64,000 nt of DNA, from contig OZ220732.1 in assembly GCA_965116905.1 (NCBI GenBank), positions 928,001 to 992,000 on the forward strand. The letters are read 5' to 3'. This stretch comes from Longimicrobiales bacterium. GTDB lineage: Bacteria > Gemmatimonadota > Gemmatimonadetes > Longimicrobiales > Gaopeijiaceae. The notes beneath the pieces are model-generated. The model was not told where the DNA came from and ran no database searches. It saw nothing but the letters and a program-made list of their open reading frames with translations. How positions within the stretch are numbered: position 1 is the stretch's first letter; every line of letters begins with the position of its first letter. This document shows positions 1 to 64,000 of the stretch, piece after piece. Both the position numbers and the translations under genes were made by a program.

Positions 1-75
1 CCGCTCCCCGGCCTGCACCCGCCGCAGGAGACGAGGGAGGTGGGTCTTGGCTTCGAAGGATCCGATACGGGACAT
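1..75 (-). CDS. Phd/YefM-family antitoxin, N-terminal part (runs off window edge)
   Basis: Hand translation MSRIGSFEAKTHLPRLLRRVQAGER; closely resembles the antitoxin at 58584 (MTTVGAFEAKTHLSSLL). Confidence 0.85.
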   Translation of the reverse strand, partial: MSRIGSFEAKTHLPRLLRRVQAGER

Positions 76-186
76 GGAATGCGTTTCAGCCGAAACGTTT
101 TGGCTCAACCAGAAATCAGACTAGACTGAGACCAGTCTAATTTGTTCACGGAATTGAGACAACCCGGACCGCTGACATGTTGGCCG

Positions 187-792
187 CTAGGCGGTCGGCT
201 TCGGCCGCACGGCAAACCGGTTGACCCACCGGACCAGATCGGGGCGCCTGATTCGGGCGGCATGGAGCGCGCGGGCGATCTCGTAGAGCGAGATGCCACC
301 CCGGGTGCGAAGGTCCTTGAAGCGGGGGGCGGTGACCGCGCCGAATAGATGCGCCAGGATGGCACGATCGGCGGGTGTCAGGCGGGCAGAGCGGAACAGG
401 CGCGAGAGGGCCGGGCCGCTGGGGCGGTTCGCAATGCCCGCGAGGTGCAGGCCGGAGAGGTCGGCAAGGAAGTCGTGGGCGGCTTGCTGCCCCCCCGGCG
501 GGAGGATGCGCATCCGTGCGCGGGGGTAGTCCCACCAGGGGAGCGGAAGAGGGTCGAGGGGTGTGGTCCGTTCCGCTCGGCAGTAGTGGACGGTCGTGGG
601 CTTGCCGGGCCCGCCGATCATGGAGCCATGCGGCCCAAGGCCTTCGGCCGCAGGGTCGCCGCCACGGCGGATGCAGTCGTCGAAGCGGCGGCGCTCGTAG
701 CGGGCGATGAGCTCCTCGTCGCTGGGGACGCGCTCGGGATCCCGTGGAGGCGGGTCGAAGTAGTAGGCGCGGACGAGGTCGTAGTCGATCAT
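187..792 (-). CDS. Hypothetical protein translationally coupled to the AbiEii-family gene
   Basis: 201 aa ORF; ATGA overlap with stop of 789..1472. Confidence 0.6.
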   Translation of the reverse strand: MIDYDLVRAYYFDPPPRDPERVPSDEELIARYERRRFDDCIRRGGDPAAEGLGPHGSMIGGPGKPTTVHYCRAERTTPLDPLPLPWWDYPRARMRILPPGGQQAAHDFLADLSGLHLAGIANRPSGPALSRLFRSARLTPADRAILAHLFGAVTAPRFKDLRTRGGISLYEIARALHAARIRRPDLVRWVNRFAVRPKPTA

Positions 793-1472
793 CGCTGGCG
801 GTCGTGAAGTTCGTCGCGGACGAGTTGTTCGACGATGGCAAGAGCCCGTTTCTCCAAAGCGGGGTCGGACGGACTCAGGAGGGGGGCCAGGTCTCGACCG
901 CTGGCCGTGTGGTCGCTGAAGGCCTCGAGGATGTTGCCCAGCTCGCTCCGACGGACTGCTCGGAACGCTTTGGCGAGCTCGGCGGAGTCACGGCGGTTGG
1001 CCCAGGCGATGTCGTACACGTCCTGGGACAGGATGGTGCGGCGCTGGGCCATGCGAAAGACAAGCTTCTTGCCGAGGATTTCGTTGGTGGTCTCCAAGGG
1101 GAGTCTTGTACCGCGAACAGTGTCGGGCGAGCGGGGTTCGGAAGTTAGAGCTCCGGGGTTGACGGTGATGTGCCCATCGAGGCCGCGAAAGCGGATGTAG
1201 GTGTCGTCCCTGCCGATGGCCAGGCGGATAACGGGTGCGGCGGCGGTCAAGTCGAGGGTGAAGCGGCCGCCCGTGTTCCGTTGAAAGTGGAGATAGCGGT
1301 CGCTGTCGACGAAGAGGTCCACATCCGTGCTGTGCCTGTGCGCCCAGCGTGCCGCAAGGGCGGTGCCGCCGCCGAAACGAATGTTGTCCTCGCCGTCGAA
1401 CGCGTGGGCGAGGGGACGTCGAACCGCCTCGAAGAGTTCGGCCGGACCGGTGGGCAGTTCGTATTCAGCCAT
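789..1472 (-). CDS. AbiEii/AbiGii-family nucleotidyltransferase (type IV TA toxin-like)
   Basis: GGGTALA..HRHSTDVDLF, KK and QDVYD motifs. Confidence 0.85.
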   Translation of the reverse strand: MAEYELPTGPAELFEAVRRPLAHAFDGEDNIRFGGGTALAARWAHRHSTDVDLFVDSDRYLHFQRNTGGRFTLDLTAAAPVIRLAIGRDDTYIRFRGLDGHITVNPGALTSEPRSPDTVRGTRLPLETTNEILGKKLVFRMAQRRTILSQDVYDIAWANRRDSAELAKAFRAVRRSELGNILEAFSDHTASGRDLAPLLSPSDPALEKRALAIVEQLVRDELHDRQR

Positions 1473-1478
1473 GACGAA

Positions 1479-1550
1479 TGACGCCGTTCGCCGACATTCG
1501 AGTATTGTCGTCGCTCACAGACATTGATGATTTGTCGTCGTTCGCCTACA
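1479..1550. promoter_or_regulatory. Three 18-bp operator-like sites, consensus TGTCG-N8-CGACA, 27-bp period (putative HipB operators)
   Basis: tgacgccgttcgccgaca 1479-1496, tgtcgtcgctcacagaca 1506-1523, tgtcgtcgttcgcctaca 1533-1550. Confidence 0.7.
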
Positions 1551-1599
1551 ATTGAGTGACTCAATCGAATCCCGGGTCCCCAACTTCCGAGGATCACCC

Positions 1600-1896
1600 A
1601 TGAGAGTCAACACACCCGCCGATTTCGGCCATTTGATCCGGCGGGCGAGGAAAGCACGGGGCATGACCCAGCAGCAGCTGGCGCGCGCGGCCGCCGTGGG
1701 ACGCCAGTGGATCGTGGGGATCGAGGCAGGAAAGCGGCGGGCCGAACTCGGGAAGGTAATGCAGACCCTGGCTGCGCTGGACCTGACGTTGTCAATGCAC
1801 GGCGAAGGGATACCCGAGACCCGCAAATCCGAAGTTCCGATTGAAGCCATCGATCTCCAGGATGTTCTGGATGCGCACCGGCGCACATCGCGGTGA
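1600..1896 (+). CDS. hipB: HipB-like XRE HTH antitoxin
   Basis: IRRARKARGMTQQQLA..IEAGK HTH; GTGA overlap with hipA; start re-assigned to ATG 1600 after GAGGA. Confidence 0.85.
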   Translation: MRVNTPADFGHLIRRARKARGMTQQQLARAAAVGRQWIVGIEAGKRRAELGKVMQTLAALDLTLSMHGEGIPETRKSEVPIEAIDLQDVLDAHRRTSR

Positions 1897-3173
1897 ACGA
1901 GCGCCTGATCGCGTTGGCCGATGGCCGGAAGCTCGGAGAGATCGAGCGGGACGCCAGAGGTCGGCTCAGCTTCCAGTACGACGACTCATGGAGCCAGGAA
2001 GAAGCGGCGTTTCCGCTTTCCCTCTCGATGCCGATGACTGTCCGGAGCCACGGTCATGACAGTATCGAACCATGGCTATGGGGACTCCTGCCGGACAACG
2101 AGAATGTGCTGGCGCGGTGGGGCCGGAGGTTCCAGGTTTCGGCGCGCAGTGCCTTCTCCCTGCTCCGCGGAACGGGGGAAGATTGTGCGGGAGCGGTGCA
2201 GCTGGTGCGGCCGGAGCGGGTCGACCACCTGCGGGCTTCGGCAGATTGGGAAGTCGCCTGGTTGACGTCCACCGAGGTCGCGGCCCGCCTGCGGACGCTT
2301 TGGCGCGACGACAGCGCGTGGCGGCTCGACGGTGACGAGGGGCAGTTCAGTCTGGCCGGGGCGCAGGCCAAGACGGCGTTGCTCCTGGATGGCGACCGCT
2401 GGGGCATTCCGCAGGGTGCGACTCCCACCACCCACATCCTGAAACCACCGATTCGACGCTTTCCCGGACACTGCGAGAACGAGCACCTCTGCCTTCAACT
2501 GGCCCGCGCCCTGAGGATTCCCGCTGCCCGTTCCCAGGTGAGCCGCTTCGGGGGGGTGACGGCCATCGTCGTCGAGAGATACGACCGGATCGCCATTGGC
2601 GGACGGCTCGCACGGGTGCATCAGGAGGACCTGTGCCAGGTCCTGGGAGTGTTCCCGGCGCGCAAGTACGAAGGTGAAGGAGGGCCTGGGTGCCGAGACA
2701 TCGCACAGGCGATCCGGACCCATAGTCGATGTCCGGGTGAGGATCTTCGCTCGTTCGCCAAGGCCATGGTCTTCAACTGGGTCATCGGCGGAACGGACGC
2801 GCACGCAAAGAACTTCTCGTTCCTGATCGCCGTTCGCGGGCGCGCGGCTCTGGCCCCGCTTTATGACGTCGCGAGCACGCTACCCTATCCCGGCCGCTAC
2901 GCGCCAAGACGCAAACTCGCCATGAAAGTAGGCGGCGAATCACGGCTCGGGTACATCCAGGTGAGACACTGGGAGCGGTTCGCTGCCCATGTGGGGCTGC
3001 CGCCGGAAGAAGTCCTCGGGATCTGCGAATCCGTGGCCGCCGAGACGCCCGACCGCTTTGCCGATTTGGTTGCGGCCGCCCGGTCGGAAGAACTGGATCA
3101 CCCGGTCATCGAGAGGCTCGAGGAGGGGATCACGAAGCACGCGAGCGCATGCCTGGACCGGTTGCGAAGATGA
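1893..3173 (+). CDS. hipA: HipA serine/threonine kinase toxin
   Basis: SLAGAQAK, THILKP, HQEDLCQ, DAHAKNFS, APLYD motifs. Confidence 0.95.
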   Translation: MNERLIALADGRKLGEIERDARGRLSFQYDDSWSQEEAAFPLSLSMPMTVRSHGHDSIEPWLWGLLPDNENVLARWGRRFQVSARSAFSLLRGTGEDCAGAVQLVRPERVDHLRASADWEVAWLTSTEVAARLRTLWRDDSAWRLDGDEGQFSLAGAQAKTALLLDGDRWGIPQGATPTTHILKPPIRRFPGHCENEHLCLQLARALRIPAARSQVSRFGGVTAIVVERYDRIAIGGRLARVHQEDLCQVLGVFPARKYEGEGGPGCRDIAQAIRTHSRCPGEDLRSFAKAMVFNWVIGGTDAHAKNFSFLIAVRGRAALAPLYDVASTLPYPGRYAPRRKLAMKVGGESRLGYIQVRHWERFAAHVGLPPEEVLGICESVAAETPDRFADLVAAARSEELDHPVIERLEEGITKHASACLDRLRR

Positions 3174-3197
3174 AGGGCGTGGACCGACCGGCCCGAA

Positions 3198-3270
3198 TGG
3201 TCGCTGCTGGACTCGAACCAGCGACCCCTACGATGTGAGCGTAGTGCTCTACCGACTGAGCTAAGCGACC
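3198..3270 (-). tRNA. tRNA-Val(CAC)
   Basis: GGTCGCT..AGCGACC-A acceptor stem, anticodon arm CTACG-CTCACAT-CGTAG, GTTCGAG T-loop; CCA tail not encoded. Confidence 0.95.
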
Positions 3271-3275
3271 TTGAG

Positions 3276-3348
3276 TACCCCCACGGGGAATCGAACCCCG
3301 GTCTCCTGGCTGAGAACCAGGTATCCTAGTCCACTAGACGATGGGGGC
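3276..3348 (-). tRNA. tRNA-Glu(CTC)
   Basis: GCCCCCA..TGGGGGT-A acceptor stem, anticodon arm CCTGG-TTCTCAG-CCAGG, GTTCGAT T-loop. Confidence 0.95.
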
Positions 3349-3481
3349 GTCCATGCCCGCGTCCGGCGAGTCGTGAATGACGCCGGAGGCGAGGGGCAGA
3401 TAAGCTAAAGCGAATCGGCGGGCGGCTCAAGTATGCATGAGGACCCGTCGCCGTCCCAGCTTACCCCAACCGAGGTCCACC

Positions 3482-4354
3482 GTGACCGAGAAACCCGACA
3501 ACCCCTTCCAGAAACTTCGGACCCGAACGCTCATTCCGTTCACGATCTTCGGAATGATCGGTTTGGCCGTGGTTTACGGCATCGTCGCCAGCGTGACGCC
3601 GATTGATCCGCGGGACACCGCAGCGGACGAAACCGCTTTCGAAATCGCGTTTTATGGGGCCCTCGCACTGTGGACCCTGTGGGCGTGCCGCAGGTCGGGC
3701 ACCTGTATCCGGCGGCTCGTCGGCCGTGTGCCCGCCGGCTCCAACTGGCTCCCCGTATTAGGCCTCCTCGTCGTCGCAGGCCTTTTTTCGGTCGGGTCGT
3801 GGAACGTCGCCGCATTCGGGCTGTCACGGATCGCGCCCGGGATGTTGGAGTGGCTGATGGAAGCCGGGTCGCTGATTCCCGTCGATTCATGGGTTGCCAG
3901 CATCATGTGGATGCTCACCGGGGTAGTGTTCGCCCCGGTCGTGGAAGAGGTGATCTTCCGGGGCATCCTGGTGAACCGGTGGGGGGTGAAGTGGGGAATC
4001 AGGACCGGGATCGTTGTTTCGTCGGTGGTCTTCGGGTTGCTCCATGTGGTAGACACGGCCGGGGCGACGATCTTCGGCCTCGTCGCGGCGGTGTTGTACC
4101 TCCAGACGCGGACGCTGATCGTCCCGATCGCATTCCACGCAGCGAACAACCTGGTGGCATTGCTGCTGGAGTTCGTGTACCCGACTGAGGGGCCATTGGA
4201 TCTCGCGGCCGAGGTCCAAGGGATCGAGACCATGGCGCTCCCAGGCCTCGGCATCGCGGCGGTGACGCTACCCGTGCTGGTGTGGTACCTGAAGCGCAAC
4301 TGGCCGGGGCGGGGGGCCGAGATTCCCTATGAGGCGCGGGGAGTCTCAGTGTAG
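3482..4354 (+). CDS. CPBP (CAAX/Abi) family intramembrane metalloprotease
   Basis: EEVIFRG, FGLLH, HAANN motifs; multiple TM segments; start uncertain (3437 or 3482). Confidence 0.9.
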   Translation: MTEKPDNPFQKLRTRTLIPFTIFGMIGLAVVYGIVASVTPIDPRDTAADETAFEIAFYGALALWTLWACRRSGTCIRRLVGRVPAGSNWLPVLGLLVVAGLFSVGSWNVAAFGLSRIAPGMLEWLMEAGSLIPVDSWVASIMWMLTGVVFAPVVEEVIFRGILVNRWGVKWGIRTGIVVSSVVFGLLHVVDTAGATIFGLVAAVLYLQTRTLIVPIAFHAANNLVALLLEFVYPTEGPLDLAAEVQGIETMALPGLGIAAVTLPVLVWYLKRNWPGRGAEIPYEARGVSV

Positions 4355-4373
4355 GATCGGGCTGATGCCGACC

Positions 4374-4778
4374 CTACACCTCGAACGGATTCAGCAACGG
4401 CACGCCGAGCCTGCGGAAGTCGCGGACGTCGCGAGTCACCACCGTCAGCCGGTGGACTGTGGCCGTGGCCGCGATCATCGCGTCTTCCAGCAGGGTCCGC
4501 GAACGCTGCCGCTTCAACCGGGCCCACTCCCGAAACGCAGCCGCATCCATGGGCAACACGCCGTACGAATCGATCACCTGCTCCAGCCAGATCTCCAGTT
4601 CCTGAGCCTTGTGAGGGTCCCGTTCGCGGACGTTTTCGATGCCGGCCTGGATCTCGCCCACGGTGACGGCGGACAGAAAGAGCTGATCGGACGGCACGCC
4701 GGCAATCCATCGCAGCACGGACCGGTGAGGCTGCGGCCGGCGAAGCTCCGACACGACATTGGTGTCCAGCAGGTACAC
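4374..4778 (-). CDS. vapC: VapC PIN-domain toxin
   Basis: YLLDTNVVSE, EDAMIAATA, TRDVRDF. Confidence 0.92.
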   Translation of the reverse strand: MYLLDTNVVSELRRPQPHRSVLRWIAGVPSDQLFLSAVTVGEIQAGIENVRERDPHKAQELEIWLEQVIDSYGVLPMDAAAFREWARLKRQRSRTLLEDAMIAATATVHRLTVVTRDVRDFRRLGVPLLNPFEV

Positions 4779-4782
4779 GGGC

Positions 4783-5061
4783 CTATTCGAGCGGAGGGGG
4801 TTCGCGGTGGCGGTGCGCCGCACGGGGTGGCGTCAACTCCTCCGTGCGGGCCTCGGGAGCCAGCAGGAGCTCCTTGAGGTCCCGCCGCGCCATGCGCTTC
4901 ATCCGACGCCACTCGTCGATGGACACCAGCACCGCCGCTTCCACTCCGCGCTTTGTGACCAGCTGCGGGCCGTCGGACACGCTCGACGCGAGCATCTCGC
5001 TGAAGCGCGCCTTGGCCTCCTGCACCTGCCAGACTCTGGGCACACGATCCTCCTGATTCAC
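4783..5061 (-). CDS. Phd/YefM-family antitoxin
   Basis: WQVQEAKARFSE..GPQLVTKRG; directly upstream of vapC. Confidence 0.92.
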   Translation of the reverse strand: MNQEDRVPRVWQVQEAKARFSEMLASSVSDGPQLVTKRGVEAAVLVSIDEWRRMKRMARRDLKELLLAPEARTEELTPPRAAHRHREPPPLE

Positions 5062-5070
5062 AACTTAACT

Positions 5071-5090
5071 GACTAGTTATAGGACTAGTC
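5071..5090. promoter_or_regulatory. Twin ACTAGT palindromes, putative antitoxin operator
   Basis: gACTAGTtataggACTAGTc just upstream of the Phd gene in an AT-rich patch. Confidence 0.6.
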
Positions 5091-5225
5091 CGATCATGAC
5101 ACGCGGTCAAGGCTCGCCACGCGCCCCTCGCGTTTCGTATTTCAGTCGACAGATTAGGAGCCACGCACAACCGCGGGGCGGCCGTTGTCCGGCTGCCGCC
5201 AAACACCAACACGAAACGCCCACCA

Positions 5226-6815
5226 GTGAACCCATCCCCCCAGGTCCTCATCCTCGGTGGCGGCCCGGCCGGAGCCGCCGCCGCGCGCCTCCTCGCGCAG
5301 TGGGGCGTGGAGGCCGTGGTCGTGGAGCGGTCGCCGGACCCTGACCCGACCGCGCCGTCCCTGGCCGAGTCGCTGCCGCCCAGCACGCGCAAGGTACTGG
5401 CCGCGACGGGGCTGCTGGGGGTCGTGGAGGCGGGCGGATTCCTCGCGAACAGCGGGAACACCGCGCTTTGGGGCGGCGAAGGCCGCCGTGACGACTTCGC
5501 GGGGGGTGCTGCCGGGTTCCACATCCTGCGGTCGCGGTTCGACAGCCTGCTGCGTGCGGCGGCGGCGGAGGCCGGGGCCGAGATCGTGAGGGGCGTGGCG
5601 AGGTTGCCGGAGCAGGGCAGCGACGGGGAGGGATGGCGGGTCGAGGTCGCGCTGGACGGCGGGAAGCGCGTCGAGATGCACCCGCGCTGGATACTCGACT
5701 GCACCGGCAGGGCCGGCTTGCTGGCGCGCCGCTACCGCGTCCTGGAGTCGAAAGCGCCGACTCTGGCGGTGGTTCGGCGGTACCGCAACGACCGCGGGTG
5801 GCAGAACGTCGAGGCCACCCACGCCCTCGTGGAGAGCTTCGAGCGAGGCTGGGCCTGGTCGGTACCCACCTCGGAGACCGAGCGTCACGTCGCGGTCATG
5901 CTCGACCCTCAACTCCACGCCGTGATGGAGGGGGCCGCCGATCTCTCGGCTGCCTTCGAGGCCGAGATCGCCAACACCGCCCTCATGCACTCCATCACAA
6001 CCCCCGCAGTGTCCGTCGGCGACGCCTGGGCGGTGACCGCGTCGATGTACACGTCGTCCCGGTTTGCTCTGGACCGGGCGTTGCTCGTGGGAGACGCGGC
6101 CTCGTTCGCGGACCCGATGTCGTCGTACGGGGTGAAGAAGGCGCTGGCGTCGGCGTGGCTGGCCGCGGTCGCGGTCCACACGGCGATCCGCACGCCGGAG
6201 CTGGCGGAAACCGCGGCCGACTTCTACAGCCGCAGGGAGCAGGCGATGTACGAGGCGTTGCGGGAAGGGCTGGCGACGCAGGTGGCGGGGACGAGGTTGG
6301 GGGGCGAGGGCGCGGGGGACACCAGCGGGTCGGCAACCGCAGGGCCTGGTGCGGGCGCGCCCGAAGACGCCTTCTGGGACCGGCGCGCGCTGTGGCTTGC
6401 CGATCGATCCGAGGCCGCAATCGAAGCGAACTCGCCCGACGGTCCGTCCCCCGAGGCGCTCCGCGACGACCCTGAGGTGCGCGCGGCCTTCCACGCGCTG
6501 CGTCTGGGTTCGGGACGCCTCCGCGTGGGGCGCCGCGACACCGTTGACCGGCCCCTGGTCATCGGGAACCGGATCCGTCTTGCTCCCGCGCTGGTGACCC
6601 CGCGCTTCCCCGCCGGCGTCCGCTACTTTCGCGACGTCGACCTGCTCCGCGTGGTCCACCTGGCGACGGGGTCGGCCAACCCCGGTGCCCTCTACGAGTC
6701 CTACTGCGAGTGGGCGGCGCGCGAGGATCTGCCGCCGGTCGACCTGGCCAACTTCATCGGCGTGGTCGCGCTGCTGGTCGCCGACGGGGTGCTGGTGCCG
6801 GGGCGGGGAGCCTAG
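5226..6815 (+). CDS. qhpG: FAD-dependent monooxygenase for QhpC tryptophan hydroxylation (QhpG-like)
   Basis: GGGPAG Rossmann motif, DCTGR, VGDAASFADPMSSYG; immediately upstream of qhpA. Confidence 0.8.
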   Translation: MNPSPQVLILGGGPAGAAAARLLAQWGVEAVVVERSPDPDPTAPSLAESLPPSTRKVLAATGLLGVVEAGGFLANSGNTALWGGEGRRDDFAGGAAGFHILRSRFDSLLRAAAAEAGAEIVRGVARLPEQGSDGEGWRVEVALDGGKRVEMHPRWILDCTGRAGLLARRYRVLESKAPTLAVVRRYRNDRGWQNVEATHALVESFERGWAWSVPTSETERHVAVMLDPQLHAVMEGAADLSAAFEAEIANTALMHSITTPAVSVGDAWAVTASMYTSSRFALDRALLVGDAASFADPMSSYGVKKALASAWLAAVAVHTAIRTPELAETAADFYSRREQAMYEALREGLATQVAGTRLGGEGAGDTSGSATAGPGAGAPEDAFWDRRALWLADRSEAAIEANSPDGPSPEALRDDPEVRAAFHALRLGSGRLRVGRRDTVDRPLVIGNRIRLAPALVTPRFPAGVRYFRDVDLLRVVHLATGSANPGALYESYCEWAAREDLPPVDLANFIGVVALLVADGVLVPGRGA

Positions 6816-6968
6816 AAGCTACTTTGCGCCGTGTCCGCCTGTTTCCTATCGTTGAGGTCGCCCACGGGCATGCGGGTCCGTGCATCACCTTGAAGCGGGA
6901 GGGACAGGGAAGCGATGAGCCCCGGGAGAGGGAGCACAGGGAGCGGCAATAACCCGGCCTGGCGACGC

Positions 6969-8708
6969 ATGAGACACCTCTCGCTGCCCGCGGCACTGAC
7001 GCCGTTGGCGTTGTTCCTTTCCCCGGCTTTTGCTCCAGCGGCCTCCGCCCAGGAGTCAGTCTCCGACACCGCCAACACCGGCATCCCCGTCACCGACCAG
7101 CTCGTCATCGAGAGCTGCGACCGCTGCCACGCCGTCGACGACGACGGCATGATGACGCGCGTCTCGTACATGCGGAAGACGCCCGAGGGCTGGCAGCAGT
7201 CGATCCGCCGCATGGTGACCCTGAACGACGCGGAGCTGGACGCCGAGACCGCGCGCGACATCGTCCGCTACCTCTCCGACAGCCACGGACTGGCGCCCGA
7301 GGAACTCCGGCCGGGCCGGTTCGAAGTGGAGCGCCGACTGATCGATTGGTCGTACGAGGAGTCGCATGAGGGGGATGAGGACGTCGATCGGGTGTGCAGC
7401 AGCTGTCACTCGATGGGACGGGTCGTCATCCAGCGCAGGACGAAGGAGGAGTGGGATCTCCTCATGGCCATGCACCGGGGCTATTATCCGCTTTCCGACA
7501 CGCAGGGGTTCCGCCGCTTCGGCCCGCCCGCGCCGGGCGCGTCCGATACCAGCCATCCGATGGACAAGGCGGTGGCCGAGCTGTCCGGGAAGTTCCCGCT
7601 GACGACCGCGCAGTGGACTTCGTGGGCGGCGACGATGCGGCCGCCGCGAATCGCTGGCACGTGGGCGCTGAAGGGGCACGATCCCGGACGCGGCCCGATC
7701 TACGGCACGGTCGAGATCTCGGAAGCGGCCGACGGGGCCGACTTCACGACCCGGGTTCGATACGCGTACGCGCGTTCGGGCGAGCAGGTGGAGCGCGAGG
7801 GCCGCGCGATCGTCTACACGGGCTACCAGTGGCGCGGCCGTTCGTTCGAGGACGGCGACGAGGCGACGTCGCTGCGCGAAGTCATGATGGTCGAGCGCGG
7901 CTGGGGCGAGATCAACGGCCGCTGGTTCGCCGGCGACTACGACGAGTTCGGCCCCGACGTGACGCTGTTGCGCGCCGACGGCCCGGTCGTGCTGGGTCTG
8001 CACCCCGTCGCCCTGCGTTCGGGCAGCAGCGCGACGGTGACGGTGCATGGCGTGAACCTGCCCACCGGCCTGGGCGCCGCGGACCTGGACCTGGGGCCCG
8101 GCGTCGAGGTCGTGAGCGTCACCCGCAGCGACTCCGAGGTGCTGGCCGCCGAGGTCACCGCGGGCGACGATGCCGCGGTCGGCGCCCGCGACGTGTTCCT
8201 CGCGGGCCGTCCGGTGCCCGGCCACCTGACCGTGTACGAGACCGTCGACCGGATCCTGGTCACGCCCGAGGCGGGCATGGCGCGGCTCGGCGGCGGCGCA
8301 TTCCCGAAGGGCTTCGCGCAGTTCGAGGCCACCGCCTTCAGCGACGGCCCCGACGGCAAGCCCGAGACGGACGACGACCTGAATCTCGGCTTCGTCGACG
8401 TCGAATGGTCGATGGAAGAGTACTCCGCGATCTTCGACGACGACGACATCGAATACGTGGGCACGCTGGGCGCTGACGGCCTCTTCCAGCCGGCGCTGGA
8501 CGGCCCCAATCCGGACCGCGACGGCCTGCGCAACAACGTCGGCGACGTCTGGACGGTGGCGACCTACCGCGGCCCCGACGGCAAGGAGGTGCGCGGACGC
8601 GCCCACCTGATCGTCACGGTGCCCCTCTACATGCGCTGGGAGCCGTGGCGGGTGCAGGAGATGCCGCTCCCGCGGCGGCGGACCTCGGACATGGGGAACG
8701 AGCGATGA
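6969..8708 (+). CDS. qhpA: Quinohemoprotein amine dehydrogenase alpha subunit (diheme c)
   Basis: Signal peptide, CDRCH and CSSCH heme motifs, RKTPEGW, C-terminal GPNP..NNVG..LIVTV. Confidence 0.95.
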   Translation: MRHLSLPAALTPLALFLSPAFAPAASAQESVSDTANTGIPVTDQLVIESCDRCHAVDDDGMMTRVSYMRKTPEGWQQSIRRMVTLNDAELDAETARDIVRYLSDSHGLAPEELRPGRFEVERRLIDWSYEESHEGDEDVDRVCSSCHSMGRVVIQRRTKEEWDLLMAMHRGYYPLSDTQGFRRFGPPAPGASDTSHPMDKAVAELSGKFPLTTAQWTSWAATMRPPRIAGTWALKGHDPGRGPIYGTVEISEAADGADFTTRVRYAYARSGEQVEREGRAIVYTGYQWRGRSFEDGDEATSLREVMMVERGWGEINGRWFAGDYDEFGPDVTLLRADGPVVLGLHPVALRSGSSATVTVHGVNLPTGLGAADLDLGPGVEVVSVTRSDSEVLAAEVTAGDDAAVGARDVFLAGRPVPGHLTVYETVDRILVTPEAGMARLGGGAFPKGFAQFEATAFSDGPDGKPETDDDLNLGFVDVEWSMEEYSAIFDDDDIEYVGTLGADGLFQPALDGPNPDRDGLRNNVGDVWTVATYRGPDGKEVRGRAHLIVTVPLYMRWEPWRVQEMPLPRRRTSDMGNER

Positions 8709-10195
8709 GCGCCGGGGCCCCGACCGCCACGCCGGACACCGCCGGCAACGGCGCGACCGCCGCCGACCCCGTCTTCCTCGCCCAGCGCGAGTTCCACCCC
8801 TTCGAGGCGGCGGGCGAGACGTTCCTCTACCTGGTGCCGTCGGCCGCCGTCTTCTACCTCGACGAGCCGTCCGTCGCGGTCCTCCAGGCCCTCGACACGG
8901 GCGCCGCGAGCGAAGACGACCTGGTCACGGCGCTCGCCCCACGCTTCGGCGAACCCGCCGTGCGGCGCAGCCTGGCCGAGCTGGTGCGGGTGCAGGCGAT
9001 CGGCCTCACCACAACCCCGAAACAGACCTTCCCGCGGGTGCTGCCGCAGGCGGATTTCCCGCTCACCACGATGGTCCTCAACGTCACCAACAAGTGCAAC
9101 CTGGCGTGCACGTACTGCTACGAGTACGGCGAGGACAAGATCGTCGACACCACGTGCGACCCCGCGCCCAACTACATGAGCGAGGAGACCGCGCGGAAGA
9201 GCGTCGACTTCATGTTCGAGCAGTCGGGCGATCTGCCGGTCGCGCACCTCACCTTCTTCGGCGGCGAGACGCTGCTCAACTTCAAGGTGCTGCGGAACAC
9301 GGTGGCGTATGCGCGCGAGCGCGCCGTGGAGTTGGGGAAGGACGTCGATTTCTCGCTGACCACCAACGGCACGCTGCTGCGCGACAAGGTCATCGACTGG
9401 CTGGCCGAGAATCGGATCGGCGTCACGGTCAGCATCGACGGGCCGAAGGAGATGCAGGACAAGTTCCGCGTCTTCAAGAACGGCATGGGCAGCTACGACT
9501 ACGCCCTGCCGAAGATCAAGCGCCTGCTGGAGCGCCACCGTACGCGTCCGATCGGCGCCCGGGTGACGCTCACCCGCCAGACGCTCGACGTGCCGCGCAT
9601 CTTCCACCATCTGCGCGACGAGGTGGGGTTCTGGGAGGTGGGGTTCGCTCCCGTGACGACCGCCGACGGGCGGGGTTACGCGATTCAGGACGCCGGCTTC
9701 GACCGCATGCTGGGCCAGTTCGAGGAGCTGGCGCAGGAGTTCCTCGAGTTCGCGGTCGACGACCGGCACCACGGGTTCTCGAACGTCAAGGACACGATCG
9801 AGGAGATCCACAAGGGCGTCAGCAAGGCCTTCCCCTGCGGCGCCGGGCTGGGGCTGATGGGCGTGGCCACCGACGGCGACGTCGCGCTCTGCCACCGGTT
9901 CGCGGGATCGGACGACCACAGCATCGGGTCGGTGCACACCGGACTCGACCGCAAGCGCCAGTTCGAGTTCCTCGGACACCATCACGTGGCCAACAAGACG
10001 GACTGCAACACCTGCTGGGCGCGGCCGCTGTGCGCCGGCGGCTGCTATCACGAGGCGCACGTGCGCTACGGCGACACGGGCGTGGCGAACCTGCACTACT
10101 GCGACTGGATCCGGAGCTGGACCAACACCTGCCTGGAGGTCTACGGCGAGATCGCGGTCAAGAACCCGGGGTACCTGGAGCAGTTCGAATCATGA
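8705..10195 (+). CDS. qhpD: Radical SAM/SPASM thioether-forming maturase
   Basis: CNLACTYC, FFGGE, SPASM Cys (CGAG, CHRF, CNTC..C.GGC); N-terminal RRE-like region; ATGA overlap with qhpA. Confidence 0.95.
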   Translation: MSAGAPTATPDTAGNGATAADPVFLAQREFHPFEAAGETFLYLVPSAAVFYLDEPSVAVLQALDTGAASEDDLVTALAPRFGEPAVRRSLAELVRVQAIGLTTTPKQTFPRVLPQADFPLTTMVLNVTNKCNLACTYCYEYGEDKIVDTTCDPAPNYMSEETARKSVDFMFEQSGDLPVAHLTFFGGETLLNFKVLRNTVAYARERAVELGKDVDFSLTTNGTLLRDKVIDWLAENRIGVTVSIDGPKEMQDKFRVFKNGMGSYDYALPKIKRLLERHRTRPIGARVTLTRQTLDVPRIFHHLRDEVGFWEVGFAPVTTADGRGYAIQDAGFDRMLGQFEELAQEFLEFAVDDRHHGFSNVKDTIEEIHKGVSKAFPCGAGLGLMGVATDGDVALCHRFAGSDDHSIGSVHTGLDRKRQFEFLGHHHVANKTDCNTCWARPLCAGGCYHEAHVRYGDTGVANLHYCDWIRSWTNTCLEVYGEIAVKNPGYLEQFES

Positions 10196-10211
10196 GGAAG
10201 GAGGCGGACAA

Positions 10212-10631
10212 GTGGACCACCTGAAAGCCATCAACCAGAAGGCGCGGCGGATCCAGGAGCATGTGGCGGCGCCGAACGGCGGGTCGGCCCCGGGGAGCGC
10301 TCCAGTGGCCGCGAACGGCGGCCCCGCCGACGCGCCGGCCAGCCCCGCCACCAGCGGCGACGGCGACCTCGACGTCGTCGGCCTGGAAAGCCGCGAGGGG
10401 CCGAACATCCCGCTGGGGTGCTCGCTCGTGTTCGCTCCCGGGTGGGAGGTGGACTCCACCGGGGGGACCGCCGGACTCTGTCAGCCCGTCGAACGCGACC
10501 TCTTCGATTGCCACCTGGCCTGCTTCTGGCCCGCCCACGTCCCGGACCAGCTCAACCACGCGCCGGACTGGACCGGCAAGTGTGCCGCTGCGCAGAAGGA
10601 CTGGCGCAAGATCGACCTGATCTTCCCGTGA
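10212..10631 (+). CDS. qhpC: QHNDH gamma subunit precursor (CTQ cofactor peptide)
   Basis: Leader MDHLKAINQKARR; core GCSLVFAPGWEVD..LCQPVERDLFDCHLACFWPAHVPD..DWRK. Confidence 0.95.
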   Translation: MDHLKAINQKARRIQEHVAAPNGGSAPGSAPVAANGGPADAPASPATSGDGDLDVVGLESREGPNIPLGCSLVFAPGWEVDSTGGTAGLCQPVERDLFDCHLACFWPAHVPDQLNHAPDWTGKCAAAQKDWRKIDLIFP

Positions 10632-11737
10632 TGCGCCCGGGTCTGCTGCTTCTGACCGCCGGGCTTGTCGCCCTCTCGGGTGGCCTCGGCTCCAGCCCCG
10701 CCCACGCCCAGGGCGGCGGCAACGGCGTCATCTACATGGCGGCGTACGACCATTCGATCAAGGTCATCGACGAGAATTCGCTCGAGATCGTGGACGAGTT
10801 CGAGACTTCGATCGGGATCCCGATCGGGCTGACGCTGTCCGCCAACCACGAGCGCATCTACGTGCGCGACGCCGAGTTCGAGGAGATCGAGATCTTCGAC
10901 GTGGCCACCCGCCAGTCGCTCGACAGCTTTACCCTGAGCCGCGGGGACCGGAAGGTGCGGATCTGGGGGATGGAGGTCGATCCGGCCGAGGAGTTCGTCG
11001 TCCTCAACACCATGCGGTACACGAAGCGCATCGACCGGTGGGAGATCGACGAGGCGGTGCTGCTCAAGTACGACCTGGAGGAGAAGCAGGTCACCGACAC
11101 GATTCCCTGGCCGGAGGGTGAAGGCGGTCGCAGAGCGCGCCTCATGTTCTCGCCGGAGGGGGAATACCTGTACTTCTTCAGCCGGGGCAGCATCATCGTC
11201 CTCGAGACCGAGGGATTCACGGAAGTGGACCGCTGGGACCTCTCGCGTCCGCTCGAAGAGGGACTGGGCCGCTTCAGCTTCGGGTTCCCCACGAGCCTCC
11301 ACGATGAACGGGGATTCCACACCGGCCTCTTCAACTTCACCGACCCCGTGCAGAACCGCCGCATGATGGGGATCGCGCGCGTCAACCTGGCGGAGCGTGA
11401 CGTCGACTTCTTCACCCTGGGGCCGAGCTCTCCGGTCAGCTTCCGCCTCGCGCCCGGCGGCAACAAGGGCTACGGCCTGGTGCAGCAGATCGGGAACTAC
11501 GAGTTCTGGACCTTCGACCTGGAAGGGCGGCGCGTCGAGAACCGCCAGCGCTTCGCGGGACGACCGCGCATGGGCCTGGAGGTCAGTTCCAACGGCGAGT
11601 TGCTGTACATCTACAACGCCGGCGCGACGATCGACGTCTACGACGCCGACACCTACGAGTTCATCCGGACCGTGACCTTCGACGCGGATATGACAAGCTT
11701 TGTCATGATTCCGGAGGGGACGGGGCGGGCGGGGTAG
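10631..11737 (+). CDS. qhpB: QHNDH beta subunit (beta-propeller)
   Basis: Signal peptide ending AHA-Q, YVTN-like repeats, canonical position after qhpC. Confidence 0.85.
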   Translation: MRPGLLLLTAGLVALSGGLGSSPAHAQGGGNGVIYMAAYDHSIKVIDENSLEIVDEFETSIGIPIGLTLSANHERIYVRDAEFEEIEIFDVATRQSLDSFTLSRGDRKVRIWGMEVDPAEEFVVLNTMRYTKRIDRWEIDEAVLLKYDLEEKQVTDTIPWPEGEGGRRARLMFSPEGEYLYFFSRGSIIVLETEGFTEVDRWDLSRPLEEGLGRFSFGFPTSLHDERGFHTGLFNFTDPVQNRRMMGIARVNLAERDVDFFTLGPSSPVSFRLAPGGNKGYGLVQQIGNYEFWTFDLEGRRVENRQRFAGRPRMGLEVSSNGELLYIYNAGATIDVYDADTYEFIRTVTFDADMTSFVMIPEGTGRAG

Positions 11738-11768
11738 GGGGCCGGGCGTCGGCCGGAGGCGCGCTAGA

Positions 11769-13418
11769 ATGGCCATCCTGGACCCCGAACTCCGCCGCGG
11801 CCTCGCCTACGTCCTCCCCTACCGAGGCCGGCTTGCCGTCATCCTTGGTCTCAACCTCGCCGGGACCGCGCTCGCCCTCTATGTACCGTACCTGACCCGC
11901 ACCCTGGTCGACGATGCGCTCCTGGGCGGCGATCTCGACGCTCTCATCCGTGTGGTCGGGCTCTTCCTCGCCGTCACCGCCGCCAGCTTCGGCCTGAACG
12001 TGGCCAGCGGGCTTCGGTACACGAAGGTTTCAGCTGAAATCCTCTTCGACATGCGGCTCGCGGTCTACCGGCACCTGCAGCGACTGTCGCCGCGCTTCTT
12101 CGCGCGCACTCCGCTCGGCGAGATCATGTCGCGGATCAACAACGACGTGGGCGAGATCCAGCGCGTGCTCGCGGACACGGCGCTGGCGTGGGTGGGGAAC
12201 GTGGCGTTTCTGGTGGGGACGGTCGGCATGCTCCTGTGGCTGGACTGGCGGCTGTTCCTGGCGGCCGCGGTGCTGCTGCCCCCCGCGATCTGGGCGCTGG
12301 TGCGGTACCGGCGGCGGCTCGAGGTGCGCGTCCGCGTCATGCGAGAGCGTAGCGCCGACATCGGCACCTTCCTGATCGAGACCCTGCGCGGCGTACGCCT
12401 GGTCGCGGCTTCGAACGCGGCCGAACGCGAGGCGGTCCGATTCCGCGAGCGCAACGACTCGTTCGTGGACTCGCTGATGAAGATGCAGCGCCTGCGCTAC
12501 CTGGCGGGTGGACTGCCGGGACTGCTGCTGTCGGCGAGCACGGCGGTAGTGTTCCTCTACGGCGGGTCGCGCGTGATCGGCGGCGTGATCACGCTGGGCA
12601 CGTTCACAGCGTTCATGGCGTACCAGATGCGCCTGATCGGGCCGGTGCAGGGCCTCATGGGGCTGTACACGGGGATCGCGACCGCGCGGGTCTCGCTGCG
12701 CCGCGTGCACGAGCTGCTCGACGAGCCGATCGAGGTGGCCGACGCCGAATCGCCGGCCGCGCTGGGTCCCGTGCGCGGGGAGCTGGTCTTCGAGGACGTG
12801 TCGTGCGGGCACGGCCGTGGCGGGGCGGTGCTGGAGGGGTTCGGGATGACCGTCGCGCCGGGCGAGGTGGTGGCTCTGGTGGGTCCTTCAGGGGGAGGCA
12901 AGTCGACGGTGGCCGACCTTATTGTCCGCCATCTCGACCCCGATTCCGGGCGTGTCCTGCTGGACGGGCGAGATGTTCGGGACATCGGCCTGGCGGAGTT
13001 GCGTGCAAATGTCGCGCTGGTCGACCAGACCGCGTTCGTCTTCAACACCTCGATCCTGGAAAACGTGCGGTACGCGCGGCCGGACGCCGACGAGGCCGCG
13101 GTGATGCAGGCCGTCGAGCGCGCGGGGCTGGGCGACTTCGTGGCGGGCCTCCCCGACGGCCTCGGCACGGTGGTGGGCGAGGAAGGCCGGCAGCTTTCCG
13201 CGGGGGAACGGCAGCGCGTGGCGATCGCGCGGGCCCTGCTGGCCGATCCGGCCGTGCTGGTGCTGGACGAGGCGACGAGCGCGCTGGACATGGAAGCCCA
13301 GGCGCACGTGGTGGGCGCGTATCGCGAAGTCATGAGGGGGCGGACGACCGTGTTGATCACGCACCGGGAAGAGATGCTGCGGGGGGTGGATCGGGTGGTG
13401 GAGGTGGGGCGTGGGTAG
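11769..13418 (+). CDS. qhpF: ABC exporter, fused TMD-NBD (QhpF-like)
   Basis: TM domain plus GPSGGGKS, LSAGERQR, LDEATS; follows qhpB. Confidence 0.8.
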   Translation: MAILDPELRRGLAYVLPYRGRLAVILGLNLAGTALALYVPYLTRTLVDDALLGGDLDALIRVVGLFLAVTAASFGLNVASGLRYTKVSAEILFDMRLAVYRHLQRLSPRFFARTPLGEIMSRINNDVGEIQRVLADTALAWVGNVAFLVGTVGMLLWLDWRLFLAAAVLLPPAIWALVRYRRRLEVRVRVMRERSADIGTFLIETLRGVRLVAASNAAEREAVRFRERNDSFVDSLMKMQRLRYLAGGLPGLLLSASTAVVFLYGGSRVIGGVITLGTFTAFMAYQMRLIGPVQGLMGLYTGIATARVSLRRVHELLDEPIEVADAESPAALGPVRGELVFEDVSCGHGRGGAVLEGFGMTVAPGEVVALVGPSGGGKSTVADLIVRHLDPDSGRVLLDGRDVRDIGLAELRANVALVDQTAFVFNTSILENVRYARPDADEAAVMQAVERAGLGDFVAGLPDGLGTVVGEEGRQLSAGERQRVAIARALLADPAVLVLDEATSALDMEAQAHVVGAYREVMRGRTTVLITHREEMLRGVDRVVEVGRG

Positions 13419-13426
13419 GATGCCCT

Positions 13427-13443
13427 TGATTGCACTGCAATCA
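13427..13443. promoter_or_regulatory. Perfect palindrome TGATTGCA-C-TGCAATCA, putative FitA-like operator
   Basis: 8-bp arms upstream of the RHH antitoxin; half-site resembles Neisseria fitIR TGATAGCA. Confidence 0.65.
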
Positions 13444-13489
13444 TGCGGTAGCTTCTCCGCACGTTCCGCACCACGAGGAGGCACGGTCA

Positions 13490-13735
13490 ATGGCGAGTAT
13501 CACGATCCGCAACCTGGACGACGACGTAAAGACGCGCCTTCGCGTACGCGCCGCCGAGCATCACCGTTCGATGGAGGAGGAAGCGCGTATCATCCTGCGC
13601 GACGCCGTAACTGACCGGCACGCTGATCCACACAATCTCGCGACGTTCACGCGGCAGTGCTTCGCGTCTCTTGGCGGCATCCAACTCGAACTTCCGCCGC
13701 GCGGCCCCATGCGCGAGCCTCCAGATTTCTCCTGA
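13490..13735 (+). CDS. FitA-like ribbon-helix-helix antitoxin
   Basis: MASITIRNLDDDVKTRLRVRAAEHHRSMEEEAR; GAGGAG RBS. Confidence 0.9.
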   Translation: MASITIRNLDDDVKTRLRVRAAEHHRSMEEEARIILRDAVTDRHADPHNLATFTRQCFASLGGIQLELPPRGPMREPPDFS

Positions 13736-13743
13736 GCGGCTTC

Positions 13744-14175
13744 ATGTTCATCATCGATACGAATGTCGCGTCCGAACTCATGCGTCCCGAACCGACGGCC
13801 GCGGTAGCGGCATGGATCGGTGAGCGCGATGCGCGGGACATGTACCTGACGGCCGTGAGCGAAGCGGAACTCCTTTACGGCGTCGCGATCATGCCGACCG
13901 GCAAGCGGCGGAGCGCGCTGGAGGCTGCCATGACACGGTGGCTGAGTCTCGGCTTCAGAGAACGGATTCTTCCGTTCGACAGCGCGGCGGCCCGAGCGTA
14001 CGCGGAGATCGCTGCCGAGCGGCGTCACGCTGGCCGGCCAATCGGCGAGGCCGACTGCCAGATCGCCGCGATATCCCGCGCACGTGGAGCCACTCTGGTC
14101 ACGCGTAATGTACGAGACTTCGAGCGTACGGGACTGAATGTGATCGATCCTTGGGCGGGGGTCGGTCCATCCTGA
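13744..14175 (+). CDS. vapC: FitB/VapC PIN toxin
   Basis: IIDTNVASE, ADCQIAAI, TRNVRDF. Confidence 0.92.
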   Translation: MFIIDTNVASELMRPEPTAAVAAWIGERDARDMYLTAVSEAELLYGVAIMPTGKRRSALEAAMTRWLSLGFRERILPFDSAAARAYAEIAAERRHAGRPIGEADCQIAAISRARGATLVTRNVRDFERTGLNVIDPWAGVGPS

Positions 14176-14246
14176 CGACCGCGGCCGCCGACCGTGAACG
14201 CGTGAGCCCGTGGCGCAACAACGTGCCCGACCCGTGGGACCGCAGC

Positions 14247-15344
14247 ATGCGGGCCGACGCGCTTGGTACGCGCGCCCGGAGTCTGCGCAATGTGCTGGCG
14301 GTCCCGTTCCTGGTCGCGGCCTTCGGAATCTGGGCGGGTTGCGACGGCGGCACCGACACCGACTCCACCATCACACCTGTCGCGATGCCCTTTGCTGACA
14401 AGTTCCGGCTTGAGCAGGTGATCACGCCGGAGCAAAGCATGGAGTCGCCCATCGTCAGGATTTCGGGGGCTTCCTGGAACGGTGATCGCTTCGCCATCGC
14501 CGACGTTTCGGAGGCGAATGCCAAGCTGTTCAGCATTGATGGGTCGTTGCTTGCCACGGTGGGACGAAGCGGCGAGGGCCCGGGCGAGTTCATGGCCGCT
14601 CGCTATCCGGTCCTCGCGGACGGGCGTCTGTTCGTGGCCGATGGGGCACTGGGCCGGGTGTCAGTCTGGACGGAGAGCGGAGAACTGGAGCGGGAGATCC
14701 AGGTTGGAGCGGGGTTCATCTCGGATTTCGCCTTGCTGCCGGATGGCCGGCTCGTGTTCACCGGCAGCGGCTTCGGCACGCCGGGCGCGGCGATGGGCGT
14801 GTTCGCGGACGACGGCACCGCGGTGGCTCAGGGGCTTTTCACCACGACGGTTCTCCCTGCGGATGCCGATCCCGAGGCCCCGTGGGCCAACGTGCGGCAG
14901 ACGTCTTTCGCCGTTGCCAACGACACCGCCTGGGCCGTGTCGACGATTTCGGACAGTCTCTGGGCCGTCCCTCTGACCGCCGACACGCTGTGGGCCGAGG
15001 CCTACCGACTTGCCATCCCCGGTTACGTGGCACCGGCCGCGCCCGAAGAACCCCTGCGCTCGCTGCAGGACCTGAGCGCCTGGGGCAGGAGTTTCCACGG
15101 TGCGGCCCCGCCGGCCGCAAGCTCCGAACTACTGGTCTTTCCGTTTGTTCAGGGCGTGCTGAACAACGGCGACCCCACGATCCTGCTCATGAGAGATGGG
15201 GAAGGAGACTGGTACGCGCTCAGTGATCCTCCCCCGGTCATCGCGGCGTTCGCCGATCGGCTCCTGGCAATCCACAATCCCCTGGAAGACCCCGTGGAGC
15301 TGGCTGTGTACGAGGTGCGGAGCGCGGGTGGAACAGGACGATGA
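14247..15344 (+). CDS. 6-bladed beta-propeller (NHL-like) lipoprotein
   Basis: Lipobox-like [14 protein letters not shown] motif; start uncertain. Confidence 0.75.
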   Translation: MRADALGTRARSLRNVLAVPFLVAAFGIWAGCDGGTDTDSTITPVAMPFADKFRLEQVITPEQSMESPIVRISGASWNGDRFAIADVSEANAKLFSIDGSLLATVGRSGEGPGEFMAARYPVLADGRLFVADGALGRVSVWTESGELEREIQVGAGFISDFALLPDGRLVFTGSGFGTPGAAMGVFADDGTAVAQGLFTTTVLPADADPEAPWANVRQTSFAVANDTAWAVSTISDSLWAVPLTADTLWAEAYRLAIPGYVAPAAPEEPLRSLQDLSAWGRSFHGAAPPAASSELLVFPFVQGVLNNGDPTILLMRDGEGDWYALSDPPPVIAAFADRLLAIHNPLEDPVELAVYEVRSAGGTGR

Positions 15345-16495
15345 GATCCCCCAAGGCGCCCCTTGCTGCGTTTGCCGCGTTCGCGGCCGCCCTCGTGAGT
15401 TGCCAGGAAACGCCCTCAGGCCCGGGAATCCAGGTGGACACCCTGCCGGGCGGACGGGTCGTCGTCTCCAACCCGGACGCACATTTGGTGGCCGGTGGCC
15501 CGCCGCTGCGGCTTGTCGAAGAGCTTCGCATAGGCTCGGTCGACGGGAGTTGCGATGCCTTTGGCTCGGTGGTTTCGATGACCGAAGACGAAAGCGGCAG
15601 GATCTACGTCGCCGACTTCCGCAATGCCGAGATCACGATCTTCACGCCGACCGGCGAATGCCTGCGGAGCTTCGGTGGCAAGGGCGAGGGGCCCGGAGAG
15701 TTCGCCATGCTCTCGGGGATCGCGTGGCAGCCTCCCGGATTCCTCTGGGCCAAGGACCCGCTCAACGATCGGTTGACCGTTTTCGATTCGGCAGGGGCAG
15801 TGCTGGCAACCCACACGCTTGAACCGTCGTTGAGCGCCTCGATCCCATGGCGAGGATGGGTGGACCGGCAGGGACGCCTGCACGATTTCGTGTTGAGCCG
15901 CGACGTCCACGTCAGGTACGGTACCGGCCCTGATCTAGTGGTGTTGGATACGTTCCCGGTTCCCGAGACGCCAATGCCGGAACCCCCAACGTACACGCAA
16001 ACATCGGGCAGCATCGCAATGATGTCCCGTCTGCCCCACTCACCGGACAGTCGATGGGCTGCGAATCATGATGGGAACATCTGGAGGGCACGCACCGACG
16101 TATTCGAGTTGCACGAAACGACGTACGACGGCGACACCCTGCGCACCGTGCGCCTTGGCCGTCGCCCGGAAAGGCTGGAAGGGAGGGAGAGGGACAGTAT
16201 TGCCGACGTGACAGGAGTGCGCGCCAGCAGGCTTCCCGAAACGAAAGAGGTCCTCGGGGGAATCTACGCTGGTGCCGACGGGTGGACGTGGGTCAGCCGG
16301 GTCAGCGTTGACAGGGGACCGGTCGAGGTGTTCGATGTGTTTGATGACGGAGGGCGATACCTCGGTCCCGTGTCCTCAGCGGTCGCGATCGACCTCGGAA
16401 CCAAGCCGGTGTTCGGCCGGGGTACCGTGCTTGCCGTAACCGAGGATGAACTTGGCGTGCAATACATCGTTCGATTGCGGATCGAGCAGGGGTGA
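15341..16495 (+). CDS. 6-bladed beta-propeller (NHL-like) lipoprotein
   Basis: LVSC lipobox, EELRIG, GGKGEGPGEF, C-terminal TEDELGVQYIVRL. Confidence 0.85.
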   Translation: MRSPKAPLAAFAAFAAALVSCQETPSGPGIQVDTLPGGRVVVSNPDAHLVAGGPPLRLVEELRIGSVDGSCDAFGSVVSMTEDESGRIYVADFRNAEITIFTPTGECLRSFGGKGEGPGEFAMLSGIAWQPPGFLWAKDPLNDRLTVFDSAGAVLATHTLEPSLSASIPWRGWVDRQGRLHDFVLSRDVHVRYGTGPDLVVLDTFPVPETPMPEPPTYTQTSGSIAMMSRLPHSPDSRWAANHDGNIWRARTDVFELHETTYDGDTLRTVRLGRRPERLEGRERDSIADVTGVRASRLPETKEVLGGIYAGADGWTWVSRVSVDRGPVEVFDVFDDGGRYLGPVSSAVAIDLGTKPVFGRGTVLAVTEDELGVQYIVRLRIEQG

Positions 16496-16500
16496 AACCG

Positions 16501-16959
16501 TCACCCCTTTGGCAGCGAGCCCGACTCCTCGCCGGAGCCCAACGCGCGCCCGGCCTTGCGGGCGACCAGCAGGCTGGCCACGCCGCCTCCGGCGCCGAGG
16601 AGTGGCAGAATGCTGAACGGGACGATGGCGCCCCCGTTGGGCCAGTCCCCCCAACTGCCGCCCACAACGAGTCCTGCCAGCAGGAGGCCGCCCAGCACGC
16701 CCACCGATGCGACTCGTGAGTAGGAAAGCTCGTCCAACGAGCGGCCGCGCGCCTCGATCGCCAACATGGCCGAGAAGCTCGTACCGATCCCGACGCCCCA
16801 CACGGTCCCCGCAATGATCATGAACCCCAGCTCATCCTCGGCACCGGGAAAGAACACCTTGCTGGCCAAAGCGACCAGTGAGAAGAACCCCGCGCCGACA
16901 GCGCCGAAGGTCAGCCCCATGCCGAGGACACCACGAACGACTTTCTTCCAACGCGACAC
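16501..16959 (-). CDS. Hypothetical 4-TM membrane protein
   Basis: Four Gly-rich hydrophobic segments; AGGAGG before GTG 16959. Confidence 0.7.
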   Translation of the reverse strand: MSRWKKVVRGVLGMGLTFGAVGAGFFSLVALASKVFFPGAEDELGFMIIAGTVWGVGIGTSFSAMLAIEARGRSLDELSYSRVASVGVLGGLLLAGLVVGGSWGDWPNGGAIVPFSILPLLGAGGGVASLLVARKAGRALGSGEESGSLPKG

Positions 16960-17358
16960 GGCGGCCTCCTGCTTGCAGTGATCTGGTGCCATGGAGGATA
17001 CCTGAGATAGGGTCGGGCGTCCAAGCGGTTGCCAGCGCGGTAAGGCCCAGGGCAGCGGCAGATTCAGGCAGCACCTAAGGCGGTGACACTCGCCGAATTG
17101 ACGCCACCCGTGCGGGACGGCTGCGAGGCGAGAAAGCGCAGCAGTTTCCCGCAGGTCCGCTTCTTCAGTGGCCGCCGACCGGACCCCGCAGCCCGGTGCA
17201 CCTGAGAGCTGCGTTGCACGTTTTCCCGACTGGGACTGTTAACTCTATCGCACAGGGGAGGTGCGGACGCTGGAAGCTCTCTTCCGAGCCTCAGTTTCCC
17301 GTAGATCCCTGACTCGGGGGAAACGCCCTCGTAGACACTCACAAGAGGAGGAAGCATC

Positions 17359-17640
17359 ATGACGTACCGCCAGTTGTTCTCGCTTTTGCCGGACTTTCCG
17401 AAGCCGCTGAGGGTCGGAGTGTCACTCCTTGCCGTCCTTGCGACGGCGGCGGGAGCTGGTACCCTCGCGACATCCCCGGCTGCGGCTGCAGTCGGTTCAC
17501 CCTTCTTGGATTGCACGTCAGAACAGGTGGACATAGGGTTTGAGGTCATCGGTCGAGAGTGCGGTGGTCCGGGTGTGGGCATCATCCATTGTCACTCGAG
17601 CGGTAGCGTGATCGTCGAGGATGTCCATTGCCTTGCATGA
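17359..17640 (+). CDS. Small secreted 4-Cys peptide (paralog 1)
   Basis: Strong RBS GAGGAGG, hydrophobic leader ending PAAA, core C-x15-C-x9-C-x12-C. Confidence 0.8.
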   Translation: MTYRQLFSLLPDFPKPLRVGVSLLAVLATAAGAGTLATSPAAAAVGSPFLDCTSEQVDIGFEVIGRECGGPGVGIIHCHSSGSVIVEDVHCLA

Positions 17641-17857
17641 GGCCTGTTCGGCCTGTCTTGCGTGAGAGCGACCGTTAGCCGCGGTCGCAGCTGCGTGGGA
17701 CAACCTGTGCCCGCTCCCGCTTCCGCAGCCTGTGTCCAAGCGGAAACCGCGCTGCGTGAAGTGGGAGCGGGAGCTTCATGCTCAGTAACGTGACTCCTGT
17801 CGCATCGGTCTGCCGGAGCAGCCCATTGCCATTGTATGGAAGGATGAGCGAAACACA

Positions 17858-18547
17858 GTGAATAGAGAAAAGACCTCTTCTGTCATCGCGAACCTCATGG
17901 TCATTGTGAGTGTTTGTTGCGCGGTTGTTATGACGACCGCCGTCTTACGGCGCGCGCCTGGCACTACGGAATCGATCCAACCGCGCGAGCCTGCGACCAC
18001 CGGTACTCAAGAGATCCAGGATTGGGCTGCACTCGCGTCAGGTGGTCACGATCTTGGACCAGAAGACGCGCCTGTGTGGATTGTCGTATTCTCGGACTTC
18101 CAATGTCCAGCATGTCGCGCTCTAGCTACACGGCTCCGCGCGCTCAATTCAACGCAGCCTGCTCTTGCTAGGGTCTTCTATCGACACTTCCCCCTGCCGT
18201 CGCACGTACATGCTGAGGAGGCAGCTTTGGCAAGCGAGTGCGCCGCAGCGCTAGGGCGCTTCCTGGCCTTTCACGATGTCCTGTTCTACGAGCAAGAGGT
18301 AATCGGCCACATGCCTTGGCAGTACTTTGGCGATCTCGCCAACCTAAACGACATTCCCGCATTCACGGAGTGTATCCGAGTGGGCGAGCCGATGACCCGT
18401 ATCGTAGACGATCGGCGAACAGGCGAACTCATGGGGATTGATCGTACGCCCACTTGGCTCATCAATGGTACCGTGGTTGTTGGAGTCCCATCGCTATCGC
18501 GCATTAAGGACTTGATCGCCCAGCATCGCACGGCGGATCCGCAATGA
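17858..18547 (+). CDS. DsbA-like thiol-disulfide oxidoreductase (Thioredoxin_4 type), membrane-anchored
   Basis: FSDFQCPAC, YRHFPL, RTPT cis-Pro loop. Confidence 0.88.
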   Translation: MNREKTSSVIANLMVIVSVCCAVVMTTAVLRRAPGTTESIQPREPATTGTQEIQDWAALASGGHDLGPEDAPVWIVVFSDFQCPACRALATRLRALNSTQPALARVFYRHFPLPSHVHAEEAALASECAAALGRFLAFHDVLFYEQEVIGHMPWQYFGDLANLNDIPAFTECIRVGEPMTRIVDDRRTGELMGIDRTPTWLINGTVVVGVPSLSRIKDLIAQHRTADPQ

Positions 18548-18602
18548 GGTGATATCGCGATGTCCGTCTGCAGTAACCCACAAGGAAGAAAGGCAAAACA
18601 AA

Positions 18603-19097
18603 ATGACTGATCGAAGAATCGTCGCGGTGCGGCGCCCCATGTTGTCGTGGGCTTACCTCGCTGTAACGCTGCTCTTAGTCGGCGCTGAGAACGCTTCTGC
18701 CCAACAGCAGATCAGCATTCCACGAAACCCAGCCAATGGGTACGTCGGCCTGAGCTACCGGCCAACGGACTTCACGGAAGCTGACGTACAGAAGCGTGCC
18801 CTTCCATTCGTAATCGCCGTGGTTCCTTGCTCGCCGGCCCATTTTGCTGGAGTAGAGCCTGGCGATGTCCTTCTTCGGGTAAACGACCAGGACTCGAGAG
18901 GCCGGGGGCTGTTTCGCGGGACCATTGGAACAGAGTATCAAGTGACCCTAAGACGTGCAGACGAACTGTACGACCTACGGTTTGTCCGCGTTGAGCTTCC
19001 GACACAAATGCCTGCGCCCGTGCGAACCTCTCCCATGGGATCGACGGAAGAATGGAATTGCAGTAGTTCTCAGTGGTTCGGGGCTGTGGAACAATGA
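18603..19097 (+). CDS. Secreted stand-alone PDZ-domain protein
   Basis: Signal peptide ending ASA-Q; GYVGL and SPAHFAGVEPGDVLLRVND PDZ signature. Confidence 0.8.
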   Translation: MTDRRIVAVRRPMLSWAYLAVTLLLVGAENASAQQQISIPRNPANGYVGLSYRPTDFTEADVQKRALPFVIAVVPCSPAHFAGVEPGDVLLRVNDQDSRGRGLFRGTIGTEYQVTLRRADELYDLRFVRVELPTQMPAPVRTSPMGSTEEWNCSSSQWFGAVEQ

Positions 19098-20182
19098 GAG
19101 GTTGGCTGGTACTAGCGGTGGTTGGTATGGCCGTTGGGACGTGCGAGAGTAACAGCAGCGAAAGCCACGAGAATCCGGTTGAGGTCTTCGAGATGAGGGA
19201 AGAACTCAGGATCGGGCGTGCAACTGGCGCTGGCCCGGAGGTCTTTGGGCGGATCGTGTCCCTGGCTGTCGATGACCGCGGCGCGATATACGTGGCTGAC
19301 TCGCATGGGCCGGCGATAATCGCGTTTTCCTCCGAAGGGAAGTTTGTCCGGCGCATCGGGCAGCAAGGACAGGGGCCTGGAGAGTTTGGGAGCCTTGAGG
19401 GTATCGCCTGGCAGCCAACCACTGCGACTATATGGAGCATGGACTTCACGAGGCGCACCTTAATGGGCTTCGATACACTCGGCGTGCATCGGTCTACACA
19501 CCGGTACGCGACAGAGACGATGCACTTTAGCCTACCATGGGTGGGGCGGATAGACGCATCGGGGCATCTTTATGACTTGGACCCGATGACCCATACGCAG
19601 GTGGTTAGATACCAACTATCTGTGGACACCGTAGGGCCGGTTGACAGTCTAGCTATACCGGCGGTCCGACCAGAACCGCCAACCTACACGATCCGCCGCG
19701 GGGCTCTGACGGAGCTAGCCACTGTGCCCTTCAGCCCGTGGATTGCCTGGGATGTATCGCCGCAGGGCAATGTGCTGTTGGCCAACACCTCCGTGCTTGA
19801 GATCCACGAGGTGACATTCGACGGTGACACGATCTATTCAATAGCGCTTGACCGTAGCCCGCCTCCGCTGGAGCGTCGAGTGCGTGACAGTATCGCAAGC
19901 GACATCGGAGTGCCGTCGAGATTGTTGCCGAAGCATAGGACCGCCATGGAAGACGTGGTCGTTGGATTGGACAATAGCATCTGGATTGACTTGACCGATG
20001 ACACGCAAAGCTCATGGGAAGTGTTTGACGAGAAAGGCCACCATATCGGACAGGCAACATCGCCTTTGGTCATCAACAAGAAACCCCGCCCGGTCGTCAC
20101 TATGAGGACCCTAACAGGAATCACAGAGGACGACTTAGGCGTTCAATATATTGTGCGACTAGGGATTGAATTCCCCACCTGA
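19094..20182 (+). CDS. 6-bladed beta-propeller (NHL-like) protein
   Basis: EELRIG, GQQGQGPGEF, TEDDLGVQYIVRL; ATGA overlap with PDZ gene. Confidence 0.85.
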   Translation: MRGWLVLAVVGMAVGTCESNSSESHENPVEVFEMREELRIGRATGAGPEVFGRIVSLAVDDRGAIYVADSHGPAIIAFSSEGKFVRRIGQQGQGPGEFGSLEGIAWQPTTATIWSMDFTRRTLMGFDTLGVHRSTHRYATETMHFSLPWVGRIDASGHLYDLDPMTHTQVVRYQLSVDTVGPVDSLAIPAVRPEPPTYTIRRGALTELATVPFSPWIAWDVSPQGNVLLANTSVLEIHEVTFDGDTIYSIALDRSPPPLERRVRDSIASDIGVPSRLLPKHRTAMEDVVVGLDNSIWIDLTDDTQSSWEVFDEKGHHIGQATSPLVINKKPRPVVTMRTLTGITEDDLGVQYIVRLGIEFPT

Positions 20183-20321
20183 CCTGGGAAAGGAGGTGTA
20201 TAGCAAACACAGGGAGAAACGGGGAGTCGCAGTCCCTGGCTCGCGAAGGGAAGCATAGCTATCGTTGTAGTCACCCCAAAGCAGTTTGATCAAACCAATC
20301 GTTGAAAGGGAGTACATTATC

Positions 20322-20615
20322 ATGCGGAAGCTTTTTCTTGTTGACATGGCAGGCATCAAGCGCGGCGCAGCTGCAAGGTACGCTGCACTTCTAACCAGTC
20401 TGTTTACGATCGTAGGGGGTGCACAGGCTGCTGCGCCTCTTTCGGTCGCGGCGATGCCTCATTCGGAGACAGGCGCGGCCCCCAATTGCTCTGCGGCAGC
20501 CGTAGCGGCCGCTATGGGTCTCTTGTGGAAGAGGTGCGAGGGGCCGGGATCGGCGACTCTCCACTGCAGCGAAGGTGGGTCGGTTCTCTTGGAGAACGTC
20601 GAGTGTGAGGAGTAG
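20322..20615 (+). CDS. Small secreted 4-Cys peptide (paralog 2)
   Basis: AAGGGAG RBS, hydrophobic leader ending AQA, same Cys spacing and C.GPG...HC...GSV..E.V.C motif as 17359..17640. Confidence 0.8.
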   Translation: MRKLFLVDMAGIKRGAAARYAALLTSLFTIVGGAQAAAPLSVAAMPHSETGAAPNCSAAAVAAAMGLLWKRCEGPGSATLHCSEGGSVLLENVECEE

Positions 20616-20721
20616 GGCGTGAAAGGAGAGGGATCGAGCCTGGTCGTACCATGGGTGTCCCGTATCCGCCAACCAGACGGGAGGCGAAGCTCGGGACTCC
20701 GGTGGGTCTAGACCAGGAGGT

Positions 20722-20761
20722 GCATTGCCCCGTCCCCGCGAGCGCGGGGACGGGGCAATGC
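20722..20761. repeat. Perfect 19-bp inverted repeat (hairpin)
   Basis: gcattgccccgtccccgcg-ag-cgcggggacggggcaatgc; no U-tract. Confidence 0.85.
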
Positions 20762-21096
20762 TCGGATGCACGACTGCTCGCTTGGTCAGGGACGCAGGGG
20801 GCCGCTCTTCCAACCTCGCGAGAGATCTTCAGCAAGGAGAGGCGGTGGCCCGAAAGACGCTGCTCGGCGCGGCAAGAGTCGAGAGTGTTCGCCGGCTGAA
20901 GTACGGACTCGGCCGGAGCCAGGGGAGATCGCGGTCATTCTCGCGATCTCCCGCACCACGGTCGGCAGCTAGGTCCGGCGCGGGAGCGACCGGGGGCTGG
21001 CGCGGCACAGGGGCGTGACGTTTCAGCTCCTGATGGTACGAGTGCCGCGCGCCCCCGGACGGATATCAGTACAGCCGCTTCTGCGACCACTACCGC

Positions 21097-21260
21097 GTGG
21101 GGCTCGGTCGCCTTGAACCCGATGTCAACCGAACATACCATGACCTGGCGGTGCACGACCGGATGGCGGTGCTGCCCGCCCGGCCGCGCTCGCCCCAGGA
21201 CAAGGCGAAAGTGGAGGCGACCGTCCAGAACGTGGGACCATGGCTTCTTGGCATCCACTC
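21097..21260 (+). mobile_element. IS21-family transposase (IstA) remnant
   Basis: YHDLAVH..AVLPARPRSPQDKAKVEATVQ resembles the IstA C-terminal DDE segment; no full gene or istB. Confidence 0.7.
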
Positions 21261-21853
21261 GGGGTGCTACCGGGCCTGCTGGGTGCCGGCCCGGAACCCG
21301 CTCGAAGTGTTGGCGGTCGAGAAAGGCGAGAGGATTGATCGGGACATGCTCGAGGAGGCGCCTAGGTCTGGTCGACCTCTCCCTCGACCGGCAGGTCATC
21401 ATGATTGGCCTGTGCGTCGACAGGCTTTTTCCGGAGATCGGCCGCGCGCAGCTCGATCTGTCGTACCTGATACATCGGGGGCTCCATGTACGAGGGACTC
21501 CGCCTCACGGGCGTTCCCGGAAGGTATCACGCTGACCGGACTCCCTGTTTCCGTAGCTCGTCAGTCTTTGATTCGGGTCTCAACTCGAACTGTTCGAGCT
21601 TCTCGAATATGGCCCTCTCCCCCCTGATCGTGGTGGGCGGAGTGCCGGTGAAGGTCAGGGCCCAACTAACCTCTTAGCGGTTCGTCGCCAAGCCGGGATC
21701 GTCGGGTGTCCGAGGGGCACACCAACGTTCTCACTTGAGCGCCACCCGACCTCACGCTGCACAGGCGTTAGCGGGATAGGTCCCCAAGGCATCACGATGG
21801 ATGGCGCTGGGAAGTCCACAAGCGCGAGGAGTCAGAGGGGGTCGAGGACCTTC

Positions 21854-21962
21854 TCCAACGAGCGGCCGCGCGCCGCGACCGCTAGCATGGCCGAGAAGCT
21901 CGTACCGATCCCGACGCCCCAAACGATCCCCGCGATGATCATGAACCCCGACTCATCCTCGG
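21854..21962 (-). pseudogene. Internal fragment duplicate of the membrane-protein gene 16501..16959
   Basis: 109 nt with 9 mismatches to 16733..16841; flanks not homologous. Confidence 0.85.
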
Positions 21963-22014
21963 TGGGGAGCCCGCCGTGATTGAGAAGCTGGCCCGGCGTT
22001 GAGGGCGAATGCGG

Positions 22015-22578
22015 TTATCCGTCTCCTGCCGACAGCATGTTTTGGGCCACCACGCCGAGCTGCCGTCCGTGACCGTCGGCCACGACGCGACCTCGCCCGT
22101 CGACCGCGAAGACCCACGGCGTCCGTTTCGTAATGGCATGACCGAGGGGCTCGGCCGATGTGACGATGACGGGCCATTGTCGGTCACGGAGGTAGTCCGT
22201 CGCCCCTGGACCGGCAGCAACGGCAATGATCCGATAGCCCTTGTGTACGCTCCCTTCCAGCCAGTCAGACCAAAGGGGTGCAACACGGCGGCTATGGGCG
22301 CAGTCGGGGTCAAAGACGAGGAGGAGCGCAGGCTGCCCCGTGCCGAGCTCCTGCAACACTCCGTGGGAATCTCTCAACGACAGATCCGAAAGGTCATCTC
22401 CCCTCGTCACAAAAGGGGACGGGCCATCGGTGTGGGCCTTGACGTAAGCGAAAGCGAGGGCTTGAAGGACGGCCACGACAGCCAGGCCGGCGACGGCAAC
22501 GTGCCATGGCCCGCGCCAAGAACCTCTCCTCTCGCTCTCGGGAAGAATCTCGGCGCTCGCGGCCTCGTTCGATGACAT
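22015..22578 (-). CDS. Membrane-anchored thioredoxin-fold (TlpA/peroxiredoxin-like) protein with CxxS
   Basis: TM helix, LLLVFDPDCAHS, RTPWVFAVD. Confidence 0.75.
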   Translation of the reverse strand: MSSNEAASAEILPESERRGSWRGPWHVAVAGLAVVAVLQALAFAYVKAHTDGPSPFVTRGDDLSDLSLRDSHGVLQELGTGQPALLLVFDPDCAHSRRVAPLWSDWLEGSVHKGYRIIAVAAGPGATDYLRDRQWPVIVTSAEPLGHAITKRTPWVFAVDGRGRVVADGHGRQLGVVAQNMLSAGDG

Positions 22579-22824
22579 TGCGACCCCCCGTTGGGATTGC
22601 CAGGCAGGACAAAGGGCGCCTGCCTTCACTGTCCCTGCTAACAGGTGAGATGCCCACAGCGTGCAATCGGAGGACGTGGTAGCCAACAGGCGCGAATTGC
22701 ACGATTCCGTCCTGGGATCTGTTAGTTGATCATAAAGAGGGGAGTGACCCCTCATTCGGGGCGTGGCCCAGTGGAGTCTTTTCTGGCCCAGTTGCCTTGT
22801 TTTCTTCCCAGAAGGAGTGGAAAC

Positions 22825-23025
22825 TTGCGAGCTACCGCGATAGTGCTCATCCTGCTGAACCTTGTCCTCGGCGCGGGTCTACTGGAGTCGATCAGGAACG
22901 ACGCGACTCGAGCGCAGGGCTTCCGCAGTTGCTGCCGTGTTGCAGGTGCCGAGGCCTACTGCTGTGACCAGTGCTGTTGGTTCCGCACCGATTGTGACTT
23001 CGACAGCGATTGCCAGGATGCCTGA
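22825..23025 (+). CDS. Small secreted 8-Cys peptide (66 aa, TTG start)
   Basis: AAGGAG 7 nt before TTG; hydrophobic leader; core CC-x8-CC-x2-CC-x5-C-x5-C. Confidence 0.7.
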   Translation: MRATAIVLILLNLVLGAGLLESIRNDATRAQGFRSCCRVAGAEAYCCDQCCWFRTDCDFDSDCQDA

Positions 23026-23062
23026 CCGGTAGGAGGTCGCGGTTGATCGGGAGGCTGAACGG

Positions 23063-23866
23063 ATGACGACGACTCAGCGCCGCAGGAAACCTGTCGGCTG
23101 GGCCGGGGCCTGCTTCAGGGCCATGGCGCCTTGGCTTTTGCTGCTCGTGGGTGGCAAGGTTGTCCTGACCCAGATTTGGGCGCCGCTGGAAGAGGCGTCA
23201 TCGCTGTCTCGATGGCTTTGGCTCATCATTGATGACCTTGCCTTGGTCCTTCCGTTCCTCCTTTTCGCGGTGGGCCTTGCTCTGGGACGAGTGCTGGGGC
23301 ACTCGGGGCGAGTGGTTCGGGTCGCCGTACTGGTGGGCATGGCGGTGAGCATCCTGTCCTACAGCTTGGGTGCCTGGGCGGCGCCGGAAATCGAGGAGCG
23401 GCTTCGGGCGGCGCGGCGTGCCGACACCGTCGACACACGTCAGTTCGGAATCCCAACGCCGGTCGGCATCCTCCGCAATCTTGAATTCGTGAGGGCCAAT
23501 CCACCGCCCCAATACAGCCTTCGAACGAGCAGTCCACAGGAGTTTCCTCCCAACGTGCTGCTCTGGCGCTTGCACCAGCCACTGGCGTTCGCCGTATTCG
23601 GGATCGCCAATGTGCTCCTGGGGCTGCTGGCTTCCGAGTTGACGGTGGACCTGTCGAACCGGGTGAGGCGAAATGTGCGCCTGGCCGTGGGCGTCGGGGG
23701 CGCGATCGCGTTCCTGGCCTGCATGGTAGTGGCTTCCCCTGTCGAGCCGTTCCTGCGGGACGGCACCATGCGTTCGGGAATCGTCGGCGCGTGGCTGCCG
23801 CTCCTGATCCCGCTTGTCGAGGGCTTGGTCCTTCGGTACCTCGTCCAAAGCCGGCGGTACGGATGA
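23063..23866 (+). CDS. Hypothetical multi-pass membrane protein
   Basis: About six hydrophobic segments with a central loop; GGGAGG RBS; coupled to the ECF gene. Confidence 0.75.
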   Translation: MTTTQRRRKPVGWAGACFRAMAPWLLLLVGGKVVLTQIWAPLEEASSLSRWLWLIIDDLALVLPFLLFAVGLALGRVLGHSGRVVRVAVLVGMAVSILSYSLGAWAAPEIEERLRAARRADTVDTRQFGIPTPVGILRNLEFVRANPPPQYSLRTSSPQEFPPNVLLWRLHQPLAFAVFGIANVLLGLLASELTVDLSNRVRRNVRLAVGVGGAIAFLACMVVASPVEPFLRDGTMRSGIVGAWLPLLIPLVEGLVLRYLVQSRRYG

Positions 23867-24555
23867 CTGACACGACGTTCGGTGTCCCCCCTTCACTCTC
23901 GGACGATGTGACGCCCGCAGGGGAGAAGCCGCGCCCGTCCGATGCCGACGACATGCCGGACACAGAGGGTGCCGACGACACGCCGGACACAGAGGGTGAT
24001 GCCATTGACGGGGTGGCCTTTCGGGACGGGGACGAAGAGTGCTATCGCGCCGTCCTGGACCGTTTTGAACTCCTGATTCGCAAGGTCTTGTCGTCGTATG
24101 GAGATTGCGATGCCGACCGGCAGGACCTGTATCAGGATGTCTGCGTCCGCATTCTAGAGCAGCGCCACGGATACCGGGAGCAGGGCGCGATGGGCGGATG
24201 GATACACACGCTGGCACGTAACGTGGCCCAGAACTGGCGCGACTCGCAAATCGCACGTGAGTCGGCGCAAGACGAATATGTGGCCGCGTTCGCGCCGATC
24301 GCCGCGGCCAGGCACATCACCGAGGACCCATCGAGGCTCCTGATCCGCAAGGAGCTCCTGGCCAACGTGGAGCGGGCTCTCGACGCCATTTCGGACCAGC
24401 AGGCGAACGCGCTCAGATTGGTCCACATCGAAGGGTACAGTGTCAAGGAGGCTGCTCAGCTCCTGGGCACCAAGCCGGCGACCGTGCGATCCAACGTGCG
24501 CCATGCCAGAGAGAAACTGCGGGAACAGGCGGAGTTGAGAGATGAAATGTCCTGA
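23863..24555 (+). CDS. ECF RNA polymerase sigma factor
   Basis: DLYQDV (region 2), WIHTLARN, EGYSVKEAAQLLG..TVRSNVRHAR (region 4). Confidence 0.9.
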   Translation: MTDTTFGVPPSLSDDVTPAGEKPRPSDADDMPDTEGADDTPDTEGDAIDGVAFRDGDEECYRAVLDRFELLIRKVLSSYGDCDADRQDLYQDVCVRILEQRHGYREQGAMGGWIHTLARNVAQNWRDSQIARESAQDEYVAAFAPIAAARHITEDPSRLLIRKELLANVERALDAISDQQANALRLVHIEGYSVKEAAQLLGTKPATVRSNVRHAREKLREQAELRDEMS

Positions 24556-24982
24556 CCTGAGAACGCTGAGCCGAGTCGGTACGCCCAATGCCGATCCGGC
24601 CGTCGTGGAACACGTGGTGAGTTGCCGTTCGTGCTGGCTGGACTGGCAGATCCAGCAAGGCATGCGTTATCTGGAGGATCCGGTGGTCCAAAACGCGTCG
24701 GATGTGAACGACCGGGTGATCGCCAGGGTCCGCATCAGGGCGCGGCGTGATTCTGAGCCGCCGGCGAGGTGGCGCGATGCCGCGTTGTTCGGCGCAGTCG
24801 TCGCGATTGCGGTGCTCGCTTTCCTGTTGGCAGTTCCGGCGGCCGCAGTGGCTATACCGGTCGCCCCGGCGGTGGGGTACGCGATCCTGGCGGGTGTCCT
24901 GGGCACGCTCTACGTCAAGAAGCGGGACGAAGGTCGCGTTGCTGGCGATTCCGCCGTGGGAGCGGCAGGTCCTGATCTCTAG
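24542..24982 (+). CDS. Zinc-binding (ZAS) membrane anti-sigma factor
   Basis: HVVSCRSC (HxxxCxxC) followed by two TM helices; overlaps the sigma stop. Confidence 0.8.
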   Translation: MKCPDLRTLSRVGTPNADPAVVEHVVSCRSCWLDWQIQQGMRYLEDPVVQNASDVNDRVIARVRIRARRDSEPPARWRDAALFGAVVAIAVLAFLLAVPAAAVAIPVAPAVGYAILAGVLGTLYVKKRDEGRVAGDSAVGAAGPDL

Positions 24983-25135
24983 GCCACGGAGTTCCGCACT
25001 TGCCGCACCGGTGCGTTGCAGCCCTGCGCACCGCCTACCAGTCCGGTAGCGGTCTGGCTACAGTCCGGTATCAGTCTTGATCTCCTTGTCATTGGCGGGG
25101 TTGCCAATTTTTGCCAAAGCGGCTAATCTCCCCCC

Positions 25136-25375
25136 ATGAGCACCATGAACATCTCGCTTCCGGCTTCTCTGAAGTCCTATGTCGACGACCAGGTGGAGGG
25201 TCGCGGATACGGGAGCAGCAGCGCGTATGTCCGCGAACTCATCCGCCGTGACCGCGATCGCCAGCATCTCCGGAGTCTGCTGCTCGAGGGCGGCGAGTCG
25301 GAGCCCGCGGCCCCGGCGGACGCCGCCCATTTCGAGACGCTGCGGAACCGCGTTCGCCACTACTCGGGGGAATGA
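25136..25375 (+). CDS. parD: ParD-family antitoxin (RHH)
   Basis: MNISLPASLKSYVD..GYGSSSAYVRELIR. Confidence 0.88.
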   Translation: MSTMNISLPASLKSYVDDQVEGRGYGSSSAYVRELIRRDRDRQHLRSLLLEGGESEPAAPADAAHFETLRNRVRHYSGE

Positions 25376-25704
25376 CGCCGAAGCCGGTGGTTCTGCGTGC
25401 GGCAGCCCGGCAGGACGTCGATGCCGCGGTCAGCCACTACCTGGCGGGCGCCGGCCGTAAGACCGCGCTGCGCTTCGTCGAGCGAGTGGAGGAGGCGCTT
25501 CTCCACGTCGGCGTGAACCCGGAAACGGGATCGCCGCGCTACGGCCATGAAGCCAACCTGCCGGGGCTCCGCTCGTGGCCGGTTCGGTCCTTTCCCTATC
25601 TTGTCTGCTACATGACGGCCCGTGGCCGGGTGGATGTGTGGCGGGTGCTGCACCGCCAGCACGACATCCCGGCGTGGATGGACGAGAGTGAGGGACTGAG
25701 ATGA
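25372..25704 (+). CDS. parE: ParE/RelE-family toxin
   Basis: [34 protein letters not shown]. Confidence 0.88.
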
Positions 25705-25844
25705 AGATCTTGCGGGAAGGAGATCGCGGGTACGCTCTGGCGCCGGAACGTGGGCGGGTCGAGATCGTTTACGAGTACCGAGCGTGGCCAGAATCGCCGA
25801 TCCGCCGAGGTAGATTGGCAGCGCACGAAAACAAGGTGGAGCAC

Positions 25845-27104
25845 ATGAGGACCAGGCACGCAATCGGGTTCGTCACGCACGCGCTCATCGCGGCGGCACT
25901 GTTGACGGTCGGGCCGGCGCACTCCCAGGAGATTGTCGAGCTTCCGGCCGCAGACCGCTTGCTGCGGGCCGACTTCGAAGAGGTCTACCGGAGCGGCTCC
26001 ATGGCGGGCGACGACTGGGAGCAGTTCGGCCGCGTACGCCGAGTCGGTTTCGACGGTGCTGGACGGCTGTTCGTCTTCGACAGCCAGGCCGACCGCATTC
26101 ACGTGGTGGGTCCGGACGGCGAGTATCGGCACACGATCGGTCGTTCGGGCGAGGGTCCGGGCGAGTTTCGACGCCCGGACGGGCTTGCGGTCATGCGCGA
26201 CGGGAGAGTGGTGATCGCGGATCTCGGCCATCGTGCGTACCACATTTTCGGGGCGGACGGCGAATTCGAACGCATGGTGGGCATGGCGCCGGAAGCGGGT
26301 GACATCCGGATCACGGACCTCTATCCGCACCCTGGTGGCGAGGCCATCTTCACCGCCGTCGGGTCCCAGTTGCTCTCGGGCAATTTCGGGACGTCCGGGG
26401 GACGGACCATCCCGCATACATCCCGGCCGGTGGAGCGGCTGTTGCTGACCGCGGACGTGGCCGTGAAGGACACCGTTGCCGAGGGGTGGCTGCCCAGCGG
26501 CGGAGACCAGACGTCGCTGCCTGTCGATGGGCAGGCGAACTACCGCGTGCCGACCCCGCTGCCGTTTGGACCGCGTATCCTGCCGGGCGTGCTCCCGGAT
26601 GGAAGCGTGGCGTTCTCGGACTCCTCGGCCTACGCGATCAAGATCACGCGGCCGGGCGCGGGCGTGTGGCGGATCCTGACGCGGCCGCTGGAGCCGATTC
26701 CCGTCACGGCTCGCGAGATCGAAGCCGAAAAGGAGCGCCGCCTCAAGGACCTGGAGGAAAGCAGCGGCAGGGGTGGGATCATGATAAACGGTGTTCGCGT
26801 GGCGCCCAATCTGGACCGTGCCCGGGCGCGAATCGAGGAGCTGGAGTTCTTCGAGGAGGTCTCGATCGTCCGCGGTCTCAAGACGGACTGGACCGGCGGA
26901 ATCTGGGTGCAGCGGCATGGAGAGGAGCCCAGCGACGACGACGGACCCATCGATGTCCTGACCATGGACGGCGAGTACATCGGCACGTATCCGGCAGGCG
27001 CGATCGAGATGCCGGACGCTTTCGGGCCGGACGGACTGGTCGCGTTCGTCGAGACCGACGAACTGGATGTGCAGACGGTGGTGGTGAGACGGCTTGTCCG
27101 GTGA
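25845..27104 (+). CDS. Secreted 6-bladed beta-propeller (NHL-like) protein
   Basis: Signal peptide, [11 protein letters not shown]-terminal [13 protein letters not shown]. Confidence 0.85.
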
Positions 27105-27853
27105 CGACCGGCCGTGGCGTCACCGTTGCCGTCATCGACAGCGGCGTCAACCCGGACCACCCGCATGTGAGCGGCGTCGCCGGGGGCGTGCGGATCGACC
27201 TCGCCGGGGACGTGTCCGATGACGCGTCGGATGACTACGTCGACCGGCTCGGCCATGGCACCGCCGTCTTCGCCGCAATCCAGGAGAAGGCGCCAGCGGC
27301 TGACATCTTCGCGGTGCGCGTCTTCGAGGATCGGCTGAGGACGAGCACCCGGGCGCTGGTCGCCGCGATCGATTGGGCAGCGGAGCGACGGATCCGGGTC
27401 GTCAACCTGAGCCTCGGGACGTTGCGCGAGGAGCACGCGGGAATGCTGAACGAGGCGGTGGAACGGCTGGCGGATGCCGGGGGTGTGGTGGTGGCGGCGG
27501 CGGAAGCGGATGGGCGCCGGTGGTGGCCGGGTTCGTTGCCGTCGGCGATCGGGGTCGTGATGGACGCCAAATGCCCGCGCGAGTGCGTGAAGGTGCGGGC
27601 GCACGGGCAGGTGCGGGCGCACGGGCAGGGCGGAGACACCGTGGAGAGCCTTGGCGACGGCTGGGTGGTTGCCGCTTCGCCTTATCCGAGGCCGATCCCC
27701 GGCGTGCCGGTCGAGGCCAACCTGAACGGGATCAGCTTTGCCGTCGCCAATGTGACAGGAGTGCTCACGCGCCGGTTGGAAGGCGTTAGCGGCCCTCTGA
27801 CACCGGAGGTCTGTCGGGAGCTGTTGCCCAGGGGAAGCACATCCCGCCCATGA
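27101..27853 (+). CDS. qhpE: Small cytoplasmic subtilisin-like (S8) protease, probable QhpE leader peptidase
   Basis: VAVIDSG / GHGT / NLSLG / GISFA triad motifs; 250 aa with no signal or propeptide; qhpE assignment is inferred. Confidence 0.7.
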
Positions 27854-27877
27854 GGACCAGTGAGCGCGCGATCTCGC

Positions 27878-29761
27878 TCATTGCGGATTGCCTTCTTCCT
27901 CCCCGCCGCGGTACCAGTCCTCCCGCAGCCAGTGCACCAGCAACCGGATCTCTTCGTCGGTGAGGATCTCCTCGGGGCCGAACGCCGGCATGCGGTCGTT
28001 GCGGTCGCCGTAGAAGTTCGGGTGCGACGCGTCACGGATGAACGCGGTCAGCCACTGCTCCGACCCGAAGCCGGTCAGCGTCGGGCCGAGCGGCTGCTCG
28101 ACCACGTCCTGGAATTCGTGACACTCGGTGCACCCCACCGACGCCGATGAGACCAGCGCCGTTCCCTCCGTGATCTCCGCCCGGTCGGCCTCGTCCGCCT
28201 CCGCCTGGTAGGGCAGCGCGGCCTGGGCCGAAACGGCCTTGATCACCTTCGCCAGGTCTTCCTGCTCTTCGTGGGTGAACCCGGCGACCCGGCTCTGCAC
28301 CATCCGGACCATGCGGCCGCGGGCGAACTCGGTGCCCCCGAAGTACTCGGGTGTGGCGATCCGCTCGGGATCCAGCAGACCTTCGAGCCACTCCCGGCTG
28401 GCGAACCGTTTCAGGTCGGCGGCGGTCGGGGGTTCGGGCAGCGGGCGTCCCATGCCGTCGTGGCCATCGTACGTGTGGCAGCTGGCGCACCGGTCGGCGA
28501 AGAGACGCGGGCCCTGCGCAAGGGGGTCGGTGCGCAGCAGCGCCAGAGCCCCGCTGGCGGGAATCCCGCCACCCGCTCCGGCAAGCTCCACGGCGCGCTC
28601 CGCCTCGGCTTCGGCATTGGTCTGGGCGAAGACGAAGTCCGGGTCGGCGCGGTCCTGCGCGTACGCCAGCCAGGTCAGGAGCGCGACGCCGGCCAGAACG
28701 CCGCCCGTGAGGCCGAGGTTGAAGCGATGGCCCAGGCGCCACCGCCCCGCGAACGGCATCAGCGCGATCAGGGTGACCACCAGCCCCGGAATGACGATCG
28801 CGCCGATGACCTCGGTGCCGGCCGGGAAGTACTTCAGCCACTGGAAGAGGAACATGAAGTACCATTCGGGGCGCGCGGCCGCGTAGGGTTCGGCGGCGTC
28901 CGCTGGCCCCCCCAGCGGCGCTCCTCCCGTGCGGATCACGAGGTAGAGCACGGCGGCCATCACCGCGAGGCAGGCGACCGCATCCCGCAGGGCCTGATCG
29001 GGCCAGAACCGGCCGGTCCGAGCGGCATCGGTGGCCGCGGCCGGATCGCCGCCCTCATCCCCCTCCGACCCTACACCGACAACCCCGGGCCCGGCACCGG
29101 ACTTCTGCGTGCGCAGCCCCCCGGTCGTCACCCCGTGTCGCCGGAACAGGTACACGTGGCCGGCGATCAGGGCGATCAGCGCGCCCGGCAGGATGCCCGC
29201 GTGGAGCGCGAAGAAGCGGGTCAGGGTGAGGTGGCCGTAGTCCGCGCCGCCGACGAGCACCTTCTGCAGGGCCGGCCCCACGACGGGCGTGATCGACGCG
29301 ATGCTCGTGGCCACCTTGGTCGCCCAGTAGCCCTTCTGGTCCCAGGGGAGCAGGTACCCGGTCAGGGACAGCCCCAGCACGATGTGCAGCAGGACGATGC
29401 CGAACCAGAAGTTGACCTCGCGGGGGGCCTTGTAGGCGCCCGCCACGACCACCTGCATGAGGTGCAGGACGAGGAGCACCATGGTTGCATGGGCCATGTA
29501 GTGGTGGATTCCGCGCAGCATCCAGCCGCCGGCCATCACGTGTTCGATGTAGTAGACGCTCTCCCAGGCGCCCTGTGCGTTGGGACTGTACGCGGCCCAC
29601 AGGATCACGCCGGTCACGAACTGCACGGCGATCGCGAAGGTCAGCGTGCTGCCCCACACGTAGCGCCACTTTGCTCCGCCCGGAATGGACTCGACGAGGG
29701 CCTTGCGGAGGATCGCCCGATACCCCGTCCGGTCGTCGAGCCAGCCGAGAAGCGACTTCAC
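27878..29761 (-). CDS. Cytochrome b fused to a C-terminal diheme c domain
   Basis: WGS, RGIHH, HLMQ, TGYLLPWDQ, RFFALH, PEWY; CASCH and CTECH; GTG start overlaps Rieske stop. Confidence 0.92.
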   Translation of the reverse strand: MKSLLGWLDDRTGYRAILRKALVESIPGGAKWRYVWGSTLTFAIAVQFVTGVILWAAYSPNAQGAWESVYYIEHVMAGGWMLRGIHHYMAHATMVLLVLHLMQVVVAGAYKAPREVNFWFGIVLLHIVLGLSLTGYLLPWDQKGYWATKVATSIASITPVVGPALQKVLVGGADYGHLTLTRFFALHAGILPGALIALIAGHVYLFRRHGVTTGGLRTQKSGAGPGVVGVGSEGDEGGDPAAATDAARTGRFWPDQALRDAVACLAVMAAVLYLVIRTGGAPLGGPADAAEPYAAARPEWYFMFLFQWLKYFPAGTEVIGAIVIPGLVVTLIALMPFAGRWRLGHRFNLGLTGGVLAGVALLTWLAYAQDRADPDFVFAQTNAEAEAERAVELAGAGGGIPASGALALLRTDPLAQGPRLFADRCASCHTYDGHDGMGRPLPEPPTAADLKRFASREWLEGLLDPERIATPEYFGGTEFARGRMVRMVQSRVAGFTHEEQEDLAKVIKAVSAQAALPYQAEADEADRAEITEGTALVSSASVGCTECHEFQDVVEQPLGPTLTGFGSEQWLTAFIRDASHPNFYGDRNDRMPAFGPEEILTDEEIRLLVHWLREDWYRGGEEEGNPQ

Positions 29762-30330
29762 GCGACCGGGGTCTTGTCGGGGCGGCCGGGAAGGAAGTTC
29801 TGGAACCGCACCCAGATCTCGTCTCCCTCGCGGACCTCCACCTCGAGCTCGTCCATGTCGCGGGGACTCGGGCTCGCCGGATCGTTGACAGCGCCCTCGA
29901 TGTCGAAGCTGCTCTTGTGGCACGGACACTCGTACCGGGAGTGGTCGGGGGCGAGGTTCACGAAGCACCCCGCGTGCGGGCAGATGACGTTCAGCGCCTG
30001 CAGCGAATCCTCCGTGCGGCGGAGGTAGACCGCGCCCACCGGCATGTTGCGCTGCGTGTTCCACGCGTCGACCCGGTCCGTCACGACGCGGAACTTTCGC
30101 GGGACACCGTCGGCGGGGACGGCCGCGAGCCGCGTGACCGGAACCAGCGCGGGGTCCCTTGCGGTGCGCCGCAGCGGGTCGAACACAACGCGCAGGCCCG
30201 ACCAGACGGGAGCGAGGAAGGCGAGTCCGGCTGCCGCGATCGCCCCGGCCCCGGCCAGAAAGCCTCGGCGGGCGTGGCCGGATGGGCCGGCGGTCTTGCC
30301 CTCGGGTGGGCGCGGCGTTGGGCTGCTCAT
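29758..30330 (-). CDS. Rieske [2Fe-2S] protein
   Basis: Tat motif RRGFL, CPHAGC and CPCH. Confidence 0.95.
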   Translation of the reverse strand: MSSPTPRPPEGKTAGPSGHARRGFLAGAGAIAAAGLAFLAPVWSGLRVVFDPLRRTARDPALVPVTRLAAVPADGVPRKFRVVTDRVDAWNTQRNMPVGAVYLRRTEDSLQALNVICPHAGCFVNLAPDHSRYECPCHKSSFDIEGAVNDPASPSPRDMDELEVEVREGDEIWVRFQNFLPGRPDKTPVA

Positions 30331-30409
30331 TGCGGTCGGGTTCCCGGCTCCTGGTGTGTTTGCCGCCGTGGCTTGGGGGACGGCGGAAGTTACGGACGAG
30401 CGCGGAACA

Positions 30410-30441
30410 CCGCAATGTAATGTATACTTTACATAATGTAA
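30410..30441. promoter_or_regulatory. Operator-like motif, copy 1 (TGTAA-N8-TTACA-N3-TGTAA)
   Basis: 27/32 identical to 50936..50967. Confidence 0.7.
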
Positions 30442-30491
30442 TCTTTGGTATACATACCTTGGTGTTGCGGGCCGGTTGCCACCGGAGCCGG

Positions 30492-33400
30492 CTATCCGTC
30501 CTGGAACGGCACGAACTCGTGCGCGAGTCCCGGCAGTTCGAGTGCCAGCGCCAGTTCGCGGGCCTGGTTGGCGAGATCCGGGAACGGCACACCACTCCTC
30601 CGCCCCAGTCGGACCTGCTCCAGCGCGATGCGCAACCAGGCCACGGGGTCGGTTTCGCGGGTGGCCGCGGCGGCGTCCTCCAACAGCAGCAGCGCGCCGT
30701 CGCCGTTGCCCGTGCGCGACCGCAGGCGTGCGTGGAACAGGGTGAGGTCCACCGGTGTGCTTCCGGGCGCCGCGTCGAGCGGGCAATGCTCGGCCACGCC
30801 CTTGGCCCGGCCGAGCATCCCCAGCTCCAGGAGACTGTTCCCCTCGATGCTCGCGTGTCGAATCCGGAGCCGTGGCAGCACCGACGGAGCGCCGATGGCC
30901 GACCTCGCGCCGTGCGCATCGCCCCGGGCGAGAGCCAGCGCCGCGTGCGTCATCCGCTCCATGCACCTCACCACCGGGCAGTCCATGGGCTCCGCGACGG
31001 AGCGCGCCTCGGCAAGCGCTTCGGCCGCCGGCTCGAGACTGCCGGTATTGGTGTGCCACTCTGCGAGGTCGAGCAGCAGCTGCACATACGAGGCGGGGTC
31101 GTCCACGGACCTGCTGGCGCCGGCCACCCTTGCCTGCAGTTCCTGGCCCTCCGCCGTCGCGAGTCGGCCCACGGCGATCAGGGCGACCGCGTGGCGGCGC
31201 AACGCGTACATCATCTCATCCCGGAGACGCTCTCGCATCGCGATCCCGACAGCCCGCCTTGCGTGTGCCAGCCCGCCCGGGCGGTCTCCGCAGACCACCT
31301 TGATGGCCAGGGAGGCCTCGGTTCGGCAGCGTGCGACATCCTCCCGATACTCGGGTCGCTTCCCGATTTCGGCCAGCAGTTCGGCCATCGCGCCATGGTT
31401 CGCCGACCTGTGCAGTACCTGCAGCATCGTGTCCCGGATCGCGGGCCCAAGCCAACCGTCGCCACGGCTCTCGGCTTCATCGAGAAGGCCGTTCAGTTCG
31501 CCGATCACGGCCTCGGTGCCCACCAGGCCGAGAAGATGGCGGGCATCGGCCACCGTCAGCCGCAGCTGGATGGCGTCTGCGGGGGACAGTTGACTACCGG
31601 AGGCATCGATGCCTTCGGCGACCCGAAGCACCCCCGCGAGCCGTCGCGATCGATGGTAGGCCCAGGCCAGGCGAACCCCGATCCGGGGCTTGCTCGGCGT
31701 ATCGCTCACCTGATATGCGGCGGCAAGTACGGGGAGGCGTGTGGCGACCCCGTTTCGTGGTGTCCTCTCGAGCGCCTGTACGGCGAACAGCTGGGCGCGA
31801 TCGCTGTCTCCCGCGCGATGGTAGTGGATCGAGGCCGCGGCCAACAGGTCGTTGTCGGAACGCCCGCCCAGCAGGCTGGCCACCGACCCGTGGAGGCTGG
31901 ACCGGCGGCCGGGACTCAGGGTCCGGTAGATCGCGTGGCGGACGAGGCCGTGGCGGACGCGGGCTCTGTTGTCGGCCCAGGAGATCAGGGCGGACGCTTC
32001 AAGTCGTTCCAGGGCGCCGATGCACTGCTCCGGCGTTGCCTCCGAGATCTGTGCCAACTCGGCCGCGCTGGCCGTGCCCCGGAGCACCGCCAGCGCGTAC
32101 AACACCTGCCTGGCGACGGCATCCAGCCCGGCCAGGTGCCGGTCGACGATGTGCTCCACCGACAATGGGACGGAGACGTCCCACTCGTCCGGTTCCGGCA
32201 GTTGCTCGGGCCGGTTGGCGAGTTCCAGGACGAAGAGCGGGTTGCCGCCGGCCAGCCTGGACATCCGGGAGAGCCAGCCGTCGCCGAGAGTGATCGGAGA
32301 TACCGACCGGGCCAGGCGGATCGCGTCGGTGGGGCTCAGCTCGCCGAGGCGGATGGACTCGGCGTCAGGGCTGCGCGCCAGTTCATCGGTGAAGCGGGAG
32401 AGACGCCTTCTCCGGGCCAACTCTTCCGGGCGGTAGGCAACGACGAGGCTGAAGTAGCCCTGTGACCAGCGCCGGTGCAGGTACTGGAGCACCATGGCCG
32501 ACTCGCTGTCGATGAAGTGGAAGTCGTCCACCACGAGCAGAATCGGCTCGGTCTTCGCCATGGTCGAAAACAGTTGGAGGAACGCATCGCCGGCGTACCG
32601 GGACGGGTGGCCATCGGGCAGGGGAACGCGCCGGGGCATGTGGGTGTCCTCGGCGAACTGGGGCAGGATCGACAGCATGATGGAACGCCAGGGATTGCGC
32701 ATTTCCCGCAGAAAGGGGAGCACCCAGGGCGCCTTCAGTCCCTGGGCGAGCGAACTGAGGGGGACGTCCGCAGCCAACTCCTCGGGCCGTATGCGGATCA
32801 CCCGGACCTGGCGAGAGGACAGACCCTCGAGCACCTCTTCCAGGAACCTGCTCTTGCCGACTCCGGCGGCCCCGCGCACGGTGATCGTGCCCCAGGGACG
32901 GACATCCGGGCTCTGCAACAGGCGCTTGGTCAGACTCGCGGTCTCGGTGTCGCGGCCAAGGAAGGGAATCTTCCTCCCACGGCTCGTGTAGGGAGCGGAG
33001 GTGAGCGGGGCGCCCTTGCCGTAGACGGCCCTGAGCGCCTTGAGGAGCGCCCTCGTCTCCGGCTGCGGCACCCAGTCGTCCTCCACAAGGGCCCGTTCGG
33101 CGAATGTCCGGTAGACGGACTCCGCCTCGCGAACCGACCCGTACTGCGCGCGGGCATGCATCGCCCTCCTGAGTGCTTCCTCCTCGTTCGGAGACAGCTT
33201 GAGGAGCGTGCCCACGGCCTCTTCGGCGACCATGCCGTCCCGGGTCAGCTCGGCGTTCTTCCAGCTCGTGTGGGCTGCGGCCTCCAGTTTGGTCTGGAGG
33301 GCGACCTGCCGGCCGCGGATCCAGTCCGAACAGGATTCGACAAACTTCTTCGGCAGCGCGGAAAGGAACCCGGATTCCAGCAATGCGGTAGCCGCCTTGA

Positions 33401-33770
33401 AGTCCTCCAGGCCAATCAACTCGTCGAATTCCTGCAGATCGGTGAGCACCTTTTCGGGGTGGGCCCGAACCAGTTCGCCATCGAGCGACACGACCGTGGC
33501 TCCGCACCGGTGGTTGGTCTGGTAGACCAGTTGGCTGAGCCGATGGCGCACCGCCTTCACGTCGGCTTCGCCCCAAAGAAGTCCCTGCACGGTGGAACGG
33601 GGCGTTTCCGCCGTCGGAAGCCCGTACGCGATAGCGACCAGTCCGCTCTGGAACGGCGAGAGCTTGATGGGGCTGCCGTCACGAATCACGACGGGTCCGC
33701 CGAAAAGGCGGATCACCAGCCTGGATTGTCCGTCAGCACCCTCGCCGTTTGCCACGGGTGTCCTTCTCAT
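30492..33770 (-). CDS. Large regulator: SARP/BTAD-like N-terminus, P-loop (STAND-like) ATPase, helical/TPR-like C-terminus
   Basis: IRLFGGP, LLWGE..RHRLSQLVY, TDLQEF, GAAGVGKS Walker A, LLVVDD Walker B, GGNPLF. Confidence 0.85.
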   Translation of the reverse strand: MRRTPVANGEGADGQSRLVIRLFGGPVVIRDGSPIKLSPFQSGLVAIAYGLPTAETPRSTVQGLLWGEADVKAVRHRLSQLVYQTNHRCGATVVSLDGELVRAHPEKVLTDLQEFDELIGLEDFKAATALLESGFLSALPKKFVESCSDWIRGRQVALQTKLEAAAHTSWKNAELTRDGMVAEEAVGTLLKLSPNEEEALRRAMHARAQYGSVREAESVYRTFAERALVEDDWVPQPETRALLKALRAVYGKGAPLTSAPYTSRGRKIPFLGRDTETASLTKRLLQSPDVRPWGTITVRGAAGVGKSRFLEEVLEGLSSRQVRVIRIRPEELAADVPLSSLAQGLKAPWVLPFLREMRNPWRSIMLSILPQFAEDTHMPRRVPLPDGHPSRYAGDAFLQLFSTMAKTEPILLVVDDFHFIDSESAMVLQYLHRRWSQGYFSLVVAYRPEELARRRRLSRFTDELARSPDAESIRLGELSPTDAIRLARSVSPITLGDGWLSRMSRLAGGNPLFVLELANRPEQLPEPDEWDVSVPLSVEHIVDRHLAGLDAVARQVLYALAVLRGTASAAELAQISEATPEQCIGALERLEASALISWADNRARVRHGLVRHAIYRTLSPGRRSSLHGSVASLLGGRSDNDLLAAASIHYHRAGDSDRAQLFAVQALERTPRNGVATRLPVLAAAYQVSDTPSKPRIGVRLAWAYHRSRRLAGVLRVAEGIDASGSQLSPADAIQLRLTVADARHLLGLVGTEAVIGELNGLLDEAESRGDGWLGPAIRDTMLQVLHRSANHGAMAELLAEIGKRPEYREDVARCRTEASLAIKVVCGDRPGGLAHARRAVGIAMRERLRDEMMYALRRHAVALIAVGRLATAEGQELQARVAGASRSVDDPASYVQLLLDLAEWHTNTGSLEPAAEALAEARSVAEPMDCPVVRCMERMTHAALALARGDAHGARSAIGAPSVLPRLRIRHASIEGNSLLELGMLGRAKGVAEHCPLDAAPGSTPVDLTLFHARLRSRTGNGDGALLLLEDAAAATRETDPVAWLRIALEQVRLGRRSGVPFPDLANQARELALALELPGLAHEFVPFQDG

Positions 33771-34630
33771 CGGGCGTTCGCAAGCGAACGCGTGGCATGC
33801 CGTCTGGCGGACGCAGGGGGTCTGGCCGCGCCTTCGGCTACGGAAGGCCGGGAACGAAGGACGTTCGACGTAACGCCGCCGCTGGCCAACTCGCGAAGCA
33901 GCCAGCACTCGAAGACCCATTCCCAGCCGTACCGCTCGCGCGCGTGCTGGGGGCGGATGCCGCAAAGGCGCTGCATCTGGTTGCTCATGGAGAAGCCGTC
34001 GGGGTAACCCAGCGAGGTGGCTACCTGGAAGAGGCTCTCGGTGGTGTTCTGCAGTCGGAGGATCACGCGCAACAGGCGCGCGATGTGAAGCCAGTGGGAC
34101 GGAACGGGAAGACCGCTGTTGAGGAGTCTGCGGCCCAGAGCCCGCCGGGACACGTAGAGGTTTCTGGCCAGTTCGGTGATGGTGCTGAGCCTGGCGCTGA
34201 GCTCGAAAATGCGTTGAATGATGTTCTTGGTGGTCGGATCCACCGAGAGACCCCGCCAGGCCATGTAGTCCGTGACACTGGACGCCAGAGAGACCGGTGG
34301 CCGGCGTATGACCTGCGCGATCTCGCGGGAACGCGGTGTCTCGTGGTAGGGCAGAACCGCCTGGGGCCTGGTCTTCTGAACGGCCCGGAGAATCGGCACC
34401 AGCGGGACGCGCTCACCGTTGTCGGGCAGAATGATCGCGAGAGCCACGCCGGCGGATCGGCTCGCGACCAACTCGGCGGCGTGGCTCCACCCGTCGGCCT
34501 CCAGGTCCCAGGCCATGATCCAGCCGCCTCCGCGCGGCCGAACCGGATCGGCGAGGTCGATTTCCTGAAGGCAGCTGTACGGTGGTCCCAACAGGGATAC
34601 CGCACTACGGCGGCTTCGGCTGTTCGGCAT
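33767..34630 (-). CDS. AraC-family transcriptional regulator
   Basis: ELARNLYVSRRALGR and VATSLGYPD..SNQMQRLCGIRP double HTH; start uncertain. Confidence 0.8.
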   Translation of the reverse strand: MPNSRSRRSAVSLLGPPYSCLQEIDLADPVRPRGGGWIMAWDLEADGWSHAAELVASRSAGVALAIILPDNGERVPLVPILRAVQKTRPQAVLPYHETPRSREIAQVIRRPPVSLASSVTDYMAWRGLSVDPTTKNIIQRIFELSARLSTITELARNLYVSRRALGRRLLNSGLPVPSHWLHIARLLRVILRLQNTTESLFQVATSLGYPDGFSMSNQMQRLCGIRPQHARERYGWEWVFECWLLRELASGGVTSNVLRSRPSVAEGAARPPASARRHATRSLANAR

Positions 34631-34936
34631 TTTCGATGGTTGCTCCTGGCATGGGCGGTTACTTTGCCCAGTCAGGCTAGTTTGCAACCATCACTGACCG
34701 ATCACCGCCACCCCACCCCTCTTCCCACTTACAGAGACACAGGGGAGCGCGGTTGCGCTGAAAACGGGCGGGTTGCGGGTTTGTTCGGACGCCCTTCGTG
34801 TCTCGCGGTCATTGATTCCCATGCCTCGGCGTGCAACTTGCGCTCGATCCGTGAACGAATGGATCTTGCTGGCTCAAGCGTACCTTTAGTTGCCCGTCAG
34901 CCCGCCCTTGATTCCAACATTGAGTGACCGCCGAAA

Positions 34937-36556
34937 TTGCCTGAGATAGCCACAGTTTCCGCCGCCGAGCCCGACACGACGCTCCTGACCGCGCTGCGCC
35001 GCCTGAGGGGCCGCGCCACCCTTGGCGACGTCGTGTCGTCCACCGGCATGCCCGAAGACGAGGCCGAGACCACGCTCAAGGGCCTGCTCGAGACCCACAG
35101 AGGCCACCTGGAGGTCTCCGATTCGGGAGACCTCCTGTACCAGTTCGACCCCAAGCTGATCGAACGGGCCCGGGATCCCTTCGGAGTGCGTTTTCGAAGG
35201 GCCGCGTGGTCCGCGTTCAAGACCGGTTTCAAGGTCTGGACGGCCGTCATGCTGGTCGTGTATTTCGTCGTCTTCGTCGCCCTGATCATCGCGGCCATGA
35301 CCGCGAACCGGGACGGGCGCGGCATCGGCCGCCGTGGCGGTTTCGGCCTCGGGGACCTCTTCATCCTCCATTGGCTCATGGGCGGCAGGGGATGGAACCG
35401 GGGAAGCCTCTACTACGGACACAGCCACGCCAGACGGCTGCCGAAGAACGCCCGGCCTCCGTTCTACAAGAAGGTCTTCGCGTTCATCTTCGGTCCCGAG
35501 GAGCCGCAGCCCACCCAGGTGCAGAAGGACAGGAGCGCGCTCCAGCTGATTCGGGCGCGCAACGGCGTGCTTACTTCGGCCGAGCTGGTTGAACACACGG
35601 GGCTGGCACTGCCCGACGCCAACGAGGAGATGGGACGCCTCACGGGCGCCTACGGGGGCGACCCCCGGGTGTCGGAGCGGGGCGAGGTGGTCTACGCCTT
35701 CCCCGGGCTGATGAAGAGCGCCCACGGGAAGGTCAGGGCGCGTGAACCCAAGCCGGCCTGGCTTCGCCTGGAATACCCGAAGAAGCTGACCGGAAACAAC
35801 GCCGGGGCGAACTGGGGGATCGGCGCGATGAACGGCTTCAACCTGGCGGCGGCCACGGTCATCGGGCTGGGTCCGGCGCTTCAGACCACGACCGCGGCGG
35901 TGGTGCCCGTCGATCCGCTGTGGTTCTGGGGGCTCGGCGTCGTGCCGCTGGCGTTCAGCAGCATGTTCTTCGGGATACCGCTGGTGCGCTCGCTGGGGCT
36001 CAGGCGCGAGAACGCCGGACGCCTGCGCCGCAACGTCCGCCGCCTGTTGATCGGCCTGGTCTACGGCCGCAGCGTCGGAGCCGTGCGCTGGGTGACCGTC
36101 GGCGATGCGATCGGGCATGTGACGCAAAGGCTGAAGGACTGGAACGTCAGCCCGCGGGTCGTGCTCAGGGAGCTGGAGACGCTCGCCGCCGAGTTCAATG
36201 CCGATGTCGAGGCGGTCGACGACGGCTTTCGGTATCGTTTCCCCGCCGTCCGCGAGACCTTTGTCGAAGCCGAACTGACGCGCCGCGCGCTGAAGCTTCG
36301 GGACCAGAAGCTCGGCCGGATCGTGTATGCGACCGCGGACACGAGTGCGGAGGCCTCGAAGCGGGACATGGAGGCGTTCGACCGCGAACTGAAGCGGGCC
36401 GAGGTGGATGTCTCGCGCTACCTGCCGTCTCCGGGCGAGGTGGGCTACGAGGAGGACTTCGAGCTGGTGATGGAGGAGAAGAAGGCCCCCGCCCGGGTCA
36501 GGTCCCGTTCCCGGGGTCGCCCGTCCCGTCCTCGTTCTCGGCCCCAATGGCGGTAA
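34937..36556 (+). CDS. Conserved membrane protein resembling the plant/cyanobacterial At5g03900-like family
   Basis: TLGDV, GHLEVSDSGDLLYQF, IRARNGVLTSAEL, duplicated GDPRVSERGEVVYAFP; family recalled from memory. Confidence 0.6.
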   Translation: MPEIATVSAAEPDTTLLTALRRLRGRATLGDVVSSTGMPEDEAETTLKGLLETHRGHLEVSDSGDLLYQFDPKLIERARDPFGVRFRRAAWSAFKTGFKVWTAVMLVVYFVVFVALIIAAMTANRDGRGIGRRGGFGLGDLFILHWLMGGRGWNRGSLYYGHSHARRLPKNARPPFYKKVFAFIFGPEEPQPTQVQKDRSALQLIRARNGVLTSAELVEHTGLALPDANEEMGRLTGAYGGDPRVSERGEVVYAFPGLMKSAHGKVRAREPKPAWLRLEYPKKLTGNNAGANWGIGAMNGFNLAAATVIGLGPALQTTTAAVVPVDPLWFWGLGVVPLAFSSMFFGIPLVRSLGLRRENAGRLRRNVRRLLIGLVYGRSVGAVRWVTVGDAIGHVTQRLKDWNVSPRVVLRELETLAAEFNADVEAVDDGFRYRFPAVRETFVEAELTRRALKLRDQKLGRIVYATADTSAEASKRDMEAFDRELKRAEVDVSRYLPSPGEVGYEEDFELVMEEKKAPARVRSRSRGRPSRPRSRPQWR

Positions 36557-37283
36557 AGGCGTCACGCCACCACGCGAGGGGCTGGGCGCCCACCAGTGGC
36601 ACCCCGTTGACCAGGAACGACGGGGTGCCCCGCACGCCGAGACGGGCTCCGGAGAGGATGCCGCTTCGGACTCTGGGCCTGGGGCGTTCCTCGGCCACGC
36701 AGGCCTGAAACTCCGCAGCGTCCACGCCGACCTCGCCAGCGAGTTGCTCGAGGGCGGCGCTCGGGTCCCCGAGGCCCTTCCAGTCCGCCTGGCGCTCGTA
36801 GAGGAGCTTGCTCATCGGCGCAAAGAGGTCCTGTTCGCCCGCGCACTCCGCCGCATAGGCCGCGGGCATGCCGTTGGCGAACATCCCGCTGACATAGGTC
36901 ACGTACTTCCAGCGAACCTGCCCGGTCTCGACGTATTCCTCCAGAAGGGTGGGGAAGGTCTCCGTGTGGAACCGGCGGCAATAGCCGCAGCCATAGTCGC
37001 TGAACTCGACCACGGCGATGGGGGCGTCCTCGGACCCGAAATCGAACCCGATCTCGCCCAGCTGGAATTCCTGGGCCGGCGGTGTGACCGTCGTGCCGCC
37101 GTCGGACAGCATCGAGGTCGGGATCGACTGGGACATGCTCCCCGATGCCGTGCCGCCGTCGCCGGCCTCCGTCCCTTCGCCTGCGTTGCCGGGAGCGCCG
37201 CCGCTGCTGCCGCCGCCCTCACACCCGAGCGTGACGAGCAGCGCAACGACGGGCGCGACCGCCTTGTTCGTTCCTGTTCTCAC
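36498..37283 (-). CDS. DsbA-family lipoprotein
   Basis: TLGC lipobox-like, EFSDYGCGYC, GVRGTPSF. Confidence 0.9.
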   Translation of the reverse strand: MRTGTNKAVAPVVALLVTLGCEGGGSSGGAPGNAGEGTEAGDGGTASGSMSQSIPTSMLSDGGTTVTPPAQEFQLGEIGFDFGSEDAPIAVVEFSDYGCGYCRRFHTETFPTLLEEYVETGQVRWKYVTYVSGMFANGMPAAYAAECAGEQDLFAPMSKLLYERQADWKGLGDPSAALEQLAGEVGVDAAEFQACVAEERPRPRVRSGILSGARLGVRGTPSFLVNGVPLVGAQPLAWWRDAFTAIGAENEDGTGDPGNGT

Positions 37284-38278
37284 GATTGCCGTCCTCCTGT
37301 GTCTTTCGGCGTCGCGTCGGCGATGTCCCGATCGACTCCGGCGATGTCTGCCGAACTCGAATCCTGACGCCGCCCGACCTGTTCCGCCACCCCCTCATCG
37401 TAGACGCGGCCCGCGTGCAAACGGTTGGGCACGCGTTCGCGGATCACCACGGTCTCGGTGATCTTGTCGTGGATCGCCTGCCGGTTCGGATCCCACCATA
37501 CCTGCGCGAATCCGAGCAGGCCGGTCGCGAGGCCGGCCATGTAGCCACCGGCCCGTTCGAGCGACATGTACAGCCCCAGCGGCTCGCCGTTGAGCCTCAC
37601 CACGCGCAGCCCCATGGCCTTCTTGCCTGGCGTTCGCCCCTGCCACAGGGCGAGGAAGAGGGTGAGGTAGACGGTGCCCCACCCGAACACCAGGCCGGCT
37701 TCGTCGGCGGCGTCGCGGACCCAGGTGAAGAGGGTGGACCGCGACTCGGCCTCGGCCAGTTGCTCGCGCAGGTCGTCGTTCTCCTCGCGGCTGTCGGCGA
37801 GGTCGTCTTCAAGGTCGTCCACGCGGACGAGCAGCGCGGCGACGCCGTCGTCGATGCCCACCGCCGCGTCGGTTTGCTGCGGTGCGGCGTCCTCTGCCGG
37901 CGGTGTGCTCAAGCCGCCCACGGCCGCGGGCACGGCCACCTCGCCGTCCGGTTCCCCGATCATGCGTATCAGGGGCGGCATGACCGTGGTGACCCCGATG
38001 GCGACCACGAAGACCATCGCTCCCGCGCACCCCAGCGCGAACTTCTGCCCGCGCGTCGCGGTCGCGCCCTCCGTGCGCCTTGTCGCCATTCGCAGGAGCA
38101 CCAGGCCCGCGATCCCTCCCAGGACCCGCCAGCCGAGCAGTTGCAGGAACCCGATGAGGACCAGGTCCAGGAGCAGGGCGACCAGGCGGCGCCAGGGTTC
38201 CGCGAGCGGCGTCCCGAGAAGGTCGGGGGTGACCGAAAACGCGTCGGGCGTGACGATCGACCTCGGGTCGCCGTTCAT
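37280..38278 (-). CDS. RDD-family membrane protein
   Basis: WRRLVALLLD, GRTPGKKAMGLRVV, IHDKITETVV. Confidence 0.88.
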   Translation of the reverse strand: MNGDPRSIVTPDAFSVTPDLLGTPLAEPWRRLVALLLDLVLIGFLQLLGWRVLGGIAGLVLLRMATRRTEGATATRGQKFALGCAGAMVFVVAIGVTTVMPPLIRMIGEPDGEVAVPAAVGGLSTPPAEDAAPQQTDAAVGIDDGVAALLVRVDDLEDDLADSREENDDLREQLAEAESRSTLFTWVRDAADEAGLVFGWGTVYLTLFLALWQGRTPGKKAMGLRVVRLNGEPLGLYMSLERAGGYMAGLATGLLGFAQVWWDPNRQAIHDKITETVVIRERVPNRLHAGRVYDEGVAEQVGRRQDSSSADIAGVDRDIADATPKDTGGRQS

Positions 38279-38307
38279 CGGATCGTCATGGGCCCGTCAT
38301 CGGCCTG

Positions 38308-38808
38308 TCATCGCCGGCGGAGGATGCCGCCCAGGATCAGGCCGGCGGCCACTCCCGCCAGAGCGGTGACGACCAGGAGGGTCTCCAGGCTGCGGGTCGG
38401 GGTGGCGGGTGCGTCCGCGGTGGCGGGGTCGCGCGTGGCGGGGTCGTGCGCGGCGGAGTCGCCGCCGGCGGCGGGTGGTTCCACGATGGTGGGGTCAAGC
38501 GCCGCTTCCTCCAGGCGGGCAAGAACGTGCTCCCTGTCGTCCTCGAGTCCGCAGGCCGGACACGTTACGAAGCCGCGTTCGCGCGCGGTGCGGTTCGTGA
38601 ACGCGAGTTCGCCGTCGCCGCGGGGGCACGGCAGGCCTGCAGGGAGCGGGGCAATGATCTCGTACAGAGTCCCCTTCGACAGATCCAGTTCCCGCGCCAG
38701 CTGGTTCACACCGGCATCGGAGTTCCAGTACCGCTCGTTCGCCTGCGTGACCACGTCGTCCGTCATATGTTTCCAGGCACTTGGGAGTTCGTCGACCGCG
38801 CTGCCCAT
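38308..38808 (-). CDS. Hypothetical protein with HTH-like segment, Zn-ribbon-like Cys and C-terminal TM
   Basis: VNQLARELDLSKGTLY, CPRG..CPAC; start uncertain. Confidence 0.6.
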   Translation of the reverse strand: MGSAVDELPSAWKHMTDDVVTQANERYWNSDAGVNQLARELDLSKGTLYEIIAPLPAGLPCPRGDGELAFTNRTARERGFVTCPACGLEDDREHVLARLEEAALDPTIVEPPAAGGDSAAHDPATRDPATADAPATPTRSLETLLVVTALAGVAAGLILGGILRRR

Positions 38809-38917
38809 ATCGAGGGGGAGCGCTACCCATAAAGGTACAGCGGGCGATACGATGTATACACGGGGCGGCGTGGCGCCGTTCGTCCAGCCCCGGGCACGCC
38901 AGCCGGCAAGGGGAAGC

Positions 38918-39175
38918 ATGCGCTCAAGAGCGAAGGTCATCGGGAGCCTGGAACGGGTCTACCGGGAAGCATTCGAAAAGGCGGCCGAGTCGAAGGACCA
39001 GGCACGTATGGACCGGCTCGATTTCGGCTTTCAGAGGGACCAGGTCCTCCTTGAGGCGTTGCTCGATGTGCGCGAGTGTCTGGTCGGCTTGCGCCGCGAC
39101 GAGGCCCCTGACGAGCCCAGTCTGCTGGACAAGGCCATGGCCATCCGCAACCTCACGAGGCTGAGGCCGCGGTGA
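38918..39175 (+). CDS. Small hypothetical helical protein (85 aa)
   Basis: MRSRAKVIGSLERVYREAF..; GTGA overlap with the next gene. Confidence 0.6.
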   Translation: MRSRAKVIGSLERVYREAFEKAAESKDQARMDRLDFGFQRDQVLLEALLDVRECLVGLRRDEAPDEPSLLDKAMAIRNLTRLRPR

Positions 39176-39723
39176 AGATCTATACACGGCGCGGCGACAG
39201 CGGCAGCACCGGCCTGTTCGGAGGCGGGAGGACGAGCAAGGACGACGTGCGGGTTGAAGCGTACGGCACCGTGGACGAACTGAACGCGGTCATCGGCAGT
39301 GCGCTCAACCACGTCATGGAGCCGGCAATCGGGCGGCGCCTGAAGCGCGTTCAGTCCGACCTCTTCGCGATCGGCGCCCATCTTGCCACTCCGCCTCCCA
39401 CTGGACGGCGGCGGCCCCCCGAGCTGCCGGAGCTGCCGGTGGAGCGCGTCGCGGCCATGGAATCGTGGATCGACGAGGCGATGTCCGCCACGCCGGCACT
39501 GCGCAACTTCATCCTTCCGGCGGGCAATCCCGGCGCCAGCGGGCTGCACGTGGCCCGAGCGGTCTGCCGAAGAGCCGAGAGGCGCGTTGTGACGCTGGCC
39601 GCCTCCTCGCACGTCGCCCCCGAGATCGTCCGGTACCTGAACCGGTTGTCCGACTACCTCTTTGCCGCGGCTCGCCGGGAAAACGCTGCCGCCGGTGAGA
39701 CGGACATCGAATGGCAGGCATGA
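39172..39723 (+). CDS. ATP:cob(I)alamin adenosyltransferase (PduO/MMAB type)
   Basis: KIYTRRGDSGSTG, YGTVDELN, CRRAER, YLNRLSD. Confidence 0.95.
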   Translation: MKIYTRRGDSGSTGLFGGGRTSKDDVRVEAYGTVDELNAVIGSALNHVMEPAIGRRLKRVQSDLFAIGAHLATPPPTGRRRPPELPELPVERVAAMESWIDEAMSATPALRNFILPAGNPGASGLHVARAVCRRAERRVVTLAASSHVAPEIVRYLNRLSDYLFAAARRENAAAGETDIEWQA

Positions 39724-40571
39724 CCGGGCCGGTGATCCACGAACGGGGCGAGACCACGCCGCCCCACGGCGACGTCATCCGCCTCGACGTCCGCCGCCCG
39801 GCTCGCGGCGAGCCCCGCACGGCTGTCCTGGTCGCCCACGGCTTCAAGGGGTTCAAGGACTGGGGATTCTTCCCCTGGCTCTGTGAGCGGCTCGCGCAGG
39901 ACGGGCACCTGGTCGTGTCGTTCAACTTCTCGCTCAACGGCACGGGACCGGAGCTGCTCGAGTTCACGGATCTCGACGCCTTCGGCCGCAATACGCTGTC
40001 CCGCGAACTGGACGATCTGCGCTGGATGGTGGACCGGATGCGTGCCGGCGACTGGAGCGATGGGACGGCGCAAGAGTCGGTGGGGCTTCTCGGTCACAGC
40101 CGCGGCGGGGGCACGGGCTTGATCACGGCTGCCGAGCACCAGGGAGTGTCCGCGCTCGTGACGTGGGCCGCGGTCGCGACGTTCCACCGCTGGAGCGAGC
40201 AGCAGGTGGCGGATTGGATGTCAAGGGAGGTGACCTGGGTATCCAACGCCCGCACCGGACAGGAAATGCCAATGTACAGGACCTTCTGGGAGGACCTGGG
40301 GGACAATCGGGCACGGCTGGACGTGCTTGCCGCGGCGGCGCGGGTGCGCGTGCCCTGGCTCATCGTCCACGGTTCCGAGGACTCGACGGTCCCCGTCGCG
40401 GAAGCCCGGCAGTTGCACGAGTCGGGGTCGGCCTCGTCGCTGCGGGTCGTCGACGGTTCCGGCCATGCCTTCGAGGCCGTTCACCCGCCAAAGGAGGCCA
40501 CTCCCGGCCTGAATGCGGCGGTTGACGCCTCCCTGCTGCACTTTCGGGAATCTCTTCGCGGCGGCCGGTAG
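39720..40571 (+). CDS. Alpha/beta hydrolase
   Basis: HGFKGFKDWG, GHSRG nucleophile elbow, HGSED, GH. Confidence 0.9.
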   Translation: MTGPVIHERGETTPPHGDVIRLDVRRPARGEPRTAVLVAHGFKGFKDWGFFPWLCERLAQDGHLVVSFNFSLNGTGPELLEFTDLDAFGRNTLSRELDDLRWMVDRMRAGDWSDGTAQESVGLLGHSRGGGTGLITAAEHQGVSALVTWAAVATFHRWSEQQVADWMSREVTWVSNARTGQEMPMYRTFWEDLGDNRARLDVLAAAARVRVPWLIVHGSEDSTVPVAEARQLHESGSASSLRVVDGSGHAFEAVHPPKEATPGLNAAVDASLLHFRESLRGGR

Positions 40572-40685
40572 TGGAGAGCGTCAGGGTTGCGACCCGGGTA
40601 CCATTCGACAATCATTCTCGACGGTTGCCGAGTCCCGTCGAAGGACAGACAGGATGACCAGAAACAAAACATCCAGAGGTGTCTG

Positions 40686-40919
40686 GTGACATACATCATT
40701 ACCGAGCCCTGCATCGGAACGAAGGATGCGAGTTGCGTCGAGGTCTGCCCGGTCGATTGCATCTATGAGACCGAGGACCAGTACCTCATTCACCCCGACG
40801 AGTGCATCGACTGCGGTGCCTGCGAGCCGGAGTGTCCCGTTCAGGCGATCTTCCCGGACACCGATGTCCCGCCCGAATGGAACGACTACATCGAGAAGAA
40901 CATCTCCTACTTCGAATAG
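40686..40919 (+). CDS. fdxA: Dicluster (7Fe-type) ferredoxin
   Basis: [14 protein letters not shown] and [12 protein letters not shown]. Confidence 0.92.
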
Positions 40920-40995
40920 GTCCGGGCCACACGCGCGGCGCGGCCCGTGAAAGCGGGGGCGGCCCGAGACTTGGGCGCGGCCCCGTGAAACGCAC

Positions 40996-41035
40996 AAGGG
41001 GGGCGACCGGTGACCGGTCACCCCCCTTGCTTTTT
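40996..41035 (+). terminator. Rho-independent terminator after the ferredoxin
   Basis: AAGGGGGG-c-GACCGG tga CCGGTC-a-CCCCCCTT followed by gcttttt. Confidence 0.75.
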
Positions 41036-41133
41036 GCTTCGGGTTCGCTCGGGGATGGGATCTTCCATCCCTGGCAGAACCGCCCGGCCTGCGTTGGCGC
41101 GACGCTGCACGGGCTCCGGTTCGCCAGAGATCT

Positions 41134-41313
41134 CTAGATCCCCAACTCCCTCAGCTTCTCCAGCCGGATCTTCCCGGGAATGGTCTCGCCGGGCGGAACC
41201 CTGTCGAGCTTGGTCTCGACGGGCTCCGGCTTTTGATTGCCCTGCCGGAGAAGCGCGACGCCCGCGGCCATCAGAGCGGCCGCACCAAGCAGGTTGACAG
41301 TGGACTTTCGAAT
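41134..41313 (-). CDS. Unannotated 59-aa small membrane-anchored protein, possible ATT start
   Basis: AGGAGG 5 nt before ATT; IRKSTVNLLGAAALMAAGVALLRQ..LEKLRELGI*. Confidence 0.5.
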   Translation of the reverse strand: MRKSTVNLLGAAALMAAGVALLRQGNQKPEPVETKLDRVPPGETIPGKIRLEKLRELGI

Positions 41314-41534
41314 CGCTCCCTCCTGTTGTCCAGAGTGTGAATGCCGATATCCTTCACGCGAACGACATATAATATCGGCAATATCCGTGCCAATGGTCTC
41401 GCCAGTGGGTGCGGACAGGACTCAACGTCCGCTCCTTCATGGATTTATCTGCGGTCTTGACGAAACGGGGCCGGGCGGCCGCCGCGCCGCTGCAGGCTGT
41501 TCCGTGTCCCACTTTCCTGACGAGCAAACGAAAA

Positions 41535-42737
41535 ATGGACTCACACATCACTCAACGGGCCGATCCCGTCGACATGACACGCAGGCTGGTTCGCACGCCT
41601 TCGGTCAATCCCGGCCTGGAAAAAGGCGGTGCCGGGGAACGCGCCGTCGCCGAGCTGGCAGCGGGGTGGCTTTCCGGCTGGGGATACGAAACGGTGGTCA
41701 CCGAAGTGTCGCCGGGACGCTCCAACGTGGTCTCCCGACGCGGCGGAGGATCGGGCCCGTCTCTGCTTCTTAACGGCCATCTGGACACGGTCGGCGTGTC
41801 CGGAATGACCGAACCGTTTTCCGGCGCTGTGCGTGAAGGCCGGCTGTACGGCCGCGGCGCCGCCGACATGAAGGCCGGCGTGGCGTGCATCCTGGCCGCC
41901 GCGGCCGAACTGGCGGCCGAGCCGGCCTCCGGCCCTATCCCCGGTGAGCTGATCGTGGCCCTCACCGCCGACGAGGAGCACGCGTCCATCGGCATGGAGG
42001 CGCTGGTCGCGTCGGGAGTGGCGGCCGATGCGGCGGTCGTCTGCGAGCCCACCAGCCTCGCCGTCATGCCGGCGCACAAGGGGTTCCTGTGGATCGACGC
42101 GCGGGTGACGGGTCGTGCGGCGCACGGGTCCCGGCCCCATGTGGGGGTGGACGCGATCGCGCACATGGGCCACGTCCTGGTCGCGTTCGAAGAGGAGGCG
42201 GAACGCCTTGGACGGGAGACCGGACACGCACTGCTGGGGCCCGCGTCGCTTCATGCCGGCACGATCCGGGGCGGGAGTGCGCCCTCGGTCTACCCGGACC
42301 GGTGCGATCTGGTCGTGGAACGGCGAACGCTGCCGGGCGAAACGGCGGCGTCGGTCATGGGCGAGACGGAGCGGGTGGTGGCCGCGGCGCGGCAACGCTG
42401 TCCGGAGTTGAACGCGAGCATCGAGCCGGGACTCTTCCGCGCGGCGACCGAAGTGCCGGTCTCGTCACCGCTGGTGACCGGGCTCCGCCGGGCCTGCGCC
42501 CGCGCCGGACTTCCCGGCGATGTCAGGGGGATGTCCGCGTGGGTGGACGCCTGCTTCCTGAACGAGAGCGGCACCCCGGCCGTCTGCTTCGGACCGGGAT
42601 CGATCGCGCAGGCACACACGGCCGACGAATGGGTGAGCGTGTCCGAGATCGAGACCTGCGCCCGGGTGCTAGGCGACTTTTCGCGCCGATTCCTGGCCGG
42701 TAAAGCGAGCGCGCCGGGTAAAGCGAACGCCGGGTGA
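41535..42737 (+). CDS. M20 family peptidase/deacylase (ArgE/DapE-like)
   Basis: NGHLDTV, GRGAADMKAG, DEE, CEPT, AHTADE. Confidence 0.92.
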   Translation: MDSHITQRADPVDMTRRLVRTPSVNPGLEKGGAGERAVAELAAGWLSGWGYETVVTEVSPGRSNVVSRRGGGSGPSLLLNGHLDTVGVSGMTEPFSGAVREGRLYGRGAADMKAGVACILAAAAELAAEPASGPIPGELIVALTADEEHASIGMEALVASGVAADAAVVCEPTSLAVMPAHKGFLWIDARVTGRAAHGSRPHVGVDAIAHMGHVLVAFEEEAERLGRETGHALLGPASLHAGTIRGGSAPSVYPDRCDLVVERRTLPGETAASVMGETERVVAAARQRCPELNASIEPGLFRAATEVPVSSPLVTGLRRACARAGLPGDVRGMSAWVDACFLNESGTPAVCFGPGSIAQAHTADEWVSVSEIETCARVLGDFSRRFLAGKASAPGKANAG

Positions 42738-42751
42738 AGCGAACGGCCGGG

Positions 42752-43156
42752 CTACCGCGCCCGGCTCGTCACAACGATGGCGCCCCCGGGGAAGTTCGTC
42801 CCATACCGCATCGTGGCGTCCGAAGCGTTGAGATACCGTATCGATTCGATGTCGGAGACGGCGATCGAGCGCAGCGCGTTCTCGGGATCCCCGAGCCGGG
42901 CGCCGTCCTGCAGGACCTGGGGCCGGTTCGCGCCTGCCGAGCCCTGGCCACGCCCGGTCAGCCACCGGGGCCGGAGGCGCCGGACGACATCGAGGGCCGA
43001 GAGGGTGGCGTATTCGGTCAATTCCTCGGCGGTGATGAGATTGGGGTCCCGCCGGGGACCACTGGGGCGTCCCGTGCTGGAACAAGCGGCGAGGGCCGTT
43101 ACCACGCCGAACGCGATAATGAAGCTCAACGTCATGTGCGAACGATTCAGGCGCAT
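42752..43156 (-). CDS. Lipoprotein with a stand-alone TonB plug-like domain
   Basis: LAAC lipobox, ITAEEL, DIESIRYL..YG..GAIVV. Confidence 0.7.
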   Translation of the reverse strand: MRLNRSHMTLSFIIAFGVVTALAACSSTGRPSGPRRDPNLITAEELTEYATLSALDVVRRLRPRWLTGRGQGSAGANRPQVLQDGARLGDPENALRSIAVSDIESIRYLNASDATMRYGTNFPGGAIVVTSRAR

Positions 43157-43253
43157 ACCCTACTCCTTTGTTGGCGGGGAGTGACCCTGGTATTGGGGCC
43201 ACAGCCGGGACATCCCCGGGGCGGACATTGTAAGTCTCCGGGAGCGGCGGCTG

Positions 43254-44480
43254 TCAAGACGTCAGCGCGGGGAGAGGGATTCTCACGACATACGGGACGT
43301 CCAGTTCGTCCAGAAACCACGCGTAGATGTTGCCATTGCGAATCCGCAGCGGTCCCCGTGGAGTCCCGCCCAGCACCAGGCGCAGGGAGCCCAGGTAGTC
43401 CCCCTCGTGGGTGAAGAGATCGTAGAAGGACGGCTCGTCGCCTCCGGTGACGCGCTGGACCCAGAGCCATCCGCCGGGATCGACGAAAACGCCTCGCAGA
43501 ATCGGCTTCACGTCGGGCATCAGGTCCGCGATCGCTTCGGCTGCGCGACGGCTCTCCGGATCGCGCTCGACCATCTCACGCACGAAATCGGCCCGGTCCT
43601 CGTCCGTCACGGGATCGACGGGCAGATCGGCCTCGATCACCAGCACGGTGTCTCCTGCCTCATCCGTCCGCGCCAGGCGGTACGAGGCCGTGTTCGCGTG
43701 CCACAGCCCTCCCGCCGGAATCACGCGCACAACCCGGCCGCCCTCGAAGGGAATGCCCCGGTAGGACCAGCCGCCGCCCTCCTCGGAAATGTACGACCGC
43801 CCCGAACTCTCCCCCGTGTAGACCGAATCCGTGTCCTCCGTGGCGGGGTCGTACCACTTGAAGTAGGTGCGAAAGGAAGACTCGACGAGCCCCGTCTCCG
43901 GTGGCCAGGACCGCTCTTCGTCGGAGTGGCTCGTGGCCCTCCACAGGCGTCCGCGGTCGTCCCACACCGGGTCCCAGATATACCCGTAGCTGCGGACCGG
44001 GAAGGGGAACCGCGCGACCTCGTCGCCGGCGAGGTTGACGCCGATGATGTCCATCTGCCCGTGATCGTTCATCCAGAGGAGACTGTCGCCCTGGAGAAAG
44101 ATGCCGTTGGCCTCCCTGATCTCGCCCGGCCCCTCGCCCTGGGACGCCAGCACCTCGATGAACGTGCCGTCGGGGGCGAACGCCCTGACCTCGGAAGCCT
44201 GGTAGTCCAGCACGTAGATCGTGCCGTCGCCGGCGGCCTCGACGCCCCGGATGTCGCCGAAAATGTAGTTGGGGTCGCCCTCGAGGACGCCGACCTTGAG
44301 GTCTGCACGCGCGTCGGCCACCGACGGAGCGGCGGCGTCAATGGGCGGGAGAGCCGTGTACCTTATGAGCCATGCGCCGTTGGGGAGCGTCTCACGCACG
44401 GCGTTGGTGGCCGTGGAGGTTTCCGAGGCGCACGACCAGGAGGCCGAAATGGCGACGAGGACGGGAAGCGCGCGGGGCAT
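43254..44480 (-). CDS. 6-bladed beta-propeller lipoprotein
   Basis: SWSC, SQGEGPGEI, C-terminal DELDVPYVVR. Confidence 0.85.
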   Translation of the reverse strand: MPRALPVLVAISASWSCASETSTATNAVRETLPNGAWLIRYTALPPIDAAAPSVADARADLKVGVLEGDPNYIFGDIRGVEAAGDGTIYVLDYQASEVRAFAPDGTFIEVLASQGEGPGEIREANGIFLQGDSLLWMNDHGQMDIIGVNLAGDEVARFPFPVRSYGYIWDPVWDDRGRLWRATSHSDEERSWPPETGLVESSFRTYFKWYDPATEDTDSVYTGESSGRSYISEEGGGWSYRGIPFEGGRVVRVIPAGGLWHANTASYRLARTDEAGDTVLVIEADLPVDPVTDEDRADFVREMVERDPESRRAAEAIADLMPDVKPILRGVFVDPGGWLWVQRVTGGDEPSFYDLFTHEGDYLGSLRLVLGGTPRGPLRIRNGNIYAWFLDELDVPYVVRIPLPALTS

Positions 44481-44583
44481 TGGGGACTTGCTCGGGGCTG
44501 CGAGTCGACGAATGGATAGAATGGACGAATGGATACAATGATTGTATCGGAGAAGTGACGTCGATGTTCCCAATGGCCATGTC

Positions 44584-45066
44584 ATGCGCTACCTGACTCC
44601 CGACACCGCCCACGAGGCGCTGGGGCGGACGTTCGTGTCCGACTGGATCGAGGTCGACCAGGAACGCATCACCACCTTCGGCCACGTCACCGAGGACCTG
44701 GATCCGCACCATGTGGACCCTGCGTACGCCGCGGAGCACAGCCCGTGGGGCGGCACCATCGCCTTCGGTTTCCTGACCCTGTCGCTGATGACCCCGATGT
44801 TGTACCAGGTCTACCGGTACCGGATGGACGGCGGGCGCGAGGACGGATATCCGGCCAGCTACGGTTTCGACAAGGTGCGATTCGTGTCTCCCGTTCCCTC
44901 GGGATCGCGGATTCGGGGGCATTTCACGGTCAAGGACGTCACCGAGCGCAAGCAGGGTCAACTTAAGATTACCTTTGATTGCCGCGTGGAGATCGAAGGC
45001 GAGGAAAGGCCCGCGCTTGTGGGAGAATGGCTTTCGCTGTGGCTGACGCCGCCCGCGGGGGAGTGA
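44584..45066 (+). CDS. MaoC-family dehydratase
   Basis: TEDLDPHHVDP, GTIAFGFLTLSL, YGFDKVRFVSPV. Confidence 0.9.
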   Translation: MRYLTPDTAHEALGRTFVSDWIEVDQERITTFGHVTEDLDPHHVDPAYAAEHSPWGGTIAFGFLTLSLMTPMLYQVYRYRMDGGREDGYPASYGFDKVRFVSPVPSGSRIRGHFTVKDVTERKQGQLKITFDCRVEIEGEERPALVGEWLSLWLTPPAGE

Positions 45067-46709
45067 CCCGCCCCGGGTGCGGGTCCAGGGTGCCGACCAA
45101 CGCGACCCTCCTCGCCGAGCGGGCACGGACCCATGCCGACAAGCTCTTCCTGCGCTTTCGCGAGGCGGACTTCACCTATGCGGACTTTGATCGCCGCGTC
45201 GGGTGGCTGGCGTCGGGGATCCGGGCGCACGGCCTGGGTGGGGTGATCCCGACGCTTCTTCCCAACTGTGCCGACGCGGTCGCGCTCTGGTTTGCCGCCA
45301 ACCGCGCGGGAGCGGTCTGGGCCCCGCTCAACACCGGTTTTCGCGGAATCGGACTGGCGCACGCGGTCAACCTGACGGGTTCCCGCGACCTGATCGTGGA
45401 CCAGTCGCTGGTGGACCCCCTTCTCGGCGCCGCCGACCGCCTGGAACACGTGGAAAGGCTCTTCGTCCGCGGCCTGGACGAGGAGGCATCCCGGGCGCTG
45501 TCACGAGCGAGCCGCCGTTTCACGGTGCTGCCGTTCGAGGCCATCGTGCGCGCCGATGACGGTGCGCCGGCCCACGGTGCGTCGGCCCACAGTGCGTCTC
45601 CCCACGGTGCGTCGCCCCACCGTCCGGCGTCGCCGGCGGATCCGTCCCTACTCATCTACACGTCGGGCACCACGGGCGCGTCGAAGGCCTGCGAGCTGTC
45701 CCACCGCTACGTCCTGGGCCAGGCCGCACAACTCGCCCGCGCCGCCCGCATGCGTTCGGACGACGTGATCTTCTGCCCGTATCCCGTGTTTCACTGGGAC
45801 GCCACGATCGGAACGGTGGGCCCGGCCCTGCACCTCGGAGCGACCGCCGTCATCACGGAGCGTTTCAGCGTTTCCCGCTTCTGGTCGGACGTGCGCAGCT
45901 ACGGAGTGACGGTGTTCGACTTCATGGGCGCGACGCTGACCTTCCTCTACAATCAGGAGCCCCGCGAGGACGACGCGGACAATCCCGCGCGACTCGGATG
46001 GGGCGTCCCGATGCCGGCGTTCCAGACCGATTTCGAGCGGCGTTTCGGCCTCAGGCTTGTCGAGGGCTACGGATCGACGGAGCTGGGCGTCGCCGTGTTT
46101 TGCGACCTGGAAGACACCCGTCCGCCACCGCCGGGCTCGTGCGGCCGATGCCTTCCCGAGTTTCGGCTGCGCATTGTGGACGACGACGGTCGACCGCTTC
46201 CGCCGGGGAGCGTGGGCGAGATCGCGGCGAGGCCTGCGGCTGCCGACGACCGGCACCTGATGATGACGGGGTACTATCGCATGCCCGAGGCGAACCGCGA
46301 GGCGTTTCGCGACGGCTGGTTCCACACGGGCGATCTGGGCCGCCTGGACGAGGCGGGCAACCTGTACTTCGAGGGCCGCAGGAAGGACGCGATCCGACGG
46401 CGGGGCGAGAACATCTCGGCCTTCGAAATCGAGCAGGTGATCGAGTCCCACCCGGCCGTCGTCGAGGCGGCGGCCTACGGCGTGCCGAGCGAATTCACGG
46501 AAGAGGACGTTGCCCTGGCGGTGGTGGTCAGGGACGGTCGCCAGCTCGGCGCCGACGAGATCCTGGAGTACTGCCGCGGGCGGATGGCGCGCTACATGGT
46601 TCCGGACCACGTGCGCTTCCTGGACGCGTTGCCGAAGACTCCCACGGAGAAGATCTCCAAGCAGCTTCTCCGCGAATGGCATGTTCCCCCGGCTGGACCG
46701 AATCGCTAG
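45063..46709 (+). CDS. Acyl-CoA ligase (CaiC-like AMP-binding protein)
   Basis: YTSGTTGASK, YGSTE, FHTGDLG, LPKTPTEK. Confidence 0.9.
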   Translation: MTRPGCGSRVPTNATLLAERARTHADKLFLRFREADFTYADFDRRVGWLASGIRAHGLGGVIPTLLPNCADAVALWFAANRAGAVWAPLNTGFRGIGLAHAVNLTGSRDLIVDQSLVDPLLGAADRLEHVERLFVRGLDEEASRALSRASRRFTVLPFEAIVRADDGAPAHGASAHSASPHGASPHRPASPADPSLLIYTSGTTGASKACELSHRYVLGQAAQLARAARMRSDDVIFCPYPVFHWDATIGTVGPALHLGATAVITERFSVSRFWSDVRSYGVTVFDFMGATLTFLYNQEPREDDADNPARLGWGVPMPAFQTDFERRFGLRLVEGYGSTELGVAVFCDLEDTRPPPPGSCGRCLPEFRLRIVDDDGRPLPPGSVGEIAARPAAADDRHLMMTGYYRMPEANREAFRDGWFHTGDLGRLDEAGNLYFEGRRKDAIRRRGENISAFEIEQVIESHPAVVEAAAYGVPSEFTEEDVALAVVVRDGRQLGADEILEYCRGRMARYMVPDHVRFLDALPKTPTEKISKQLLREWHVPPAGPNR

Positions 46710-46795
46710 CATTCCATTGGCCGTGTGCGGGGAAGCGTCACGAACGGAACGGGTGACGGCGGTCCCCGCGCTCCAAGGTCCCATCCGGAGACGAG

Positions 46796-47404
46796 ATGCG
46801 GAAACAGCTCGCAGCGCTGATTGCGCTGGGCATGATCCTGATTCCCACGGGGGTCGCTCAGGCCCAGTACGGTTTCGGGCTGATCGCCGGTGTCGGGCGG
46901 ACCGCGTTCACCGGTGCCGGCTCTACCGACGTGCCCTGGAGAACATCCGCACTGGCCGGTGCACTGGTCGAGATTCCCGCGGACCGGCTCCTGTCCCTGC
47001 GGGTGGAGCTGTACGTCGCGACCAAGGGATCGCCGCAGGTGCGATCGGGGCTGGGAGATGGGCTTCGCCAGGATGCGCTGAAGCTCGCCTACGTGCAGCT
47101 TCCGGTGCTGGTGCAGCTGCAGACCCCCCTGGGCGTGCCCCTCCGGTCGCGCACCTTCATGGGCGTGTCTTCCGCCGTGCCCGTGCGTTGCAGGGTGGCC
47201 AACCAGAGTTGTCGCGGGGTCGATCATTTCCACCTCGTGTCCTACGATTTCGGCATGCTGTTCGGTGCCGAGATCGACTTTCGCGGGTTGGGGATCGGCG
47301 CCCGCTACGAGGCCGGCCTGACCTCCGTGCTGCCCGCGGCGACCGGCGGGGACGTGAGGAACGGGATGCTTGCGTTCACGATGCGGTATACGTGGGGGCG
47401 CTGA
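46796..47404 (+). CDS. Outer-membrane beta-barrel protein
   Basis: Signal peptide AQA-Q, YVQLPVL, alternating beta strands, terminal aromatic residues. Confidence 0.7.
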   Translation: MRKQLAALIALGMILIPTGVAQAQYGFGLIAGVGRTAFTGAGSTDVPWRTSALAGALVEIPADRLLSLRVELYVATKGSPQVRSGLGDGLRQDALKLAYVQLPVLVQLQTPLGVPLRSRTFMGVSSAVPVRCRVANQSCRGVDHFHLVSYDFGMLFGAEIDFRGLGIGARYEAGLTSVLPAATGGDVRNGMLAFTMRYTWGR

Positions 47405-48116
47405 AGAACTCGGACAGGAAGTCCGTTGCCGGCCGGGCGGCCAGGTCTTCGGGCGGACCGCTTTGCACCACGCGCCCCCCTTCGAGCGCATATACGGTCG
47501 GCTGCCCCAGGGCCTGAATGTCACGGACATCGTGCGTGACCACGATTGCGGGCATGTTGCGTTTCGCGAGGTGGCGGGCGAGGTACCCGCGGAATCGGCG
47601 CCGCGCGGCCGTGTCCATCGCGGCCAGGGGCTCGTCGAGGAGCAGCAGGTCGGGCTCGGGAAGGAGTGCCCGGGCCAGTGCGACGCGCTGTTTCTCGCCG
47701 CCGGACAGCGTGGTGGGAAGACGGCGCGACAAGTGACCGCATTCGATCCGGTCGAGCACGCTTGCGGCGGTGGCCAGACGGTCCGCGCGGGGCGGCCTGG
47801 GCCGGGTTGCGGCGAGCCCGAAGGCGACGTTCTCGACGACGGTGAGGTGTGGGAACAGACCGTAGCCCTGAGGCACGTAGCCGACGCGGCGCTTCTCCGG
47901 CGCGAGGGAGATGCCCTGGTCGGAATCGTGCAGAACCCGATCGCCCACCCGGATTCGGCCGGCGGTGGGCTGGTAGGCACCCGCGATGACTCGCAGCAGG
48001 GTGGTCTTCCCGGAGCCGTTGGGGCCAATCAGGAGCACCGGCGTGCCCCCGCCCTCGATGGTTGCGTTCAGATCGAAGGAACCCGCCCGCACCTCGACTC
48101 CGACCGACCAGTGCAC
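47376..48116 (-). CDS. modC: Molybdate ABC transporter ATPase
   Basis: GPNGSGKT, LSGGEKQR, LLDEP; in operon with modAB. Confidence 0.85.
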   Translation of the reverse strand: MHWSVGVEVRAGSFDLNATIEGGGTPVLLIGPNGSGKTTLLRVIAGAYQPTAGRIRVGDRVLHDSDQGISLAPEKRRVGYVPQGYGLFPHLTVVENVAFGLAATRPRPPRADRLATAASVLDRIECGHLSRRLPTTLSGGEKQRVALARALLPEPDLLLLDEPLAAMDTAARRRFRGYLARHLAKRNMPAIVVTHDVRDIQALGQPTVYALEGGRVVQSGPPEDLAARPATDFLSEFFSAPTYTAS

Positions 48117-48121
48117 GGCAG

Positions 48122-48994
48122 TCAGGCTCCCCTGTTCGGGGGTGGGGGGGGCGCGGCCGCGACCGTACGTTCCCGGGGTGCCACGGCCCCGCCGAATCGG
48201 CGTGCGAGCAGGGAAGGCACCGTGCGCAGGGGCACCAGCAGCAGCGCACTCGCCGCGGCCAGCACGAGGGCCAGCGCGACGGCGACCCGCGTGTCGGACT
48301 CGAGCGCCGTGTAGATCGCCAGCGGCATGGTCTGGGTGGAGCCCATGAAGTTCCCCGCGAAGAAGAGGGTCGCGCCGAACTCACCCAGCGCGCGGGCCCA
48401 GGAAAGCGCCGCGCCCACGGCGAGGCCGGGGAGGGCCAGGGGTACGGCCACACGGAAGAACGCACCCCTGGGCGACTGCCCCAGCGTGCGTGCGACGATG
48501 AGCAGGTCCTCGTCGACGCGCCGAAACGCGGCTGCCGCGGCCTGCACGTAGAAGGGCGCGGAGACGACCGTCTGCGCCACGACCACGGCCGCGGTGGTGA
48601 AGGGGATGTGGACGCCCAGGGCCGACATCGCGGGGCCCAGCAGCCCCTCCCGTCCAAACGTCTGCAACAGCGCGATCCCCATGACGGCCGGGGGGATGAC
48701 GATCGGGAGGTCGACCACGATTTCCACCACCCGGGTGCGCCGGGAGGTCCGGTTCGCCATCCACCAGGCGAGCGGCGTGCCCGTGATCACGACGACCAAC
48801 AGGCTGGCGGCGGTTGTGCGCGCGCTGAGCCACAGAGCGGGACCGAACAGGGGATGCCGCGCGCCCGCGGCGATGTCGGCGGGCGCGGAGGCGCCGGCCA
48901 GCGCGATCAGGGGGACCGCGAGGAGCGCCAGCATGGGAACCGCGGCGAGGATGCCCCACCGCCCCGCCCCCAACCCCCCGCCCGGCTCCCTCAT
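48122..48994 (-). CDS. modB: Molybdate ABC transporter permease
   Basis: [28 protein letters not shown]. Confidence 0.92.
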
Positions 48995-49776
48995 CGCGCG
49001 GGCGCGGAGCCGGCCAGGAAGCCGCGGCGCGTCATGATGTCCTGGCCGGCGGGCGACGCCGCGAAGTCGATCCACAGCTCCGCGCCCTCCGGGTTGGCGG
49101 CCGCGGTGAGGGCGCCCATCAGGTAGTCGGCGCGCACGTTCACCTCGTCCGGGAGCGGTATCACGCGCACGCGGCCCGGGACGGCGTCGGTGCGGTACAC
49201 GATGGCGGCGTCGGCCACCCCAAGCTCGACCTTGGCGCGGGCGAGACGGACGTTGCTCTCCTCCGACACGACGCGCCCGAGGACGGCGGCTTCGAAGTCC
49301 GTGCCGTGCCGCGTGGTGGCCCTTCGCAGGGCCATGCGTGCGTATCTGCCCGCCGGGACGTGTTCGGTCCCGATCACCAGGCGCCGCGCGCGGGGAAGGT
49401 CCTCGAAGGCCGCGATGGCGGCGGGGTTGTCGCGCGGCACGATGACCACGAGCTCGTTCTCCGTGAACACGCGGCTGCCGGTGATCAGGCCCGCCCGCGC
49501 CAGCGCGTCCACGTGCCGCTGGTCGGCCGAAGCGAACACGTCGGCACGCGCTCCCTGCTCGATCTGGAGCCGCAGCACCTGGCTGCCCGCGAAGACCGGC
49601 ACCACGTCGATCTCCGGGTAGGCGTCCTCGAAGGCTCCCGCCATTTCCTGGAACGCTTCGGTCAGCGACGAGGCGGCGAAGACCCGCAGCACCTCACCCT
49701 CCGGGGCGCTTCCGCCGCACCCCGCGAGCAGGATCGCCGCGAGCGAGGCCGTTCGCGGCGCCAACGCCGATTTCAC
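48991..49776 (-). CDS. modA: Molybdate-binding lipoprotein
   Basis: LAGC lipobox, FAASSL, QIEQGA.ADVFASA, VPAGRY, VYRTD. Confidence 0.92.
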
Positions 49777-50885
49777 GCGGCTTCCACCGTGGTGACCTGT
49801 CCGCTGAGGGATCCGTCGTACCCCGGGAGGTGTTTCATTTCGGCCTGGAAATCCGGATCGTCGAGCGTTTCGAGCAACCGCGAAACCGGCGGCCTTGAAA
49901 CGCTGCCGGCCGGCAGTACGAGGTCGAAGCGCTCCTCCGTGAGGGGCACGAAGTCCAGCCCCTCGGCCAGCGCCGCAGCCTCGATCGCGATGCCGGCATC
50001 GGCGGCTCCCCAGTGCACCAGCCGCGCCACGTCGCGGTGATTCGCGGCCAGTGGCCCGTTGTCGTCCGGCAAATGCCCGCCGGCTTCCGCGGTCAGACGC
50101 GCGGCCAGGTCGTGCGCCCCGGACCCTTCTTCGCGGCGAACGACACGCAGTTCGTCGCGGAGCAGATCGGCGCCGCCGGTGATTCCCAGCGGATTGCCCG
50201 CGCGCACGACCAGGCCCTGGCGCCAGCTCGTCAGGTTGGCCACGAGCAGCCGCTGGTCCGGGAGCGCGCGCCGGGCGGCCGCCACCGTGTCGCCGTCGGG
50301 ATCGTCGCTCGATCGGTGGAGACCCGCGATGTGCACGAGCCCGTCACCGAGCAGATCCATCGCGTGGCGGTTCCCGGCCGACACCCATGTCACGCGCGCG
50401 TCTCTGAAACGGCGGTCCACGCGGTGTGCCAGCGCCCCCAGCAGGGGCGCACAACCGGCGACGAGGACGTTCTGGCCGAGCTGTGTCGTCGTGCCGAGGG
50501 GACGCACCGTGACATCCGCGCCGTTCCCCTCGGAGGTGATGATCCCGTCGGCGGCGCTGGTCGCGTGCGTGGGCAGGCGGTGCGCGACCCAGCGGTCCCC
50601 GATTCGGCCCAGGGCCACGCGCGACCCGCCGCCATTCGCCTCGGCGGACGGCGCGAGGCGAGCGCTGACCCCGCTGTCGGCGGCCAGTCGGAAGATCTCC
50701 TCGATCCCGCATCCCAGCGAGTAGGCGATCCGCAGCGCGAGCCGGGTGGACGGAACGTTGCGGCCCGCCTCGATCGCGAGAATGGCCTGCCGGGATACCC
50801 CGACCTGCTCGGCCAGCGCCGTCTGGGACAGCCTGGCTTCCTTGCGCCGGGTCTTGAGCTGGTTTTCGAACCCGTGCTCGCTCAT
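49773..50885 (-). CDS. XRE-HTH plus periplasmic-binding-protein-like (molybdate-sensing) regulator
   Basis: NQLKTRR..SQTALA..VSRQ..IEAG; C-terminal RREEGSG, LDFVPL.EERFDL, LPGYD. Confidence 0.85.
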   Translation of the reverse strand: MSEHGFENQLKTRRKEARLSQTALAEQVGVSRQAILAIEAGRNVPSTRLALRIAYSLGCGIEEIFRLAADSGVSARLAPSAEANGGGSRVALGRIGDRWVAHRLPTHATSAADGIITSEGNGADVTVRPLGTTTQLGQNVLVAGCAPLLGALAHRVDRRFRDARVTWVSAGNRHAMDLLGDGLVHIAGLHRSSDDPDGDTVAAARRALPDQRLLVANLTSWRQGLVVRAGNPLGITGGADLLRDELRVVRREEGSGAHDLAARLTAEAGGHLPDDNGPLAANHRDVARLVHWGAADAGIAIEAAALAEGLDFVPLTEERFDLVLPAGSVSRPPVSRLLETLDDPDFQAEMKHLPGYDGSLSGQVTTVEAA

Positions 50886-50935
50886 AACATTTCTCCTGTG
50901 CTGGATGGGGACCGGGTCGCCGCAGGACCGGGTTG

Positions 50936-50967
50936 CCGCAATGTAACGTCTACATTACACAGTGTAA
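50936..50967. promoter_or_regulatory. Operator-like motif, copy 2, upstream of the mod regulator
   Basis: ccgcaatgtaacgtctacattacacagtgtaa; 27/32 identical to 30410..30441. Confidence 0.7.
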
Positions 50968-51144
50968 ACTAAAGTTGACTTTTTTTGACGACGTGCACCC
51001 TCTACCAGCGGCGCGCACCCTCTATCGGCAGAGCGCACCTGCGGGGTGGCGGGCGGAAGGCCCGAAGAGAGGGTGCCCGAAGAGGGGGGTGGGTCCGCTA
51101 CGTCTGACGCCGGACCGGGGCCGGCTCCCGGAGCCCGTGGACTC

Positions 51145-51798
51145 CTATGCCATGTGGGGGCGGATCGCCTGCGCGAGCGAAACCTCGATATCCCACACCG
51201 CCGCGGTGACCGCGCGGCCGATCAGGTCCATCTTGCGGATCAGCTCGATGCGCGGGAGCACCGTGCGCAGTTCGCGCTTCGAGAGCAGCTCCGCGAAGAT
51301 GCCGCAGGCGTCGGCCAGGCCGATGATGACGACATCGCGAGGGGTGGGAACGATGTCGCTGAAGAGGACCTCCATGAGACGCAACTTCACTTCGCGTTCG
51401 GCCTTGCCGTCGATCACCGGGTAGCGCCGGGACCGGAAGACCCAGAGAAAGCGGTCCTCGCGGCGCTCCAGGATCCCGCGCTCGATGAGGCCGTCGATCG
51501 CCGCTTCGCGAACGTCGTCGGACATTCCGGAAGCCCGCTCCACCCAGAAACGGGCGTCGCGCTGGTGATCGTGCGCGGCGATATCGGCCAGCACCGGATC
51601 GAGGATGGCGTCGTCCAACGGGGTTGGGTCGACCAGGATGAGCTTCTCCATGTCGGTGTCGATCCGGTCTTCGAGCGCGAGATCCATCAGGACCGCGCCG
51701 CCGAGCGCGTAACGCAGGGACCAGTCGGGCACCCGAATGAACTTCTCCTCGTCGTCGTCGAGGAGGAGCAGCATGATTTCTTCCGCGAATCTGAGCAT
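51145..51798 (-). CDS. GPP34 (GOLPH3/Vps74-like) family protein
   Basis: AEEIMLLLLDD, ALGGAVLMDLALEDRI, LIERGIL..RRYP. Confidence 0.8.
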   Translation of the reverse strand: MLRFAEEIMLLLLDDDEEKFIRVPDWSLRYALGGAVLMDLALEDRIDTDMEKLILVDPTPLDDAILDPVLADIAAHDHQRDARFWVERASGMSDDVREAAIDGLIERGILERREDRFLWVFRSRRYPVIDGKAEREVKLRLMEVLFSDIVPTPRDVVIIGLADACGIFAELLSKRELRTVLPRIELIRKMDLIGRAVTAAVWDIEVSLAQAIRPHMA

Positions 51799-51801
51799 GG
51801 T

Positions 51802-52980
51802 CTAAAAGATATTGACTTCGGCCTCCTGGCGCTCCTCCTGAAACCGGGTGTGGCGAAAAGCCGTGACGTCGAGCGTGTGGGAGTGGCCGTCGGCGACCAG
51901 TTCGGAGACCGCGAGTCCGGTCGCGGGCGAGTGCATGATCCCGTGTCCGGAGAACCCGCACGCGTCGATCCATCCGTCGGTCCCCGGGTGGAGGCCGATC
52001 ACGGGGCTGTTGTCGGGGGTGACCCCATAGTACCCCCACCAGCTGCCCTGGCGGTCGACCCCCAGGTCGGCCCACCACGGGTAGCGCTCGACGCCGGTGA
52101 TCAGCACCTGCTCCAGCCAGCTCCAGTCGATGCCTTCGGTGAACCCGTCGTCGGCGTGGGCATCGAGACCGAAGAGGATGCGGTCGCCCTCGCTCCTCAG
52201 GTAGACGCCGGTGCCGAGATCGATGGTGAGCGGGTAGACGCGCTCGTCCGCGATGGGCGCGCTGAGGAAGATCTGAATGCGCTTGGGCCGCACGGGCACC
52301 TCCAGTCCCGCCAGGCGCCCGACAAGGCCCGACCAGGCGCCGGCGGCGTTCACGACATGGCCGCAGGCGAAGGATTCGCCCCCCGCCTCCAGCGTCCAGC
52401 CGCCGCCTTCGCGCCGTGCCGCACTCACGGCGTGGCGGAAGCGGTAGTCCACTCCGCACCGGCGCCCCATGGTAACCCAGGCGTGGGTGGCCATGTGGGG
52501 ATCGATGATGCCGTCCCAGGGGCCGTAGGTCGCCCCGCCGAGGTCGTCCGTTTCCATGGGAACGTACCGGCGCGCGTCGGCGGGTTCCAGCACCTCGACG
52601 GGAGCGCCGAGGCTGTGCTGGAGCGCCACGGATTCCAGGTGGGCGTCCCAGCGGTCCGGGGGAACGAGCAGCAGGTAGCCGATGTCGCGGTAGCCGATCT
52701 CGAAGCCGTGGCGTTCCCGGAAGTCGCGGTAGACGGGCAGGGAGTACATCGAGAACGCGACGTTGGGGCGCGTGGTGAACTGGACCCGCACCCCGGCTGC
52801 GCTGCGTCCCGTCGAACCGAGAGCGGGTGCGGCTTCGCGCTCCAGAACGGTGACCGACAGCCCGCGCCGGGCCAGGTGGTACGCGCAGCTGGCCCCGACG
52901 ATGCCGGCACCGACCACGACGACGTCGCCGGTGCGGGTGGCCGCGCCGCCGCTCCGGGCGGGTGGGTGGGCGGGGGTCAC
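51802..52980 (-). CDS. FAD-dependent oxidoreductase (DAO / sarcosine oxidase beta-like)
   Basis: VVVGAGIVG, GSTGRSAAG, NAAGAW, GFSGHGIM; start uncertain. Confidence 0.88.
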   Translation of the reverse strand: MTPAHPPARSGGAATRTGDVVVVGAGIVGASCAYHLARRGLSVTVLEREAAPALGSTGRSAAGVRVQFTTRPNVAFSMYSLPVYRDFRERHGFEIGYRDIGYLLLVPPDRWDAHLESVALQHSLGAPVEVLEPADARRYVPMETDDLGGATYGPWDGIIDPHMATHAWVTMGRRCGVDYRFRHAVSAARREGGGWTLEAGGESFACGHVVNAAGAWSGLVGRLAGLEVPVRPKRIQIFLSAPIADERVYPLTIDLGTGVYLRSEGDRILFGLDAHADDGFTEGIDWSWLEQVLITGVERYPWWADLGVDRQGSWWGYYGVTPDNSPVIGLHPGTDGWIDACGFSGHGIMHSPATGLAVSELVADGHSHTLDVTAFRHTRFQEERQEAEVNIF

Positions 52981-52993
52981 GGAAGCGGTGCCC

Positions 52994-54520
52994 TCACCGC
53001 CTCGTGAACGCGACGCTCCCTTCGATCTCCGCGTGCAGAACCGCGACCTTCCCGTCGGTGCCGATCTCGAAGCGCAGGAATTCCCGCTGGTTGACCGCGT
53101 CCGACCAGTTGCTGCGGAACGTGTCGTAGTGCCAGTGCTCGAGGGTGCCCTCGAACCCGGCCCCGAAGGCGGCGTGCAGCACCCCACCGTTCTCGGTCAC
53201 GACGATTTCGCCGTACATGTCGCTCTCGTAGGTGCCGGCGTACTCGGCGAGCGCCAGCGTCGGGGACGTGCCCTCGGCGCGGCCGTCCTCCACCTTCTGC
53301 GCCTGCTCGCGGGCCTGCTCCTGCAGTTGGGCGAACGTTTCCTTCATCATGTCGTTCCACGGCAGCTGCTCACCGCCCTCGAAGCGGTCGACGAGATGAT
53401 GCGTGAGAGCGCTCGTGAATCCGTTGGCGCCGTTCAGGTTGGTGAGGATCACCCAGCCGTAGTCGCTTTCGGGAACCAGGACCACCAGGGCCGTCATCCC
53501 GTCGATGTTGCCCCCGTGGGACACCATCTTGATGTGGCGGTAGTCGGTGAGGAACCAGCCCAGGCCGTACAGCAGGAAGTCCGACGCGGGGAAGACCGCG
53601 GCCCACAGGCCCTCGGGCCGAAGGAACATCTGGGCGGTGTGCATCTCGTTGACCGCCGCTTCGGATATCAGCCGCTCGCCCTCGTATTCGCCGTCGGCGA
53701 GCTGCAGCCGCACCCACTGGGCCACCTGCATGACGCTGGAGTTGATCGAGCCCGCGGGGCCCGCGTTGTCGATGTCCCGGTAGGGCACCGGCACGAGTTC
53801 GCCGTCGGGGGTCTCGATGTGCGGCTCGGCCACGTTGTCCAGCCTGCCGAGCGGCCCGATCAGGGTCGTGCTGCGGGCCATGCCCAGCGGCCTGAAAAGG
53901 CGCGCGGCCACGAAGTCGTCCCAGGTCATTCCCGAAACCGCCCTGATGACCTCGCCGGCCGCGATCCACGTCGTGTTGTTGTACTGGAAGGTCGAACGCA
54001 GCGGGAACGTGACCGGCTGGTGGCGGACCCGATCGAGAATCTCCGTGCGGGTGAGCCCGCTCGCGTACCAGATGCGGTCGCCGCGCAGGAGCCCGGTGTT
54101 GTGGCTCATCAGGTCGCGGATGCGGATGTTGCGGGTGATGTAGGGATCGCTCAGCTGGAACGTGGGCAGCTGATCGACCACCCGGTCATCCCAGGCCAGC
54201 TTGCCCTCGTCGACAAGCATCGCGATCGCGGCGGCGGTGAATGCCTTCGAGGAGGAGCCGATTGCGAAGATCGTGTTTTCGTCGACGGGATCGGAGCCCC
54301 CGACCTTCCTGACGCCGAACCCCCTGGCGTAGGTGACCTCGTCGCCCTGCACGATGGCGATACCCATGCCCGGGACATTCCAGTCCTGCATCATCTCCAG
54401 GATGGTCTCGTCCAGGCCGGCCAGCGGATCCTGTCCGGAGGCCGGGGCCGCGGGGGCGAGGAAAAGGAGCAACACCGCCGTCGTCGCAAACAGCCTGTCG
54501 CGGATTCGTAGCACGTCCAT
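52994..54520 (-). CDS. Secreted serine hydrolase, beta-lactamase/AmpC-like, with C-terminal DUF3471-like domain
   Basis: IGSSSK (SxxK), YNN, HGG; YAGTY C-terminal domain. Confidence 0.9.
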   Translation of the reverse strand: MDVLRIRDRLFATTAVLLLFLAPAAPASGQDPLAGLDETILEMMQDWNVPGMGIAIVQGDEVTYARGFGVRKVGGSDPVDENTIFAIGSSSKAFTAAAIAMLVDEGKLAWDDRVVDQLPTFQLSDPYITRNIRIRDLMSHNTGLLRGDRIWYASGLTRTEILDRVRHQPVTFPLRSTFQYNNTTWIAAGEVIRAVSGMTWDDFVAARLFRPLGMARSTTLIGPLGRLDNVAEPHIETPDGELVPVPYRDIDNAGPAGSINSSVMQVAQWVRLQLADGEYEGERLISEAAVNEMHTAQMFLRPEGLWAAVFPASDFLLYGLGWFLTDYRHIKMVSHGGNIDGMTALVVLVPESDYGWVILTNLNGANGFTSALTHHLVDRFEGGEQLPWNDMMKETFAQLQEQAREQAQKVEDGRAEGTSPTLALAEYAGTYESDMYGEIVVTENGGVLHAAFGAGFEGTLEHWHYDTFRSNWSDAVNQREFLRFEIGTDGKVAVLHAEIEGSVAFTRR

Positions 54521-55219
54521 TTACCAGCTCCCGAGTTCACCTGCGCGTGCGATGACCCCGGAAAGGCGGGCCGCGGCGTTGCGCCAGTTGGTCCGCACCG
54601 AGGTCTGGGCCAGTTCAGAGTCGCCGGCCTCGATTGCGTCGACGATGACCTGGTGTTCCTGCACCGACACCGCGATCTGGTCCAGCAGGGCGTCGACGTA
54701 GAGCCGTGTATACCGCTCGGCCTGTGGCTTGATGGCGTCGTGAAGAGCGAGCAGCCTGGGGCCGGCCCCGCCTTCCACATACGTTCGATGAAAACGATTG
54801 TCGAGTTGAAAGATCCACTCGCGCGACGGCGTGGTTCCCTCGGCCTCGGTCAGCAGTTCGGCGTTCGTCTTGTTCAGGTCCGTGACCAGCTCCCCGCGGT
54901 CGTCGCGGCTGGCGGCGCTCCAGGCCGCGAGCCCCTCCATCTCGCCGACAATGTGAAGCAGTTCGAAGGCGTCGTCCTGCGTGAGCGGCGCCACGTAGGG
55001 ACGGCTCTGGCGGCCCGTGCCGGGGTCGCTGATGTAGCCTTCCTGCATCAGGCGCTGCAATGCGCTTCGCACCGGGGTCCGGCTCAGGCCCAGGCGTTCG
55101 GCGACCTCCGTCTCGATCAGGCGGGAGCCCGGCGCCAACCTGCCGTGAACGATCAGTTCGCGAAGGTGCTGGTAGGCTTGGGTCCCGCGGTCACTGGTGC
55201 CGGTTTTCGCAGGCGACAT
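54521..55219 (-). CDS. GntR (FadR/FCD) family regulator
   Basis: LGLSRTPVRSAL, DNRFH, EHQVIVDAI. Confidence 0.92.
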   Translation of the reverse strand: MSPAKTGTSDRGTQAYQHLRELIVHGRLAPGSRLIETEVAERLGLSRTPVRSALQRLMQEGYISDPGTGRQSRPYVAPLTQDDAFELLHIVGEMEGLAAWSAASRDDRGELVTDLNKTNAELLTEAEGTTPSREWIFQLDNRFHRTYVEGGAGPRLLALHDAIKPQAERYTRLYVDALLDQIAVSVQEHQVIVDAIEAGDSELAQTSVRTNWRNAAARLSGVIARAGELGSW

Positions 55220-55401
55220 GTCTCCGATCCGTGAAGTTGTGGCCTTCTCCCCACTACGAGGACAGCCACGGAAAATAACATGTTGGTATGTATCGCAGTT
55301 TTGTTCCCACTTTTGGATACCTTGCCGTATCCGATGCCACGCTGTACGATGCCGCACCGGAAGACTCCTGGCAAATTGCCGTTCACAGCCCTGGGAGCGC
55401 C

Positions 55402-56280
55402 ATGGCCGACCTCGCGACGCAGCCCTCGGAACCCGTCCTGACCCCTGTCGAGGGGTCTCCCCGCGACGGGCAGGCGACCGACGATGCACAGATCGAGATT
55501 CGTGCCGCGAAGACGCGGGCGGACTTCGAGGCGTGCGTCGAGCTGCAGCGCGATACCTGGGGCGCGTCGTTCTCGGAGGTCGTTCCGGTCAGCATGATGC
55601 AGGTCACCTGCAAGATGGGCGGGATCTGCCTGGGCGCCTTCGCTCCCGGCGGCGAGATGCTGGGCGTGGTGTACGGTGTGACCGGCGTGCGCAACGGCGA
55701 ACTCGCCCATTGGTCCCACATGCTGGCGGTGCGGCCGCGGGCGCGGAACATGGGGATCGGCAAGCGGCTGAAGCTCGCCCAGCGGGAAACGTTGGTGGCC
55801 CAGGGCGTCAACACGATGTACTGGACCTACGATCCCCTGGTGGCTCGCAACGCGCACCTCAACCTCAACCTCCTCGGAGCGGCGATCGACCGTTTCGTGC
55901 CCGACATGTACGGCGCATCGGACAGCGACCTGCATCGTCTGGGCACCGACCGGTTCATCGTCCGGTGGGACCTGCACGGCGAGCGCTCGGCCGCGGCCCG
56001 TGCCCGCCGGGAATCCCGGGCCAGGCGTGGCGGCCCGCGGCCGATGCTCGGGATCCCGGGTGACAAGACCCGGGTGCCCCTTGGTCGGGAAGCCGTCGAG
56101 GTGGTCATCCCGCGGGACATCGAGGCCGTCGAGGCAAGGTCCTTCGACGAGGCGCTCGGGTGGCGGCACGCATCACGCCGCGTGTTTCGGCAGCTCCTGG
56201 GCGGCGGTTACGAGGTGAGCGGATTCATCGCGGGACGCAAGCACGCCCGATACGTGGTTTCGCGTGTGGCGGGACGGTAA
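55402..56280 (+). CDS. GNAT-family acyltransferase
   Basis: HWSHMLAV, GIGKRLKLAQR, WTYDPL..NAHLNL. Confidence 0.85.
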   Translation: MADLATQPSEPVLTPVEGSPRDGQATDDAQIEIRAAKTRADFEACVELQRDTWGASFSEVVPVSMMQVTCKMGGICLGAFAPGGEMLGVVYGVTGVRNGELAHWSHMLAVRPRARNMGIGKRLKLAQRETLVAQGVNTMYWTYDPLVARNAHLNLNLLGAAIDRFVPDMYGASDSDLHRLGTDRFIVRWDLHGERSAAARARRESRARRGGPRPMLGIPGDKTRVPLGREAVEVVIPRDIEAVEARSFDEALGWRHASRRVFRQLLGGGYEVSGFIAGRKHARYVVSRVAGR

Positions 56281-56298
56281 TGACGTAGCCGAGTGGCG

Positions 56299-56389
56299 AT
56301 GCCACGGTCAAGCGGCATGGCCACGGCCGGGCGGCATGCCACGGTCGGGCGGCATGCCACGGTCAAGCGGCATGCCACGGTCAAGCGGC
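56299..56389. repeat. Intergenic tandem repeat, five copies of an ~18-bp unit (ATGCCACGGTCAAGCGGC)
   Basis: Units at 56299, 56317 (19 nt), 56336, 56354, 56372; no spacers. Confidence 0.9.
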
Positions 56390-56407
56390 AATGAAAGGAG
56401 CTTTTCC

Positions 56408-58522
56408 ATGAACGGGACGCTGATGCGGATAGCCCCATGGCAGCTGGCCGCTGCGATGGTGCTGGTGTGTCTGTCGCCGGCCCGCGGCCAGCAGGGCCTC
56501 GACGTGCTGACCGCGCGCGATGTCTTCGACCTCGAATTCGTGAGCGATCCACAGGTCTCTCCCGACGGGTCGCGGGTCGTCTTTGTGCGCCAGTGGTCCG
56601 ACCCGCAGACCGACCGCAACTATTCGAATCTCTGGATCATGAACCGCAACGGTTCGGGGTTGCGTCCGCTGACGTCGGGCAAGCACTCCGACAGCTGGCC
56701 CCGATGGTCTCCGGACGGGGGCCGGCTCCTGTATCTGTCGGACGCGCACGCATCCGGGGGCAACGCGTCCGGAGTTGGCGGCGTTGCCGGGCCGCCGCAG
56801 ATCACCATCCGCTGGATGGACACCGGCCAGACGCAGCGGATCACCGACCGCACGGAGGGACCGCGGGTGCCGGCCTGGTCCCCGGACGGCACGATGATCG
56901 CCTTTTCGTCCTTCGTGCCGGATGCCGGCATGCAGCTGATCTCGATGCCGGATCCGCCGGATGGCGCCGAGTGGGCTGAACCGGCACGCGTGATCCACGA
57001 ACTGGTCCACCGCTTCGACGGAGCCGGGGACCTCGAGCACGGATTCACCCATCTCTTCGTCCTCCCGTCCGAGGGCGGGACGGCCCGGCGGATTACCAGC
57101 GGTGACTTCCATCATGGCGGATACGTGGGCCGCTCGGGCCGGGGACAGCCCGTCTGGTCGGCGGACGGCGAGTCGGTCCTGATCACGGCCAACCGGCACC
57201 CGGACTGGGAGCTGGAGAACCGCAACACCGAGATCTACGAGGTTTCGCTCGGCGGCGAGATCCGCGCCCTCACCGACCGCAAGGGTCCCGACGCGGGTGT
57301 GGCGGTTTCGCCAGACGGGCGCCGGATCGCCTACACGGGCTTCGACGACCGCTACCAGGGATACCAGGTGACCGGGCTCTACATGGCGAACCGCGACGGC
57401 TCGGGTGCGCGCCAGGTCGCGGCGCAGCTGGACCGGAGCGTGGGCGGGCTGGCCTGGGCACCGGATTCCGAACGTCTCTACTTCTCCTATGCCGACATGG
57501 GCAACACGAAGATCGCGTACGTGGAGCCGGGCAGCGACGAGGTGCATGTCGTGGCCGAGAACATGGGCGGCTCGGGCTCGGCCTACGGCGGCGGCAGCTT
57601 CTCGGTGGGGCCGCGGGGGACCTTCGCCTACACCGTCTCGACGCCCACCGTGCTCAGCGAGGTCGCGATCGGGGCCGACCGCGGCACCCGCGTGATCACG
57701 GCGGTCAACGACGACGTGTTCGCCCACAAGACGCTCGGCGAGGTCGAGGAGATCTGGTGGCCCTCGTCGCACGACGGACGGCAGATCCAGGGGTGGATCA
57801 TCAAGCCGCCGGGCTTCGACCCCGGTCGGAAGTATCCGCTCATCCTCGAGATCCACGGCGGGCCGTTCGCGGACTACGGCGACCGGTTCGACATCGAGAA
57901 GCAGTCGATGGCTTCCGCAGGCTACGTCGTGCTCTACACCAACCCGAGGGGGAGCACCTCGTACGGCGAGGAGTTCGGCAACCTCATCCACCACTCCTAT
58001 CCCGGCAACGACTTCTACGACCTGGATTCGGGCGTGGACGCCGTGATCGACCTCGGGTACGTGGACCCGGAGCAGCTCTACATCACCGGCGGGAGCGGCG
58101 GCGGCGTCCTGTCGTCGTGGTCCATCGGGAAGACGGACCGCTACAACGCGGCCGCGGTTCTGTACCCAGTGATCAACTGGTACAGCTTCGCGGTCACCTC
58201 GGACATTCCGATCACGGTGGCCAAGTACTGGTTCCGGGCGATGCCGTGGGAGGACCCCGAGCACTACATGGAGCGCTCGTCGATCTCGCTGGTCGGCAAC
58301 GTGACCACGCCGACGATGGTGATGACCGGCGTGGAGGACTACCGAACGCCCATGTCCGAGTCGGACCAGTACTTCCAGGCCCTGAAGCTGAAGGGCGTGG
58401 AGACGGTGCTGGTCAAGGTGCCCGGCGAGCCGCACGGGATCCGGGTCCGGCCGAGCCACTTCATGCAGAAGATCATGTACATCATCGGGTGGTTCGACCG
58501 GTACCGGGGGATGGCGAGTTAG
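56408..58522 (+). CDS. S9 family peptidase (acylaminoacyl/dipeptidyl peptidase-like)
   Basis: Signal peptide, WSPDG propeller repeats, IHGGP, GGSGGG, EDYR, EPHG. Confidence 0.93.
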   Translation: MNGTLMRIAPWQLAAAMVLVCLSPARGQQGLDVLTARDVFDLEFVSDPQVSPDGSRVVFVRQWSDPQTDRNYSNLWIMNRNGSGLRPLTSGKHSDSWPRWSPDGGRLLYLSDAHASGGNASGVGGVAGPPQITIRWMDTGQTQRITDRTEGPRVPAWSPDGTMIAFSSFVPDAGMQLISMPDPPDGAEWAEPARVIHELVHRFDGAGDLEHGFTHLFVLPSEGGTARRITSGDFHHGGYVGRSGRGQPVWSADGESVLITANRHPDWELENRNTEIYEVSLGGEIRALTDRKGPDAGVAVSPDGRRIAYTGFDDRYQGYQVTGLYMANRDGSGARQVAAQLDRSVGGLAWAPDSERLYFSYADMGNTKIAYVEPGSDEVHVVAENMGGSGSAYGGGSFSVGPRGTFAYTVSTPTVLSEVAIGADRGTRVITAVNDDVFAHKTLGEVEEIWWPSSHDGRQIQGWIIKPPGFDPGRKYPLILEIHGGPFADYGDRFDIEKQSMASAGYVVLYTNPRGSTSYGEEFGNLIHHSYPGNDFYDLDSGVDAVIDLGYVDPEQLYITGGSGGGVLSSWSIGKTDRYNAAAVLYPVINWYSFAVTSDIPITVAKYWFRAMPWEDPEHYMERSSISLVGNVTTPTMVMTGVEDYRTPMSESDQYFQALKLKGVETVLVKVPGEPHGIRVRPSHFMQKIMYIIGWFDRYRGMAS

Positions 58523-58537
58523 CGGAATCGTTGTTAG

Positions 58538-58556
58538 ACTAGTTTATTCAACTAGT
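58538..58556. promoter_or_regulatory. Twin ACTAGT palindromes, putative antitoxin operator
   Basis: ACTAGTttattcaACTAGT upstream of the Phd gene. Confidence 0.6.
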
Positions 58557-58583
58557 TGTCACACTCGGGCTGGAGAAACTCCA

Positions 58584-58823
58584 ATGACCACGGTAGGTGC
58601 GTTCGAAGCCAAGACCCACCTCTCGTCCTTACTCAACAAGGCGGCACGGGGCGAAGAGGTGTTGATCACCAGGCGGGGGGTCCCGGTGGCGAGACTCGTT
58701 CCCGTGGACGCGGCGGATCGAGGGGATATCGCCGATGCGATTGATGAACTTCGGTCGATTCGGGAAGGGGTCTGTCTGGGGGGCCTGAACTGGAGGGAAA
58801 TGCGGGATTCGGGGCGCCCGTGA
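58584..58823 (+). CDS. Phd/YefM-family antitoxin
   Basis: GAFEAKTHLSSLL..GEEVLITRRGVPVARL. Confidence 0.92.
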   Translation: MTTVGAFEAKTHLSSLLNKAARGEEVLITRRGVPVARLVPVDAADRGDIADAIDELRSIREGVCLGGLNWREMRDSGRP

Positions 58824-59269
58824 CGGGTTTCGTGCTCGACTGCTCCGTTGCGGTTGCGTGGCTGTTTCCCGACGAGGGCACGCCCGAGACCGAAGCGCTG
58901 CTCGACCGGCTGAAGAAGGAAGAGGCCTTGGTCCCCGGCATCTGGCACCTGGAAATCGGGAACGTCCTGGTGCGTGCCGAGCGGAGCCAACGCATTGCCA
59001 GGTCGAAGGTCCCGGCCTATCTCAGTCTTCTGCGGAGGCTGGCGATCGCAACCGACAGCGAAACCGATGAGCGGGCACTGCGAGAAACACTGATGCTGGC
59101 GCGTGAGTGCGGGCTCAGCACCTACGATGCGGCATATCTCGAGTTGGCCATGAGACGGGGGGTCCAGCTCGCAACGCTCGATCGCGCGCTGATGCGCGCC
59201 GCTCGGTACATGCAGGTGGAGACCGTTCCGAAAACGAATCTTCAGGTACATGAGAAGCCACATGATTAA
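58820..59269 (+). CDS. vapC: VapC PIN toxin
   Basis: FVLDCSV, YDAAYLELA, LATLD. Confidence 0.92.
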   Translation: MTGFVLDCSVAVAWLFPDEGTPETEALLDRLKKEEALVPGIWHLEIGNVLVRAERSQRIARSKVPAYLSLLRRLAIATDSETDERALRETLMLARECGLSTYDAAYLELAMRRGVQLATLDRALMRAARYMQVETVPKTNLQVHEKPHD

Positions 59270-60479
59270 GGACAGGAAAACGTCGCGGCCCTCGGCAGCC
59301 CCGTCCCGCCGCGCCGTCCTCAAGGCCGCCGCCGGAGCCGCCGGCCTGACCCTCGCCGCCCCGTTCATCAACCGGGGGCGCGCTGTCGTGCAGGCACACG
59401 GCCGCGGCCGGACGGCGACCCCCCAGGAATACTCGACCCGCTGCATCGATCTGGTGACGGGATCGCTCGTGATCGACATGTTGTCGCCGCTGGTCATCGC
59501 GCGCTCCATTCAGCAGCGCTGGGGTCCGGACCTGAGCGGCATGACAGCCGAGGAGGAGCAGGATTTCCGGGACTCCGAGATCGACGTCTTCCACATCGCG
59601 GTCGGCGTGGGCGGGCGCGACTTCGAGGACCAGTACGAGAACACGCTGCTCTTCGTCGCGGGCTACAATGCGATCATCGCGTCGCGGCCCGATCTCTTCG
59701 TGCGGATCGATTCGGCGGAGGATCTGGCGAACGTGCATGGGTCGGGGCGCGCGGGGATCCTGATCGGATTGCAGACCTCGTCCCACTTCCACACGCTCGA
59801 CGACGTCAACCAGTTCTACTGGCTCGGACAGCGGGTATCACAGCTCACCTATAACTCGCGCAACATGATCGGCAACGGGGCCACGGAGCGGGTCGACGGG
59901 GGCATCTCGGACTTCGGCGTCGCGATCGTCGAGCGCATGAACGAGATCGGGATGGCGGTTGACGTCTCGCACTCGGGCGACCGCACGACCCTCGATGCCT
60001 GCGAGGTCTCGTCGCGGCCCGTCCTCTTCACCCATTCCAACAGCCGGGTCCTGTCGGGCGGCCACCCCCGCACCAAGACCGACGAGGCCATTCGAGCCAT
60101 GGCGGCGACCGGTGGCGTGATGGGGATGACGGGCGTGCGCATGTTCGTGAAGGACAGGGAGCCCACGACCATCGAGGATTACATCGACCACTTCGACCAT
60201 GTGCGCGACCTGATCGGCGTGGAGCACCTGGGCGTGGGCAGCGATGTCGACCTGCACGGCTACGACGACATGCCGCCCGACGAATACGAGGCGCTGAAGG
60301 CCGCGTACAAGGACTCGTACGCGTTCCGCGACAAGATAGACATCGAGGGCGTGGACCACCCGAAGCGGATGTTCGATTTGACCGAGGCGCTGATCCGGCG
60401 GGGATACACGGACGATCACATACGCGGGATTCTGGGCGGCAACTTCCAGCGCGTGCTGGGTGAAATCTGGGAGGTGTAA
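59262..60479 (+). CDS. Tat-exported membrane dipeptidase (M19)
   Basis: SRRAVLK Tat motif, QLTYN, VDVSH, THSN, GVGSD. Confidence 0.88.
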   Translation: MIKDRKTSRPSAAPSRRAVLKAAAGAAGLTLAAPFINRGRAVVQAHGRGRTATPQEYSTRCIDLVTGSLVIDMLSPLVIARSIQQRWGPDLSGMTAEEEQDFRDSEIDVFHIAVGVGGRDFEDQYENTLLFVAGYNAIIASRPDLFVRIDSAEDLANVHGSGRAGILIGLQTSSHFHTLDDVNQFYWLGQRVSQLTYNSRNMIGNGATERVDGGISDFGVAIVERMNEIGMAVDVSHSGDRTTLDACEVSSRPVLFTHSNSRVLSGGHPRTKTDEAIRAMAATGGVMGMTGVRMFVKDREPTTIEDYIDHFDHVRDLIGVEHLGVGSDVDLHGYDDMPPDEYEALKAAYKDSYAFRDKIDIEGVDHPKRMFDLTEALIRRGYTDDHIRGILGGNFQRVLGEIWEV

Positions 60480-60482
60480 ACA

Positions 60483-61721
60483 GTGCGATTCACAAGATGT
60501 AAACCAGAGTTGACACTCGGGGTGCTCTCCGTGGCGCTCGGCGGGCTTGTGCCGGCCGTCATGGCAACCGCGGCGGGAGCGCAGGAAGCACCCGTCGCGC
60601 TGGTCGGCGCGCGTATCCACACGGCTGCCGGGCCCGCCATCGAGAACGGCACGATCGTCTTCGCCGACGGCGTGATCACCGCCATCGGCGCGGACGTCTC
60701 GCCGCCCGGCGGCGCAGAGGTGGTCGACGTGAGTGGCATGGTCATCATGCCCGGGATGCTGGACAACCACTCCCACATCGGCGCCGACAGCCGCGACCTC
60801 AACGAATTCCCGGTCCGGTTCGGCCCGCAGCACCGTATCCGCGACGTGCTATCGCCCGACGACGCGTTCTGGAAGGGCGCCGTCAAGGGCGGCGTGACCA
60901 CGGTCATCACCGGGCCCGGGAGCGGCGAGGTCTCGAGCGGGCAGGCGATCGTGATCAAGACGTGGGGCGAGACAATAGACGAACGAGTCGTGAAGGAGCG
61001 CGGCGGGCTCAAGATCGCGATGGGCCGCAAGCGCCCGGACCAGTCACCGACGACCAGCATGGCGGTTACCGCGCTGCTGCGCGCCAAGTTCATCGAGGCG
61101 CAGGAGTACCAGGCCCGGTGGGACGCGTGGGAGGAAGGCGGCCAGGAGGGACCGGCCCCGCCGCGCGACCTCGGCATGGAAGCCGTGGTCCGGGTGCTGA
61201 CCGGCGAGGATCGCATCCGCGCCCACGTCCACCAGGCGCACGACATCCTCGCGATCATCCGGCTGTCGCAGGAGTTCGACTTCTCCCTCGCGATCCACCA
61301 CTCGACCGAGGCCTACAAGGTGGCCGACGAAATCGCCGAGGCCGGTATCGACGTGGTGGGGATGCCGCTGTTCACCCGCATCGCGCTGTCCGACGAGGTC
61401 ATGGCCACGGGCACCGTGATGAACGAAATGGGCGTGCGCTTCACCTTCCACACCGACGACCCGGTGGTGGGCTCCAAGTGGCAGCGCGGCAACGCCGGGC
61501 TCGGGATCCGCTACGGGATGACCGAGCAGGACGCGCTCGAGGCGGTGACGATCAACCCGGCCGCGATCGCCGGGGTCGAAGACCGTGTCGGGAGCCTGGA
61601 GGTGGGCAAAGACGCCGACATCGTCGTGCTGAACGGGACGTGGTACGAGGTCAGCACGCTGGTGACACGGGTGTACGTCAACGGGATGGTCGCGTACGAC
61701 AGGGAAGGAGAGGTGCCATGA
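60483..61721 (+). CDS. Secreted amidohydrolase-family protein
   Basis: PGMLDNHSH, AHVH, HTDDP, GSLEVGKDAD. Confidence 0.88.
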   Translation: MRFTRCKPELTLGVLSVALGGLVPAVMATAAGAQEAPVALVGARIHTAAGPAIENGTIVFADGVITAIGADVSPPGGAEVVDVSGMVIMPGMLDNHSHIGADSRDLNEFPVRFGPQHRIRDVLSPDDAFWKGAVKGGVTTVITGPGSGEVSSGQAIVIKTWGETIDERVVKERGGLKIAMGRKRPDQSPTTSMAVTALLRAKFIEAQEYQARWDAWEEGGQEGPAPPRDLGMEAVVRVLTGEDRIRAHVHQAHDILAIIRLSQEFDFSLAIHHSTEAYKVADEIAEAGIDVVGMPLFTRIALSDEVMATGTVMNEMGVRFTFHTDDPVVGSKWQRGNAGLGIRYGMTEQDALEAVTINPAAIAGVEDRVGSLEVGKDADIVVLNGTWYEVSTLVTRVYVNGMVAYDREGEVP

Positions 61722-62989
61722 TCAGGGCGATCGGGGTGGCCGTATTGGCCATGGCCGCGCTTGGTGGCGGACGGGCCGATGTCCAGGCACAGGCCGTTGC
61801 CCTCACCGGGGGGCTGGTTTATCCCATCTCATCGGAACCCGTTGAGGGTGGGACCGTGCTCATGGTGGATGGCCGGATTGCCGCGGTGGGCGCCGACGTG
61901 GACATCCCCGTGGGCGCGGAGGTCGTGGACGTGACCGGGAGCGTGGTGATGCCCGGGATTATCGACGCGATGAGCTACTACGGGATCGCGGGCGAGGACA
62001 TGAACGAGGTGCCGAATCCGCTGACGCCCGAGCTGCGGATCATCGAGGCGTTTGCGCCGTTCGGGACGTTCGGGTCGGGAGAGGCCGGCGAGATTCGGGT
62101 GCGCGAGCTGCTGTCGGGGGGCGTGACGGCGACGTACATCGGGCCGGGAGATGCGACCGTGGTCGGCGGACAGGGTGCGGTGGTGAAGACGGCCGGCGCG
62201 CGTTTTGACGACCTGATCGTGCGCGAGCCCGCGGCGATCGACATCACGCTGGGCGGCCGGCCGGCGTCGACCTACCGCGAGCAGTCGCGGTCGCCCTCGA
62301 CGCGGATGGCGGTCGTGGCGCAGCTGCGGGATCTGCTGGTGAGGACGCAGGAGTGGATGGCGACTTGGGACGCAGCGGACCCGGCCCCCCGCAACCTCGG
62401 AATGGAGGCGCTGGCACGGCTGCTCCGGGGCGAGATCCCGGCGCGTGTGCAGGCCAACGCGACGCGCGACATCCGGGTGGCGATCGAGCTGGCCGAGGAG
62501 TTCGGCTTCGAGTTGGTGATCGATGCCGGCGCGGGCGCGCACCAGATGCGCGACGAGCTGGCCAACCGCGGGATTCCGGTCGTCCTGGGCCCGATCTCGC
62601 ACCCCTACATCTCCGGCGAGGAGATTCCCGACCCCGGCGACTACGGCGGCGTCGACGAGCGCAATGCCGTGTGGCTCAACGAGGCCGGGGTGCACGTCTC
62701 CCTGGCGAGCTTCTCGCGGGGCTTCGGTCGGTTCGGTCCCGGCGTGGCCGGCCAGTGGCTGCTGATCGATGCTTCGATCGCGCGCGGGCACGGGATGAGC
62801 GAGGCCGACGTGTTGCGGGCGGTTACGCTGAATCCGGCCGAGGTGCTGGGCGTGGCCGACCGACTCGGCAGCCTGGAGGCCGGAAAGGACGCGGACGTGG
62901 TGGTGTTCGACGGCGATCCGCTGAGCATTCGGACCTGGGCGACCCGCGTGTACGTGGGCGGGCAGCTGGTCTACGAGCGAGAGAACTGA
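61718..62989 (+). CDS. Secreted amidohydrolase-family protein lacking the metal-binding histidines
   Basis: PGIIDAMSY replaces DxHxH; GSLEAGKDAD retained; ATGA overlap with the previous gene. Confidence 0.82.
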   Translation: MIRAIGVAVLAMAALGGGRADVQAQAVALTGGLVYPISSEPVEGGTVLMVDGRIAAVGADVDIPVGAEVVDVTGSVVMPGIIDAMSYYGIAGEDMNEVPNPLTPELRIIEAFAPFGTFGSGEAGEIRVRELLSGGVTATYIGPGDATVVGGQGAVVKTAGARFDDLIVREPAAIDITLGGRPASTYREQSRSPSTRMAVVAQLRDLLVRTQEWMATWDAADPAPRNLGMEALARLLRGEIPARVQANATRDIRVAIELAEEFGFELVIDAGAGAHQMRDELANRGIPVVLGPISHPYISGEEIPDPGDYGGVDERNAVWLNEAGVHVSLASFSRGFGRFGPGVAGQWLLIDASIARGHGMSEADVLRAVTLNPAEVLGVADRLGSLEAGKDADVVVFDGDPLSIRTWATRVYVGGQLVYEREN

Positions 62990-62996
62990 GGGAGTG

Positions 62997-64000
62997 ATGA
63001 GGAATAGAGCGAAGTTGCGGGCGCCGGCGTGCCTCGTTGCGCTTGGCGTGCCGGTCTTGCTGTGCGCCTGCGTGGAGGGCGGCGCCCCTGGCTCGGCAGG
63101 TAGCGGCCCGATGGACGTGGTCATCGAGGGCGGCCGCGTCGTGGACGGCACGGGTGCGGCCTGGTTTCATGGCGATGTCGGCATTCGCGGCGACCGGATC
63201 GCGGCGGTGACGCCTGCGGGCGGCCTGGCGGGCGTGGATGCGGGCGAGCGGATCGACGCTTCCGGGAAGGTGGTCGCGCCCGGCTTCATCGACATCCTGT
63301 CGCACGCGCGGGGCCCGTTGCTGAACGGCGACGGTCGGCTGCTGGGCAAGGTCACGCAGGGCATCACGACCGAGATCATGGGCGAGGGGTGGACGAACGC
63401 GCCGGCCAACGCGAATACCGACGCGGGTGCCGGGCTGGTCGACCCCGAGGCCCAGGGCGAGCGGCACGACTTTTCGGGTCCGAGGGGCTTCGACGCGTGG
63501 CTGAACGCGATGCTGGCCAACGGCGCGTCGCCCAACTTCGGGTCGTTCGTGGGCGCTACGACCGTGCGGGTCTACGCAATGGCCGAGGCGGCCGGGCCGG
63601 CGAGCGAGGCCCAGCTCGACTCGATGCGCAAGGCGACCCGCTGGGCGATGGAGGGCCGCGCGTTCGGCGTGGCCAGCGCCCTCATCTACCCGCCGGGCAA
63701 CTTCGCGAGCACCGAGGAGCTGGGCGAGGTCGTCGCGGCGTCGGCGCCCTATGGCGGCGTGTACATCACGCACATGCGCTCCGAGGCGGACCGGTTCCTG
63801 GAAGCGATCGACGAGGCCATCGAGATCGGGGAGCGGGGCGGCGTGCCGGTCGAGATCTACCACCTGAAGGCGGCGGGCGTGCGCAACTACCACAAGGCCG
63901 CGCTGGCGATCGCCAAGATCGATTCGGCGCGCGCGGCGGGGTTCGACGTGCAGGCCAACATGTACCCCTACACGGCGGGCGGCACCGGGTTGCCTGCGCT
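62997..64000 (+). CDS. N-acyl-D-amino-acid deacylase-like lipoprotein (partial, runs off window)
   Basis: Hand translation: LCAC lipobox, VIEGGRVVDGTG, PGFID, QGITTE, THMRSE, YHLK, MYPY. Confidence 0.85.
   Translation, partial: MRNRAKLRAPACLVALGVPVLLCACVEGGAPGSAGSGPMDVVIEGGRVVDGTGAAWFHGDVGIRGDRIAAVTPAGGLAGVDAGERIDASGKVVAPGFIDILSHARGPLLNGDGRLLGKVTQGITTEIMGEGWTNAPANANTDAGAGLVDPEAQGERHDFSGPRGFDAWLNAMLANGASPNFGSFVGATTVRVYAMAEAAGPASEAQLDSMRKATRWAMEGRAFGVASALIYPPGNFASTEELGEVVAASAPYGGVYITHMRSEADRFLEAIDEAIEIGERGGVPVEIYHLKAAGVRNYHKAALAIAKIDSARAAGFDVQANMYPYTAGGTGLPA

Follow-up and report, generated by a model that had tools for sequence, protein, structure and literature searches.

We analyzed a window of 64,000 nucleotides from a Longimicrobiales bacterium of the phylum Gemmatimonadota (contig OZ220732.1, positions 928,001 to 992,000). 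Five genes on one strand form a block in which two small cysteine-containing peptides enclose genes for a thiol-disulfide oxidoreductase, a PDZ protein and a beta-propeller. The genes and the features of the flanking DNA are as follows.

16501..17033, minus strand: membrane-protein gene and its upstream DNA (left flank, outside the module)
17359..17640, plus strand: peptide A, 93 aa, with a predicted Sec leader and a predicted four-Cys helix/beta-hairpin core; net charge -6
17858..18547, plus strand: DsbA-like oxidoreductase, anchored in the membrane at its N-terminus, with a CPAC active site and two more Cys
18603..19097, plus strand: stand-alone PDZ protein of the CtpA/HtrA bacterial protease type, with a predicted signal peptide and two Cys
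19094..20182, plus strand: DUF5128 6-bladed beta-propeller, probably a lipoprotein (hydrophobic leader ahead of Cys17)
20322..20615, plus strand: peptide B, 97 aa, paralogue of peptide A; net charge -4
20722-20761: perfect 19-bp inverted repeat (right flank)
about 21115-21250: IS21-family transposase remnant (right flank)
21854-21962: 109-nt copy (92%) of a stretch within the left-flank membrane-protein gene (right flank)

Both peptides display the spacing C-x15-C-x9-C-x12-C (Cys 52, 68, 78 and 91 in peptide A; Cys 56, 72, 82 and 95 in peptide B) with two residues beyond the last Cys, and they align with 31% identity (E 2e-9). AGGAGG or GGGAG lies 5' of each ORF and, judged by hydropathy, each peptide starts with a basic N-region and continues into a hydrophobic segment. 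A preliminary description of this DNA had listed the five ORFs, the two ribosome-binding sites and the Cys spacing, all of which we confirmed in the sequence. Its impression of an AT-rich block was borne out by the computed GC content (0.579 versus 0.677 genome-wide; equally low values occur in 3 of 1,291 tiles of the same size). A promoter and terminator scan gave results at chance level.

Assembly error was rejected as an origin of the block since two public DNA runs, each from a different study and one of them perhaps the source sample, both yielded a 4,109-nt contig over positions 16980-21088 with 0 differences. Chance ORFs were rejected as well: among 36,227 six-frame segments of the genome, 2 carry the Cys pattern at the end of an ORF, and these two are peptides A and B. 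Moreover, the peptides belong to a family of 139 clusters at 50% identity. A genome of the same genus (L201) matches the window up to position 17033 and then carries about 1.1 kb instead of positions 17034-24980; both public runs show loose ends at 17033. As part of the joint reading given below, the block is best explained, if tentatively, as a co-inherited accessory module.

The four-Cys peptide family

Members of the peptide family were found in six families of one class of the Gemmatimonadota. Cys spacings range over 11-16, 8-16 and 8-15 residues and tails past the last Cys over 0-20 residues, so that the ending two residues after the last Cys, pointed out earlier, holds for peptides A and B and not for the family. 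Among 118 aligned members the four Cys are the only invariant positions, and the additional motif formerly taken as shared (GPG, HC, GSV, E.V) marks just the sub-branch of A and B. A metal site built on the HC motif was rejected because the His is not conserved: it falls outside the three most frequent residues preceding Cys3, and no His, Met, Asp or Glu position is conserved in the alignment. Invariance of the Cys alone is more in keeping with a recognition role than with catalysis or the binding of a metal. The core is net negative in 129/139 members, which argues against a classic cationic antimicrobial.

Modelling predicts a helix plus a beta-hairpin. Pfam and NCBIfam profiles gave no real match to the 118 members (five families, one member each, E 0.005-0.008). 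Sequence searches of the PDB matched leader regions only, at E of at least 0.28, and Foldseek returned no match of the peptide model at E<=0.001. The best structural match of the model reached Z 3.3, with mytilin and AtLURE1.2 at Z 2.7, within chance. The ESM Atlas gave only scores below 0.8 for peptide A, and none of ten family members looked up carried a name. A literature search on NVEALA, considered for a possible motif resemblance to the peptides, gave zero matches. The peptides make up a real family without a name, whose members are likely exported, disulfide-bonded mini-proteins and whose gene neighbourhood is conserved.

The stand-alone PDZ protein and the other cassette partners

The profile search proposed in the preliminary description returned 24 new loci with the cassette type of peptide and a conserved neighbourhood, and 8 further loci with other Cys-peptide types. 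A stand-alone PDZ gene is present at 22/24 of the former (one locus has none and one lies at a contig end) and at 0/8 of the latter. With six further loci included, the count is 25 of 30, and loci with this peptide type and no PDZ are L107, L180, L184 and L192. DsbA is encoded at 12/24 loci. The fourth partner is an Oar-like TonB-dependent barrel at 20 loci and a propeller at 2, with none seen at the remaining 2. The five genes are one copy of a gene set recurring across the Gemmatimonadota, and the near-constant partner of the peptide is the stand-alone PDZ protein, not DsbA. DsbA or the propeller as defining partner was rejected on these counts. What stands of the original proposal is a real disulfide mini-protein family with a conserved neighbourhood; its constant partners do not, since the CPAC DsbA present here is optional as a dedicated folding catalyst and the propeller is mostly swapped.

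Bacterial PDZ domains are known mostly as parts of proteases. The cassette PDZ matches PF17820 with E 1.4e-5, below the curated cut-off, but its fold model (pLDDT 89) resembles bacterial protease PDZs (TM about 0.6 to those of CtpA and DegP). The hydrophobic-Gly-hydrophobic binding loop typical of this type is kept, with the Gly found in 30/31 PDZs. Fold and loop are those of the PDZs in CtpA, HtrA and DegS and in BlaR1/MecR1 (M56) proteins, whereas the cassette PDZs are separate proteins of 130-165 aa with their own leader and without a protease. The same lineage forms the C-terminal domain of BlaR1/M56 proteins in 8/8 cases scanned, and these fused PDZs cluster with the cassette PDZs, apart from the protease PDZs of the genome (support 88, in a quick tree with 41/95 forks open). 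A BlaI-like gene is in view at 7/13 M56-PDZ loci, and a peptide gene lies beside the M56-PDZ gene at 0/13. The window's genome holds a single PDZ of the cassette type and lacks a barrel homologue, so that a signal output cannot be seen here.

PDZs of the DegS type recognise motifs at C-termini, and the peptides had been suggested to be C-terminal PDZ ligands. The family does not bear this out: it has no conserved hydrophobic last residue or class motif, and 89/139 members end in a polar or charged residue, Gly or Pro. Binding through a strand or an internal segment is compatible with the absence of such a motif.

The DsbA-like protein matches PF13462 (E 2.5e-15) and also PF01323; its predicted thioredoxin fold with CxxC and its membrane anchor are consistent with an oxidase role. 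The propeller matches PF17170 (E 1.4e-11). The barrels matched PF25183 together with PF13620 or PF13715 in 4/4 scanned, some below curated cut-offs; that scan did not report the PF07715 plug, and a PDB sequence search gave no match. They end in a conserved tail that does not look like barrel and carries an LTxxQW motif. Five further Gemmatimonadota loci (L050, L054, L056, L060 and L062) likewise combine an exported Cys-rich mini-protein, a related DsbA subfamily and a DUF5128 propeller in a mobile context, but they have no PDZ and their peptides show other Cys patterns (6-8 Cys, CC motifs).

Seen from the PDZ, 38 stand-alone loci comprise 18 with a peptide, 17 with none seen, 1 with a remnant and 2 at contig edges. 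One locus (L096) holds a single peptide between two PDZs. In distance tests on 21 loci each (L058 and L103 were dropped as near-copies), nearest neighbours agreed at 14/21 for peptide and PDZ and at 14/21 for peptide and barrel (partial r 0.09 and 0.08), so that neither these nor the partial Mantel tests could tell a coupling of peptide and PDZ from joint inheritance of the cassette as a whole. Net charges of peptide and PDZ did not correlate (rho 0.07, n=42).

Possible roles of the cassette

Our preferred reading, to which we assign a probability of roughly 0.4, is that a hypervariable four-Cys mini-protein is exported, stapled by two disulfides and bound by its own solo PDZ, as a strain-specific recognition signal carried on a co-inherited module. 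The solo PDZ likely grips the peptide, and the purpose is probably strain-specific recognition between cells. This reading draws on the presence of the PDZ at 22/24 peptide loci versus 0/8 for other peptide types, the paired duplication in L121 and the doubled PDZ in L096, the variability of DsbA and of the fourth partner, the retained binding loop, the kinship with BlaR1/M56 PDZs, the invariance of the Cys alone and the Oar architecture of the barrels. Counting against it are the PDZ loci without a peptide, the closer tie of PDZ to propeller in the window's family, the four peptide loci lacking a PDZ, the outcome of the distance tests, and the absence of a peptide beside the M56-PDZ genes together with the single PDZ and missing barrel homologue of this genome.

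A serious though less probable alternative is a polymorphic toxin-immunity pair, in which the peptide would be a narrow-range antibacterial that acts in relatives' periplasm, the PDZ the immunity protein and the peptide-less PDZs orphan immunity. Hypervariability, the mobile low-GC island and the one-way dependence of the genes (PDZ at 22/24 peptide loci versus peptide at 18/38 PDZ loci) fit this idea, as do loci that have kept the PDZ while their peptide gene is disrupted, lost or supplanted by an IS (L139, L140 and L162). Bacteriocin loci with their own thiol oxidoreductase are also known: according to the text available for bacteroidetocins (class IIf), a four-Cys peptide of about 42 residues lies by such a gene in most but not all loci (PMC6671954), and the window shares this pairing. 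The same text describes a double-glycine leader, a peptidase-ABC exporter and a 5-TM protein, whereas the peptides here have Sec-type leaders and no sequence match to bacteroidetocin, and the cassette genes encode a PDZ and a propeller or barrel and no such transporter. The acidic cores also speak against a toxin. One PDZ serving several divergent peptides is unusual for tight immunity, yet a single PDZ accompanies two peptides 31% alike in the window and three in a further case (G074).

Only slightly less weight goes to the idea that the PDZ is a folding helper or periplasmic adaptor of the propeller or barrel, with the peptide as cargo or ligand of that protein, as in the PDZ-less cassettes. 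In the window's family the propeller lies 3' of the PDZ in 21/21 loci and the peptide 5' of it in 14/21, so the PDZ tracks the propeller more tightly; here the propeller start overlaps the PDZ stop. L128 and L131 contain PDZ and barrel without a peptide, PDZ-barrel distances correlate (r 0.48) and 8/19 barrels terminate in F, W or L. Against this, the same PDZ is common to propellers and barrels, which have entirely different folds, and the genome has 46 propeller matches but a single PDZ of this sort. Where a propeller or barrel goes with another type of peptide, the PDZ is absent (0/8; L178), and L121 duplicated peptide and PDZ as a pair alongside one propeller. A scavenging module seems improbable; in it, the peptide would be a secreted metal or redox carrier taken back up by way of the barrel or propeller, and the PDZ would shuttle it across the periplasm. 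The acidic, Cys-bearing peptide and the TonB-dependent-type barrel at 20/24 loci would suit such a module, and barrels of this type usually import, as stated in the available text of PMC6434023; but conserved His, Met, Asp and Glu are absent, oxidation by DsbA would leave the Cys occupied, a chelator would not be expected to diverge so extremely and neither an ABC importer nor a metal regulator was seen in the loci inspected. Least probable of all is an effector against a eukaryotic host that mimics defensin-like or other disulfide peptides. The shape likeness to mytilin and AtLURE1.2 is weak, and the family is spread over six families of one bacterial class with a protease-type bacterial PDZ, predicted to be periplasmic, as partner. 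CS-alpha-beta defensins have a small disulfide-bonded helix and beta-hairpin, a topology also predicted for our peptides, and the bacterial AdDLP likewise has four Cys; as far as the text available covers them, their helix carries a CxxxC and their strand a CxC motif (PMC5116183), whereas the window peptides have 15-9-12 spacing and acidic cores and no spacing in the family yields the CxxxC/CxC motif.

For the recognition signal that we favor, the leaders suggest that peptides, PDZ and propeller would be exported by Sec. The membrane-anchored CPAC DsbA may then form Cys1-Cys3 and Cys2-Cys4 in the helix and beta-hairpin fold, a pairing that we infer from the predicted topology and from two homologues retaining just Cys2 and Cys4. 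Where a cassette has no DsbA, a housekeeping DsbA could do the stapling. The periplasmic PDZ probably captures the folded peptide via its exposed last strand rather than by a fixed C-terminal code, and may exchange it, in either direction, with a protein of the outer membrane, which would be the propeller lipoprotein in this block and an Oar-type barrel elsewhere; gene order is the observation behind this putative role. Cells with a matching PDZ, including peptide-less ones, would recognise or soak up that variant. The Oar-PopC export system of Myxococcus xanthus, whose cargo is a protease (PMC6434023), offers a comparison: the cassette barrels share the Oar architecture, in which a carboxypeptidase-regulatory-like domain lies N-terminal to the barrel, and their presumed cargo would likewise cross the periplasm. 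The available text of that account describes no PDZ or DsbA, whereas the barrels here carry the LTxxQW tail and the window's genome does without a barrel.

A bolder version, which we regard as rather unlikely, is a dedicated mini-pathway in which DsbA staples, the solo PDZ escorts, the barrel or propeller moves or displays the peptide, and neighbours read it via orphan PDZs and BlaR1-PDZ receptors. If true, bacteria of a Gram-negative phylum would mark their identity with a peptide code, and a PDZ-based ligand-receptor or immunity system of this kind would be without precedent. No description of the gene set was found in the literature searched (titles and abstract openings of the papers listed, in a largely open-access collection). 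The novelty of the system rests on its architecture and on its failure to fit known families, and should the peptide be a bacteriocin, the system becomes a bacteriocin variant. In an abundant phylum that has received little study, a solo PDZ that accompanies a hypervariable mini-protein and recurs as the outer domain in sensors of the BlaR1 type points to a new system of peptide recognition. The peptides would provide a varied scaffold of 45 residues and two disulfides, along with candidates for its binding partners, and the many cassettes found in nature would allow the question of protein export by Oar-type barrels to be put to the test.

The cassette and its insertion site

All five same-strand ORFs of the preliminary description were recovered in place on the + strand, and the spacing C-x15-C-x9-C-x12-C was confirmed in both peptides, which share 31% identity.

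17359-17640, + strand, peptide A (ORF)
17858-18547, + strand, DsbA-like protein (Pfam Thioredoxin_4/DSBA)
18603-19097, + strand, stand-alone PDZ protein (Pfam PDZ_6, below cut-off)
19094-20182, + strand, propeller (Pfam DUF5128)
20322-20615, + strand, peptide B (ORF)
6915-13418, quinohemoprotein amine dehydrogenase-type cluster (radical SAM maturase TIGR03906, gamma subunit PF08992, flanking subunits, ABC transporter); ordinary and unrelated to the cassette

Genome-wide, 2 of 36,227 six-frame segments end in this spacing. The suspected AT-richness was borne out by a GC and codon-usage profile: of 1,291 tiles, only 3 are in the lowest-GC group to which the block belongs, with a GC3 of 0.58-0.66 versus 0.94 in a nearby radical SAM gene. 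Two DNA runs matched the cassette without differences. The cassette is an accessory insertion. A locus from a same-genus genome (L201) agrees with the left flank up to 17033 and then carries ~1.1 kb versus the window's ~8 kb; both DNA runs have a loose end at 17033, and the right flank contains the remains of an IS21 element together with a second, incomplete copy of the flanking membrane gene. A two-sequence profile, run against 52 other genomes of the genus, gave clear peptide homologues in one of them (8 more matches at E 0.001-0.05). There (G074), three peptides come first, followed by DsbA, PDZ and propeller in unchanged order.

A tblastn search of the whole genome with the propeller gave 46 matches at E<1e-3, three more of them at most 7 kb from the cassette. 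Within the window, 22015-24982 carries a Cys-rich secreted peptide of a second kind (22726-23025, pattern CC...CC..CC), next to genes for a membrane protein and a redoxin-like protein and mostly accompanied by an ECF sigma gene. The genome has four copies, the others on its contig C1 at ~714-716 kb, 749-758 kb and 2797-2800 kb; besides propellers and further Cys peptides, the 749-755 kb island encodes a DsbA fused to a propeller.

The peptide family

Peptides A and B have no Pfam or NCBIfam match. Further members from DsbA-anchored loci yielded a 14-sequence profile. Searched against 1.84 billion representatives, it defined a family of 139 clusters at 50% identity, for which neither a curated family nor a solved structure gave a match. 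Core Cys number four in 126 clusters, six in 9 and otherwise in 4. Only the Cys are invariant, and 129 of the 139 cores carry a net negative charge. Tails differ greatly in length and in their last residue, so that ending two residues past the last Cys is not a family trait. A 118-member profile matched in 40/301 genomes of the order (other Cys-peptide types included) and in 12/401 of the phylum. AlphaFold2 predicted a helix (6-20) and two strands (24-30 and 36-43) for 12 cores (pLDDT 91.5). Cys2-Cys4 and Cys1-Cys3 probably pair, consistent with homologues (L127, L130) that retain the second and fourth Cys only.

AdDLP and CS-alpha-beta defensins resemble the peptides in rough topology but differ in Cys motif (PMC5116183), and bacteroidetocin loci share a 4-Cys peptide with a thiol oxidoreductase but, unlike the cassette, use a double-glycine/ABC route (PMC6671954). 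No description of the module was found in the literature searched.

Two genomes of family f2 encode secreted peptides with the true defensin motif CxxxC ... CxC (L177 3920-4267, +; L185 4024-4557, -), which makes them candidates for bacterial defensin-like peptides of the CS-alpha-beta type. Another unnamed family consists of secreted peptides with spacing C-x7-C-x6/9-C-x11, arranged in tandem with up to four members (L113, L114, L118, L119, L123) and with no PDZ, DsbA, propeller or barrel match nearby.

Partners of the peptide

Loci outside the training set (n=32) were split by Cys spacing into 24 with this peptide type and 8 with others. The constant partner is the PDZ, adjacent and stand-alone in 22 of the 24 loci, which are mostly from one genus and not independent, and in 0/8 of the others. 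DsbA (12/24) and the propeller (2/24) are less constant; 20/24 carry an Oar-like barrel (~1,200 aa), with PF25183 and a carboxypeptidase-regulatory-like domain in 4/4 scanned. Among six further loci, part of the weak matches of an order-wide profile search, three have the PDZ (L189, L191, L193; two more families) and three lack it (L180, L184, L192). One locus (L121) reads peptide-PDZ-peptide-PDZ-propeller.

In L153, L154 and L156 a DsbA-DUF5128 fusion, oxidase and propeller on one chain, lies directly 3' of peptide and PDZ. The barrels (L094-L131, L163, L178) lack a terminal strand of the usual kind; in most of 19, the chain closes with an LTxxQW-motif tail that may resemble Spy/CpxP chaperones. 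In the window's genome this PDZ type occurs once, and the barrel has no homologue.

For the reverse test we took 51 unseen PDZ-profile loci (top ranks to E 6e-22 and four weaker). Of 38 stand-alone PDZs, 18 were accompanied by a peptide (in some cases broken or with two Cys) and 1 by a remnant, and 2 lay at a contig edge; in 17 none was seen, small genes possibly being missed. Dependence is weaker in this direction. Within the window's family a propeller follows the PDZ in 21/21 and a peptide precedes it in 14/21. On a quick tree, peptide-less PDZs are interspersed among peptide-linked ones, which suggests repeated peptide loss. The PDZ retains its binding loop; the record of a related PDZ names a Gemmatimonadetes bacterium as source.

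The other 13 loci encode M56-PDZ fusions (Peptidase_M56 in 8/8 scanned), with a BlaI-like gene in view at 7/13 and a peptide at 0/13. In these loci (L132, L133, L145, L146, L150, L152, L160, L161, L164, L165, L168, L172, L175) the PDZ is the outer domain of BlaR1/M56 proteins; up to three such proteins stand in tandem (L145, L175), and L172 has two PDZs.

Readings of function

The module is real and widespread. It is co-inherited, swaps its fourth partner and has a hypervariable peptide. Its proteins would be exported, the peptide would form disulfides and be captured by the PDZ, and it may be passed to or from the outer-membrane partner. Oar demonstrates that protein export through a barrel of this build is possible (PMC6434023).

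Sequence-distance tests did not separate three readings. That the PDZ serves the propeller or barrel is favoured by the PDZ-propeller adjacency, invariable in the window's family; we consider it unlikely. A toxin-immunity pair, which we consider rather unlikely, would explain the one-way dependence of peptide on PDZ as well as a ligand would, but acidic cores and a PDZ common to several peptides fit it less well. We tentatively favour (probability about 0.4) a polymorphic ligand and a PDZ protein that binds it as its cognate partner, because the PDZ goes with this peptide type and not generally with propellers or barrels, and because its lineage includes the outer domain of signal transducers; such a pair may be used in strain-level recognition.

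Follow-up and report, generated by a model that had tools for sequence, protein, structure and literature searches.

In the SigM-YhdL-YhdK system of Bacillus subtilis an ECF sigma factor is encoded in one operon together with a pair of integral membrane proteins, which act jointly as its anti-sigma factor, and control is thought to be allosteric, via a membrane lipid (accessible part of PMC11081497). The SigW-RsiW pair (PDB 5wuq) has an anti-sigma factor of ZAS class I, with an N-terminal C-x20-H-x3-C-x2-C motif and a gene overlapping that of the sigma factor. The Caulobacter bufferins are Sec-exported peptides with a Cys-rich core under the control of the ECF and anti-sigma pair SigF-NrsF (PMC11626156, in its accessible sections), and conotoxins, spider knottins and the sponge cysteine-bridged peptides treated in the accessible text of PMC12426817 combine a signal, a short linker and a disulfide-rich core. 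In the lipid-handling proteins LptF and LptG a coupling Glu is required for coupling to LptB, according to the accessible part of PMC5082905.

Here we describe a five-gene cassette, conserved within one family of uncultured Gemmatimonadota, that shares features with each of these systems. It lies in a window (the whole stretch of DNA analysed) of 64,000 nucleotides. All five ORFs proved to be real along with their motifs: the genes that the first-pass annotation had arranged as an apparent operon, in which a peptide heads a multi-TM protein, an ECF sigma factor and an HxxxCxxC anti-sigma factor, are present, as is the membrane-anchored CAHS thioredoxin-fold protein that it had placed divergently. 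The features are as follows.

22015..22578, minus strand: redoxin, 187 aa, divergent from the peptide operon
22825..23025, plus strand: peptide, a 66-aa mini-protein, first gene of the operon
23063..23866, plus strand: membrane protein, 267 aa, six helices
23863..24555, plus strand: ECF sigma factor with regions 2 and 4, its start overlapping the membrane-protein stop
24542..24982, plus strand: ZAS anti-sigma factor (C3/H24/C28/C31), its gene overlapping that of the sigma factor
22639..22666, minus strand: TTGCAC-N16-CTGTTA site, 16.9 bits, facing the redoxin; right half of the repeat pair
22697..22724, plus strand: TTGCAC-N16-CTGTTA site, 31.2 bits, facing the operon of peptide, membrane protein, sigma and anti-sigma factor
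17214..17241, plus strand: third TTGCAC-N16-CTGTTA site, 28.8 bits, upstream of the first cassette
17359, 17858, 18549 and 19073: Cys protein, DsbA-like protein, PDZ protein and propeller of the first cassette

Rfam gave no match in 21500-25300, and 0 of the 5 cassette proteins matched the PADLOC anti-phage defence models at E 0.001. Contigs from an RNA run of a related strain extend over 23314-24245 and 24252-24965 and hardly touch the peptide; neither transcription nor its absence can be read from them. No description of the cassette was found in the literature searched, whose coverage hardly extended to subscription papers; the accessible text of PMC11651109 mentions only ranthipeptides.

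The sigma factor scores above the Pfam cut-offs for Sigma70_r2 and r4_2, and matches TIGR02937 at E 1.5e-22 (80 bits over a cut-off of 42.9). Having regions 2 and 4 and no region 1/3 core, it is by sequence an ECF (group 4) sigma factor; its N-terminal extension is acidic and carries a 27-nt duplication. The main text of the ECF classification paper PMC7826278, in its accessible part, names no Gemmatimonad, Lpt, TGCAC, thioredoxin or propeller. In the anti-sigma factor residues C3, P4, H24, C28, C31 and D34 are invariant (24/24), and the best PDB match is RsiW of B. subtilis (E 3.4e-4). Pfam zf-HC2 is matched weakly by nine of the 24 members (best E 0.021), the window copy giving no match. The N-terminal motif, of the form C-x(20-26)-H-x3-C-x2-C, and the RsiW match together point to a ZAS class I type. 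Unlike RsiW, this protein ends in a hairpin of two hydrophobic helices with no periplasmic domain, and it never stands without the six-helix protein, to which it is fused in some loci. The ZAS motif is lost in distant and fused clades.

The predicted model of the membrane protein (pLDDT 88) appears to share the membrane-domain fold of LptF/LptG. Foldseek returned LptG/LptF as its top matches (prob 1.0, TM 0.50-0.66, best E 3e-3), VIA gave Z scores of 18.0, 16.3 and 15.1 against LptF/LptG (PDB 6mjp, 9doh and 8frl; 220-236 residues) with the next unrelated fold at 7.3, and Atlas listed an LptF/LptG cluster at 0.90. Also aligned are the pair of conserved prolines on either side of TM2-TM3 and a late W-x-P motif. 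In the sequence the Pfam LptF/G signal is weak and below cut-off (best E 3.5e-4, 11/33 members), and hhalign of the family against LptF/G gives prob 3. Compared with LptF/LptG, the protein lacks the coupling parts. The Pro-to-Pro span across TM2-TM3 measures 37-50 aa in 90 family members as against 56-57 aa in 25/25 LptF/G, a shortening of about 13 aa; the TM2-TM3 loop of the model has three residues and no coupling helix; and the coupling Glu motif occurs in 0/90 family members as against 25/25 LptF/G. The beta-jellyroll is absent, there being no strands in the model and a large gap relative to the LptF/G of the same genome, and in its place stands the segment P108-H171, a loop of about 63 residues (58-68 aa in 90/90). 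The gene is single at each locus rather than an F and G pair, with no lptB beside it, and the canonical lptFG pair is located separately in the genome (G000:C1:3303008).

Its surroundings tie this gene to the anti-sigma factor: the sigma gene adjoins it in 41 of 42 close loci and in all 12 distant ones, and a ZAS anti-sigma gene stands beside it in 40 of the 42 close loci. Direct fusions of membrane protein and ZAS are found in P0071, P0193 and L088. In a second fused clade the N-terminal part matches the membrane family (hhalign prob 97.9), and the tail matches, at E 2e-16, the gene that follows sigma at a distant locus and, weakly, the ZAS family (prob 21.9). Although peptides occur in the stand-alone and the fused clade alike, the two have different periplasmic segments. 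The membrane protein probably serves as sensor subunit in an anti-sigma factor made of two parts, in the manner of YhdL/K, and the triad of membrane protein, sigma and anti-sigma factor most likely works like SigM-YhdL-YhdK. The likeness meant is one of arrangement and not of homology; in the cassette the six-helix fold of the accessory subunit is of LptF/G type, and a redoxin and a secreted eight-Cys peptide are added.

The peptide was confirmed as first annotated, with a TTG start 7 nt behind AAGGAG, a hydrophobic leader, and eight Cys including three CC pairs (CC-x8-CC-x2-CC-x5-C-x5-C). Residues 3-20 form, by hydropathy, an export-type leader that is conserved in the family and in which Asn12 is invariant; an [AVST]xA motif follows in 62 of 78 linkers. 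There are four copies in the host genome and 65 relatives in the databases, and the peptide is present in 30 of 36 genomes of the same genus. Relatives keep the start and the ribosome-binding site, both Cys codons are used in every Cys column of the alignment, and the core has a dN/dS of 0.19 (14 pairs of at least 60% identity). It is a conserved gene, beyond chance, and beside homologous ECF loci its Cys positions are fixed: all eight are retained in 75 of 78 sequences, and in the three that have lost a single Cys the replacement is neither His nor Asp. Tyr45, Trp52 and Gly41 are conserved as well. The fixed, even number and spacing of Cys, together with these three residues, would suit a folded disulfide scaffold.

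The knottin or conotoxin likeness noted at first pass turned out to be superficial. The peptide has no Pfam family and no PDB sequence match, its AlphaFold model is of low confidence (pLDDT 66, pTM 0.31) and returned nothing from Foldseek, and the nearest Atlas clusters, conotoxins at 0.76-0.81, fall in a range that the tool grades as a lead only. Knottins have the Cys order C-C-CC-C-C; that of the peptide is CC-CC-CC-C-C, in a bacterial operon. A match to the quinohemoprotein gamma subunit 1jju (E 0.49) was taken as chance. The peptide of locus L063 has a knottin-like Cys order, with a PDB match at chance level only (E 1.1). Metallothioneins are leaderless cytoplasmic Cys-rich peptides, an identity that was rejected here on the conserved hydrophobic leader and the lack of a Pfam match.

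The redoxin has an N-terminal membrane anchor, a CAHS (CxxS) motif in place of a CxxC dithiol site, and an RTPW cis-Pro loop. Among 46 aligned members C93 and P154 are invariant, position 96 is S in 22, C in 17 and T in 7, and Gln39 of the anchor helix is conserved in 44. AhpC-TSA is matched by 13 of the 46, the window copy not among them, and PDB searches gave thiol-disulfide isomerase-like matches at E 1e-5; these family-level Pfam and PDB profile matches suggest a TlpA/AhpC-TSA-like protein of thioredoxin-like fold. It is the probable folding partner of the peptide. The two travel together (26/30 versus 0/12 loci), and across 151 genomes sampled evenly from the family a redoxin lies near 25 of 34 peptide matches and a peptide near 25 of 30 redoxin matches, which agrees with the pairing of peptide and oxidoreductase proposed earlier. 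In 23 of the 34 matches the peptide is followed at once by the membrane gene, free-standing or fused; the other 11 lack a membrane gene directly after, and 16 of 17 peptide genomes in the sample carry the gene in one form or the other. The positions of sigma factor and redoxin vary between loci while the link of peptide and membrane gene holds. Distance correlations are 0.68 for peptide and membrane protein, 0.60 for peptide and redoxin and 0.74 for redoxin and membrane protein, and do not single out the first of these pairs.

The inverted repeat first reported within 22580-22825 is present, at 22660-22667 and 22696-22703. The reading as an operator palindrome was rejected on two grounds: a separate -10 element accompanies each half, and the halves are not equally far apart in different loci. 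A better reading takes them as the -35 halves of a divergent, back-to-back pair of bipartite promoter-like sites. The motif is conserved upstream of homologous operons, about 95-130 nt before the peptide in many related loci. Sites of at least 20 bits number 10 in the host genome and 0, 0 and 0 in three Markov controls, and exact sites occur nine times at spacer 16 and never at spacers 13-15 and 17-20; a sigma-70 promoter scan found 0 sites. The same motif stands before other operons of secreted Cys proteins and propellers: of the 81 promoter-like sites in the fetched loci, 13 are followed by unrelated secreted Cys-rich proteins and 10 by propellers. From the third site we infer that the first cassette is a target of the same sigma clade as the second, and the two would be linked through one promoter motif, a connection that, like the LptF/G fold, was absent from the first-pass annotation.

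No peptide adjoins 12 of the 42 close membrane-protein loci or any of the 12 distant ones. In a phylum sample 12 of 41 strong membrane-protein matches have no peptide upstream, and in the even family sample 5 of the 21 genomes that encode the membrane protein gave no peptide match anywhere. Peptide-less loci are scattered on the tree, which was built by a quick method and has long branches. The close relatives L060 and L067 carry decayed peptide genes beside intact triads; the L067 locus has a shorter sigma match, and no anti-sigma factor was found there. Peptide and redoxin have been lost repeatedly while the triad was retained, so the peptide is an accessory rather than an obligatory trigger. 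Of the peptide-triggered ECF signalling first suggested, the link of peptide to ECF factor stands, and an obligatory input is weakened, because the peptide-less loci are scattered and the peptide is itself under a sigma-type promoter.

Our leading interpretation, offered tentatively, is an ECF unit in which the LptF/G-fold membrane protein is likely the sensor half of a two-part anti-sigma factor and the peptide, likely secreted and folded by the redoxin, is an accessory that most likely feeds back on the sensor. Membrane protein and ZAS anti-sigma factor would together hold the sigma factor at the membrane, since the latter lacks an external domain; a cue from the membrane or envelope may be the primary input. 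Once freed, the sigma factor would read TTGCAC-N16-CTGT(T/C)A and transcribe its own operon, the redoxin gene and other operons of secreted Cys-rich mini-proteins with six-bladed propellers, the first cassette included. The peptide would be exported and its four disulfides arranged by the CxxS redoxin; its binding to the membrane protein, tuning or resetting the switch, is the least certain step. Against this interpretation stand the peptide-less loci and decayed peptide genes, the 11 peptide matches not followed by a membrane gene, the differing periplasmic segments, the distance correlations, the weak sequence match to LptF/G and the weak ZAS match of the fused tail. A possible but less favoured account keeps the same triad and makes the peptide purely an output, one secreted disulfide mini-protein among many, acting outside the cell or on propellers, with the LptF/G-like protein sensing a lipid or envelope state as YhdL/K do undecaprenyl phosphate (accessible part of PMC11081497). 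The repeated losses and the sites before unrelated Cys-rich proteins and propellers fit it, as do the propellers within 5 kb of 38/42 close and 12/12 distant loci (about 110 propeller ORFs in the genome) and the lipid handling of LptF/G. Against it, the remaining Cys proteins are not related between one locus and the next, but this peptide is conserved and keeps its place immediately ahead of the membrane gene in stand-alone and fused clades alike.

Metal or redox buffering was raised at first pass. In its fuller form a metallothionein- or bufferin-like periplasmic peptide would be kept reduced by the redoxin and the ZAS switch would answer metal or oxidant stress; this is improbable, and metal buffering by this peptide is unlikely. 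TlpA-type folds are often reductases, and the three vicinal CC pairs, the ZAS motif and the bufferin precedent would accord with such a role. Yet the leader is of export type, the oxidoreductase is a dedicated one, the Cys count and spacing are fixed without loss to His or Asp, and the Cys pattern is unrelated to that of bufferins, whose MNIO, DUF2063 and DoxX are missing here, a redoxin taking the place of the modifying oxidase. MNIO/DUF692 (PF05114) had 0 matches in the 97%-complete host genome, with a positive Caulobacter control, and a leaderless 19-aa Cys-rich ORF behind an ArsR-like gene elsewhere in that genome looks like the real metallothionein. That the membrane protein has kept a transporter or chaperone role, exporting or inserting the peptide (or a lipid) and merely co-regulated with sigma, is very unlikely: the predicted fold and the tight adjacency to the peptide are what one would expect of it, but the coupling helix and Glu are gone, the protein is fused to anti-sigma factors and kept where no peptide exists, and the peptide has its own leader. 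Nor is there a conserved ABC ATPase neighbour, with 10 matches over all loci of at least 9 kb, four of which belong to the clade of the query and lie in loci that lack the membrane gene.

The sensor reading, with the peptide feeding back, has a bolder form that we regard as doubtful. In it an LPS-exporter subunit, stripped of motor and export domains, has become a membrane receptor controlling an ECF sigma factor; the ligand would be the self-encoded three-CC mini-protein, its Asn-bearing leader helix docking in the membrane as that of LptC does on LptFG, and in sponge-associated bacteria the circuit would drive an arsenal, large and polymorphic, of secreted disulfide mini-proteins together with propeller partners. 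Because all its parts are small, the cassette can be reconstructed in a laboratory strain that carries a reporter, which opens both the input signal and the peptide's role to direct test. If true, this would add a new transporter-to-receptor route, in which sigma control falls to a type VI ABC membrane domain, as well as a new disulfide scaffold from bacteria that comes with a dedicated folding enzyme. The promoter motif would serve as a search key for secreted Cys-rich mini-proteins, one of which has a knottin-like Cys order, in this uncultured lineage.

The cassette consists of five open reading frames (ORFs), and re-reading of the sequence located all of them where the first-pass annotation had placed them:

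22578-22015, minus strand: redoxin ORF
22825-23025, plus strand: 8-Cys peptide ORF
23063-23866, plus strand: membrane protein ORF
23863-24555, plus strand: ECF sigma factor ORF, with a family match in Pfam/NCBIfam
24542-24982, plus strand: anti-sigma factor ORF

Among the five products, the sigma factor alone scores above cut-off for any Pfam or NCBIfam family. The host genome (G000; one contig, C1; 97% complete) carries four copies of the peptide gene, each adjoined by a redoxin and a sigma factor of the same clade; the membrane protein gene lies directly 3′ of three of these, and a fused form 1.6 kb from the fourth. A related strain is present in a run labelled sponge metatranscriptome, its pieces being approximately 88-97% alike.

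The membrane protein is the surprising member of the cassette: its AlphaFold model shows six long helices (pLDDT 88). LptG/LptF chains were top-ranked by Foldseek (probability 1.0; best E value just 3e-3), and a wide structural search placed LptG/F at Z 18.0 (rmsd 3.9, 236 residues aligned), 16.3 and 15.1, the next fold scoring 7.3; sequence-level support for this kinship is weak. A loop of about 63 residues occupies the place of the jellyroll, which is absent, and the TM2-TM3 span is some 13 residues shorter than in Gemmatimonadota LptF/G. The Glu motif between TM2 and TM3, which according to excerpts of PMC5082905 couples LptF/G to LptB, occurs in 0/90 members of the family versus 25/25 Gemmatimonadota LptF/G proteins. 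Two defining parts, the jellyroll and the Glu-bearing coupling span, are missing, G000 encodes a separate canonical lptFG pair, and the family is of limited size, with 123 representatives at 50% identity and members in 26 of 401 genomes of the phylum; the modelled protein is therefore not itself an LptF/G, but appears to be derived from an LptF/G member.

On sequence evidence, the 8-Cys peptide is the product of a real gene. It occurs in 30 of 36 genomes of the same genus versus none of 24 from two other families; a profile search matched 19 of the 69 genomes of the family and gave one doubtful match among the remaining 331 in the phylum sample, and 65 database proteins are related. The conservation of its cysteines, proposed earlier as a check, is borne out: all eight are kept in 75 of 78 aligned sequences, 54 of the 75 having the spacing 8-2-5-5. 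In this alignment Asn12 of the hydrophobic leader is invariant, and Tyr45, Trp52 and Gly41 are common. Over 14 close pairs dN/dS is 0.19 in the core, 0.44 in the leader and 0.53 in the linker. No relative was found in Pfam or PDB and no confident one in the Atlas, and the structure model is poor. Export is suggested by the hydropathy of the leader and by the linkers, 62 of the 78 having an [AVST]xA motif; an uncleaved membrane anchor is a possible alternative.

Forty-two distinct close loci, some picked by peptide matches and others by membrane-protein matches and thus not an even sample, have the sigma gene after the membrane gene in 41 cases and a ZAS anti-sigma gene in 40. The peptide directly precedes the membrane gene in 30, and a redoxin is nearby in 26 of these 30 versus none of the 12 lacking the peptide. 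In all 12 distant loci the membrane gene is accompanied by a sigma gene, by a two-helix gene lacking the zinc motif and by a propeller; peptide and redoxin are absent. In 151 genomes drawn evenly from the family, the peptide was matched 34 times, in 17 genomes. For 23 of the 34 the next gene was the membrane gene, stand-alone or fused, and a redoxin lay within 2.5 kb of 25; conversely, 25 of 30 redoxin matches had a peptide alongside, and the peptide is lacking in five of the 21 genomes that encode the membrane protein. Related genomes in such counts are not independent. On a quickly built tree of 55 proteins, nine changes are needed to account for the 12 close rows that lack the peptide, at least five of them forced by well-supported branches, and peptide remnants are discernible in two loci (L060 and L067). 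The membrane protein is fused to a ZAS anti-sigma in loci P0071, P0193 and L088, and a second fused clade resembles it at probability 97.9. From these locus counts, tree changes, remnants and fusions, therefore, the membrane protein, sigma and anti-sigma form a core module, and peptide plus redoxin a second module that has been lost repeatedly. At loci L090, L096, L108 and L111 a peptide subfamily with redoxin and propeller adjoins a pair of ABC transporter genes and a pair of two-component-like genes, which stand in place of the membrane sensor.

An inverted repeat noted earlier between redoxin and peptide is present, but its two halves are the first boxes of two separate promoter-like sites:

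22697-22724, plus strand: TTGCAC-N16-CTGTTA, facing the peptide operon
22666-22639, minus strand: TTGCAC-N16-CTGTTA, facing the redoxin

This motif recurs 5′ of homologous operons, its second box differing by clade. A matrix trained on 32 sites of other genomes found 10 sites of at least 20 bits in G000 versus none in each of three Markov controls, and exact TTGCAC/CTGTTA pairs number nine at spacer 16 and zero at 13-15 or 17-20. Eight of the 11 G000 sites at 17 bits or more were judgeable, plus the 16.9-bit window site. Of those judged, seven stand in front of operons for peptide, redoxin or Cys-protein/propeller, among them the window's first cassette (17214); the sites at C1:88290, 394917 and 721881 do not. 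The loci compared, which include the training sites, contain 81 sites: 20 lie before a redoxin, 18 before the peptide, 13 before other secreted proteins rich in Cys, 10 before a propeller, and four each before the membrane gene and sigma, while for 12 nothing recognisable follows. ECF promoters typically stand 5′ of the sigma factor's own operon, and the cassette's sigma factor probably recognises this motif. In a distant clade (loci L153-L164) another conserved motif, starting GCAAC with a second box about 16 nt on, lies 5′ of the membrane genes; promoter type therefore follows sigma clade.

The region 13490-27104 looks like an insertion hotspot; besides both Cys cassettes it contains propellers, two pairs of toxin-antitoxin-like genes and an IS21 remnant. 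It splits a quinohemoprotein amine dehydrogenase operon (9038-13418 and 27101-27853), whose qhpD, gamma, beta-like and ABC genes precede it and whose qhpE follows. Contigs from sequencing runs X1 and X3 join 21361 to 25079, skipping the whole cassette, possibly an empty site in related strains or another locus that shares these IS and toxin-antitoxin pieces. Just beyond the redoxin, 21769-21963 (minus strand) is a broken copy of the membrane ORF 16501-16992. The first cassette's two small Cys proteins (17359-17640 and 20286-20615) are mutual paralogs (E ~1e-4) unrelated to the 8-Cys peptide.

Other Cys-rich products were seen. At locus L063 (5577-5762, plus strand; similar in L064) a secreted 61-aa ORF under a TTGCAC-N16-CTGTTA-type motif, followed by propellers, has six Cys whose order, C-C-CC-C-C, is knottin-like, and begins with Gln-Gly-Cys after the probable cleavage site; sequence searches with it gave no match. 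Sponge knottins often start with pyroglutamate, according to excerpts of PMC12426817. In G000 a leaderless 19-aa metallothionein-like ORF with eight Cys (C1:394727-394786, plus strand) lies directly behind an ArsR-like gene, and the 33-bit site at C1:394917 (minus strand) aims back at it. A six-bladed propeller profile matches about 110 G000 ORFs (E 1e-10 or lower), many of which are arranged in tandem; several come after unrelated secreted Cys-rich mini-proteins, and G000:C1:749283-751031 (minus strand) encodes a DsbA-like domain-propeller fusion, preceded by a promoter-motif site and a secreted Cys protein of small size.

Accessory membrane proteins in ECF/ZAS switches are already known, as are Cys peptides under ECF control. 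Neither the listings of our literature searches nor the main text of PMC7826278 yielded an account of a switch subunit with the LptF/G fold, of the 8-Cys peptide or of the promoter motif; the group descriptions of that paper are supplementary and could bear on this. The anti-sigma factor, which resembles RsiW and has an invariant ZAS motif, is beyond its ZAS domain just a helical hairpin and so would need a partner for outside sensing. Conserved gene neighbourhood and the fusions suggest the LptF/G-like protein as that partner, for which YhdL/K, as described in excerpts of PMC11081497, is our proposed model. That the LptF/G-like protein is instead a transporter seems very improbable.

In an alignment of 46 redoxins, the first Cys and cis-Pro are invariant, CxxS/T occurs in 29 and the anchor Gln is conserved. 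The redoxin would arrange the disulfides of the peptide and, more speculatively, might meet it through a Gln39-Asn12 helix contact. The first-pass annotation had offered either peptide-triggered ECF signalling or metal/redox buffering. For this peptide, with its eight conserved Cys and companion redoxin, a metal or redox buffer is unlikely. That it is a pure output of the sigma system is a serious if doubtful possibility. Our tentative preference, held with less than even confidence, is that the peptide, so often encoded directly before the membrane gene, may feed back on the LptF/G-like sensor.
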